64,000 nt of DNA, taken from NCBI RefSeq assembly GCF_006345805.1, contig NW_021833288.1, positions 1-64,000 of the forward strand. The letters are read 5' to 3'. Below, piece after piece: positions 1 to 64,000 of the stretch (positions within the stretch are counted from its first letter, which is position 1; each line of letters begins with the position of its first letter). The notes under the pieces were generated by a model. It ran no database searches and was not told the DNA's origin. It saw only the letters and a list, made by a program, of their open reading frames with translations. This DNA is from Octopus sinensis (Eukaryota). Both the position numbers and the translations under genes were made by a program.

Positions 1-854
1 GCATATCATCTTGTACCCGTAGTCTATTTCTATATTTTGTTTTTAGAAAATTCAGACACGACATCGCCATTTCACAGTGATAAGTAGTGGGGAATGCAAG
101 TATTGATTCCAATGCAGTTTTACTCAAAATGGGGAATTCTTTCGCCATCTGACACCTAACAATAAAAAGTAATTATTAATGAGAATACCAAAAATCTAAT
201 AATGAAGTACATTTGAAAATAATCTGAGCAGACTGATTACATTGAAGTTCAATCAGCTCTGCTGAAAATTGAGTTCCTGATATTCTTTAAATGAGGTCAA
301 GAAAGGTTGAACGATCCAGTTTGGAATTGGGTCTCAACAGGAAAATAATCATCAAATTTTGTCTTGAGATTTTCCAGATGTTTGATTATCAGACTTAGAA
401 GAACATTATCCGGTGGGTTGTGTCCGAGATGATATTCAAGCATTGGGAACATATGTTATTCCTTTTTTTATTTTCATTATCCACACATAATAACTTTTTT
501 TTAAAAGCCATTATTATTTGATTGACCTCGACAATTGATATATAAGACCTTTAAAATTAATATAAAAATTTTACCCTGCATTGACAAATTAAACTCATTT
601 AAATGTTAAAAAAATCGGCAAGATAATACATTTTCGATTAAAAGTAAAATCATCGAATTGATCGGCCCAATCATGCTGCATATATCACGCAAAAACAAAG
701 AGATCGCAGGAGAAAGTTCACAAATTCTCGAAAGAATTTTCCCCCTTCAATGTTTTTGATTTATACTTAATTGTACAATTAGTTTTAACTTTATTTTTCG
801 AAAATTCCTGGGGACCACTAAAAATTTTCTGGAGACCACGGTTGAGAACCGCTG
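1..854 (-). mobile_element. hAT (Buster/Charlie-type) DNA transposon remnant, runs off the left edge
   Basis: Minus strand gives LLDFW|CQMAKEFPILSKTALESILAFPTTYHCE (hAT C-terminal dimerisation motif). Terminal repeat GGTTGAGAACCGCTG ends at 854. Reading frame is broken. Confidence 0.8.
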
Positions 855-923
855 TTATAGAGTATCAAATAAATTGCTAAAATAGTGATTGTAATCCAAA
901 ACACTTACTAGATAACTTAAGTA

Positions 924-1728
924 CAGTAAACATCGGTTAATTGCATAACATTTGTCCACGGAAAATCTTATGCAATTACCGATATATGCAATTAACCGAT
1001 GTTTTAATAAAAATCAATAATTTTTGTAATAGTCAAGAAAAGAAAATAATCAAAAACGTTTAAAAAAATCATTAATTTTGACTGTCTAGTCTTCTGGCAA
1101 AGGCGTAGGACGCTTTTTTTTAGTTCATAGAAGTTGTCCATAACCATTTCACTTTTTATCACAATTATAAATGTTTTCCGGTGTATAATCTTTTAAAAGA
1201 TCTTTTAATGTCCATTGGCACCAGTATTCAGCAGCATTTATATCGGAATCTTTTTTCTCCCCATAAATGCGTTTAAATGATATGGTTCTTTCTTTCCAAC
1301 GCTGAAGCCAACCTGAAGTAGGAATAAAGTCATCCATTTTCATTGTTTTAGCAAAGCTAGTAGCTTTGTGGGGTAGTATGTTACCATTTATAGAGCTGAT
1401 TGAGTTTGACCTCCTTGAATAAACAAATTGATTATTTCCAATTTTTGAGAAAGTGTAAGATCACGACGTAACGAAGATGACATGTGTAATAATAATTAAA
1501 TTTTAAAATTACAAATTATAATTATGCAATTATGCGAAAATTTTTATAAGAAAAAATAGTAAATGTTCCCAATGAGAGTATGCAATTAACCGATTTATGC
1601 AATTAACCGATATGCAATTAGCCGATATTTTTCCAATGGAAACCATATAAGTTATGGTTTTAAACATGAATTTATGCCATTAACCGATTTATGCAATTAA
1701 CCGATATGCAATTAACCGATGTTTACTG
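924..1728 (-). mobile_element. pogo/Tigger-like non-autonomous DNA transposon
   Basis: 24-bp TIRs CAGTAAACATCGGTTAATTGCATA / TATGCAATTAACCGATGTTTACTG, TA on both sides (922-923, 1729-1730). Internal CENP-B-type fragment GWLQRWKER...ENIYNCD (ORF 1149-1343). Subterminal copies of TATGCAATTAACCGAT. Confidence 0.9.
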
Positions 1729-1769
1729 TACTCCAAATGTTCAAAATCGAGACATAACATAACATTTCC

Positions 1770-3540
1770 CAATAGGAACACGAAAGACAGAACAAGTAAC
1801 GTTACGTGATCCCGACACGTACTAGGAGACTCCTCATTTTGGCCCGATTTTCGACACGAGTACTCACGCAAGCGCGTAGTGGTCGTATGGGCTTTGTCTT
1901 CATCGGATCGTCCATATAGCATCAAGAGGTCCTCTATGCTCGTAGGAATCGAAGACTTGCCTTTTGCCCAACACTCCATGAGTGCTTGAGCTCTTTTCAG
2001 GCCCGCCTCAATTTTCTGTTTATTGGACCAGGAAATAGAGTTGCCCCATACCGTGCATGCATACGTAAAAAAGGCACCATGTACTGGTTGTATAGACATC
2101 CAAGTACTGAGTGCTTTCCAAACTTCCAAAGTCCAGAGAGACACTTCAATACGTCGGTCTTCCTTTTGCATTTTGTTAAGAAGTTGTCCGCGTGTAGAGA
2201 GAAGCACATGTGCGCATCAAAAGTAACTGCTAAGATCTTCTGAGTTTGGCAAAACGGAATTTTGTTGTTGTCCAGGGTTAGAAACAATGACTTCTTCACA
2301 AATCTTTTATCTGAGGTGAAAAGCAAAGTCGCTGACATTTCTGAGCAAGTTGATAGGCAATTAGCAGTGATCTAGATATGTAATATATTCAGTTTTGTTG
2401 TAGTCTTGATTAAGCAGCCAAATGCAATGACGATGCCGTCAGGGTAGGAAATCAAAATATCATTTTCGTTAACTGGTAGAGGCAGGTCAACGTGAAAAGA
2501 TTGAACAAAGCGGTGAGAGCGGGGAACCTCGCAGAACCCCGTTCGATTGTCAAATGCAAACACAGCCTCTCCAACCATCAAAAAAGTTTGATATCCACAG
2601 TTTAAAATTGGCTCGGATTTTTAAAATAAATATCTTTTGGATAAGAATTTTTCTCGACACCGAATCGAAGGCTTTTTTTAGGTCAACAGTACAGAGAACG
2701 GTCTTTTAGTGACCGGGCTTTTGTAAGAATCATTACTGAATGAAGCTAGTCAAAGTGGAAAGGTATATCAGAGTAGATCTTCTTTCTTTAAATCCGTGTT
2801 CCAAGGGCTTGTCAGGGAGATAGTCCCTGATCTCCCAGAGAACAAGTTTTTCCAACACCTTCGAAATGGAGCTACGTAGGGAAACTGGTCTGTAGGAGTT
2901 CGGTTCCTTTTTCGGTTTTCCCGCTTTGAGGATTGGGCTTAGATGAGCCATTTTTTACAGAGAAGAAATACATTTTTTGTTATAGAATGATTGTAAATTT
3001 TGGACAGTGTAGGAATATCATGGTTTCCGACGTTCTTTAAAAGAATCATTGGGATTTCATCAGGTCCGAGTTGAAAGTGTTGACTTGATTGCCTTTAATC
3101 CTTTCAACACATCATTGTCTGTAAGTATTTGGTTTCCGCGCCCCATTTTTTGTTACGGAGAATGTAATAATTTCTGTAGAATCATCACTTCCCAGTAATT
3201 TTGTGGATTCAGGAAGATGTCGGTGCATTTGAGGTTCTTTTTTTACACGGTGATGATCCCACCTCCTTTTTTTATCGCACGGTTAGCTCGTATGAAACTA
3301 TATCCCCGAGAATACGGGAGTTGGAGAGTTTCCAAGGAGTTTCGATTCATGTATAATTGCCACATCGATATTCAGATCAGCAAGCAGAGAACGGAATTCC
3401 AAGATTTTCCTTCTGACAGCGTTGATGTGTAGTTCAAGTATTGTTATCTGTTTCTTGCAATTCAATTTAGCCATTGATGAAGGGTTCCCGATGTATTGCC
3501 GGCGAGCGGAGATGTCCTCTGGGGGAGATTTACTGATGGG
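1770..3540 (-). mobile_element. Degenerate non-LTR retrotransposon (RT) remnant
   Basis: PILKAGKPKKEPNSYRPVSL...SKVLEKL...HGFKERRST (2733-2951) plus RT thumb-like fragments (1997-2581); many frameshifts. Boundaries approximate. Confidence 0.8.
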
Positions 3541-3649
3541 CCTTTAAATATAAATACTTTTTAGTTTACATTATTATGAGATATTAATTACTATAAATTT
3601 ATTTCAACTCAATACCTTTTTCATAAAAAAGATCTCTCTTATCGCCTCA

Positions 3650-3990
3650 GTGCCGGCAGGATCCCAAGACACGCCTCATTAAATGATTCCCCAGAAGCGC
3701 CCGTTCAGGGAGGGACTGACCTTCGTGTTGATGTTACCTGCCCAGACTCATTTTCCTCATCATCGCTGATCGACTCTGCTTCCCGTCCTGGATCTGCCTT
3801 TGCCAAATCTAGGAAAACTGCAAAATATGCCCTGTTGACCACTGTTTCATCCCCCTGGCTTTCGAGACCAGTGAGATAACTACTCTCAAAAATTGGTTCA
3901 GCCATTTCTAGAAGGAGTCACGACGGTTGTGAAACGACCTGGCTTTTTCAACAGATATCGTTCGCGATATTGGTTAGGAATTGCCTGTCC
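3650..3990 (+). mobile_element. 3' fragment of a CRE-like (restriction-like endonuclease) non-LTR retrotransposon
   Basis: Broken + frames give DVTCPDSF...RKTAKY...FIPLAFET...LLSKIG...ETTWLFQQISFAILVRNCLSI, colinear with the C-terminus of the 46238-47914 ORF (WDATCSDTF...RKKDKY...FVPVSVET...LFERVSIAVLRGNSFSI). Confidence 0.7.
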
Positions 3991-4534
3991 ATTCGCTAGA
4001 TGACTGATTTAAATTAGCAAACAGTTCTTTCATACCCCGTTTAAATAAATTAAGTCAAAATAGATCTTTCTCTTAAAAAAACTAGGAAAATGTTAAAGCC
4101 GACTATTGTTGCTATTTAATACCTAGAAATAGCTGAATTCCTAAATTTACTAAACTGTAGCTAATAACTAATATAGTGACTACAGTATACCGGTAAATAC
4201 CCAACAAATACACATTAATATTATTGGTTAAGTTCGTTTATGATGACATGGGATTGACTAGGCACCAAATACACGAGGGTTGCTTAAAGCATGCAGGGTA
4301 TAGATAGTTCTCAAAGTGCTTATATGCAGTCAAATTTTCTTAAGAGGACTCTAGAGACTGTCTCGTTTGATTTTTGCTGATCCAGTTTTTTCTAAGCAAT
4401 TTCGTGTAGTTCATTCTTAATTAAGAATTAATTAAAACCACGTTAGATTAATACATATAAATTATTTGCTATGTTTTATATTAAAAATCTCAAAAATATT
4501 TTTTATCTATTTAAAAATTTGCCGATACTAAGAA

Positions 4535-7500
4535 ATGAATGTTTGTGAGGAATCTGATAAAATTAAGGAATTTTTTGAATATCATGAAAATATAAACCAA
4601 ATAAGAACCGTATTTAATGTTTCATATCTTCATAGGTTTTAGTAGCTACCAACGGCCTCTCAGCGGTCAAAGGGATTCGTTCGATCCGTGACTGGAGTTT
4701 GAGTGTATTTAATGACAGAAATGCTATTAAACTTATTATTCTAACCACAGAAGATGAAATTGCATCAAACTATGGTAATGACTGAAATTCTATTTCACAG
4801 AACATGTGCGTATGGCTGATGATTGCGTAGTCATTCAAGGCCCTGTTTGGGCCAGTGTGGATCTTATTGTGAAGTATGCATTGCTAAAGAAAGTCGATGT
4901 AATAAATATTTATCAGATTTTTGATTTAGGCTGTATTTGCTGGTTGGGGACGTGTTTCTGAAAATCCATTACTACCATTAAAATTGCAGCGAAATGGAAT
5001 TATATTTATTGGTTTTCAGTTTTAAATATAAATAGGCCCTTCATTTTCCACCATGAAACTTGTTGGGGACAAAATAAGTTCAACGATTCTCGCCCAATCC
5101 TTGGATATACCAACCCTTCCTTGGAGCGGAAGCGGTTGGTAGTTTCATTTGATATTTTTATAGGCATTATTGTTGAAGAGTTTAAAGATATTTTTTCTTC
5201 GGATATCTATAATTGTGCCACTGTTAATTATTCTGATTTTGAAATTATTCGAGCTGTGGGGTTTCCACTGGTGGTTAAAGCTTCTGAAGGCGGGGGAGGT
5301 AAAGGAATACGTATCGCTTATAAAGAAATCGACTATGCTGATGCCTTTAAGCAAGTTTCTCTCGAATGTCCGGGCTCTCCTATTTTTCTTATGCGGCTTG
5401 CTGATGCCGCACGTCATATAGAAGTACAATTAGCAGGCGACACACACGGGAATGTAATATCTCTTTATGGAAGGGACTGTTCTATTCAATTTCGTCATCA
5501 GAAAATACTGGAAGAAGCACCTCCGTCGGTTGTTCCTCCTCAAATAATGAGACAAATGGAAGAGGTTGAATAGATTAATCTATTTTTAGATGTCAATTAA
5601 ATTATGGAAGGCATCTAAATATCATGGAGTTGGAACTGTGGAGTTTCTTTATAATTGTACTAAGGAAGAATTTTTCTTTCTTGAAATAAACCCCCGGTTA
5701 CAAGTGGAGCATCCATGCACTGAATGTATAACTGGAGTTAATATTCCGGCACTGCAACTCCAGGTATATTTGTTATAAAACATAACAAGATTGCAATGGG
5801 GCTAAAACTCTCTGAAATTTCAGATATAATTAAATTCTACGGAAATCTTGAGGGACCAATAGATTTGGATAATCTTGACAGTAGAGTTAAACCCATTGGA
5901 CATGTAATTAGTGCAAGGATTCGAGCTGGCGACATTAATGGGGTGAATCTAGGATTTCAAATTTTTTAGGGTTTTAAGCCATCAACAGGAAAACTGCACA
6001 AATACAACTTTCATAGCTGGCATAATGTATGGGCGTATTTTGGAGTATCTTCCCCATCAAGTGTCGATCCTTGGGCCGATGCTCAGATTGGGCATATATT
6101 TGCAAGTGGATATTGTCGTGAAGATGCTAGAAAGTATATTCATGTTTTTTATCGAATAGAAGACTGTTTTCTGCTCTGAAAGAACTGTTTTTATTTTCAG
6201 AACTTAGTACCTTTAATGAAAGTCTAATAGACTTTATTACTACTCGAGAATTTATTGAAAATGACATTGATACTTGTTTATTTGAAAAGAAAGGGGTTTT
6301 TAATTACACCTACAAACAACTGTTATTCTGCACTTTGTACAGCTGTTTTACTTGCAGACAGAGCTCTTCGGCGAAATATGGAAAACTACATTGCTTCCTT
6401 GAAAAAGTGTTTTTTTGTTTTAAATAAATTAGAGGCCAAGTTTTGTCTGCGGACAATCTTTGCAATGTTTTTAATACAACATTTATTTCACATATATCTC
6501 AGCAATCAATCAAATTTGAATTTGAGGTGGCTCGTATTAGTCAGAACTGTTTTTCTGTAATTCTCAACAAATCAATGATAAATGTGAATATCCACCGATT
6601 GGCTGATGGTGCTCTTATGGTGGCTTTGGCTCATTCCACACACATTGCGTATCTCGATGATTCAAAAGGGAAGTCATACAGAGTGACCGTTGATGGGCGG
6701 ACAATTGAATTTAGTGAACATAGTGATATTAATACTCTCAGGTAATTTTTATTTTACTACTTAGATCTCCATGTTCTGGTCGATTCATATCATTTATTGT
6801 CGAAGACGGTTCATTCATCAACGCCAGGCAGGCTTATGCTCAAATCGAAGCATTAAAGATGATTGTTTATTTACGCAGTGATCACAGTGGCTGGTCTAAT
6901 TATATTAGAACTATATTTTGCAGGATATCTCACGCTTGCTCCCAAAACAGTGTTTTAATAAATGGAACTATTATTGCCAATTTCAAGGCAGAAGACAAAG
7001 GGCTTAACTATAGCATGATTGATTGGAAATACGGTTTTCTTGATCTTAAAGGCGTTTCTACGGAAGGAGATCTGGTAGAGAAGTATATGAAGACTTGTAC
7101 TACAATTGAAATGATTCTCGAGGGCTTTTCAGTACCGAAATATTTTTTCAAGTCTACGGTTGAATCCGTACTTGATAATCTAATGGAATGCGCTCTCGAT
7201 CCTCGCTTGCCTCTTGAAGAAATAAAAGTAATGAACCTAAAGGTCATTTCATAGCGTGAAATTATGGCAGTTGACTGGCTCCTTCCTCCTAATCTGTACT
7301 CGTCAATTATGTACCAGCTTGAAATGTATAATGAAAATGTTACTTCACTAATAGTGCAATTTCCAGCCCAGCAGGTGTTGATTTTTAAATAATCTGATAG
7401 ATTGGTGATATTATTGACAATTACATCAAAGAACTTCCTGAAGATGACATCATTTCTCGGAGAAATGTGAACGGGATTTGTTTGGTTCTTGATCGGTTTT

Positions 7501-10500
7501 TGAACTGTTTGCTTATGTGTATAGTTATAAAAATGGAATCGGGGAACATTTCAAGTCGACAATATCAGGTTTTATTGAACAGTATTTAAAAACTGAAATT
7601 CATTTCCAAGAAAGTATTTTGTCTTAAAAATTTAGTTTAGATCAATATGACACATGTGTGTCTAAATTAAATGAGTTTTATAAAAACAGAGCCGATTTAG
7701 TGGCGGCAAATATATTTTCACATTGGAACGTGAAAAGCAAGAATGAACTGATGATAATTTTAATTGTTTTATTAGTCAAATAATTATTAGAATCGAATTT
7801 TTAAATACGACGTAGACATAATCCTTGATATTCAACAGACTCTCACAAAACTAACTACTCTTACCAGCCCAGCCAACTCGCCAGTGGCATTAAGAGCTCG
7901 GCAGGTTTTTTTTAATTTTGTCTATTTTGAAGTTACTTCTTGCAGCATCACTACCGTCATTGCAAACTAGAGTTAACCAAGTTGAGTCTTTCCTTCTTTC
8001 TGCTGTCAAATATGAAGATGAACGGTGCAAGGAACAATTGAAACTTTTAATAACATCTGAGACTTCGATTAACGACGTTCTCATAAATTTTTTCTTCCAT
8101 TCCGATCCTAAAATATGTAGGGCTGCTTCTGAGGTAGATTTATTTTTTAAATTCAGGTTTATGTACGACGAGCATACGCTTCTATACTAAAATTGGAACA
8201 TAGTTATATATCATCAGAACGTCCTATTCTAACTTTCTTTTATTCAATAGAATGGTATTGAAATATTCTTATTGACTTTTAGTCGAGAAAGTTCGAATAC
8301 GTGTGGGCATTTGGTGGCGTATCACTGTATAGAGGAACTTGAAAAGTAATTTAGTTTTATAAATTTCAGAGAATTTAAATTTCTTTTAATTTTTGTTAAA
8401 AAACGCTCAAAATTTCCTGCTTTCGGTAACGAAGGAAATAGAAAAAGAGTTCCATCCACTCTTATAATTGTTCTCAACTCCCCCGGATCTCCTCGCCTGT
8501 ATCAATTATGCCAAAATTTTGTTTATTATTTTTTCACATTTCTAGAAATTGGTAATAAAAAATATTATTAGAATTACATTCATTCTTCTTCCACAGAAGA
8601 ATGAGACATCCTATATTACTTTCCAATCTTCCCTTGACTTTGAAGAAGACACTCTATTGCGTAATCTTGACCCTGCTTTAGCGGATTTATTGGAAATTGA
8701 TCGTCTGGCAAATTATAATGTTGAAGCCATCAGTCAAAGACATCAAATGTATCTATACTTGGGAACTGTAAATATTACATTGAATTAATTTTGATAGGAA
8801 AAGGACTCTCCTGATTGCTGTAGATTCTTTTTGAGAGTTATTGTGGGTAATCACGGCCTTGTGACAACAGTAATTAATTATTCACATCTATAGGGAGCTT
8901 CTGCTGAATATTTGCGCCGTGAAGGAGAAACTGCACTTTATGAAGCAATTTCCGTTATTGAACATGGATTCACACATGAAATGGTGATATCTGTCAAATT
9001 TTATTTTTAGGCCAGTCGAACAGAGCTAAATCACATTTTTTTCAATTTTGTGCCCACGTTTACTGTTGACAATCCAAAAACAGTTTATAGTCTTTTATGT
9101 CATTCTTTAGTTGCGTAGAGTAATTCTTGCTATGATTTGGAAACAGTTTCCCCGCCTTAGTACTTTACGCATTGCTGTTGGAGAGATTAGACTCAAAGTC
9201 GAGTTTATTTTTTATTTCCAATATTTTTAAAGTTTTGGAGGACCTTCGGTATGTCCTGTCCGTATTTTCGTTTCAAATATAACAGGATTTATGTTGGATT
9301 TCTCAATGTACAGAGAAGAAATTGAGGATTGCAGGGTGCCTTCAATTTGCTATAAATTTTAGATTATTCTTCGTGCTTTTGACAAAGAATCTTCTATTCT
9401 GGATGGAAAACCTGTCAATATGGCTCATTTTTTTACAAGCGACAAACGTCGTTTTTTGGCACATAGAATTGGTGCTCTTTATGTCCACGATTGTCCTTTG
9501 CTTTTTCGTAAAACTCTTACACAATTATGGATTCCTTATTTGGATAAGATCTCCGAAAAGAATAACATTAAGAATTTTTTTTCATATCAAGAAATTGATA
9601 ACGGTGGCGAAGGAGTTGGGATTGTGGCTTGGAGGATGATGATATCTACTCCTGAGTATCCCAATGGAAGAGAATTGATTGTCGTTGCTAACGATATGAC
9701 AGTGAAACAAGGCTCTTTCTCTACAAAAGAAGATTTGTTTTTTACTGTCTGCTATTTTATTTGAAGTTTATAGAAAGTAATTAAACTCGCTTGTGAATTG
9801 GGAATTCCGTTAATTTATTTGGCAATGAATTCAGGAGCAAGAATTGGTTTAGCCGAAGAAATTAGAAATTCTCTTAAAATTGAGTGGAATTGTCCTGGTA
9901 GACCCGAAAAAGTTTTTTAGTTTTTGTTTATTAATAGGGATTTCAATATATGTATTTGTCAGAATCTGACTATCGAAATCTTCAGGAGCATGTAGTAGCA
10001 AATCCTTTGAAGGCTGAGGATGGCAGTATTCATTATGTAGTCAGTGACATAATCGGTATTTTATTTTTGCTTACTTTTAGGACAGGAAACTGGACTTGGA
10101 GTAGATAATTTGAGTGGATCTGCAATGATAGCATCTGCCATGTCTCAGGCTTATAATAAGATTGTTACAATAAGTCTGGTAAGCTGATTAGTTGTAAGGT
10201 CGTAGGTGATGTGCCGGACTGTTGGAATTGGAGCGTATTTGGCGAGATTAAGTCGGAGGATAATTCAAGTGGAGAATTCGAGTATAATTCTCACTGGAGC
10301 CGGTGCACTCAACCAGGTTTTTCTAATAATAAAAATAACATAGGTTCTTGGAAGGGATGTTTACAGTAGCAATAACCAACTAGGGGGAGTTCAAATTATG
10401 CACAAAAATGGAATTGCTCGGGATATTGTCACCAATGTCCAAAGTGGGATAGCCAGAATATTTAAACTGCTTTCATTTACTCCTGATGTATTTTATACCT

Positions 10501-11798
10501 TTTTACTTAAGGTAATTGGTCGTTCTCTTCCTATTCTGGACATTAATGATCCATGTGATCGTCTAGTTGAATATATTCCATGTTCTCAGCAGCCAAACAC
10601 TCGTTTAATGTTTACTGGGGGGGAAACCCCTAATGGCTGGGCATCGGGTTTTTTTGATGAAGATTCTTTCATTGAATCAATGGAAGAGTATGGAAAGACA
10701 GTCATTTCTGGGAGAGCTAGGTTATTTTTGATTTTTTATTTTAGACTTGGGGGAATTCCTGTGGGCGTTATTGGTGCTGAGACAGAGACAGTTCAGCTTC
10801 GCATTCCTGCTGATCCTGCCAATCCTAATTCTGAAGAACAAGTCATTCCTCAAGCAGGACAGATTCTTTTTCCAGATTCATCCTTCAAAATGGCAGAAGC
10901 CATCAGTGATTTTAACCGTGAGCAACTTCCTCTTTTTATTTTTCCGAATTGGCGTGGATTTTCTGGTGGAATGATGGGCAAGTTTTAATGTTATTATTTC
11001 AGACATGTATCATGAAGTTCTAAAGTTTGGAGCTTATATTGTTGATGAGTTATCTGTCTATCAACAATGTGTGTTTGTTTATATTCCTTTCCAAAGCGAA
11101 CTACGCGGAGGAGCCTGGGTTGTTGTCGATTCTGCCATTAACCCATCCCAAATGGAAATGTACGCAGATGAAACTGCAAGGTCTGTTTTTAAAACTATCT
11201 TAGGGGCGGAATATTGGAACCTGAAGGAATAGTTCAAATAAAATTTCGAAAAGCTGAACTTTTGCGTTGGATAAAATTATCTGAAAATAATGTTGACGAA
11301 TCTCATCTCTCTCATTACAAACGTGCTGCTACTTATTTTGCTTCTTTGCACGACACTCCTGCTAGAATGAAACGTTTCGGAGTTATCAAGGTTTTCAAGT
11401 TTTCTTATTTTTCAGGAAATAGTTAATTGGCGTGATAGTCGGCGATTCTTTTATTGGAGATTGAAGAGACGTATATCTACTTCATCAATTTTGAAAAAAC
11501 ATTCAAATCTTACACCTGATATTCTTGAAGAGCTTTTTATTAAAGATGGAAACTCAAAAGACCACTTCAGTGATGATAAACTTGTGGCAGTTTGGCTGGA
11601 ACGACAACTGAGAGATGATTCGTTTGTTTCTACTAATGTTACATTGCTGAATAAAGATTTTCAAGATGAATTAATTGAGTATTAAATTCCATTATAATAT
11701 TTTTTAGAAAATTTGAAAACCACTTTTTATTTGAAGATAAATTAAAACTTTTTTTAATTCTCTATCTTCTGAAACACTCGACAAAATTCGCCAATTAA
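4535..11798 (+). CDS. ACACA: Acetyl-CoA carboxylase (multi-domain BC-BCCP-CT), ~39 mini-introns
   Basis: [38 protein letters not shown] (BC); IEALKM (biotin carrier); [33 protein letters not shown] (CT). ATG at 4535. Stop at 11798 if the 11679-11707 intron is spliced, otherwise 11685. Confidence 0.95.
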
Positions 11799-12735
11799 TA
11801 TAGTTTTGTTGATTTTTTCCTTTTAATATATAAACTAGTTTATGAATTTTTAGATACTTTTAGAAAATTATTCAGCCCAACATTAGTTAAATCAACATTG
11901 AAATGTTCATATTTTTCGTTTATTTTTTATACCCGTTAGTTTTTCACGAATAATTTTTACAGTCGGAATTACGTATAGTCTTACTTCCTAAATAATTCGT
12001 TAAGGTTTTAAATTATATGAAGAGCTTCTTTCTAAAAGAAATAACTTTTTAAAAATAATTATTGTAACAACTTATCTAGTTTAGTTAATATCCGATTTAC
12101 AGCTATTCAAAAACATTTCAAACTTTATTATTATAGTGGACCAATTAAATAGACACCTTTTAATAACCAAATTTAACTAGTATTTACGACCCAACTCATA
12201 AGTCAAAAATAACTGTTAAATAGTTACTAAGAGGCAGAATAAATGTTTTGAAATGTCCCAGACAATCACTAGACTGCAATTCAATTCAATCTAACATTTA
12301 TGGTAAATTTTTAAAATTCAAGTTCGTTTTATTAAACCGAAAAAGTCAATTTGAATGTCAGAAGTTTATCCTTTTCAAAAATGATTGGAAGCAGTACTAT
12401 TAGCAAAAGGAAATGCAAATAAATATTGAATTGATTTCTTTCCATAACTTTTTCCTTCAATAAATCTATTTTCACATAAAAATCGCCAATAATTTTAGTA
12501 CAAATAGCTCAAGTTAGTATAGTTTTGTAACAATTAATCCAAAATGTCTTATATTTCTGATTTCTTTTTTAAACTACAGTATTTAATATTATTTTTGAAG
12601 AATTATTTAATTTAGTCAAAATATGCAAACATTCTATGGCTTTTTTAGCCACTGTATAACTTTGACTGTATCTATATATACTCCTTTGATTTTATAAAAA
12701 CATATATGATAATATTAAAAAATAGAATATGAATA

Positions 12736-14546
12736 TTATTTTTTTCCAATTTTCACACAGTGTTCCGATAAAAATGGCACATACAAATCAATCATATTTG
12801 GCAAAACCATCTGCTTCTAAGAAATTATTTTCCTGGAAAAAACCTCAAACAAACTAATTAGGGAACGCTTGAAATATTTGCTGAAAGAATTTCCAATGGA
12901 TTTGGAGCCAACCATCGGTTTAATCGATAAGAAAAGACTAGGTGTCGGCTTAAATCCTATCCTAAAAATCATATCCACTATAAAAACAACCAAATACGAT
13001 CTGTAGGAGGATTTGGAATGTTGAAACAAAAAATTCCCATCAATGAAGATATTTCGACATTTAGTTTGAATATGGAATTAGAAACCCCCGCAAACGACTT
13101 TTTGATAACCCCGAATTCAGACGCCTTCTTAAAATAACTAGAATTTTTGATTCGATCAACAATATCGTCAAAATTACTTTCCTTTCTACTATAAAATTAT
13201 TAAAAAATGACTAAATACGCAGAAAAGTCCAATTCTTCATCATCAGAATCATTCCTTTTAAATTTAAAACAAATATCATACCTCTTAGAGCCTTCGTCAG
13301 TCTTACTGCGTTCATTCATCAGATTTACTCTTGTTTCAATCTCGAAAATCAATCCACCGTCATATGACATTTCCAGGTCAAACCAGATGCCATTTGTGTC
13401 ATAATATGGATTTCGAGCATGACGTATTATAGGGAGCGAGACCCCAAGATTAGTCACAGTTAATTTTATGTAGTCGATTATAAATGGAATCTTTTTAATT
13501 TAAACAAAACAACTTCAATTAAATTTATTTTCCTCTGTAAATGATTCTCGATTATCCCTTTCCAGTAATCATCCAACGATTTCTTATCAAAAAGGTGATG
13601 AATTATGCAATTTTGCAAGAGTTCTAAATTTGGTTGATTTTTTAAACTTTATCAACAATTAAGGAAAATCTAAACCTTTGGGGAATTGACCGAGAGTATA
13701 ATTTATTCGCACAAGCAGCTGACTGGAACACAGAAAACCACATTTGTTTTTCTCTTTTAAATTGGGCATAGAAAAATAATTTCTTTTTGTTTGTTGTTTC
13801 TACGCAAATTGGATATCGCACTGACCAAAGCTTGTTCAGTGAAGAAAATTTCGGAATTAGATAAACATCAGCATCTGTAATAAATAAAAAAAACAATTTT
13901 CACTTTTTAGATTGTACATTTTCCCTCTCTGATCTTCTATGCTTTTACTAATAACAACAAATTGTTCATCTATGATTTTTGTATATACTTTTTTCTCGTC
14001 ATTTGGATAACCACAAGAAAGATAAAGATATCCTTTATACGAAATATCATCGGGAAAATTGACAGGAATTAACGAATTTGTGTTTTTAACCGAAGAATTA
14101 ATTTCTTTTAATACCATCAGATTAAATATTCTTTCGACTAAAACATTCCAAAAAACTGCAAAAAGAATGCCAATAATTATTACGGCGTAGATAAATCCTT
14201 TAATAAATTGGAAATGAATTTTGTCAGTCAAATAAGTTAAGAATAATACTGTGGTACATATATTTAAAAAACCAAATTTTGAAATCAAAAAATCTGATTT
14301 CAAGTGTTCAAGATCAGAAAGAAATAAATCTGAGAGAACATTTGTTTCTGACATTTCAAAACTAGATGAGTCTACCGATTTATCAATTGTAGTAGATTGT
14401 GCATTATTACTCTCATTTTTTGTATTTGCAAAATCCTCACTCATAGTTTCAGGTGAGGAAGGCATAACAATTGAGTGACTGAAATGGAATTTGCTATTTA
14501 AATGTTTGACCCGAAAATTTCTAAATACACGACGAAACGCAGGCAT
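12736..14546 (-). CDS. TEX2: TEX2/Nvj2-like SMP-domain lipid transfer protein
   Basis: N-terminal TM pair and PH-like region (LWSVRYPICV, KREKQMWF), then SMP motifs GIWFDLEMSYDGG.IFEIET, NIPNPPTDRIW|IGF and C-terminal MVLPNMIDL after removing mini-introns. Confidence 0.8.
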
Positions 14547-14960
14547 CCAGATTTAAATGAAATTTTATTAAAACACAATTCTATATAAAAAATTTTAATT
14601 TTATAACATATTTAAAAAATATTTCCTTATTTTTATTAAAATACGTTTTAACGTTACACTGAACTGTTAGTAATTAAAAAGCTTAATTAAATAAAAAACT
14701 AACATCTGGTCAGTTAATTAAATCCAAAATTCATTTTTAATTAATGTACTTCTTTGTGTAGTTGTTAAAAAAAGCATTTGGTTATTTTGTTTTATTGATA
14801 TTGAGTAAATTTAGAACACTAAATACTGAATTTCTAAAATAAAATAATCAATTTCGAAGAAATAAAACTTTTATGGGCGGTTTAATTCGATCGAATATTA
14901 AATTAAACCGCTAATCTTAATACAAATATAAAGTCATTAAAAATTGAAAAATGTAAATGT

Positions 14961-16344
14961 TTAAACTATAATGAAAGGACCCAACATTTCTAAAATATAC
15001 TGCTGCATCATAGCGGGTGAATATGAACCACTATATTACATTACTAAAATACAAATACAGAGGAGTGACATAATAATCGACAAATTCTCCTGAAATATTT
15101 TCCGTACAAGGCAGAATTCGACCAGGTTCATCTCCTACATTAGAACTATATTCTCCGTGAAATGTCCGGTAATAACAACTGACTTCCTTGTCCCCAAAAT
15201 ACACGTCTCCTCCATTGACATCATTCAATATTTGGTGATTATGTGCACACACAATAACCTATTAGTAATATAGAACTTAATCCGACTTGTTTGTTATACA
15301 TTCTAGCTGCCATCAGAAGAGAAGTCGAATAAGGCTTTCCAACAAAACTATATACTTTATATAAATAAACTTTCCATCTCTCAATATAGTAATGGCTGGT
15401 ATTACTACAAGAGTGCAATTCTTCACAGCCTGAAATAAATTCTCTGATGGAACAAGAGAAGCAGAAATTCCAGCCGAACATAAATTTGCCATCATTTGGT
15501 GTCCCTACACGAAATATTAAGCATTTTACAAACCTCTCCCATATCAAGTTTCAAAACTTTGACTGAATATTTCACGCACTTAAAACAATTCTAAATTTAT
15601 TATTAAATAACAAAAATAACTTTAAAACATGATTCTAACAATTCCGAATCTCCCAATGTTAGAATCACGTCATTCGATTGAATAAATCGTTGTAGATCGT
15701 CGATTTCCTCACTTTCAAAATTATGTCCCAAAATAAAAACCCAGAATCAATTTCATTTTTATATGAATCAATTGCTTCAAGTACTGCTTGCTAGTTCACA
15801 TAAAAATAAATATTTTCACTTTAAATGTGCAATTCGATTGATTATTACAAGCATCGTTCAATTGCAGTAGTGAGGTGTCAATGAACAAATGCTAATTTTT
15901 ATTTTCGTATTAATACGTTAATAAAATCATGGGACTCTGCTTTTTTATCTGAATTGGTTCTAGATTAAATAATAAAATATTGAAATTACAGAATATCTTC
16001 GTCGTTTATTATTTTTCTTACTGAAAAATTTTTAAAAATAATAAAACTTCGTTTTATAACGTTATGGATTTGAATTTTGTGAAGAGTAAATGAATTGTTT
16101 ACTATTTCTTCAAAATTTGTAATCTTGTCGTAAAATTCTCTTTTAATTTATTATATTTTGTAACTACTTAGAAGTTGTAATATTTTGAAAAATATATTCT
16201 ATTAATTTTATTATTTTCAATATAATTGCGTGAGAATCCTTCGTTTTTCTAATTATAAACATGAATAAGTATAAACCTGGTAGATATATCTACAATGAGA
16301 TTTTTTACTCGATCGACTTCAGAACTATTTAACTTGACTACCAT
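14961..16344 (-). CDS. EIF2B2: Divergent eIF2B regulatory subunit, most like eIF2B-beta
   Basis: Spliced fragments FIQSNDVILTLGDS, GHQMMANLCSAGI, VVIPAITILRDG, LLMAARMY resemble HIHSNEVIMTIGFS / GHEMAVNLSKAGI / VIIGTKTILANG / LALAAKHH of eIF2B-beta as I recall it. Start ATG at 16344 is inferred. Confidence 0.65.
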
Positions 16345-16609
16345 ATCAACGTGAAAACAATTTTTAAATAAAATATACAAAATATTTTTTAAATAAATTA
16401 CTGAATTGTTTATAATTAAAAAAATCTTATACTTAAAAAATCCATTTATCAAACCTGCTTTGGCAAATTATACCGACTTTTATCGAATAGTTAGATCTTT
16501 GTATTAATCAATAACTATAGTTAATAAATTTATATAATTTAAAGAATATTTTCAATTAAATATGAAAAATAATAAATTTATTTTTAAAATCAGTGTTCTG
16601 TGTGTTGCA

Positions 16610-17848
16610 ATGGCACTCGTAGCAAAACGAAAAGTTGATGATTCATTAAATTTACTATCATCTAAAAGACAGAAAGTTGAAGATGTATAATTTATATTAT
16701 CTTTATTTCTTTTTAGAAAGTAGTTCGTAGGAGTAGCCTTCCTGGCCCTGTTATGTTACTTTCAGGTCATACTCGAACCATTCTTTGCGGAAAATTCTCT
16801 CCGATGGTGGATTATTTGCTTCTGCCGGAATGGATCGAATAATACGTTCAAAAAATATTTTATACAATCTAAAGGGCTCTGGAATACATCTGGAGAATGC
16901 AATAATTTTTGTTCCATGTCGGGTCACACGGGTGCTATTTTGGACTTGCAGATATCTTCCGATGGAACGTGAGTTGCCAAATTCTATTTATAATTAGACG
17001 TCTTTATACTGCTTCGACTGACAAAACGATGGGAATTTGGGATTTAGAAACAGGTGCTCGAATAGCCAAGAAGAGAGGACATACTAATTTTATTAATTCT
17101 TGCAATCCGCTCCGTCATGGGCCCGATTTGATATGTTCTGGAGGCGATGACGGGGAAATTTTGGTTTGTTTTATTTTTTCGTTAAAATGGTTAGATTTGG
17201 GACATCCGTAAGAGAAGTGCCATAAAGTCGTTGGAAAATCGCTATCCAGTCACCGCAGTTACATTTGCTGACAATGCTGATACTATTATTTCAGGAGGAA
17301 TTGATAATGATATCAAAGTTTTATTTTTTCGTATATTTTTAATAGATTTGGGATTTGAGGAATTCTGTAATCTCTTGTAAACTTTCAGCCCACACTGACA
17401 CTGTGACTGGATTGGAGCTTAGTCCGGATGGTTCTTACTTGCTCTCTAATGCTATGGATAAAATTGGCATTAAATGTTTTGATTTAGTTATAGTTCGTAT
17501 ATGGGACATTCGCCCGTTCGTGACACAAACCAATCGTTGTTCAAAAGTATTTTATGGACTAAACCACGACCACGAACGAGTATTTTTTATTCTTTATAAT
17601 TAGTTCTTGTTACGAGCATCGTGGTCTCCCGATGGATCTATGGTCAGTGCTGGATCATCTGATCAATTTGTATATGTGTGGGATACAACCACTACGAGGA
17701 TTTTGTATAAACTCCCCGGTCATCATGGATCGGTAAATGAAACAGACTTTCATCCGACAGAACCAATAAGTTTGTTTTTAGTTTAATATTTCGTTTTTTA
17801 GTTTCGTCTGTTTCTAGTGATATGAACATCTACTTTGGGGAGATTTAA
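16610..17848 (+). CDS. SNRNP40: U5 snRNP 40 kDa WD40 protein
   Basis: WD repeats LYTASTDKTMGIWD, HTDTVTGLELSPDGSYLLSNAMD, WDIRPF, ILYKLPGHHGSVNE.DFHP and C-terminal IYFGEI*; mini-introns. Confidence 0.92.
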
Positions 17849-17967
17849 TTCCTTTGATACTTTCTTTTTCAATAAACTGTAATTTATAAACTTTTATTTG
17901 CTTTCTAGAAAGAGTATCTATGTTCAATTTTTATAGTATCTGGCCACTACCCATTCCAGCCAATATA

Positions 17968-20860
17968 TAGGGTTTTTAAAGCTATAATGTCGACCACAAA
18001 AGCTTTAGTTTTGACCTTTCTAGTATTAGTGTTGAAGCTCTAAGCATTTGCGTTTAAACCGCATATAATCAAGCATTAGCGTTTTTTAATGAAATCAAAA
18101 CAAAATTTTTTAAGAATCAAAGTTTGATTCATTTATTTGAGCATTTTGCGATAAAAAACAATGTTCAATAGTTATTTATTTTGTTACTAATGATATTTTT
18201 CAACTTTAATTTGGTGCTGACATTCTCAGAAATAACAAATGTTTCCATACAGAAAATATATCTCTATATGATTCAAACAGAGAATGAAGTGGTAAATATT
18301 CAAGATTAAATTCCAGAATGACTTAAGTTAACTCTTTATAATGATGCATCCAAACATTATTCATTATAAATAATAAATTCAGAATATCATATTTTTTTAG
18401 TTTAATTAGACATTTTTTGAAGGTTTCTTCATTTAGGGAAAATTTGAAAAGTTTATTGAACACGATTCCATATTTGTTCATTTCCTCAAAAACAAATACG
18501 TTTCTGTTTTCTAGATGTGGCACCGTCAAATAGGGCGATTTTTTAGACTTCGCTCTCCCTTTTTTCGCATCCGTACAGGCTGAAAATCCTACTTCATTGA
18601 GAAAAACTATACTTTTATCTTTGATTCCATTTTGTAAACGTCAAAAATTAGCTGCATATATTTTCCTTAGTTTAATGATAGTATTAATATTTTGTTTGCT
18701 GGCATTTTTAAAATTTATTAAATGCGTAGTGAAAGTCTTTAAGATATCTGTTAATAATACTTGGACTGATATTTATCTGCTATTTAGAAAACATAATGTC
18801 TTGATTTTGATGGTGTTAATAAATAATTATCACCCACCAAACTAATAAATAATGTATTGCTTGTGTAAATCATTCAATTTGGAAGAACAATCTCCACGAA
18901 GTTTGCTCTCAATATCTCCGAATTTTATCAATTGCTAAAGTATTTGGCTTACTGAGAAATGAGCCATATTTAGATAGTCACTTATTTTTAATTAGATTTT
19001 CCATTAATTGAACGTTCACCAATCAGTTTTTTGTTGAAAAGGATATTCTATTGTTTGTGTTCATATATAGCTCTTACTCTAACACATAATTACCCGAAAG
19101 AAGTCAATAATCGCGTATATGTAGTTTAAACGCTAATGCCTAAAGCAGTGGTTCTCAACCTTTTTTGTCCGCGGACCCCTTGTGAGTAAATGAAAAATTT
19201 CGCGGACCCCCTACATATTTATTAAGTTGTTTGTCAAAAAAATTTTACTTATCTAAAAACAAAATTTATTATTAAATCAATAGAGAAAATTAGTGAGAAG
19301 GTTGATATTGTTTTTTCGAGGCAATTTTTTCAATAAGAGGCTCGGTTGTCGACAAGCAAACCCTGATGTCATCTTCAATATTCAGTCTTGCGCGATGATT
19401 ATTTTTTATATTGAGAAGTGCTGAGAAGCCATGTTCGCATAAATATGTTGTCGGGAATATAAGCAACAAATTTAATGCATTTGCGCTTACGGAAGGATAA
19501 TGCTTACACATTTCGCACTCAAAATCTTGATAAAGCAAGTTTTTCATACAAATCTCTTGCGTTTGAATTATTGATCATGTCAATAAAAGCCTCTTCGATA
19601 TTTTCATCGACCAAACGTGGATCAACACTGAAGGTGTACGAATGAATTTCAAATCAATTTCGTTCAATTCTGGAAAGTATTTATTTACTTCTTGTTTTAG
19701 ATATGTTAAATGTGCATAAATAAGTTCGGTTATTTTTTTGATTTCAAATGCATCTATATTTACAGATTGTTCTTCAAAAGATTCAAACATAGTAAAATTA
19801 TTTAGTTTTACTTTTTCTTTCCACAGTGTTAACTTCATCAAAAAAGCACTAATAATTAATATGAAACAGTTAACAAACTTAATTTTATCCACAAAATCAA
19901 TTATTGTTTCATGTCTTCCCTGAAGCGATTTGTTGAGTGAATTTATACGAGAGAAGACATCTCTCAAGTAAGCAAGTTTAGATAGCCATGAACTATCCAT
20001 TAATTTCGAAATAAATTCCGATGATTTGGAATTGTTTTCGCGAATAAAATATTCAGATAATTCATTCCTCAAAGAAAAAACTCTGGCAAAAATGTTTCCC
20101 CGAGATAGCCATCTCACCTCAGTGTGGAATAACAAAGCCTTTCATCCTTTTCAAATTCTTCGCAAATAAGTCTGAAAATGCGCGATTTAAAGCACTCTTT
20201 TTAATATAATTATGATATGTACGACATCATCGAGAACATATCTTAAATCTGAAGGTAATGTTTTTGCAGCAAGTGCATATCGATGTAGCATACAATGCAT
20301 ATGTTTCGTTTCCTGGTTAGCAAGTCTAACTTGGTCTCTAAAGCCAGAATGAAAGCCAAGCATTGCTGGAGCTCCATCGGTTGTGCAACAACATACATTA
20401 TTCCAAGATAACCCAACACTGTCAAAAAACATAGAAATTGCTTGAAAAAATATCTTCTCCTTTAGTGGTCGATTCAAGCGAATAGGAAAATAAAAATTCC
20501 TCTTTAAAATCTCCGTCATAGACATAACGAGCAAATATTATTAATTGAGCACAGTTCGCTACATCGGTGGATTCATCAACTTGTATAGCGAAATTTTGAT
20601 GGCATGAAGTTTTTTGTTCTACCACCTGAAATATAATATATATATGATATATTAATTATGATATATTAATTATTATTAAAAATATATTAATATATTATAT
20701 TATTATAATTAATTATATTTATCTTATATTTAAATATGATTCATTAAATAGAAACATTTAAATAAAGTTTCAGAAAAATCTCGCGGACCCAGGTTGAGAA
20801 CCACTGGCCTAAAGCTTCAAGGCTAGTGCTTTCGCTTTCGACCCTAAGACTCAAAAACCC
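17968..20860 (-). mobile_element. Old TIR element, probably Mutator (MULE)-like, whose right TIR is split by a hAT
   Basis: GGGTTTTT...GTCGA...TTGAAGCTCTAAGCATTTGCGTTTAAACCGCATATA (17970-18070) is the inverted match of 19115-19145 joined to 20815-20860. Interior is decayed coding-like sequence; TSD not resolved. Confidence 0.5.
19146..20806 (-). mobile_element. hAT (Charlie/ZBED5-like) transposon, 5'-deleted and frameshifted
   Basis: TIRs CAGTGGTTCTCAACC / GGTTGAGAACCACTG; perfect 8-bp TSD GCCTAAAG (19138-19145, 20807-20814). Motifs QVDESTD, TTDGAPAM, HCMLHR, TEVRWLSRG, FPTTYLCE. Confidence 0.95.
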
Positions 20861-21349
20861 GATAATATAGATTATCCTGACTTTTTAGCTATTGAGAAAA
20901 ATCCGACTTGCTTAACACAATCATTAAATTATATATAGAATCATAACAGTTAATAGTATTGCATATCAGCTCAGATAGGGGCGAAAATTTCGTCATAATT
21001 CAGATTCAAGAATCATCAATGCTGAGTTAATAACACTAAATATGTGAATATGAGCACGCGATATAAATAATTTATTTTTATAGTGAAAATAAATTTAATT
21101 ATTCGGATATGGATACAAATTAAATATTTAATTATAATCATTGAATCACTTTTGATAGGGTTACTAGCGACCTATGGAAGCATTGATATTTGCCCAAACA
21201 ATTCTATCTGCGTATTGTCAGAAGTAATGTTTTGCTATCTCTCAATAAGTGTTCTAATTTTAAAAATTGGGCATACAAGTTATCGGATAATTTATCTACT
21301 TTGGGAATCAAATAAATGATCCCATTACATATTAACTCTGGAATCGAGC

Positions 21350-21720
21350 TCTAGTCAAATGTAAACTGTTCGATTGCTTGACACATGAAAAAATCTAATC
21401 TTTTTTCAAAGTAGCTTGTATTCAAAAATGGCTTATTTTTGCTATGCGTCAAAATATACCATTTTCTTTAAGATTTTTATAGTTGTTCTTGAGGAAATTG
21501 TTTTATTTGTTAGTTTCATAATTTCATTAGAGATCTATATCAATGTTTTTGTTGGATTTTCTTTGGAATGCTTCATTGATTCTTTCAAATCATTTCTATT
21601 ATATATTTTTGTCCTTCTAGATTTTCGTTTCCGATAGGTTATGCCTGTTTTCTTGTATCGCTGGATAAAATTAGACATTTTTCCTCATTTACCCCAACTT
21701 TTTAAAGAAATTTGCTCAAA
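21350..21720 (-). mobile_element. Highly decayed Tc1-like transposase N-terminal fragment
   Basis: Minus frame IQRYKKTG...RKRKSRRTK...LKENG.F.RIAK...LKKRLDF with several stops resembles the Tc1 HTH region. Confidence 0.45.
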
Positions 21721-23019
21721 ATGTCATTTTTATTTCATATAAAAAATAATTTTTCTTTTAAACCTGGACAATTTAAAATTGCATTCAACAATGTTGAACC
21801 ATATTTAAAGATTCCAAAAGGAGTTTTTAAAGGAATTAGGTTGTTATTGCATTTTTTAAATCTAATACTGATATGATTGACAATTATCAGATTCGGGCTT
21901 CCATCAGAAATATCAATATAAAAATGTTAGATTTGCTGCTTTACTATTTTTTTAGAAAACCCAATATGGTTTTAAATGCACACTTTATTGGGATATTGAT
22001 GAAAATATACACAAAATAACTATTAGATGATTTTTATTTGATTTTAAAGACTCAAAACCAAAATATAATTAAAGTGTATTATACCTGAAAAACTGAGAAC
22101 AAGATTTAAAAATATTAATTTTCATGATAAGTCTGCTGCAAACTTATTTTATTCATCGATATCCTCAAAAGGGATTGGGCCAAAATGATAATTCCGATAG
22201 TTTAATTAACATAAAAGAAAAATTTGATTTGCTTCATTGTTAAAAATGATTAAATTATGAAACACGGCAATTTATGTTAATTTGCCAACATTAACTAAGA
22301 ATTGATGACATCTAACACATTCCTTCTCAATTGGTTAGTAGAATTATAACAAAAATTTTCTAAGCAGCCAATCGGTCTCTGACCATTCAAGATTTTCGTA
22401 TGTTCTGGATTTCGTTCTCTGACAGAATAATTTCTTACATTGCCAATGACCTCATTGGTTTCACTGATAAAAATGACAAATGAATTGGACTTCAAGTAGC
22501 GTTTACAACTTTTTGTTTTGTCATTCCGGGACACCTTAATACCAAAAATTTCAAGATCGTCGGAACAAAAGTTTAAAAAACACAATATACTGAAATCAAG
22601 AGCAACATACTATGCTGTGCATCTTGGAGTGATAATTATGCAGCGTTGGCCTATCAACTTTTAAGGCTGTAATCAATTTCATAATGATAGAGGAATTTTA
22701 AAAAACTGTGAATCTTTAAGGTGTAAATGTAGAATAAAAACTAAAACATGGAAATGTACATTTTGTACGAAAAAATTAATTTTTCCAACAACAAGCACAA
22801 AAACAGTTCATTTCACATTTAAATCCGTGTTTCCTTGTGATTCTGTCGCACAAATAAGATGCTTGATCCTTGAACTTTTTGTAGAATATGTTTTGTGGAC
22901 ATTTACTGGACAGTTAGCTAAAGAGAAACAAAAAGTACCAATGTGTGATATCAGGATGATGCACCTCTGTTCTCAAGTCATTGGATATTTGTCTCAACAA
23001 CATGTTCAAAATGCATATA

Positions 23020-24171
23020 CAGTCCGACCTCTAATGGGGCGCACCTCCAGGGGTGGGGCACCTCTTTTTGGGGAAAACTCTGTTTTGGGGCATTATAAAT
23101 TTTTAACCAAATTATAAAAAAAATCAATAATTTTAACATCTCTATTTGGGGCATGATTTTTTATTAAATAAAATTAATTATACCAATTTAAAAAATAAAT
23201 ATTTTAAGACACGTTCATTTCAAATTTCTTGTGTAATGCCTTTGAATTATGAAACAAACAAGTTGAAGATTGCTGATCATCTTTTAAGAAAGAACATTCT
23301 GAGAGGAGATTATCCATAATGTACAATACTAGCAAGGGAACTATTTTTCGTATAAAAAAGAATATTCTTCCATTTATCAAAAAGGATTTCTTTCCTCATC
23401 ATTGAGTGAAAATAAAAACGGATTTGATGAAAAAGTCCTTGATATTTTTCAGCGTCTAAGGGATCAGAATGTTCCAGTTTCTGGAACTCTTTTAAAAAAA
23501 TTTCTCTAACTGTTTCTTCGAGAATGGGTTCAAACAAGTTTAAAGCTTCAAATGGATGGTTAGAAAAATTCAAGCAGAGGCATGAAATAAAATTCCGAAC
23601 ATTGTCAGGCGAATCCGCATCTGCTGATAATTATTTGAATTGTCTAATTGATTTTTTATGTTTTCAAGACGACCAGGATTTGTTTATAGAGTCTTTATCC
23701 AAATTAAATTTGCGGCAAGTGGTAACAATAATCTCAGATGCTTGGAATAATGTATCTGCGGATATTATTTATAACTGCTGGCAAAAGGTTTTTCGACAAT
23801 CTCCATCAGACTCGAGTGCATAAATGAATCATCTGAAGAAATATTTAATAATGTTATTGATGAATGTTTTGATGAAATAGAAGATAATGATCCAAAATTT
23901 ATGAGAATATAAGCTGCGAACCATCAATATCACAAATTTTAAGTTTGATGGAAAACTTAGAGACAAACATCTTTGATTTGATCCAGATTCTCTTCATGAT
24001 TTTATGAATTCAGAAAGAAAGTGTCGTAGGAATTAAAAATAAATATAAAAAATTAACTGAATTTTAAAAAATAATGTTCTCTTTCTTTATTTATTGAGCT
24101 TTTTGAAAAACCTCTTTTTTGGGGAAACCTCTGATTTGAGGCACTTAGTGCCCCATTTAGAGGTCGGACTG
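23020..24171 (+). mobile_element. pogo/Tigger-like internally deleted element
   Basis: TIRs CAGTCCGACCTCTAATGGGGC / GCCCCATTTAGAGGTCGGACTG with TA flanks. ORF 23524-23823 FKASNGWLEKFKQRH...SGESAS fused to AWNNVSADIIYNCW. Confidence 0.9.
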
Positions 24172-24779
24172 TATAACATTAATTGAATGATAGATGGTCA
24201 ACGGCAAGCAACGGCTGTTTGTCGGGAAACCTTAAAAAATGAGATTTTTAAAAAAAATTTAGTATAGTCATCGATATAGATTCCTTCAGATATGTTGAGC
24301 TGATCGTTGTTCAAATGCCGAATTTTGGATTCAATTGAAGGAGTGAAAATGATGAATTTATTTCCATTCTTCCATCTTAACAAGTTTACAAAGAATATAG
24401 GCAAACACTCATAATCAAAAAATAAGAATTTATTTTTTCTAAGTGTTTTATTTTTTGTCGGGGAGAACATAGAGACATTTTTGTTTTCTGGCAAAAGTCG
24501 AGGAGTTGAAATACTCTTCCTTTTTGACCTATATGGACCCAATTCCTCAGACTCCTAAATCTATGGAGAAAAAAACAAAACAAGATTACTAAAAAATCAG
24601 GTGTATTGATGTATGTTGGCTTTTAAAAAAGATGAATACAAGATAGATATTTTAATTTATATAAGATTATTTCTTATGAAACAAGATAATATAAATTAAA
24701 AATATTATTTATTATCTTAACGTATTTTAAATATATAATAAATTAATTCATAACTTTTCCTGATTGCGGTTTATTACGG

Positions 24780-26016
<1,237 letters not shown>

Positions 26017-26929
26017 TAATTGATTTAATAATTCATCCTAATAATTTAATTGTTGGTATTAAATACACTAATTCGAATTAGTTTTATTTTTTTAAACCAA
26101 AAAAGAACTTCAACCACATAGGGTGTGTATCAAACCATTATTTTTTGATTTTTTTATTATAGCATTATAAAAATTAAATCAGACTAATAAATGCTTTAGA
26201 TTAGCGGTTCTGAACTGTGTCCCCGAAAATTTTAGGAATTTTGATAAAAATATATTAAAGTTAAAACTAATTGTGTAATTAAGTATAAACCAAAAACATT
26301 GAAATTAATCTGATTTGATTAGCGTGGTTTACCACGATTTAAACCATCCTCAGGTCTGAAAAAAAAAATAATTGCAAATCTTTAACAGAATTGTTTTCCC
26401 TGTAACATTTTAATCATCAAATGGCTGAAAATGCTTTTTCCCGTTGTGATAATTAATTTTTTATTTTTCTGACTATTAAAATATAATAAAATTAAGTTGA
26501 TTTTGGAAAGGACAAACAATTTGATTTTCAAAGAATTAAATTTTTAAATTCTTTGGGTTTTCGTGCATTTTAAAGAATAAAAGTTTTTTGTTACTTTATC
26601 GTATCAGCGCGGATGAGTGAGGAAGATATTTATAGTTTTGATTGCTGGCTGAACCAGCTGTTTCAGGAATGACTAACAACAACCTTTTCTATCAAATTAC
26701 TATTAAATAACGAAATAAGATCCTCATTATATTTTACCCTTCATGGAATAAAACAAAAATTCGAATTAAATTTTCCGCAGTTATCAATATCAAAATAAAG
26801 TATAGCTCGACATCTAGATCTAATTTTGTATAAATTAAAGAAACTAAATTAAGCCTGAGGCTAATTTTAAATTTAAAAAAATCAAAAAAAAAATTTGTTA
26901 AAAAATATTTAAAATTTCAATCGGAAAAC

Positions 26930-27530
26930 AGATCAATTTGGTTTGTGGATGAATCAAACTTTAATCTCCATATTAGCAGGACAGAAGAAAGATCGCTAAA
27001 AGTAACAAGATGCACTACTCTAGTTGCTACATCAAAAGGATCAAATATGCTTATAATTTGATGTATCTCAAATCTAGGACTCATCTATTATAAAATCCGA
27101 AGTGAAGCTCTTGAAAAGGATAGGCTTGTCATTCGATGAAAACTTGTATGAAGGAGTGTGCATATTAAATATGGTGGTCCCGTTATTATGGTGTTGGACA
27201 ATGCGCTAGCTTACAGTGGTATCAAATCAGTTTTTTGATTAAAAGAATTTAGAGATTTTCATATTCCTCGTCTCACTAGTCAAACCTTGTCGTAAATTTA
27301 TAGTCAAAAGTATAAGCTCAGGTGAAGACTTTTATCTCTTTTCTAAAAAACCAAATTTTATTCTAACAAGAAGGTTTGTCATTTAAAGAGTATTGAACAC
27401 GGATACTTGAAAAAAATAATTGTGAATAAAATAAAAATAATTACATTAAAGATTTTGTAAGCTTTATTTTTGGAATACAAGGAAATATTTATGAGACACT
27501 AAATATGGTTAACATTAAATTTTTAACACA
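26930..27530 (+). mobile_element. Decayed IS630/Tc1 (DDE_3) transposase remnant
   Basis: VDESNFNLHISRT...SKGSN...CISNLGLIYY...VIMVLDNA with stops and frameshifts. Confidence 0.7.
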
Positions 27531-28042
27531 AAATTCATTTGGTGTTAATCTCATTTATTTTGCTATTAATCCCATATTGTTTGATATTAATATCACTTAG
27601 TCTTCTATTGATTTCACTTAGTTTTCTGCTAGTCACACTTAGTTTGTTCCACTTAGTCTGATTTAATCCAATTTGGAATGGGAAATGGTATAGAATACAC
27701 ATTACATTAAAAATACATAACCAATAGAGTAACAATGCTAAGTATCGGATAACTCCAAATATTATGAGTCATACTATTAATTAGTATGACCAAAAATTTC
27801 TTAAAAATAGTCATGCTATTTGGATGGTCGTATTATTTAGAGTGTTCAATTTTCAATAATCTTACTAAATTTTATTTGTTCAAGTTTGCCCAACGTTGTT
27901 TTTCTTCCATCACATTCGAACAACTTCTCTCACCAGTCGAAGAACACGCGCGTAGCTTTCGATTTCATTAGCGTCATTCGTAACCCAAATCGGTGCAGAG
28001 ACGGGAAAAGATTTTTGGTCATACTATTTGGATAGTCATACA

Positions 28043-31000
28043 GGTAATCTCCAAGTTTCGACCAAGTATAAATCTTGACGTATAAGCAATAGATTTTAAT
28101 TATTTTTTGATTTTTTATTAATTTAAGTTAATTTTAATGGGATTGTCTATTAGATTGTCTGGATTTTATATTTTTTTAAAAAATAAAAATTAAGCCGAAA
28201 AAACATATTTGTTAACTATTAGGAGCAGAAATTCTTGGAATATCTTCTCTTTATCAACTAACGAGGTCCGCCACGTGAATTCGTCCAAATAAGATTCAAA
28301 TAACGATCGCGATGTTCCTAAAATAAATTTACGAGTTTTACCAAATTGCCTTTTTAGCTTTCTCTTCGCTCGCATCCATGTGTTCTCAATATTTTGAGTA
28401 TGGATAGAGCGGTCCAAAGGGTGAACAAAATTTTCGGAGTGATTTATCACAGAACGTGAATAAATCCCTCCTCCAATGTGCGCAATCCCACTATAGGCTG
28501 CCCAACCATCAGTAATGGGTCCCGGGAAGTACGCGTCGAACGATAACTTCATTGAGTGTTTCCGCTGTTCTGTCTAAAGCAGGGGTCACCAAACTTTTTG
28601 CACTCGCGGGCCGGATTGACCCCAACACAATGAACGCGGGCCGGAGCACGTGCATAGGATTATAATTTTACTAGAAATTCATAAGTCTGTTTTTTACAAT
28701 AAAAACTAATTTAAACAAAAATAAAGTAAACAAAAATTTTAATGAGAGCTATGGAACTGTGATCTTTTTTTGATAAGTTCATCAATATTTGGTTTTAAAT
28801 TGCTGCATCCTATCATGAGAATTGATTTTAAGTGTCCGTCAGTCAATCTTGCACGATGGGCAGACTTAACATATTTCATCCTCGAAAACGTTTGCTCACA
28901 TTGGTAAGTTGTGCCAATATAGAAATCATCTTTATCGCAAAATTCTTTAGTCTCGGAAACTCATCATCCTTGAGATATTCGTAGAACTCAGCGAGTTTGG
29001 TCCGTCTGTGACAATCTTTGAGCTGTTCATTTGATTGTAAGTCAATAACTTCTAATTGTAATTCATGTTGAACATTTTCAACATTACAAGAAAATGGATT
29101 TTCGAACAAAATTATATCGCTTTCAATTTTGTCAAGTTCAGAAAACTTATGTAAAAAATGATGTTTTAATTCTTTGATAATTCCAATTTGGAAAGTAATG
29201 TCGATCTCATTACAGTTTGCCTCACAAAAACTTTTAAAACAAGAAAAGTGTGAAAACTGACGTACTCCAAGTTGTGACTCGAATAACATCAATTTTTGTC
29301 GAAATGCTTTAATTATCCTGTAGAAATCACAAATTAAGTTTTCCTTTCCTTGTAATTTCAGATTTAGCTCATTCATGTGAGTTGTAACATCAACCAAAAA
29401 TGATAATTTTGATAGCCAAGCAAGATCTGATAATTCGGGATAATAGTTATTTTTACTGGTTAGAAAAATATCAATCTCACTTCGGAGTTTATAAAATCTA
29501 TTTAATACATTACCACAGCTAAGCCATCTAACTGCAGTGTAATATGGTAAGTCAAAATATTCAGATCCAAAATCGTCAAGTAAAACTTTAAACTGACGGT
29601 GATTAAGTGAGCTCCCTCGAACAAAGTTTATTATGCGAATAACTGGATTCAACACACATGAAATATTAGAGCCTTCGCACATAGTGCGTGCTGATGAAGG
29701 ATGCAATGAATGAACAAAGTGTTTGAAATATGTAATTCCTCCAATTTATTAGTTATTTGCCCAACTAGACCCTTTTTAGAACCAGCCATATTCTTTGCCC
29801 CGTCAATCGTAACACAACTCAGTTTCTCCCATTCAAGGTTATAGTCACTTATAGTTTGTTCCAATTCATCAAAAATATCTTTTCCAGTGGTTGTTCCATG
29901 AATAGAACAAACAGATGCCAGTTCTTCAGTTATGGAAATATTCTCATCAACTCCACGAATAAAAATAAGAAGTTGCGATGTTCCGAAATGTCAACTGACT
30001 CATCCAATGCAAGAGAATACCACAACATATTACTTGTCTTTTCACAAATTTGTAAATATATATTTTTTCCAAGCTCTTCAGTTCTCCGTGATACAGAACT
30101 CGCCGACAAACTTATTCCATCAAATAAGGAAGAATTTAGTGGGCACAAACAATTAACTGCTTCAATAATGCAATTTTTGATATACATCCCATCACTAAAG
30201 GGTTTCCCGTGTTGTGAAATAATTTTCGTTATCTCGTATCCAGCTCTTGTTACATTTTCATTATTTTCAAAATTTTTTTTTAAGGCCTTGTTGAATTTGT
30301 AAAGTGCGTTTCAGTGATTCAACTTTATCCTCACGTAGCTTTCCAGTGTACTTGGAATATATCGGAGCATGATTCGTTTCATAATGACGTCGAATGTTAT
30401 ACTCCTTCATAACAGAGAGATGTTCGTGGCATATTAACAATAAGCTTTCTGCTTTAATTCATCTTTCGCAAAAAAATACTTCAATTCCCATAATTTATTG
30501 AATACACGGCATTCGCGGTCAACCTTTCTTTTCATATTAGACATAGCAACAAAGAAAATTTAACGTTAATGCTGATAAGTTTTTTTTCGAATTAAATCTT
30601 GCAAAATAGTTTTATTTAAGTTAATTTAATTAAGGTATTAATTGAATATCTCGAAATAGTGCGCGGCCCGGATAAAATGTTGTCGCGGGCCGGATCCGGC
30701 CCGCGGGCCGTAGTTTGGTGACGTCTGGTCTAAAGATAATGGAAAAAAGAACTGCACGTCTTCAAAAAACAATTTCTCTTGTCCTCCCTGTCTATTCCTC
30801 CACCCAATACCCAATGGCCTGGTCGCCAATGACCTCGATGGTACTTTCTGTGAAAAAATTTGCACTCGTCGAATTCCACTATCGACTCTTCTAAAAATTC
30901 CAATCTGTAATCGTATTTTGCGAAATTTCTAGTTCGTACGAGATGAGATTTCCTGGGTAATTTAATGCCCACATATACGTAAGCATCAAAATTTTCGCTA

Positions 31001-31460
31001 ACGGTAAATGACTTCCTAAAATTAGTTTAAGGATGACTTACTGGAAAAGCAGCTGTTCGTTCTTATACTTCGAGAAGTATTGCATTGAATACATATCTAA
31101 ATTGCGTTGTCCACGTTTCTTTTTGCCTTAGATAAACGGCAGCGTCTCTATTTGTGAGAATATAGGTCTTACTTTACAGCGAACGCATTTCATTGTGCTA
31201 GAGATCAACCGCCTCTCTGCGCACCAAATTACACACTCTTCTATATTATCGCCGAAGAGCCTGTATAGAGACAATAACCGGTTATATTCCTGCATTATTT
31301 GCTCATTAGACTTGATTGCAGCCGCATCAACAATAGACAAACCCATTTAAAATTAGACAATCCCATTAAAATTAATTTAAATTAATAAAAAATAAAAAAA
31401 TAATTAAAATCTATTGCTTATACGTCGAGATTTATACTTGGTCAAAACTTGGAGATTACC
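28043..31460 (-). mobile_element. Merlin (IS1016/ISXO2-like) DNA transposon with an intron-containing transposase
   Basis: 107-bp TIRs beginning GGTAATCTCCAAGTTT (28043-28149, 31354-31460); 8-bp TSD GTCATACA (28035-28042, 31461-31468). Motifs VEFDEC.F.RKYHRG...WVLGG, TDGWAAY, NHSENFV, HTQNIENTW. Confidence 0.93.
28580..30727 (-). mobile_element. hAT (SPIN/GTF2IRD2-like) transposon nested in the Merlin element
   Basis: TIRs CAGGGGTCACCAAAC / GTTTGGTGACGTCTG; perfect TSD GTCTAAAG (28572-28579, 30728-30735). Near full-length transposase from MSNMKRKVDRECRVF through LALDES, TIDGAKNM, HCILHQ, AVRWLSCG; several frameshifts. Confidence 0.95.
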
Positions 31461-31479
31461 GTCATACAATTAAATAGTA

Positions 31480-33770
31480 TGACCAAAATTTCCCTGGAAC
31501 CTCTAATACCATAATTATTGCAACTTTTTGGAACCATAATTATTGCATAACAGCAGTGTAGGCTCCACATATAGTCGTGGTAGAGCATACAACCGCATTT
31601 TATGGCTATGTGGTCCACAGATAAACACCTCACTTTACAATGAAGAGACCTTAGACCGATTCCAAAAAAGTTTTGATCTTGCAGATAAATAATCCCTTCG
31701 ATCGAGAAGAGTTATTTCCATATCTTAGAACAAGTCATTGAAGACTTAACGTCAAGATGCAGATTGTCCAAAGCTTTGAAAAGGATTTAAAAAAGACTTT
31801 TAAGTTGATCTTTTTTTATCAAAAACTCATTTTATATTTTGATCAACCCCTTCACATCTATCACTTGTTCACTTGTGAAACCGTACTTACCAATAAATAT
31901 GCCTTTATAGTTTCATGGTGACTAGCTCGTGCCTTTTCCTTATGCAAGATCGCGTACATCCCGTATGATATCTTCAAAAGAATACGCTCACATAAATTGG
32001 CCACTCTATAGAGTCCCCTTCCAAGCACTTTTTATTGAATGTCAGCACACAAACTTGGTTTTCCTTAGTACTCTACGGATCATAAAATCCATATCATCGT
32101 ACTCATGTAGCTCAAACTCCAAAATACCCACATAATAATTAAGCAATGAAATGGCATACTCATTTAATGCATGGAATAAATTCCTACCCTTTAAACTAGT
32201 TTTACATAACATCTGCTGCACGCCTCCGCACTCACTCTATTATTCGGATCTTTGTTACAGGGAGTATGAAGGATTTTCGGAATTTTGTGATTTAGAACTT
32301 TCGTGATCCTCTAAGACTTTGATCAAATCGCAACAAAATTGCGAATTAGTCACCGACTTGAAGAAATTTAGTTCGAATCCTATTTCCCCAAGAATTCGTT
32401 CACACGACTTCCCATGAAGTGTAGTTGCTTTAAGGAACGAGTGAACAACTTTATGTGATTTGTGTTAAACACATGCACTTCATAAGTTATTGACAGTTGT
32501 TCTTGTCTGCTATTGAGAAGCCTCCTCAATGGTTCGAGACAGAGTACAAAGAGAAGCAGCGACATGCTATCACTTTGTAGAATTCCCCTATCCAGTTTTT
32601 CCTCACCAATTGTATGTTTGTTATATTTAAGATAGCACTCCACAAACTCATCACAGCTTTAACAAAACTAATGAATCACCCAGGAAGACACAGCTTGTGA
32701 ATCTAATCAATGAGGTATGCATGATTTACGTAATCAAATGCCTTCTTAACTCACATAAACATAAGTTAGCTTCCGTAAGCATTAGAAAGACATTTGTGGA
32801 TCTCGTCAAACTCCTTGCGAATGTCAAAGAAACTGCAAAACTCGGTCATCAAGAGTCTGGTGGACTCCACATAAAAGTTCACTCGTCTGACTTTCCACAT
32901 ACTTTCCCTAACATCTCTGAATCCAGCTGGGTACTCTCCTTCACCCATCATCGTGCAAACGACGATAAAACATGGTTGTTCTTTCGGTTATGTTTATATC
33001 TAGCTTCATAAGTAAATAGTTTCTTCATGTAAACTTCAGCCTTTATCGTATCAATTTCATTCAGGTATTACTTAGCGGCCCTGTGGCGTTAAAGTACGGT
33101 ACGCACTAAGGGGGAGCCTTGCTTTTGACCCTGTTTCCCACATTCGATATGTGCCAAATCAGTCCTTCCAGTTTTACCTCTCGCAAAGCAATATTTGCAG
33201 CGATATTCGTAGGTAACTTGAGCCAAATACAATCTCCTCTAGAGACTCGGGCCGCTTACTCAACAAATAGTGAGCAATCGTCCCGTTGATACCAGTCAGC
33301 ACTCCACTTCTGACCCTACACGCAGGTATCTTCCGGTCACTCTGCGCTCTGCCAAAAAAAGGCAAGTAAATTCCAGGAAAAAACCTCTTACACATGTAGG
33401 AATAATGATAAATCAGAACTCTGGTGCTCGTACACTATACTGCGGAGAGGCCTCCCGTCACCGGTTGACTGCTTCTCCTTCTCAAAACAATAGTTTTATG
33501 GAAGCCAACTTTTTGAAATCAGCAACGAACGGACTGCATTGAGAGCTCAGTCAAGTATGGCCAACCATTTCTGGACATTCTTCAAAACCTGCCAAACATA
33601 TGGGAAATTGCCTGCTTTGTCAATGGCTGCTACTTCGTGCATTCAACACTCTCACAGATGGCGCGAATTGCCGTCCTGCCATCCGAGGTTTGGTCTTGTG
33701 ACTCGCGTGGCCTGTCTCTTTCCTGAAATGATTAGTTTGAATGGGTGCATGCATGTATGTCAGACATAAG
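31480..33770 (-). mobile_element. Degenerate non-LTR retrotransposon (R4/Dong-like RT) remnant
   Basis: RGILQSDSMSLLLFVLCLEPLRRLLN...NTNH (32380-32643) is a decayed QGD.LSPLLF RT motif. Clade assignment and ends are tentative. Confidence 0.65.
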
Positions 33771-34127
33771 GAAAATTTTTATAAATGATAAAAAAAACTC
33801 TACAAATTCTTTATGAAAAGACTCTAAATGGATGTTCTAACATACAGAATACATTCAGTTAATTACAATCAAAAAACTTTGTAAAGGATGCTAGTTAAAT
33901 CAGGTACGGGTTAAGTACTGTATAATATGTTTAATTTCTTCTGTCTTTTTTCAAGTGAGATACAAAAAATCAACAAACTCTAAAGATTTTTTACAAATAA
34001 AAATTAAAGTTATTATTTAACTCCAAATAAAATTTGATTATTATTGCATATTAATAAAAGAATTCTTAAAAAATATTAATAACAAAGAAGCTCAAAATTA
34101 TCAAAAAAGTAAATAAGATTAACGTGT

Positions 34128-35430
34128 CTACCACATGAATCTCTGAGAACTGCCGAAATCTTTACTGTAAAATGGAAAATACAAAAAAATAATAATTGTA
34201 ACGAAATTAATAAAAACAAGAACAAAAACGTTTATATAAAGCAATATATTTCTATTCTCTGCAGCACGAAATTCTCTAGTCAAAAGTACAGCAGGAATAA
34301 CAAAATAGCGTAATTCAAACAATTTATTAGGAACAAAACTCATGGCAGTACAAAAGAAAAATAAACACTTCCAAAAAAATGATTTATGAACAAGTGCCGA
34401 AGATACTAAATAAATAGCCATTAAATAAATTGGGGTATAAAGATACGGCTGAAATAAAAACAATTTGAAAAAATATCGCCATATGTAAAATAAATAGTGA
34501 CGATGATCCGATATTAGATAAATATGTTCAAAAGTGAAAAATCGAATAACAAAAATGATTGAAATACTAATTAAAATGCTTTTTAAAGAAAAAATCGAAA
34601 ATGATGAGTAAGGAATGGAATATAGATTAAGACAAAACATATATGCCAGAAAGTAAAGCATTTGGGCTAAATGAAAAGTGGGTTGATGTGCAGAACGATC
34701 CCCAATTACAAGAGCTCCATTTATAAGGAAAAATAATACGGTAAGAGCCCCGGTAATTACAAATGGCCAATCTCTCAACAGCAGCTTTCTTAACGTAAAA
34801 CGGGAATTGCAATAAGGTAACAAATAGCAGTAAAAAACCCACACAATGTTAGACTGGCGAATAAAAACACTAAAAACGGCCACAAAAAATATGGTTAAAC
34901 TATATAAAACAGTTTTCTGAAATATAAATCATAATAAAATTACTTTGTATATTTCATGGATACGTAAAAAAAGTAGAAGGAGTACCGAAAGCATAGAAAG
35001 TTGATCCGTATAGTAGAGAAAGCTAAAGAAATAAATTGGAGGTATGAGCCATTGAGTCAGAGCAGAAATCACAGAATTAGACTAGAATTATAAAGTTACA
35101 CAAAACCGATTTGTCAAGCAAATAAATAAGAATAAGATTAATTATAGACACTACAGAGTTGAAAAGTCGTAATAATGAAACAGAACAGGGAAAACCAGTC
35201 AGTTTAGAAATAAAAGCGGGAATTATATACAGCCCTGGAGGAGTCGTTATATTTGGATCATACTTTAAAATTTAAGGCAGAAAATATACATATGTGAAGT
35301 TTCCAGAGCAATAATATTGCGTCTGTTTTATGTGAAATATTTCATCCATATAACTATCTTTTTGTTTTGAACAAAACTGGTGCAAAATAATGACATTTAA
35401 AGCAGTCGTAACTAACAAGACCCAAATCAT
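34128..35430 (-). CDS. ALG10: Dol-P-Glc alpha-1,2-glucosyltransferase ALG10 (DIE2), copy 1
   Basis: YMDEIFHIKQTQYYC, YDPNITTPPGLY, LYYTD, RQSNIVW, GDRSAH, DHRHY, ELRYF, QRFMW*; three mini-introns. Confidence 0.93.
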
Positions 35431-35559
35431 ATTTTAATTGAAAAATTAACTTCATTTATTTTAATAAAATAATATAGAAAGAGTTAGTGATTAAATTTGA
35501 TTAAGTCATTAATTCTCAACTCCTTTATTATTAATAAGCACACCGAAAATCAACGTTAG

Positions 35560-36180
35560 CGAAGTTATCTCGCTTTTACCACTCTCTCTTGGATATGTTT
35601 TGTTAACCGCTTCCAGTTCTTTGTTTTCTTAATAGTTCTTTTAGGAGTTCAAGGTCGTATGCTGATTTCAGCCTTTTTACAATCAAGGTTAGTTTAAGAG
35701 CATAGAAGAGTTAAGAGCGTAATCCGTGGTTTTCTCCTGAAGGTCGATCCAGGATGAGGAGCCTAGAGTTGTTCCATTCTTAAAATATGACAGAATAAGC
35801 CCATCTGCTACTTCTCATTTCTCCATCTAAGGGGTGTGTATTGTAGAGATATTTATTTGAGATGTGCTTTGGCCATAAAATTCTTAAAATGTATTCGAGC
35901 TATATTCTATGATAGGACTTCGGACTTTTCATTTAATGGAGTACCCAGGTAGAGGAGTTGTACAGTAGAACCGAAAGCATAGAAAGTTGGTCAGAATATA
36001 TTGTATATATTGTATAATTTACTGGTGTCGTAAAATCTATATCATCTGCGTATAAAACTTCTCTTTTATTCATGAGGATAATTGATCCGTTACGAACTTT
36101 TCGAAAGATTGTCGGCAAATATACTATGAATAAAACCGGCGATAAAACGTCTCATTCGGGACGCCCTTGTTTGTTCTAAA
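35560..36180 (-). mobile_element. Internally deleted RTE-like LINE remnant
   Basis: EVLYADDIDF and LFCHILRME resemble IVYADDVDF and FFGHILRMD of the 63025-64000 element. Repeated at about 50520-51140. Confidence 0.7.
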
Positions 36181-36669
36181 TAATTTAGATTTCTGCTTTC
36201 CCAACTGAATAAATAGTTGAGTGGAGAGAAGTAGATAAAGAATTATTCGAATTCAATCGTTTTCGAGTAGTGGTGCTAATATTTGTATTATCTTGACTAT
36301 GTGCTTAAAAGATATTTTTAAATACTTATTTAACAAAAAATATTCAAAATATCTAAGTGGTGCGTGAGATCAGTCAAAAAGCATTTTATTTAAATTTTGG
36401 ATTATTCGAACGTTTATTTACTTTTTGACATTCTACTATTTTCCATGCTAAATGATAATAGTTTCAATAAATGGAACAATTTCAAATGATATTTCCAGCT
36501 AAATGGAACAATGTTAATAAATTGAAAATATTTTTTTTGTTTTAATTTTTACATAATTTAGATTAGATTAATTATTACTTATTTAAAATTTTCTTTTTTA
36601 GAACGGTACGTAAAAGCAGAACACAATTATAATGGTCTATTAAAAATCACGTATTTTTGATTTTTATAA

Positions 36670-37605
36670 CACAGATGGAGATTGGCAACGTTTAGTTATC
36701 AAAAAACCTTGCTGAAAAAAGAGCTAATTTATTAAGTGATGAACATAGTGGAACTTTATCAATAAGATAATATTGTCTTCAATTTTTAAAAAGATTTATT
36801 GAAAAAAGCAAAAATTTAATCGTTCCTGATTTTTGTTGTAATTGTATTGTCATATACAAGGAAAAGTACCGCCGGCATTAGCTTTTAAACTCATGAAATT
36901 TTAATAAATGATTTTTTTCCAGTCTCTGAAATTTATTAACGCTTTTCGATTAAGTTTGAAGCTATTATGAAATGGTATAGTTGCGAATGTTTTCCATTAG
37001 TGATCATTTTAAGGTTGTTTCAAGGGAATGAAGTTTGTTTAGTTTTATAAATTGTCTATTTTTTGTTTAGAAACAACAATTTCAGCGTACAAAACGTAAA
37101 TTATGCCGACTGATATTTAATTCCCGCTACTTTTCAGTTTTTGTTATCTCAAAGGCATAATCTAGAAAAGATCAATGTGGAGTACTCTTCTCTAGTGGAG
37201 TACTTTCGAGCTAAACTCGCCCTTACGAAAAAACCCGTGCCTGTAAACCTTGAAAGACTTTAAAGCAATCAGGCACTTCACTAAGAAGAATGTTTCTAGA
37301 ATATTCTTAAAGAAAAAAGAATAGTGAATATTGAAGAAGTGAATCAGTTTAATGTCAAGTTACAATACTTAACAGGCATGTTTCAGCAGATTGCCCGAAT
37401 TGTATCAAAACAAGAAGAACAAATCAATCGTTTGTGTCATGTGATTGACCGGAAATAGAATTGACAAGAATTTAGAAGAGACGGAGAACTATGTAGAACA
37501 GGGATATTGGATGTTGAATAAGTATTTAAATTTTATCTCAAAAAGTCAGTAACTGTTCTTCAAGATTATTTTATCCTATGTATATGTTTATTTCTGACTT
37601 AGTGA
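36670..37605 (+). pseudogene. STX5: Decayed syntaxin-5-like (Qa-SNARE) gene, copy 1
   Basis: GMFQQIARIVSKQEEQIN(R)|IDKNLEETENYVEQG...KYLNFISKSQ*LFFKII resembles the Syx5 SNARE motif and TM entry. In-frame stops and a broken splice donor. Confidence 0.6.
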
Positions 37606-37947
37606 AATAAACAAATTTAATATTAAATAATAATTTTTAATTTGTGAAGCTGTTAATGGATTATCGCATCGCTTTGGAGTCATCAACGTGTAAAAATCTA
37701 ATTATTCGATTTAGATTTAACGTTCTATTTGAAATAATGTTTCTAAAGTTATTTTGGTGAAGTTGGTCATGGTTGCTTGGACATGTTCCTTTGACCGCTC
37801 CTATGAGTACCCATGAAGCTCAGTTCTCGGGCTACTTTTCCTATCTTAGCATTCCAATATATGTAAAGTAGATAGCTCGTGGATATTTCCCTAAGAGTTG
37901 TGGACAGTGAACTGTAAAAGCCATTCAGTTTCATTGGATTTTTAGAT

Positions 37948-38869
37948 CAGGGATGTTATACTCATTTCGCTTCGAAGGCCGCATTTTAAAATAATTTCCC
38001 TGTAAGGGCCGAATTTATAACAATTTTTCATTTTAATGAAAACTAAAAATAAAGAAATTTAAATATGTAATCGAAATCTTTTAATCGTGCTTAGAGCTAC
38101 TTCCAAATGATTGACATTTTTTTCCGATACAATTTTTGATATATCGGGCTCAATTATTCGTATAGTCCCGACTTCAACTAGAGCCGATAAATTTTCATCT
38201 GTGAGGCGTGTTCTACTAACAATTTTTGTTTCAATTTTTGTTTCATATACTAACAATTTCATATTTTGTTAATTTCATACAATTTTTGTTAATTTCATAT
38301 AATTAAAAAAATTGGCGTCATGAAGATGCGTAAAGAAAGAAGGTTTTCTAACTTCATCTAATAATCCTATGATCTATGATTGGAATTTTAATTCCTTTTT
38401 AAATTATATTCTTTGGTATAGCGATTAACTGGTTACATTTCAAACACTATTTTTGCATCAATTGTAGTACAAAAATAAAGTTACCATTTTTATGAAACAC
38501 TCTTTTCATTCTTCAATAGTTTTATTAGTCTAACATGAAAAAGATCCGAGGAATTAGCACTTAGAGGACTTGAAAACAGGAACCACGTAAATTTCAACTC
38601 CAGTTTTGCTCTGGGAGATTTTTCTTAGCATCCTCAACGAATTCGTGTCAATACTCTGCCCATGCAGGTCCTCCAGCGGATTGCTGAGCTCCAGCCCGAA
38701 TGCCAATTTGATGCCAAATCGTCTGGTTTTTTTTGAGTTTGTCAATTAAACAACCCCTTTTGTCTGTTTGATACCAGTCTCTCAATCCATATATCAGTAG
38801 AGGCTAAATTAATCTACTAAACATTACTGTTGCACATGAGGCTTGCGAGCCCCGTGTTTGACACCTTTG
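37948..38869 (-). mobile_element. Old non-autonomous hAT (SPIN-like) element, copy 1
   Basis: Decayed TIRs CAGGGATGT... / GTTTGACACCTTTG; TSD TTTTAGAT / TTTTAGAC. C-terminal transposase fragment RTRLTDENL...IEPDISKIV. Confidence 0.75.
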
Positions 38870-39296
38870 TTTTAGACGCTTTTGGAGATGTAGATGAATA
38901 TACATTTATAATTGTAGATTTAGATCCAACTTCCAGTTGAATTACACAAACTTTGTCATTTACTTTTCATATTCTTTTGATATATTTCCTTAGTTTGATA
39001 TCCACAGAAATGCTCATCCCGTAGAGATGGCAGTCCAATAAAAGCAGAATAAGGTCGTGGGCAGCATTTTTTTAGTTAAGTCCTTCTTTGACTTTGATCT
39101 GTTGGAGGAAAAAGATGTTCAGGTCTTGGAAAAGTGACCTCCTTTTCACCGAAATGTTGAAAAAGTTCAGCGTAAACAGAGAGTTTGAAAAAGTAAAAAA
39201 ACATTTAAATCATAATATTTCTTTGATTAAAATCATATTTTTATTTATAATTTATAGATTAAACAAATTTTTAAATAAAATAATGTATTCACCGTT

Positions 39297-40326
39297 ATGT
39301 ATTTGATTGGATCATTGTGGGAACTCATATACAAGGTCGCAAGCTATGCATTTTCTATTTTTAATCGAACCTGGAGGTATTTAACATGGCCGTCGGTACT
39401 AGAATTATGCTCAAAACCTATGAGTGGACTCGTTTTATCTCAACTCGGTAAAATGAATCAATAAATAATCGCTAGAAATACAGATCAGCAATAACAATTT
39501 ATTTAATTTAATAAATTCTGAGGATTGTTCAGAACAAATTATTGAATCGGCAATTTCTGATTTCTGTTTACAACTGCAGATTAATCATGTTCAGAATAAA
39601 CGGTTTGTTTTATTGATATTTCAAATTAATAAAAATAGAGCCTTAAGTATGCTGGAATATTACATTAAATTCATTTCCAGATATAATAAATTGTCAAATT
39701 TGATTTTGAAGAAGACCAAAAAATGTGTCAATTCCTTAGATGAATCAGATTACAAGATTTTATCAAAGGTGTAAACTGATATCAAAATTTTAGATATTTG
39801 TTATTTTAATTGGAAGGGATCCTGAAGGTCCGGACTCCTCTGATTGGGAAATGATAGGTTTCCAGGGTCGCAATCCAATGACCGACTTTAGAGGAATGGG
39901 CACACTTGGTTTAGAATGTTTCGAGTTTTATTTATTATTTTATAAAATAGTCATTTTGTTTCTTTTTACGAGGACGATGCCAGGAAACTACTTTTCAACT
40001 CTCAAGATAATGTTATTGGGTATCAAATTAATTTTTAATGCTATTTAGACTTCCTTTGGCCATTTTCTTGATAAATGTAGTCAATTTGAATTATCAAATG
40101 TTTATTGATGGTACTTTCAAGGGGTATTATTTACCGAATATGGAAAAACTGGATATAAATTTATTTTATGATACGTGCTGTGAGGTTTCATTATTCACTT
40201 TTAGGTATAATGTTCATGGAAGTATCCGAAGCATGGATAAACAGCAACCCTGAAAGTTTTATGGATTTTGTTCAATTTTTAACAAGTTTTTCTGATGCGA
40301 AAAAATCAGCTCTAGCCAAGATATAG
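39297..40326 (+). CDS. ELMOD: ELMO-domain protein (Arl/Arf GAP), copy 1
   Basis: DWEMIGFQGRNPMTDFRGMGTLGL signature; open frame after removing mini-introns. Confidence 0.88.
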
Positions 40327-40759
40327 TTTATTTAATAAGATTTGGTTTTAAATATTATTTTAAATTTCCAATATTTATTAGACTCATTTAGCTCAAAAAT
40401 TCAATATTTAACACTTACCAATTAAATCTTTTTCTACTTGGTTTGGGTTCACATGATCAGTAAGTTTTCAAGAATATGCCAAATTTCCTGATAACTTTGA
40501 TTAAAACGAATGCAGAAGAAATAAGTATTTTGACAATTTGTGTCTATATAAAGACTTCTTATTATAAATTAACGTTTTTAGTTACTAATAACTAATTAAT
40601 CTGTATAATTCTCCTCCTTTTTGAACCGCTGCACTGGATCTGCGTATTCTCCTCCTCTAACACTTCATATGACACATGAGACACATCTTCCGGCTTTGTG
40701 TCTATATAGATAATTAATTATTTGAACTTATTTGTGTGCACAACCTTCTTTTTTAGAGA

Positions 40760-43468
40760 TTAAAGAAACCAGAATAGTATTTTATAAAACAAAAATAAAA
40801 ATACATTTTCATTAACACCCGAAAAAGTAGACCTTCTCTTTGAACTTTGACAACAAAGTTCGACCAAAAAATCAATATGCTTTCTACAAAAGAATTTTTT
40901 ATTTGAATCCTTCACAAGCCGCCCGTCAAAATGATAATTGCAATATGAAGTCGTGCACAACGAACAGCAAAATGAAGCTCGAACACCACAGATGTCACAG
41001 AAATGCCAAGGACATAACCAAATTCCTTGACGATTCTCTGATTTCATTTTAACACATCGATTATGATATCGCCCTCCGCACTCATAACAGGCAATGTAAT
41101 TATTTGTGGCAGGTATTTTACACTTAAAACAAATTCGTTCATTTTTCTTTGTTTTCTTAACATCATTATTTGTTCCTTTATCAGGCAGACCGAGAGAACC
41201 CGTGCATTTATCTGAACCGCAGTTACACACTAGCCGATCAGTGCCAATATATTTAAAATTATAATTAAAAGTTAGTTCAGTATCTAAAAATAAAAAAACA
41301 TGTATTTACAAACTGGCTGGAATGTCTTTCAAAGCAAAAAACCCGACTCGATATTCTCCGTGGACATTCCAGATTTGAGTAGTCAAATTAGGATCGCAAC
41401 TATGATTTATAAATCTGGATAGATTCCCTTTGTATTTAGCATCAATAACACTATTTCATATTTTTATTAATCAACCGGTTTTTTCCAATGTCCATAAAAT
41501 AGAAATTCTTATCGTCGATTATGTGAAGATGCTTGAGACGTTTATTCACCTCTTCTTCGTTTATAATTTCCCCCACATATTCGTTAATAAACTCCCCCTT
41601 TGATAATATTATAAAGAAAAACTTTTTTTAAATCTTCTTTTACTCTCAGTCCAAACCCAGTACTGGTCGTTCGGAAACACTCTTGTTTGGGGTAGCGACG
41701 ACGAGTAAACTGCTGATTCTTACATTTTTTGCCATTTGGACACAACAATGGATGGCATTCGTACATGAGATAGCGATTAAAGCATTTCTCTGTGGAGCAT
41801 AACTCTTCCTCCGTACAATCACACTGAGGCAATTTAGAAATATTTATCTTGGTAGGCTTGACACTCCCAAAATATTTATTTGTCTATAATCACAGAGTAA
41901 ATGTATTTAAATACTTTAATTTTTTCAAAGTCTAGAGTAGTTGATTCTCTAAAGTAATTCACATCAATGTTGTTTCGCCTCTGTCCATTCAGCAGCGGCA
42001 TTTTCGGCGATAGAAATTGCTAAGAAATTAAATAATGTAAATACCTTCCAAATATTTAATATCTAAGGTGTTTCGACCCAATTTTACATTCATGTCATCC
42101 CCGATATGAAATTTAAAAACTCTAAAAATTACCAAAAAATGTTTAAACGTTGATTTATTAGCCCAGGCATGTTTTGTCAGCAAAAAACATAACAATAAAC
42201 TCCCCTCGTTTATGTTTACTTTGGGCAGTATTTACAGGTATCAACTCGGGGATGCAAATTTCAGCTGGCCACCACCTAATAATAAGTAAATTACATTAAC
42301 TAACCGATAACTCCCGAGCTTCATCCATACAATATCGCCATATAACGGCCCACACTCCAGATATGCAATCATTACATCGCCACTGTTCACTCTGATACGG
42401 TTCTTGCTTCATGTTGAGGCACTTCATATGGAAGGATGCAGAACAAGTGTCACAGCACAGGATCTTTCCTCCTAAAAATTTATATTCCCAAATCACCTTC
42501 CGAACAGATGAAACAAAAGCTAATGTTCTGTTTAACAGATTTCAAATGGTCAGGGCAAATAATATATTCGCTAGAAAATAAACTAGACCCAGCAGGGAGA
42601 CAATAATAGCTTCCATGATATGTATTTGGACACATTAAACAGGATATAAGTTTCACTAATTCTACTAAAAAATAATAAAACTTTTTGAATGTTCCTTTGG
42701 ATTCTGACGGCGTAGAGCAAAACAAGTGACACAGTAATGCCTTGGACAGTAAAATGTCTTGTGTCGACCATTACATGCATCTCCTCGGAACACAGTTAAG
42801 CAATTTGAGTCATAGTGAAGATTGCAACCTGAATAACCACACATTCTAAGACAAATATTATTCTTCCTACAGCTAAAACATGCTTCTTTATTGATAGCTA
42901 AATCATAAAATAACAGAACCCCACATTTAACGTAGTATAGGCATCCTTCGCAGTAGTAATGACTTTTATACAAAACAAGACATTTAGAATGAAACATTTT
43001 TTTGCATTGCCCCTCACATGCTTGAAACTTTGATTGGTTTACAGAATCTTCGATCAATTTTTTGTCACATTCATAACAATATTCTTGGAGTTCAGATTCC
43101 ACATTTTTCAGTTTAGTTAAATCTCCAATTGTTGATTTTATGTGTGTAAATTGCAGTCTCCGTTCAACTTTCTTGTCACAGCTTTGGACTAGCTTTTCGA
43201 TTTTTTTCTAAATTGGAGTTTATTTTAGATTTCAACCTCAAGACTGGATATTGAAAAACTACTTACACTATCTTTATCTACTAATTCTGACGATGGTGAA
43301 GAAGAAAAAACAGAATCCGAAGCTGGACGTTGTTTTCCCAATATATGTTCTATTTAAAAGATGGCTTAATCGGAAAAAAAGAATTTGTATTGCAATTATC
43401 AAAATATAATTTAATAGTGTAAGATTTTTAAAATGTATAAATTGATACTAACCAGGTACAACATCCAT
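40760..43468 (-). pseudogene. NSD: NSD/Mes-4 H3K36 methyltransferase, copy 1 (frameshifted in this sequence)
   Basis: Same gene as 57208-59914 but with indels near 42351 (+1), 42170 (-2) and 41979 (-2), and loss of the terminal exon near 40805. Could be sequencing error. Confidence 0.7.
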
Positions 43469-45119
43469 TACTTTATATCGAGAATAATTAAAATTTAAAT
43501 TTAATAATCATAGTTATTATTTAAAATTTTTTAATAATATTAAAGTTTAATAGGAAAATTCAAAAATAGCAGCTAACTTCATAGTATAAAAAATGCATAT
43601 CCATGCTCGAATACAGATGATTGTCCGAACAGTGGATATTTCAAAATTTCTCATAATAAGCAAAGAGCTAAGGAGTCAAAATTAAGCAATAAAATAAAAA
43701 ATCAATATTATATTGAGCGTGATTGATAATTACGCGATGTCATGCGCTATAAGAAACCATATGCAACACAATAGGTCTGTACTTCCGAGATCTTTTTCCA
43801 TTTTAATCGATTCTGAACAATTACAAGCAAAGTGTCACTTTTAAGTGTACGCGCCTAATACTTCTTTGAATAAATTGACTAATCCCATTTTTATCAAATG
43901 AAACATTTCGCTTGCCGATAAGGAGCACAAAGAGAAACATTTTTTTTCTTGAAAGATTCACCGATAGCAATGCGTTTTCATTTGTCATCGAATAAACATA
44001 ATTGTTAGAAAAGTGTAAGTTAAAGCCAGATTCATTGAAGAAAATAATTTACTGATTTCTTCTAAGCACCATATCAGATGCTTATTTCCTTTTTTATGTA
44101 CATCATAAAGGGTTATCGAAAATCTTCTTAATTTCTTTTTGGTTAGGCCACCTTCTTTGCAAAATACTTATTTTTTGTTTTTAGATAATAATTTTTTTCT
44201 TAGGAAGGTTTTTCGCAGCTTTAAGTTTTTATTTGATTAAAGAGATTTTCGCCAACTTGATATTTTTGATTTAAATGATTTTTGTCCATTTCTATTATGT
44301 ACGTAATTTTGGAACAGTTACGTTCATTTTGTAAATCGTAATAAGACGATGACCAATATTTGGTATTTGATACAAAAAGGTAAATATTATCCATTTCTCC
44401 GACTTCCTGTCTTTTAAACAGAAATGCATCGATAATTTTGGAACTGAATTTAATAAAAGACACACGTGAGACCCGGTGGTTTCTCCAGTAGATATCCGTT
44501 GCTATCGTGAGAGGCAACGCAACGTCAATAATGTTGGCGGGGTCCACTTTGGATAGATGGCTTTGTTAACTTCTATAGTAAATTACAGTAACTTTGCTCT
44601 AATAGAAATTTGTCAATAAAAGAACCGGTTATTTAAAAAAATAAACTTTTAAAAAGAAAAATATTTTTAAAAAATTCAATTTTACTTGTGAACTAGTTTA
44701 AAAACTGCTCATTCTATTATGGGAACTGTACACCGAACACTTTCTTATGGAGGCCAAATTTCTTAAAAATATCAAAAAAGTATGATTGAATAAATAAAAA
44801 ATGCATGGCCTTGTAAAAGAATTTTGTGGATTATAAATGACGAAGTGGTGTTTATTAAGTTTCGTATTTCTACACTATCGAAAAGTTTTCATAAAATCTA
44901 AAAGAATAACACTTTATGAAGAATAATACGCAAGCTTTTCGAATAAATAAGATTTTTTCTCATTTTTTGGCAAATAAACTGTTACCCGTAAGTCCTGAAA
45001 TCTCTCCTAGTATTCAATAAGGAAGCTGACTCCTCTGAACATCTCAGTTCTTTTCTTTAATCAATGGACTATTAGTTGCTCTGACAATTCGATCGTTATA
45101 GTTTTCGAGTTTTCAGTCA

Positions 45120-45360
45120 TGGTCTCTAACGTTTTAATGTATCAAAATTATTTGAATGTAAAAAATCTGGTATGCCGGGTTATTACAAACTTTACAAAAT
45201 TTCAATATCGGAAAGACAGCCTTAGTTTTGATGAAGAGTTTCCTCTCGGACAGAGAATTGTTGAGATGTATAATGAATTCTATTTCACTTTGAAGCGTTC
45301 AATTATCGAACAACTTATAAAAGATTGCGAAATTGGTGTGCCATTAAAAATATTCTAAAT
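45120..45360 (+). mobile_element. Possible integrase zinc-binding-domain fragment (Gypsy/Ginger-like)
   Basis: MYNEFYFTLKRSIIEQLIKDCEI resembles the helix-CxxC end of integrase zinc-binding domains; very decayed. Confidence 0.3.
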
Positions 45361-46189
45361 AAGTCAACCCTCTCTATAACCCTAGGCACCTTAAGATGCC
45401 ACGGACAAATGGTAGGAATGACGCGAAAAATTCGAAAAATTATTTTATTATTTAAGTAAATTTACTTTAAATCGTCTGATTGAATTACTCGAGGAACTTT
45501 ATGTATTTGTGAGTCAGCAAAATCGCCAGTTACATAATATTTTTTGATAAAAAGTTTTGTCGTGATAGAAAAAGTTTGGGAAACCTTTTTCTATAGTGAA
45601 CAAAACGTTCATGTCAGAACATCATATTTACAATTCTCTATAGCGAAGAAAAAAATGAGCAAGGAATCAAAATAACAATAAACAAAATTAAAGTATAATT
45701 ACAACGATTATTTAGAGATTTCATTCATGTAATCGGTGATTTTTTGAGAATGATTAGTTTGATAATTTCTTAAAATTTTTTGTAATTTCGTATATTTTTC
45801 TTCTTTCTTTATAATCATTCTCAAGAAACCATAATTCAAGCGCCATCGCATACTCACTAGCTTCATATAGAGTCGGAAAATAATTTTATTCATCTTCCTC
45901 TTCAACTTGGTCTTGCTATTTTGTTTTCCTCTAAAAGTTCGGTATAAAGTTTTTGTCGTCAATTTGGAGGTCTATTTTGATCGGCACAAACGAATTTCTC
46001 TCTGTGTCATATAGTGTCGGAACATTAATTTTTTCCTCTTGAATTTTGTCTTGGTGTTTTAGTTTTTTCAAGAAGTTCTGTTTTCGTCATCAATCTGACG
46101 ATGCAAAATGGATTTTTAAATAAAGATCTTGCGTGGGAATTGCCATTCCATCTTATCCTCTGCTGCTAATTAAATACTAAATAAAAGAT

Positions 46190-47954
46190 CCGCCGCGACT
46201 CTGTGCTGGAATCTTTAACAGTGTCCGCCGCGACTCTGTGCTGGAATCTTGCTTTCTTCGTTGCCCATCCATTTATCGGTTCGTGCACCAAAGCTACGGC
46301 TCTCCTACTCTTCTTATCTCCGGCTCTTCTACCATTATTTCCGCCACCGGTGTACAACAGGGCGATCCTCTCGGCCCTCTCCTTTTTTCGCTGGCCATCG
46401 ATGAAGCGGTCCGCTCGTGCACTTCTGAGTTCAACGTCTGGTACCTCGACGACGCCTCCATTGGAGGCCCGGCCGATAGTGTTGTAAATGACCTGAACAA
46501 TGTGTCTCCGATACTGGCTTCTATAGGCCTTACCGTGAACCCACAAAAATCAGAGATTTTCAATATTGGATACGACCATGCACTCTTTACTCTGGAAATC
46601 CAGCCCCTTTTCGATCATCATCTCCCAGCCATACGCACCGTTCTGCCCGAAGAACTTACTCTTCTCGGTACGCCTCTATTCTCGTCCGGAATCCCATCTT
46701 TCCTCCGCGCTAAACTTCTTAATATGGAAAAATCATTCGACACTCTGAAATCCATCGACGCCCATGTGGCTTTCTTTCTACTGAAGAACTTTTTTGCCTT
46801 TCCTCGTTTGGAGTACGCACTTCGCACTTCTCCCTGTTTCCGATTCCCGGATGCAGTCGGAGAATTTGATTCGCTGCTCAGGAATGCCCTCGTTCAAATC
46901 TCAAACGTACATTTTGACGAAATGGGCTGGAAACAGGCTATCCTGCCTATCAGGCACGGGGGTCTCGGATTCCAAGCCCCCTCGGTCCTCTCCTTGCCAT
47001 GCTTTCTTTCTTCCTCTCACCGATGCATGCCTCTCGTAGTCCAGATCCTTCCTCCTCCCTCTGGATCGCTCACGGACTCAGAGCTTTCATACGGCACATC
47101 GTTGTGGACAGATTGCGGACTAAATACTCCTGTTGACCTATGCCTTATGCGCGAGTGGACGGAGATCAGCAGCTCTCAGTCTTTCCGGTACTTACTGTCT
47201 CACGGAGACCAACACCGGCGTGCTTGTCTGTTGTCAGGAGCATCTCCACGGACTGGCGCCTGGATCAACGCTTATCCTTCCCCCGCAGCTGGAACCTTCC
47301 TGGACCCAGACTGTTTAAGAATCGGAATATCTCTCCGACTCGGCTTGGACATTTGCCAGCCTCACCAATGCCGTTGCGGGGCTCATATAGACCGCAAAGG
47401 TCTACACCCGCTCTCCTGCCGCAAATGCCCTGGGAGGTTCCCCAGGCACGGACAGCTTAATTCCATAATAAAGCGTCTGCTCGAGGCAACCGGCATCCCG
47501 TGCCAGCTGGAGCCCTCTGGCCTTAACAGGGGCGATGGCAAGAGGCCGGACGGCGTCTCGCTCTTCCCGTTCAAGTGCGGCAAAGCGATCGTCTGGGACG
47601 CGACATGCTCTGACACTTTTGCGTCAACATGCCTTCTCGCGTCCGCGATCGAAGCTGGCACAGCGGCGAGGAGGGCAGAGACCCGGAAGAAAGACAAGTA
47701 CGCCTCGCTCGCCGACAGATTCCTCTTTGTGCCTGTTTCAGTCGAAACATCAGGCACATTCGGCCCAGCCACGCTACGTTTTCTCACCGAGAGAGGCCGT
47801 CACCTCGGGAGGATTAGAAACGACCCCCGTGAGGTCAATCGGCTTTTTGAGCGCGTCTCAATAGCCGTACTCAGGGGGAACAGTTTCTCTATTCTCTCTG
47901 CGGCTAGTAGCTGACTCCCCGTTCCATTTTCTTTCCTAGTTTAAAAATATTTCA
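46190..47954 (+). mobile_element. 5'-truncated CRE-like non-LTR retrotransposon, young insertion
   Basis: 12-bp TSD TAAATAAAAGAT (46178-46189, 47955-47966); empty site at 62370-62381; clearly more GC-rich than its flanks. Confidence 0.92.
46238..47914 (+). CDS. Uninterrupted RT + Zn-knuckle + restriction-like endonuclease ORF (N-truncated)
   Basis: GVQQGDPLGPLLF, WYLDD, LPIRHGGLG, CRCG...HPLSC, RHGQLN, KRPDG...WD...RKKDKY in one 558-codon frame with no introns. Confidence 0.9.
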   Translation: MLESCFLRCPSIYRFVHQSYGSPTLLISGSSTIISATGVQQGDPLGPLLFSLAIDEAVRSCTSEFNVWYLDDASIGGPADSVVNDLNNVSPILASIGLTVNPQKSEIFNIGYDHALFTLEIQPLFDHHLPAIRTVLPEELTLLGTPLFSSGIPSFLRAKLLNMEKSFDTLKSIDAHVAFFLLKNFFAFPRLEYALRTSPCFRFPDAVGEFDSLLRNALVQISNVHFDEMGWKQAILPIRHGGLGFQAPSVLSLPCFLSSSHRCMPLVVQILPPPSGSLTDSELSYGTSLWTDCGLNTPVDLCLMREWTEISSSQSFRYLLSHGDQHRRACLLSGASPRTGAWINAYPSPAAGTFLDPDCLRIGISLRLGLDICQPHQCRCGAHIDRKGLHPLSCRKCPGRFPRHGQLNSIIKRLLEATGIPCQLEPSGLNRGDGKRPDGVSLFPFKCGKAIVWDATCSDTFASTCLLASAIEAGTAARRAETRKKDKYASLADRFLFVPVSVETSGTFGPATLRFLTERGRHLGRIRNDPREVNRLFERVSIAVLRGNSFSILSAASS

Positions 47955-49089
47955 TAAATAAAAGATTCTTTTTTTTTCTTTAAATAATTTATTACAAGAG
48001 AATTTAAAAGATTTTAAACATGTATAGGGAAAAGTGAAAATATAATACAAAATGAAACTAATTTAAACTCTAATGAATTCTAAGTTGTCAGTTAGAATTA
48101 AATTATTTAAAGTTGATTGGCTGTATTAATTCATTTTCTTACTTTTTGAGCCATTCCTTATCTCTCTAACTGCAATCTCTTGTCGACCATCATTAATCGG
48201 ATCCTCACTCCAGCATTGTTGTTTTATGACCACGTTTCCGTCGTCCTCAACTTTTTGTAGAGACTTTCGTTTTATAAATGAATGACCTCACTAATATCAC
48301 TTTTTGGAAGGTTCTTTTGTACAATAGACTGAATATATGCTCTCGTAATTATATCCACACCCAAAACAAATAGAAAAATATATATTCCATACATCGAATA
48401 TATAATGTCACCGGTTGAGAATGATACCAGGCTGACAACGATCGCGCAAAATCGATTTTGCCCAAGTGCCGTAACACCGGTAGTTAACGGCAGCGATCGA
48501 CAAATTTAAATACGAGTCATTAAGTTTTCAAACCTATCAGCAACGAACGGACTGCATTGAGAGCTCAGTCAAGTATGGCCAACCATTTCTGGACATTCTT
48601 CAAAACCTGCCAAACATATGGGAAATTGCCTGCTTTGTAAATGGCTGCTATTTCGTGCATTCAACACTCTCACAGATGGCGCGAATTGCCGTCCTGCCAT
48701 CCGAGGTTTGGTCTTGTGACTCGCGTGGCCTGTCTCTTTCCTGAAATGATTAGTTTGAATGGGTGCATGCATGTATGTCAGACATAAGGAAAATTTTTAT
48801 AAATGATGAAAAAACTCTACAAATTCTTTATGAAAAGACTCTAAATGGATGTTCTAACATACAGAATACATTCAGTTAATTACAATCAAAAAACTTTGTA
48901 AAGGATGCTAGTTAAATCAGGTACGGGTTAAGTACTGTATAATATGTTTAATTTCTTCTCCGTCTTTTTCAAGTGAGATACAAAAAATCAACAAACTCTA
49001 AAGATTTTTTAAAAATAAAAATTAAAGTTATTATTTAACTTCAAATAAAATTTGCAAAATTATCAAAAAAGTAAATAAGATTAACGTGT

Positions 49090-50392
49090 CTACCACATGA
49101 ATCTCTGAGAACTGCCGAAATCTTTACTGTAAAATGGAAAATACAAAAAAATGATAATTGTAACGAAATTAATAAAAATAAGAACAAAAACGTTTATATA
49201 AAGCAATATATTTCTATTCTCTGCAGCACGAAATTCTCTAGTCAAAAGTACAGCAGGAATAACAAAATAACGTAATTCAAACAATTTATTAGGAACAAAA
49301 CTCATGGCAGTACAAAAGAAAAATAAACACTTCCAAAAAAATGATTTATGAACAAGTGCCGAAGATACTAAATAAATAGCCATTAAATAAACTGGGGTAT
49401 AAAGATACTGCTGAAATAAAAACAATTTAAAAAAATATCGCCAAATGTAAAATACATAGTGACGATGATCCGATATTAGATAAATATGTTCAAAAGTGAA
49501 AAATCGAATAACAAAAATGATTGAAATACTAATTAAAATGCTTTTTAAAGAAAAAATCGAAAATGATGAGTAAGGAATGGAATATAGATTAAGACAAAAC
49601 ATATATGCCAGAAAGTAAAGCATTTGGGCTAAATGAAAAGTGGGTTGATGTGCAGAACGATCCCCAATTACAAGAGCTCCATTTATAAGAAAAAATAATA
49701 CGGTGAGAGCTCCGGTAATTACAAATGGCCAATCTCTCAACAGCAGCTTTCTTAACGTAAAACGGGAATTGCAATAAGGTAACAAATAGCAGTAAAAAAC
49801 CCACACAATGTTAGACTGGCGAATAAAAACACTAAAAACGGCCACAAAAAATATGGTTAAACTATATAAAACAGTTTTCTGAAATATAAATCATAATAAA
49901 ATTACTTTGTATATTTCATGGATACGTAAAAAAAGTAGAAGGAGTACCGAAAGCATAGAAAGTTGATCCGTATAGTAGAGAAAGCTAAAGAAATAAATTG
50001 GAGGTATAAGCCATTGAGTCAGAGCAGAAATCACAGAATTAGACTAAAATTGTAAAGTTACACAAAACCGATTTGTCAAGCAAATAAATAAGAATAAGAT
50101 TAATTATAGATACTACAGAGTTGAAAAGTCGTAATAATGAAACAGAACAGGGAAAACCGGTCAGTTTAGAAATAAAAGCGGGAATTATGTACAGCCCTGG
50201 GGGAGTCGTTATATTTGGATCATACTTTAAAATTTAAGGCAGAAAATATACATATGTGAAGTTTCCAGAGCAATAATATTGCGTCTGTTTTATGTGAAAT
50301 ATTTCATCCATATAACTATCTTTTTGTTTTGAACAAAACTGCTGCAAAATAATAACATTTAAAGCAGACGTAACTAACAAGACCCAAATCAT
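49090..50392 (-). CDS. ALG10: ALG10 glucosyltransferase, copy 2
   Basis: Intact; four amino-acid differences from copy 1 in the last exon (L/V, P/Q, I/V, V/I in the ORF track). Confidence 0.93.
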
Positions 50393-51644
50393 ATTTTAAT
50401 TGAAAAATTAACTTCATTTATTTTAATAAAATAATATAGAAAGAGTTAGTGATTAAATTTTGATTAAGTCATTAATTCTCAAACTCCTTTATTATTAATA
50501 AGCACACCGAAAATCAACGTTAGCGAAGTTATCTCGCTTTTACCACTCTCTCTTGGATATGTTTTGTTAACCGCTTCCAGTTCCTTGTGTTTCTTAATAG
50601 TTCTTTTAGGAGTTCAAGGTCGTATGCTGATTTCAGCCTTTTTACAATCAAGGTTAGTTTAAGAGCATAGAAGAGTTAAGAGCGTAATCCGTGGTTTTCT
50701 CCTGAAGGTCGATCCAGGATGAGGAGCCTAGAGTTGTTCCATTCTTAAAATATGACAGAATAAGCCCATCTGCTACTTCTCATTTCTCCATCTAAGGGGT
50801 GTGTATTGTAGAGATATTTATTTGAGATGTGCTTTGGCCATAAAATTCTTAAAATGTATTCGAGCTATATTCTATGATAGGACTTCGGACTTTTCATTTA
50901 ATGGAGTACCCAGGTAGAGGAGTTGTACAGTAGAACCGAAAGCATAGAAAGTTGGTCAGAATATATTGTATATATTGTATAATTTACTGGTGTCGTAAAA
51001 TCTATATCATCTGCGTATAAAACTTCTCTTTTATTCATAAGGATAATTGATCCGTTACGAACTTTTCGAAAGATTGTCGGCAGATATACTATGAATAAAA
51101 CCGGCGATAAAGCGTCTCATTCGGGACGCCCTTGTTTGTTCTAAATAATTTAGATTTCTGCTTTCCCAACTGAATAAATAGTTGAGTGGAGAGAAGTAGA
51201 TAAAGAATTATTCGAATTCAATCGTTTTCGAGTAGTGGTGCTAATATTTGTATTATCTTGACTATGTGCTTAAAAGATATTTTTAAATACTTATTTAACA
51301 AAAAATATTCAAAATATCTAAGTGGTGCGTGAGATCAGTCAAAAAGCATTTTATTTAAATTTTGGATTATTCGAACGTTTATTTACTCTTTTGACATTCT
51401 ATACTATTTTCCATGCTAAATGATAATAGTTTCAACTAAATGGAACAATTTCAAATGATATTTCCAGCTAAATGGAACAATGTTAATAAATTGAAAATAA
51501 TTTTTTTTGTTTTAATTTTTACATAATTTAGATTAGATTAATTATTACATTATTTAAAATTTTCTTTTTTAAGAACGGTACGTAAAAGCAAAGAACAACA
51601 ATTATAATGGTCTATTAAAAAATCACGTATTTTTGATTTTTATA

Positions 51645-53950
51645 ACACAGATGGAGATTGGCAACGTTTAGTTATCAAAAAACCTTGCTGAAAAAAGAGC
51701 TAATTTATTAAGTGATGAACATAGTGGAACTTTATCAATAAGATAATATTGTCTTCAATTTTTAAAAAGATTTATTGAAAAAAGCAAAAATTTAATCGTT
51801 CCTGATTTTTGTTGTAATTGTATTGTCATATACAGTGAAACCTCTCGAATCCGCTGCTTCTCGAATCCGCCGCTTCTCGAATCCGCTTGTTTTAATCAAA
51901 AATTTGAAATTTCCTATGAATGATTCTTGAATCCGCTTGTTTCTCGAATCCGCTCCTCAAGTATTATGAAAAATAATTTTTTTATCTAATTGTAATAGAC
52001 TTTCTATCAACGAAAAAATTTCTATACTACGTTATATTTCTGACAACCCATTCGTTTCTGCACCTCAAATTTCCAGGATTGTTTCTTCACGGTTAAAAAA
52101 GAAAATTTCTCCGAGAACTATAAACGACCTTAAATCAAAATCGGACCTTTTGAATAGGACTGACATCAAAAAATTAAACATAACGAGAATTCCAAAACTC
52201 AAATTTAATGAAATTGATGTAGCGATGATAACATGGATTAACTTAATGGAATTCTAGTGGAGCAATTCTATCAGATTCGATGTTAATTGCAAAAGCTCTA
52301 AGTTTGGAAAAAATTTTCCAGAATTTAAAGCAAGTCGTGGGTGGCTAGAAAAGTTTAAATTACGAAATGGTATCAAGTTAAGAATTTCACGGAGACAGTG
52401 GATCAGTAATCATGATGCAAAATCTATTACTGATTTTAATGAAACAATGAGTTTAAAAATTGAACAATATGGATTGGACAATGTTTATAATGCAGATGAA
52501 ACTGGTGTTTTTTACAAGGCGATTCCTTCCAAGTGTGTGTACCAATCACGGCCTGGAATAAAGTTGTCGAAGGATCGATTTTTGTTACTATTATGCGCAA
52601 TTTGTTCTGGTTTTGTTTCCGATAAAAGAAGGCCGTTATGATAGGAGATTCAAAGTCCAGGGGTTGTTAAAAAAAATTCAACATTGGGAAAATGGTTACC
52701 TACACCCATTCCAATAAGGCATGGATGAACCGTGAATTTTTAACAAGTGGCTCAGTGATTTTGATGTGAACTTGCAAAGAAAAAAAAAGAAAATCTACTT
52801 GTAATATTATCATGTCCATTTATCAATATTTAATAATTATACTAGGAACAATTATTGAAGAGGAATCAAATGAGAAAAATTGATCTCTCAGAAGCCTTCA
52901 AGCTCTAGAGAAATTATTAAAACTTATGCTTTTCAGTTTTACAATTTAGATATAGATATCATTAAAATATTTTCGAATTGGGGAAATGTTAAGAAAATCA
53001 ATTAAAAAATAAATTCTGATTTTTTTTGAATAAACTAATTTTATGTATCATTCATTTGTAATATAAAAAAGAATACTTAATCTATATTGTGTTTCATATT
53101 TCAACTATCAAATATTTTAATTTGCCTCTCGAACCGCCGATTTCTTGAATCCGCCGATTTTTTGGTCGGTCCCAAAATCGGCGGATTCGAGAAGTTTTAC
53201 TGTACAAGGAAAAGTACCGCCGGCATTAGCTTTTAAAACACATGAAATTTTAATAAATGATTTTTTTCCAGTCTCTGAAATTTATTAACGCTTTTCGATT
53301 AAGTTTGAAGCTATTATGAAATGGTATAGTTGCGAATGTTTTCCATTAGTGATCATTTTAAGGTTTTCAAGGGAATGAAGTTTGTTTAGTTTTATAAATT
53401 GTTTATTTTTTTGTTTAGAAACAACAATTTCAGCGTACAAAACGTAAATTATGCCGACTGATATTTAATTCCCGCTACTTTTCAGTTTTTGTTATCTCAA
53501 AGGCATAATCTAGAAAAGATCAATGTGGAGTACTCTTCTCTAGTGGAGTACTTTCGAGCTAAACTCGCCCTTACGAAAAAACCCGTGCCTGTAAACCTTG
53601 AAAGACTTTAAAGCAATCAGGCACTTCACTAAGAAGAATGTTTCTAGAATATTCTTAAAGAAAAAAGAATAGTGAATATTGAAGAAGTGAATCAGTTTAA
53701 TGTCAAGTTACAATACTTAACAGGCATGTTTCAGCAGATTGCCCGAATTGTATCAAAACAAGAAGAACAAATCAATCGTTTGTGTCATGTGATTGACCGG
53801 AAATAGAATTGACAAGAATTTAGAAGAGACGGAGAACTATGTAGAACAGGGATATTGGATGTTGAATAAGTATTTAAATTTTATCTCAAAAAGTCAGTAA
53901 CTGTTCTTCAAGATTATTTTATGTATATGTTTATTTCTGACTTAGTGAAA
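51645..53950 (+). pseudogene. STX5: Decayed syntaxin-5-like gene, copy 2, interrupted by a Tigger element
   Basis: Same SNARE-motif remnant and same stops as 36670-37605. Confidence 0.6.
51833..53202 (+). mobile_element. pogo/Tigger-like element present only in copy 2
   Basis: TIRs CAGTGAAACCTCTCGAATCCGC / GCGGATTCGAGAAGTTTTACTG with TA duplication. Motifs FKASRGWLEKFK, VYNADETG, NKAWM. Empty site CATATACAAG at 36851-36860. Confidence 0.95.
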
Positions 53951-54290
53951 TAAACAAATTTAATATTAAATAATAATTTTTAATTTGTGAAGCTGTTAAT
54001 GGATTATCGCATCGCTTTGGAGTCATCAACGTGTAAAAATCTAATTATTCGATTTAGATTTAACGTTCTATTTGAAATAATGTTTCTAAAGTTATTTTGG
54101 TGAAGTTGGTCATGGTTGCTTGGACATGTTCCTTTGACCGCTCCTATGAGTACCCATGAAGCTCAGTTCTCGGGCTACTTTTCCTATCTTAGCATTCCAA
54201 TATATGTAAAGTAGATAGCTCGTGGATATTTCCCTAAGAGTTGTGGACAGTGAACTGTAAAAGCCATTCAGTTTCATTGGATTTTTAGAT

Positions 54291-55207
54291 CAGGGATGTA
54301 TACTCATTTCGCTTCGAAGGCCGCATTTTAAAATAATTTCCCTGTAAGGGCCGAATTTATAACAATTTTTCATTTTAATGAAAACTAAAAATAAAGAAAT
54401 TTAAATATGTAATCGAAATCTTTTAATCGTGCTTAGAGCTACTTCCAAATGATTGACATTTTTTTCCGATACAATTTTTGATATATCGGGCTCAATTATT
54501 CGTATAGTCCCGACTTCAACTAGAGCCGATAAATTTTCATCTGGTGGCGTGTTCTACTAACAATTTTTGTTCAATTTTTGTTTCATATACTAACAATTTC
54601 ATATTTTGTTAATTTCATACAATTTTTGTTAATTTCATATAATTAAAAAAATTGGCGTCATGAAGATGCGTAAAGAAAGAAAGTTTTCTAACTTCATCTA
54701 ATAATCCTATGATCTATGATTGGAATTTTAATTCCTTTTTAATTATATTCTTTGGTATAGCGATTAACTGGTTACATTTCAAACACTATTTTTGCATCAA
54801 TTGTAGTACAAAAATAAGTTACCATTTTTATGAAACACTCTTTTCATTCTTCAATAGTTTTATTAGTCTAACATGAAAAAGATCCGAGGAATTAGCACTT
54901 AGAGGACTTGAAAACAGGAACCACGTAAATTTCAACTCCAGTTTTGCTCTGGGAGATTTTTCTTAGCATCTTTAACGAATTCGTGTCAATACTCTGCCCA
55001 TGCAGGTCCTCCAGCGGATTGCTGAGCTCCAGCCCGAATGCCAATTTGATGCCAAATCGTCTGGTTTTTTTTGAGTTTGTCAATTAAACAACCCCTTTTG
55101 TCTGTTTGATACCAGTCTCTCAATCCATATATCAGTAGAGGCTAAATTAATCTACTAAACATTACTGTTGCACATGAGGCTTGCGAGCCCCGTGTTTGAC
55201 ACCTTTG
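54291..55207 (-). mobile_element. Old non-autonomous hAT element, copy 2
   Basis: Duplicate of 37948-38869. Confidence 0.75.
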
Positions 55208-55631
55208 TTTTAGACGCTTTTGGAGATGTAGATGAATATACATGTATAATTGTAGATTTAGATCCAACTTCCAGTTGAATTACACAAACTTTGTCATTTA
55301 CTTTTCATATTCTTTTGATATATTTCCTTAGTTTAATATCCACAGAAATGCTCATCCCGTAGAGATGGCAGTCCAATAAAAGCAGAATAAGGTCGTGGGC
55401 AGCATTTTTTTAGTTAAGTCCTTATTGACTTTGATCTGTTGGAGGAAAAAATGTTCAGGTTTGGAAAAGTGACCTCCTTTTCACCGAAATGTTGAAAAAG
55501 TTCAGCGTAAACAGAGAGTTTGAAAAAGTAAAAAAACATTTAAATCATAATATTTCTTTGATTAAAATCATATTTTTATTTATAATTTATAGATTAAATA
55601 AATTTGTAAATAAAATAATGTATTCACCGTT

Positions 55632-56661
55632 ATGTATTTGATTGGATCATTGTGGGAACTCATATACAAGGTCGCAAGCTATGCATTTTCTATTTTTAAT
55701 CGAACCTGGAGGTATTTAACATGGCCGTCGGTACTAGAATTATGCTCAAAACCTATGAGTGGACTCGTTTTATCTCAACTCGGTAAAATGAATCAATAAA
55801 TAATCGCTAGAAATACAGATCAGCAATAACAATTTATTTATTTAATAAATTCTGAGGATTGTTCAGAACAAATTATTGAATCGGCAATTTCTGATTTCTG
55901 TTTACAACTGCAGATTAATCATGTTCAGAATAAACGGTTTGTTTTATTGATATTTCAAATTAATAAAAATAGAGCCTTAAGTATGCTGGAATATTACATT
56001 AAATTCATTTCCAAATATAATAAATTGTCAAATTTGATTTTGAACAAGACCAAAAAATGTGTCAATTCCTTAGATGAATCAGATTACAAGATTTTATCAA
56101 AGGTGTAAACTGATATCAAAATTTTAGATATTTGTTATTTTAATTGGAAGGGATCCTGAAGGTCCGGACTCCTCTGATTGGGAAATGATAGGTTTCCAGG
56201 GTCGCAATCCAATGACCGACTTTAGAGGAATGGGCACACTTGGTTTAGAATGTTTCGAGTTTTATTTATTATTTTATAAAATAGTCATTTTGTTTCTTTT
56301 TACGAGGACGATGCCAGGAAACTACTTTTCAACTCTCAAGATAATGTTATTGGGTATCAAATTAAATTTTTAATGCTATTTAGACTTCCTTTGGCCATTT
56401 TCTTGATAAATGTAGTCAATTTGAATTATCAAATGTTTATTGATGGTACTTTCAAGGGGTATTATTTACCGAATATGGAAAAACTGGATATAAATTTATT
56501 TTATGATACGTGCTGTGAGGTTTCATTATTCACTTTTAGGTATAATGTTCATGGAAGTATCCGAAGCATGGATAAACAGCAACCCTGAAAGTTTTATGGA
56601 TTTTGTTCAATTTTTAACAAGTTTTTCTGATGCGAAAAAATCAGCTCTAGCCAAGATATAG
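55632..56661 (+). CDS. ELMOD: ELMO-domain protein, copy 2
   Basis: Near-identical to 39297-40326, frame intact. Confidence 0.88.
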
Positions 56662-57207
56662 TTTATTTAATAAGATTTGGTTTTAAATATTATTTTAAAT
56701 TTCCAATATTTATTAGACTCATTTAGCTCAAAAATTCAATATTTAACACTTACCAATTAAATCTTTTTCTACTTGGTTTGGGTTCACATGATCAGTAAGT
56801 TTTCAAGAATATGCCAAATTTCCTGATAACTTTGATTAAAACGAATGCAGAAGAAATAAGTATTTTGACAATTTGTGTCTATATAAAGACTTCTTATTAT
56901 AAATTAACGTTTTTAGTTACTAATAACTAATTAATCTGTATAATTCTCCTCCTTTTTGAACCGCTGCACTGGATCTGCGTATTCTCCTCCTCTAACACTT
57001 CATATGACACATGAGACACATCTTCCGGCTTTGTGTCTATATAGATAATTAATTATTTGAACTTATTTGTGTGCACAACCTTCTTTTTTAGGGATTAAAG
57101 AAACCAGAATAGGTAATTTATAGAAACAATAGAATAAAAATACATAAGTAAATAATTAAAAAAATTGGCGTCAATTACATAAAAATATGGATAGAAAAGT
57201 TCAAATT

Positions 57208-59914
57208 TCAATCAGGTTCATCCTAAAAATATCAAAATATAATAAAACATTTTCATTAACACCCGAAAAAGTAGACCTTCTCTTTGAACTTTGACAACAA
57301 AGTTCGACCAAAAAATCAATATGCTTTCTACAAAAGAATTTTTTATTTGAATCCTTCACAAGCCGCCCGTCAAAATGATAATTGCAATATGAAGTCGTGC
57401 ACAACGAACAGCAAAATGAAGCTCGAACACCACAGATGTCACAGAAATGCCAAGGACATAACCAAATTCCTTGACGATTCTCTGATTTCATTTTAACACA
57501 TCGATTATGATATCGCCCTCCACACTCATAACAGGCAGTGTAATTATTTGTGGCAGGTATTTTACACTTAAAACAAATTCGTTCATTTTTCTTCGTTTTC
57601 TTAACATCGTTATTTGTTCCTTTATCAGGCAGACCGAGAGAACCCGTGCATTTATCTGAACCGCAGTTACACACCAGCCGATCAGTGCCAATATATTTAA
57701 AATTATAATTAAAAGTTAGTTCAGTATCTAAAAATAAAAAACATGTATTTACAAACTGGCTGGAATGTCTTTCAAAGCAAAAAACCCGACTCGATATTCT
57801 CCGTGGACATTCCAGATTTGAGTAGTCAAATTAGGATCGCAACTATGATTTATAAATCTGGATAGATTTCCTTTGTATTTAGCATCAATAACACTATTTC
57901 ATATTTTTATTAATCAACCGGTTTTTTCCAATGTCCATAAAATAGAAATTCTTATCGTCGATTATGTGAAGATGCTTAAGACGCTTATTCACCTCTTCTT
58001 CGTTTATAATTTCCCCCACATATTCGTTAATAAACTCCCCCTTTGATAATATTATAAAGAAAAACTTTTTTTAAATCTTCTTTTACTCTCAGTCCAAACC
58101 CAGTACTGGTCGTTCGGAAACACTCTTGTTTGGGGTAGCGACGACGAGTAAACTGCTGATTCTTACATTTTTTGCCATTTGGACACAACAATGGATGGCA
58201 TTCGTACATGAGATAGCGATTAAAGCATTTCTCTGTGGAGCATAACTCTTCCTCCGTACAATCACACTGAGGCAATTTAGAAATATTTATCTTGGTAGGC
58301 TTGACACTCCCAAAATATTTATTTGTCTATAATCACAGAGTAAATGTATTTAAATACTTTAATTTTTTCAAAGTTTAGAGTAGTTGATTCTCTAAAGTAA
58401 TTCACATCAATGTTGTTTCGCCACTCTGTCCATTCAGCAGCGGCATTTTCGGCGATAGAAATTGCTAAGAAATTAAATAATGTAAATACCTTCCAAATAT
58501 TTAATATCTAAGGTGTTTCGACCCAATTTTACATTCATGTCATCCCCGATATGAAATTTAAAAACTCTAAAAATTACCAAAAAATGTTTAAACGTTGATT
58601 TATTAGCCCAGGCATATGTTTTGTCAGCAAAAAACATAACAATAAACTCCCCTCGTTTATGTTTACTTTGGGCAGTATTTACAGGTATCAACTCGGGGAT
58701 GCAAATTTCAGCTGGCCACCACCTAATAATAAGTAAATTACATTAACTAACCGATAACTCCCGAGCTTCATCCATACAATATCGCCATATAACGGCCGCA
58801 CTCCAGATATGCAATCATTACATCGCCACTGTTCACTCTGATACGGTTCTTGCTTCATGTTGAGGCACTTCATATGGAAGGATGCAGAACAAGTGTCACA
58901 GCACAGGATCTTTCCTCCTAAAAATTTATATTCCCAAATCACCTTCCGAACAGATGAAACAAAAGCTAATGTTCTGTTTAACAGATTTCAAATGGTCAGG
59001 GCAAATAATATACTCGCTAGAAAATAAACTAGACCCAGCAGGAAGACAATAATAGCTTCCATGGTATGTATTTGGACACATTAAACAGGATATAAGTTTC
59101 ACTAATTCTACTAAAAAATAATAAAACTTTTTGAATGTTCCTTGGGATTCTGACGGCGTAGAGCAAAACAAGTGACACAGTAATGCCTTGGACAGTAAAA
59201 TGTCTTGTGTCGACCATTACATGCATCTCCTCTGAACACAGTTAAGCAATTTGAGTCATAGTGAAGATTGCAACCTGAATAACCACACATTCTAAGACAA
59301 ATATTATTCTTCCTACAGCTAAAACATGCTTCTTTATTGATAGCTAAATCATAAAATAACAGAACCCCACATTTAACGTAGTATAGGCATCCTTCGCAGT
59401 AGTAATGACTTTTATACAAAACAAGACATTTAGAATGAAACATTTTTTTGCATTGCCCCTCACATGCTTGAAACTTTGATTGGTTTACAGAATCTTCGAT
59501 CAATTTTTTGTCACATTCATAACAATATTCTTGAAGTTCAGATTCCACATTTTTCAGTTTAGTTAAATCTCCAATTGTTGATTTTATGTGTGTAAATTGT
59601 AGTCTACGTTCAACTTGCTTGTCACAGCTTTGGACTAGCTTTTCGATTTTTTTCTAAATTGGAGTTTATTTTAGATTTCAACCTCAAGACTGGATATTGA
59701 AAAACTACTTACACTATCTTTATCTACTAATTCTGACGATGGTGAAGTAGAAAAAGCAGAATCCGAAGCTGGACGTTGTTTTCCCAATAAATGTTCTATT
59801 TAAAAAGTGGATTAATCGGGAAAAAAGAATTTGGATTGCAATTATCAAAATTTAATTTAGTAGTATAAGATTTTTAAAATGTACAAATTGATACTAACCA
59901 GGTACAACATCCAT
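57208..59914 (-). CDS. NSD: NSD/Mes-4-type histone H3K36 methyltransferase, copy 2 (intact)
   Basis: PHD fingers ([20 protein letters not shown]), PWWP ([12 protein letters not shown]|WWPAEI), AWS ([12 protein letters not shown]), SET ([23 protein letters not shown]), post-SET (CNCGSDKC), PHD-C5HCH. Start MDVVP|E and last exon DEPD* are inferred. Confidence 0.88.
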
Positions 59915-62440
59915 TACTTTATATCGAGAATAATTAAAATTTAATAATCATATTTATTATTTAAAATTTTTAAATGATATTAAAGTTTAATATTGATATT
60001 TTAACTTTTTATGAGGAAAATTCATAAATAGCGGCTAACTCCATAGTATAACAAATGCATTCCCATCCTCGATTACAGATGATTGTCCGAACAGTGCATA
60101 TTTCAAAATTTTTCATAATAACCAAAGAGCTAAGGAGTCAAAATTACGCAATAAAATAAAAAATCAATATTATATTGAGCGTGATAGGGAATTACGCGAT
60201 GTCATGCGCTATAAGAAACCATATGCAACATAATAGGTTCGTACTTCCGAGATCTTTTTCCATTTTAATTGATTCAGAACAATTACAAGCAAAGTGTCAT
60301 TTTTGAGTGTACGTTGAATAAATTTACATTCAATGAACATTTTTTTGAATAAATTGACTAATCCCATTTTTATCAAATGAAACATTTCGCTTGTCGATAA
60401 GGAGCACAAAGAGAAACATTTTTCTTGAAAGATTCACCGATAGCAATGCGTTCTCATTTGTCATTGAATAAACATAATTGTTAGAAAAGTGTAAGTTAAA
60501 GCCAGATTCATTGAAGAAAATAATTTACTGATTTTTTCTGAGCATCATATCAGATGCTTATTTCCTTTTTTATGTACATCATAAAGGGTTATCGAAAATC
60601 TTCTTAAACCCTTTTTGGTTAGACCACCTTCTTTTGCAAAAAACTCATTCTTTGTTTTTAGATACTAATTTTTTTCTTAAGAAGGTTTTTCGCAGCTTTA
60701 AGTTTTTATTTGATTAAAGAGATTTTCGCCAACTTGATATTTTTGATCTAAATGATTTTTGTCCATTTCTATTATGTACGTAATTTTGGAACTGAATTTA
60801 ATAAAAGAACCAGTTATTTAAAAAAAATAAACTTTTAAAAAGAAAAATATTTTTAAAAAATTCAATTTTACTTGCGAACTAGTTTAAAAACTGCTCATTT
60901 TATTATGGGAACTGTACACCGAACATTTTCTTATGAAGGCCAAATTTCTTATAAATATCAAGAAAGTATGATTGAATAAATAAAAATGCATGGCCTTGTT
61001 AAAGAATTTTGTGGATTATAAATGACGAAGTGGTGTTTATTAAGTTTCGTATTTCTACACTATCGAAAAGTTATCATAAAATCTAAAAAAATAACACTTT
61101 ATGAAGAATAATACGCAAGCTTTTTGAATAAATAAGATTTCTTCTCATTTTTTGGCAAATAAACTGTTACCCGTAAGTCCTGAAATATTTCCTAGTATTC
61201 AATAAGGAAGCTGACTCCTCTGAACATCTCAGTTCTTTTCTTTTATCAATGAACTATTAGTTGCTCTGACAATTCGATTGTTATAGTTTTCAAGTTTTCA
61301 GTCATGGTCTCTAACGTTTTAATGTATCAAAATTATTTGAATGTAAAAAATCTGGTATGCCGGGTTATTACAAACTTTACAAAATTTTAATATCGGAAAG
61401 ACAGCCTTAGTTTTGATGAAAAGTTTCCTCTCGGACAGAATCGTTAAGATGTATAATGAACTCTATTACACTTTGACGCGTTCAATTATTGAACAACTTA
61501 TAAAAGATTGCGAAATTTGGTGTGCTATTGAAAGTCAACCCTCTCTATAACAGCGTTTCCCGAAGTGGGTGCCGTGGAACCTTAATATGCCACAGACAAG
61601 TGCTAGGAATGACGCGAAAAATTCGAAAAATTATTTTATTATTCAAGTAAATTTACTTTAAATCGTCTGATTGAATTACTCGAGGAACCTTTATGTATTT
61701 GTGAGTCAGCAAAATCGCCAGTTACATAATATTTTTTGATAAAAAGTTTTTTCGTGATAGAAAAAGTTTGGGAAACCCTTTTCTATAGTGAACAAAACGT
61801 TCATGTCAGAACATCATGTTTACAATTCTCTATAGCGAAGAAAAAAATGAGCAAGGAATCAAAATAACAATAAACAAAATTAAAGTATAATTACAACGAT
61901 TATTTAGAGATTTCATTCATGTAATCGGTGATTTTTTGAGAATGATTAGTTTGATAATTTCTTAAAATTTTTTGTAATTTCGTATATTTTTCTTCTTTCT
62001 TTATAATCATTCTCAAGAAACCATAATTCAAGCGCCATTGCATACTCACTAGCTTCATATAGAGTCGGAAAATAATTTTATTCATCTTCCTCTTCAACTT
62101 GGTCTTGCTATTTTGTTTTCCTCTAAAAGTTCGGTATAAAGTTTTTGTCGTCAATTTGGAGGTCTATTTTGATCGGCACAAACGAATTTCTCTCTGTGTC
62201 ATATAGTGTCGGAACATTAATTTTTTCCTCTTGAATTTTGTCTTGGTGTTTTAGTTTTCTCAAGAAGTTCTGTTTTCGTCATCAATCTGACGATGCAAAA
62301 TGGATTTTTAAATAAAGATCTTGCGTGGGAATTGCCATTCCATCTTATCCTCTGCTGCTAATTAAATACTAAATAAAAGATTCTTTTTTTTTCTTTAAAT
62401 AATTTATTACAAGAGAATTTAAAAGATTTTAAACATGTAT

Positions 62441-64000
62441 TCGGTCAGTGTAACTAATCCCAAAAGTTCCGTAAGGTGTTTAGCAAGATTATAGGGCGTA
62501 GATTTTCGACAGCCCAGCCTGCTTGTTAGGCTTTGGATCGGTATTAATAATCCGGAATCAAGACCGAGGAATTCCTTTTCATAAACATACCATTGAGTAG
62601 CTCCGCCAGTTGTCTGTAGTGCAGGAGGCGGTCCGTATTTAAACAGTTCTGAATTTATCCATCCGGTCCAGAGGAGCGGCCATTTTTAAGTTTGGCTATT
62701 GCAGTTGATACTTCACCGGTGGTGATAGGTAGGCTGAGATGAGTGGTGTATCCGCTGGTGTAATCGGATTTCTCCGTGAGCGGTTAATATACTCTCGAAA
62801 TACGAGGCTATATATTCAGCCTGCTCTTTGGGATTTGTGATGAATCTTCCATTGCTGTCATGGATTTTGAGTTTGTTAGTTTGTTTTTTCCTGTTGAGTA
62901 GGCGGATTGCCGTAAACATTTTTGAAGAGTCCTTTAGAGCTGTTCAATTCCTGCAGCTATTAAGTCGAGTTTGTTAGTGAAGTTTGTCTTTCAAATTTTG
63001 ATTTTTTTCTGGGTAGATGAACGTCTATTCTGTAAGATTTGTTTCTCTCTTCGGATCAGATGTGTTTTCCAGTTGATTTAGGACAGGAAGATCCACCGCC
63101 GATGCTGTCTGGGCCCACAAGTGGTACTGCGCTATCACCCAGAGATACAAAAGTGCAACAACAGTCCTGGGAATAGACCTGTCTAGGGCCTTTGACACGG
63201 TACGCCGTGGTCTACTCCTCAAAATACTGGAACAATTCCTGGACCCTGACTCTGTCAATATGATAAGAGTACTACTATCGAACACAAAGCTCAAGGTGCG
63301 GGTCGGCACGGCGTTTTCCCGTGAATTCACGTGCAACGTCGGTACCCCTCAGGGAGACGCCCTCTCGCCGTTGCTATTCGTGATCTATCTGGAGACGGCA
63401 CTACGAGACCTTCGAAAATTCTATGCTGGCAATATCGTCGAAATTGTATATGCAGATGACGTCGACTTCGTGTCAGACGACAAATCGGCCTTACTTCGAC
63501 TCCTTGAAGTGGCACCTGCTGAGCTGAACAGATGGTTCCTTAAAATGAACGTTGGAAAAACCGACATCGTTGAAATCATGAGGATGGAGAGCAGCTCAAG
63601 TGAAGCCTGGCGCAAAACGAACAAACTCGGTTCTCTACTTGGGGACGGCCATGATATTGTCAGAAGAAAGGCTCTCGCTTGGGCCACGATGAACAAGATA
63701 AAGAAAGAGTGGATCGGCAAACGACGACTCTGTACGTCACTTCGTCTGAGGATGTATGAAGCCTTTGTCAAACAATCCTGACATATAATTCGGCGACCTG
63801 GGGAATGTCTAGTACTGAACAACGTGGACTCGATTCTTTTCACCGCAGGCAACTTAGATCCCTACTGGGATTGAGAACTGGCCTATAAGAATCAACCAGG
63901 AATCGCTATACAATAGATGCAGAAATGGCCTCTGAGTGTGGAAATCGTCATATGCGGTGGAGGTTCTTTGGCCATATTCTACGAATGGACATGCTTGCCC
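62441..64000 (+). mobile_element. RTE-like LINE with inverted 5' segment, runs off the right edge
   Basis: 62441 to ~63024 encodes the RT N-terminal part on the minus strand (APGPDG, RPIILLNTLR). From ~63025 the plus strand continues FRTGRSTAD, IDLSRAFDT, GTPQGDALSP, YADD, FFGHILRM. Absent at the equivalent site 48025. Confidence 0.88.

Follow-up and report, generated by a model that had tools for sequence, protein, structure and literature searches.

Five short inserts in a Merlin transposon family, likely spliced and likely gained in a genome with introns of about 27–30 nt

Introduction

Merlin is the superfamily of DNA transposons with IS1595/ISXO2-like transposases, and Feschotte 2004 is said to be the original paper on it. 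Its members are defined by terminal inverted repeats (TIRs) of 24–462 bp ending in 5'-GG-3' and by target site duplications (TSDs) of 8–9 bp (Lopes et al., 2021, PMC8101967); the words intron and exon are absent from the main text of that paper. IS1595-type transposases are also encoded by ciliates with tiny introns (10.1101/2021.12.14.471607). In plants, transposase introns and their gain have been described in grass mariners and in one CACTA clade, with numbers that vary by family, and intron loss has been proposed to ease the horizontal transfer of plant transposases (PMC4158355). Domesticated transposon genes of mammals have likewise gained introns, and their intronless ancestors provide a comparable zero-intron baseline (PMC3369469, PMC3257199). 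Introns as short as those treated here are known only from dicyemids and myxobolids, and the splice signals of dicyemids are reduced to GTa and AG (PMC13644364). The dicyemid median intron is 27 bp (PMC6543705), in a genome of 67.5 Mb with 49% repeats (PMC6736024). The short introns of dicyemids and myxobolids keep ancestral positions in host genes (PMC13644364, PMC6543705, PMC6736024), and words starting with 'transpos' are absent from the main text of the two dicyemid genome papers.

The window analysed here is a 64,000-nt stretch of an octopus assembly. Its Merlin element, assigned to family A, resembles the superfamily in its GG-ended TIRs, 8-bp TSD, PF12762 domain, DDE triad and length of about 330 aa, and differs from it in the five mini-introns of the family. 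As in plant CACTA and mariner-like transposases, introns differ in number among families and gains are found; unlike there, gain appears to dominate, three superfamilies are involved, the introns are of 23–33 nt and the carrier is likely an animal (compare PMC4158355). The introns share a length of about 27 nt, AT-richness and weak signals with those of dicyemids and myxobolids, whereas the papers on the latter cover host genes and shrinkage and the present introns seem to be new ones in transposases (PMC13644364, PMC6543705, PMC6736024). In contrast to the domesticated genes of mammals, the elements stayed mobile and multicopy. Introners, by definition, spread near-identical introns through unrelated genes; the 22 introns compared here show no such likeness to one another.

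An earlier note on this DNA had put the element forward as its best candidate for an undescribed system, which is overstated, as transposase introns and their gain are already in print (PMC4158355). For recurrent gain at about 27 nt, no printed report was found. Neither was any report of introns in Merlin or of mini-introns in dicyemid transposons, in a search that took in neither the original Merlin paper nor most subscription journals nor supplements. The feature is broader than first described.

Experimental procedures

A consensus of Merlin family A was built from 30 aligned loci. Introns were called with a spliced aligner whose sole input was a profile built from six outside homologues (P0001–P0006) and which was blind to earlier intron calls. 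Outside homologues may derive from spliced RNA, and the absence of introns was taken from genomic loci alone. Independent Merlin A insertions numbered 31 after removal of eight loci with flanks common to another locus. Exons 1, 3, 5 and 6 of Merlin A lie in one genomic frame, so that only exons 2 and 4 discriminate between spliced and unspliced reading. The hAT sample comprised 47 loci, of which 23 were rerun with an outside profile; L128–L130 and L132 were left out because their decay was too advanced for scoring. Intron calls of 48–55 nt in L144, L209, L212 and L224 were set aside as artefacts of alignment.

Results

Origin of the window

The assembly (G000, 2.72 Gb) consists of very large contigs, C1–C30, and about 13,500 others. 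In ten-kb samples (15 unplaced, one borderline), the content of microsatellites and the usage of 4-mers separated a chromosome-like class from a window-like one. Two kinds of 18S sequence, 74–84% alike in conserved blocks, were found: one of 2.5–2.65 kb, mostly on chromosomes, and one that is 1,667 nt long and lies on an unplaced contig (C1618:6101-7767). We take 30 chromosomes and a 2.6-kb 18S to fit an octopod, and the 1,667-nt form presumably fits dicyemids by its length. The GAPDH gene of the window served as a control for intron size and origin. Its introns have a median of 29 nt and all seven stand at positions common to the GAPDH gene on C12, whose introns measure kilobases; by this comparison they are shrunken ancestral introns. 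Because of the two 18S kinds, the GAPDH mini-introns at ancestral positions and the split in composition, the window is likely part of the compact genome of a second animal. We infer that this animal is a dicyemid-like parasite in the cephalopod, dicyemid-like introns (median of about 27 nt, ancestral animal positions) being seen in one gene, GAPDH, and myxobolids having equally short introns. A search with GAPDH brought up no named dicyemid sequence. The transposase introns described below are somewhat shorter than the seven of GAPDH (p 0.04).

Contigs of the apparent co-assembled mini-intron eukaryote reach 1.3 Mb (C9759, C8698 and C12433 are examples). Elsewhere in the window, a near-identical duplicate block (about 34100-43200 and 49100-59700) carries ALG10 and a gene with cysteine-rich domains, which we take to be NSD-like. 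A gene with a biotin-carboxylase domain, presumably acetyl-CoA carboxylase, is split into many short frames at 4900-11700.

The Merlin element and its inserts

Coordinates are collected in Table 1. Without the nested hAT, which makes up 2,148 bases of its span, the Merlin copy measures about 1.26 kb. It has 107-nt TIRs that start with GG, an 8-bp TSD and a DDE_Tnp_IS1595 domain with the triad: PF12762 was detected on the last exons at 27.2 bits, just above the cut-off of 27, and in family A the EIDE, ITDG and NIEN blocks have their acidic residues in register with those of the homologues. Flanks match or nearly match in 10 of 11 two-ended copies of the family. The window copy is dead: exon 2 contains a stop, about 103 bp spanning part of exon 3 and of intron 3 are deleted, and there are frameshifts besides the hAT insertion; some single-base indels in its homopolymer runs may be assembly errors. 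Neither the hAT nor the dead state had been mentioned before. The hAT inserted at the site of intron 4, the acceptor of which falls within the hAT's target duplication. We assume this hAT to be Buster/SPIN-like, a label that also draws on the names of database matches.

Table 1. Features of the window, with positions counted from its first base
Feature	Position	Strand	Details
hAT fragment (third hAT), family hAT5	1..746	-	33-nt intron at 156-188
hAT (second), family hAT2, internally deleted	19146..20806	-	8-bp TSD; 30-nt intron at 19849-19878
Host GAPDH gene	24780..26018	+	seven introns of 58, 29, 29, 27, 34, 28 and 30 nt; size/origin control
Dead copy of Merlin family A (DNA transposon, IS1595/ISXO2-type)	28043..31460	-	TIRs and TSD; PF12762
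Merlin 5' TIR	31354..31460	-	107 nt, starts GG, 96% complementary to other end
Merlin 3' TIR	28043..28149	-	107-nt arm, pairs with 31354..31460
Merlin TSD, 8 bp	31461..31468	.	identical 8-mer at 28035-28042
Merlin exon 1	31173..31346	-	from ATG, 58 codons
Merlin intron 1	31148..31172	-	25 nt, phase 0; spliced profile alignment
Merlin intron 2	31016..31041	-	26 nt, phase 1; spliced profile alignment
Merlin intron 3, remnant	30891..30899	-	acceptor end; spliced profile alignment
Merlin intron 4	30730..30752	-	25 nt in family, 23 nt in window copy; spliced profile alignment
Nested hAT (family intronless, young)	28580..30727	-	8-bp TSD at 30728-30735 and 28572-28579
Merlin intron 5	28318..28341	-	24 nt, phase 1, in frame, no stop; spliced profile alignment
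Merlin exon 6	28190..28317	-	to stop codon

A DNA search of the element's own genome, in which 40 candidates were scored, gave 86 matches, every one of them on an unplaced contig, and copies differ from the consensus by 2–8%. The consensus contains five GT–AG inserts of 25, 26, 26, 25 and 24 nt, a density of about 5 introns per kb. All five were recovered by the spliced profile alignment. At intron 3 the aligner picked 38 nt for the consensus but 26 nt for copy L011; in other copies this intron is of 26 nt and phase 1, or of 38 nt with a later acceptor. Removal of the inserts leaves a DDE transposase of 327 aa with its DDE blocks in place, three homologues having 328 aa. No fully intact copy was present among the loci examined, the best, L011, having one stop. 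Intron 5 is a multiple of three and free of stops, so that it was called from homology alone and would add eight residues if read through. A GT..AG placement of the right length arose in 5–9% of 20,000 shuffles of each insert, and the product over the five is about 1e-6.

The three introns first reported for this element correspond to introns 1, 2 and 5. Their coordinates were confirmed by the independent spliced alignment, and the alignment to outside homologues recovered the same junction peptides; by this analysis they are confirmed as GT–AG inserts whose removal restores a conserved frame. With GT..AG ends and a conserved frame regained on removal, the inserts of Merlin A were likely spliced as introns.

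Retention of either of two stop-free introns of the window, Merlin intron 5 and the 30-nt intron of hAT2, would give a longer and not a truncated protein. Among Merlin A copies L002–L028, at least five TIR subtypes (TIR bases 9–24) track residues in the cysteine-rich N-terminal region (exon 2), which possibly reflects joint change of the protein and its binding site, or else linkage.

Splice sites and selection across insertions

GT and AG were both intact in 22/23, 19/21, 17/19, 17/20 and 19/21 of the insertions covering introns 1 to 5, respectively. Each insert recurs in 17–22 independent insertions with both ends intact. For variants seen in at least 3 of the 31 insertions, N/S in the spliced frame was 0.37 (p 1e-4); for private variants it was 0.81, near neutral. 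The ratio for shared variants fits, as expected, a Merlin A lineage that would have amplified while making protein. Exon 4, which is in frame only without introns 3 and 4, showed 2/297 nonsynonymous against 5/69 synonymous changes (p 0.003). No purifying signal was found in exons 1 and 2 (N/S 0.95 and 1.37). Exon 2 had 10/219 nonsynonymous and 2/60 synonymous changes in the spliced frame, against 6/219 and 6/51 in the unspliced frame (p 0.013, more synonymous), a frame that has stops. The amino-acid variants of this exon track the TIR subtypes, which may account for its missing constraint or may reflect linkage only.

Mini-introns in other elements

The proposal, made on the basis of the window, that several families of DNA transposons have introns of host size was borne out, and the pattern reaches a third superfamily, Tc1-type. 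Full copies of hAT2 have a second intron, of 26–31 nt. Both hAT2 positions are occupied in hAT3, whose proteins are 50% identical and which has one more intron; at the common positions the intron sequences have diverged, and one intron, 31 nt long in hAT2, measures 26 nt in both hAT2b and hAT3 without loss of the reading frame. Family hAT4 has four positions distinct from those of hAT2/hAT3, and hAT5 at least two others, the intron-bearing hATs forming three separate lineages in the tree. Mini-introns were found in none of eight chromosomal hATs. Two window hATs had been credited with introns, left unspecified; two hATs of the window, the hAT5 fragment and the hAT2 copy, do belong to intron-bearing families, and the nested hAT has none.

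Of the 40 Tc1-type loci sampled, 36 are unplaced, and these form 15 clusters. In a single cluster the frame is broken by introns of 25 and 29 nt, which two further copies also have; no mini-introns were found in 14 of the 15, in a search biased toward uninterrupted genes, with some loci partial and contigs classified in part. Together, the three hAT lineages and the one Tc1-type family add 11 positions to the five of Merlin A. The 16 distinct positions carry introns of 23–33 nt (median 27) with 68–93% AT; G precedes the intron at 9/16 positions and follows it at 10/16, against a background of 20%. The absence of mini-introns from retroelements, stated earlier, agrees with two reverse-transcriptase frames of the window, of 577 and 234 aa, which are continuous. 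In protein collections, the spliced product of hAT2 or hAT4 was matched only by automated-looking chimeric models that match the same elements; an automated gene model reads through the 30-nt hAT2 intron.

The intron-bearing Tc1-type family (L195, L227, L228) has long inverted ends made of 42-bp repeats. Two decayed Tc1-type transposase remnants lie in the window (18158-18988 and 26715-27513).

Discussion

We consider it probable that the window holds a dead copy of Merlin A, a family whose five inserts of 24–26 nt were likely spliced, and likely gained in a genome with introns of about 27–30 nt. Gain of the transposase introns inside this genome is the best reading of the comparisons made. 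It is favoured over shrinkage because related genomic Merlin and hAT elements lack introns and because the sister family of hAT4 (L134/L151, about 60% identical) has two introns in common with it and an exact empty site at a third. In 21 other Merlin loci no intron was called, several of the chromosomal ones spanning only the last two positions; these intronless loci include full-length chromosomal elements and family B on window-like contigs. Merlin A, Merlin B and the full-length chromosomal elements fall in one clade (support 91/98). Merlin A has no close sister there (branch 0.88), and therefore its introns may have been gained in an earlier host. The proposed relation of intron number to family age is loose, intronless Merlin B standing on an equally long branch (0.98).

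That the introns are adaptive, with splicing raising expression, allowing escape from the silencing of intronless transcripts or limiting the transposase to some cells, we regard as rather unlikely. Repeated gains in three superfamilies and the intron density of Merlin A speak for it, as does the silencing of intronless mobile elements in mammals (PMC8770142). Shared transversions are rarer in the intron interiors of Merlin A (0/172) than at synonymous sites (11/190; p 0.001; transitions do not differ), and no exact intron loss occurs among the 31 insertions; but constraint inside a 25-nt intron would follow from the need to splice once the intron is there. Against an adaptive role, the same contigs hold intronless families that multiplied recently, and a member of one inserted into this Merlin copy. 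The nested hAT has a single 619-residue frame in its consensus and in 3/20 copies, and its copies are 97–99.5% alike to the one in the window. Mini-introns are also absent from one more hAT family and from Merlin B and C, whose compared copies are 98–100% alike, and from all but one of the Tc1-type clusters. The suggestion that splicing is needed for expression or for escape from silencing is not supported in view of these families, several of which are young, and the adaptive reading does not hold as a general rule.

It is unlikely that the introns arrived with elements from earlier hosts with introns of normal size and were then shortened as the host's own were. Host introns did shrink in place, as GAPDH indicates, the history of Merlin A is open to such a course for want of a close relative, and multi-exon transposases are known from CACTA (PMC4158355) and from the five-exon hAT BuT2. 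No related genomic element compared, however, has an intron at these positions, and four or five lineages have wholly different ones. The empty site in a sister family of the same genome needs a gain, or a gain and an exact loss, and this host would presumably have had to splice a long intron until it had become short. Of the two origins suggested earlier, de novo gain is thus the one that the intronless genomic relatives and the empty site speak for, and shrinkage the one that they speak against. A donor was found for none of the intronless families, the best outside identity being 42–49% for two intronless hATs.

It is very improbable that the inserts are no introns at all and stem, in decayed copies, from chance insertion or from faulty assembly: the contigs are rich in single-base indels, and introns such as the fifth of Merlin and the 30-nt one of hAT2 can be read through in frame, as the automated model does for the latter, but the same inserts recur in 17–22 independent insertions each, their GT..AG ends are hardly due to chance, selection is frame-specific and positions are common to families 50% identical.

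Under the preferred reading of gain, short AT-rich insertions would be tolerated in a transposase gene when by chance they present GT..AG at host length, because the host spliceosome would ask for little beyond this. Tolerated inserts would become fixed in the active lineage and pile up passively with residence time. Intronless families would probably be later arrivals, as their young copies suggest, and the introns would testify to residence and not to adaptation. The inserted DNA was not traced to a source by tests for tandem duplication or introner families. Tandem duplication was suggested by two Merlin junctions, but 1/32 tests fell under 0.05 (combined p 0.39), and this origin was rejected. 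An introner origin was not supported, no similarity being found among 22 introns compared; one recent intron gave 13 matches, at least 11 of them at hAT4 loci. For recent transfer between host and parasite no evidence was found: unplaced hATs 69–89% identical to chromosomal ones sit on host-like contigs, and window-like hAT families are only 30–45% identical to chromosomal ones.

More tentatively, a lineage with minimal splice signals could be a hotspot of intron gain, in which long-resident transposases fill with introns of 25–30 nt, up to a density like that of the host, and become locked into their host, with no horizontal escape, since other animals could not splice introns so short. If so, the length of residence could be read from the intron count, and the origin of new introns from sister families that have empty sites.

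Intron gains in animals are rarely clear and their mechanism is open; here there are 16 candidate gains for which the zero state is known from intronless ancestors, many copies and sister families. The lineage was hitherto known only for shrinking introns, and the present data suggest that spliceosomes adapted to tiny introns may also ease gain. They also point to a testable barrier to the horizontal transfer of transposons. Hundreds of unplaced contigs of the assembly may belong to the second organism, whose transposons will be annotated wrongly wherever a tool sets a minimum intron length. On chromosomal contig C7, a Merlin-derived frame of 352 residues (L065, G000:C7:25421500-25424800) is intact and intronless, has its first two catalytic aspartates changed and is possibly a domesticated gene.
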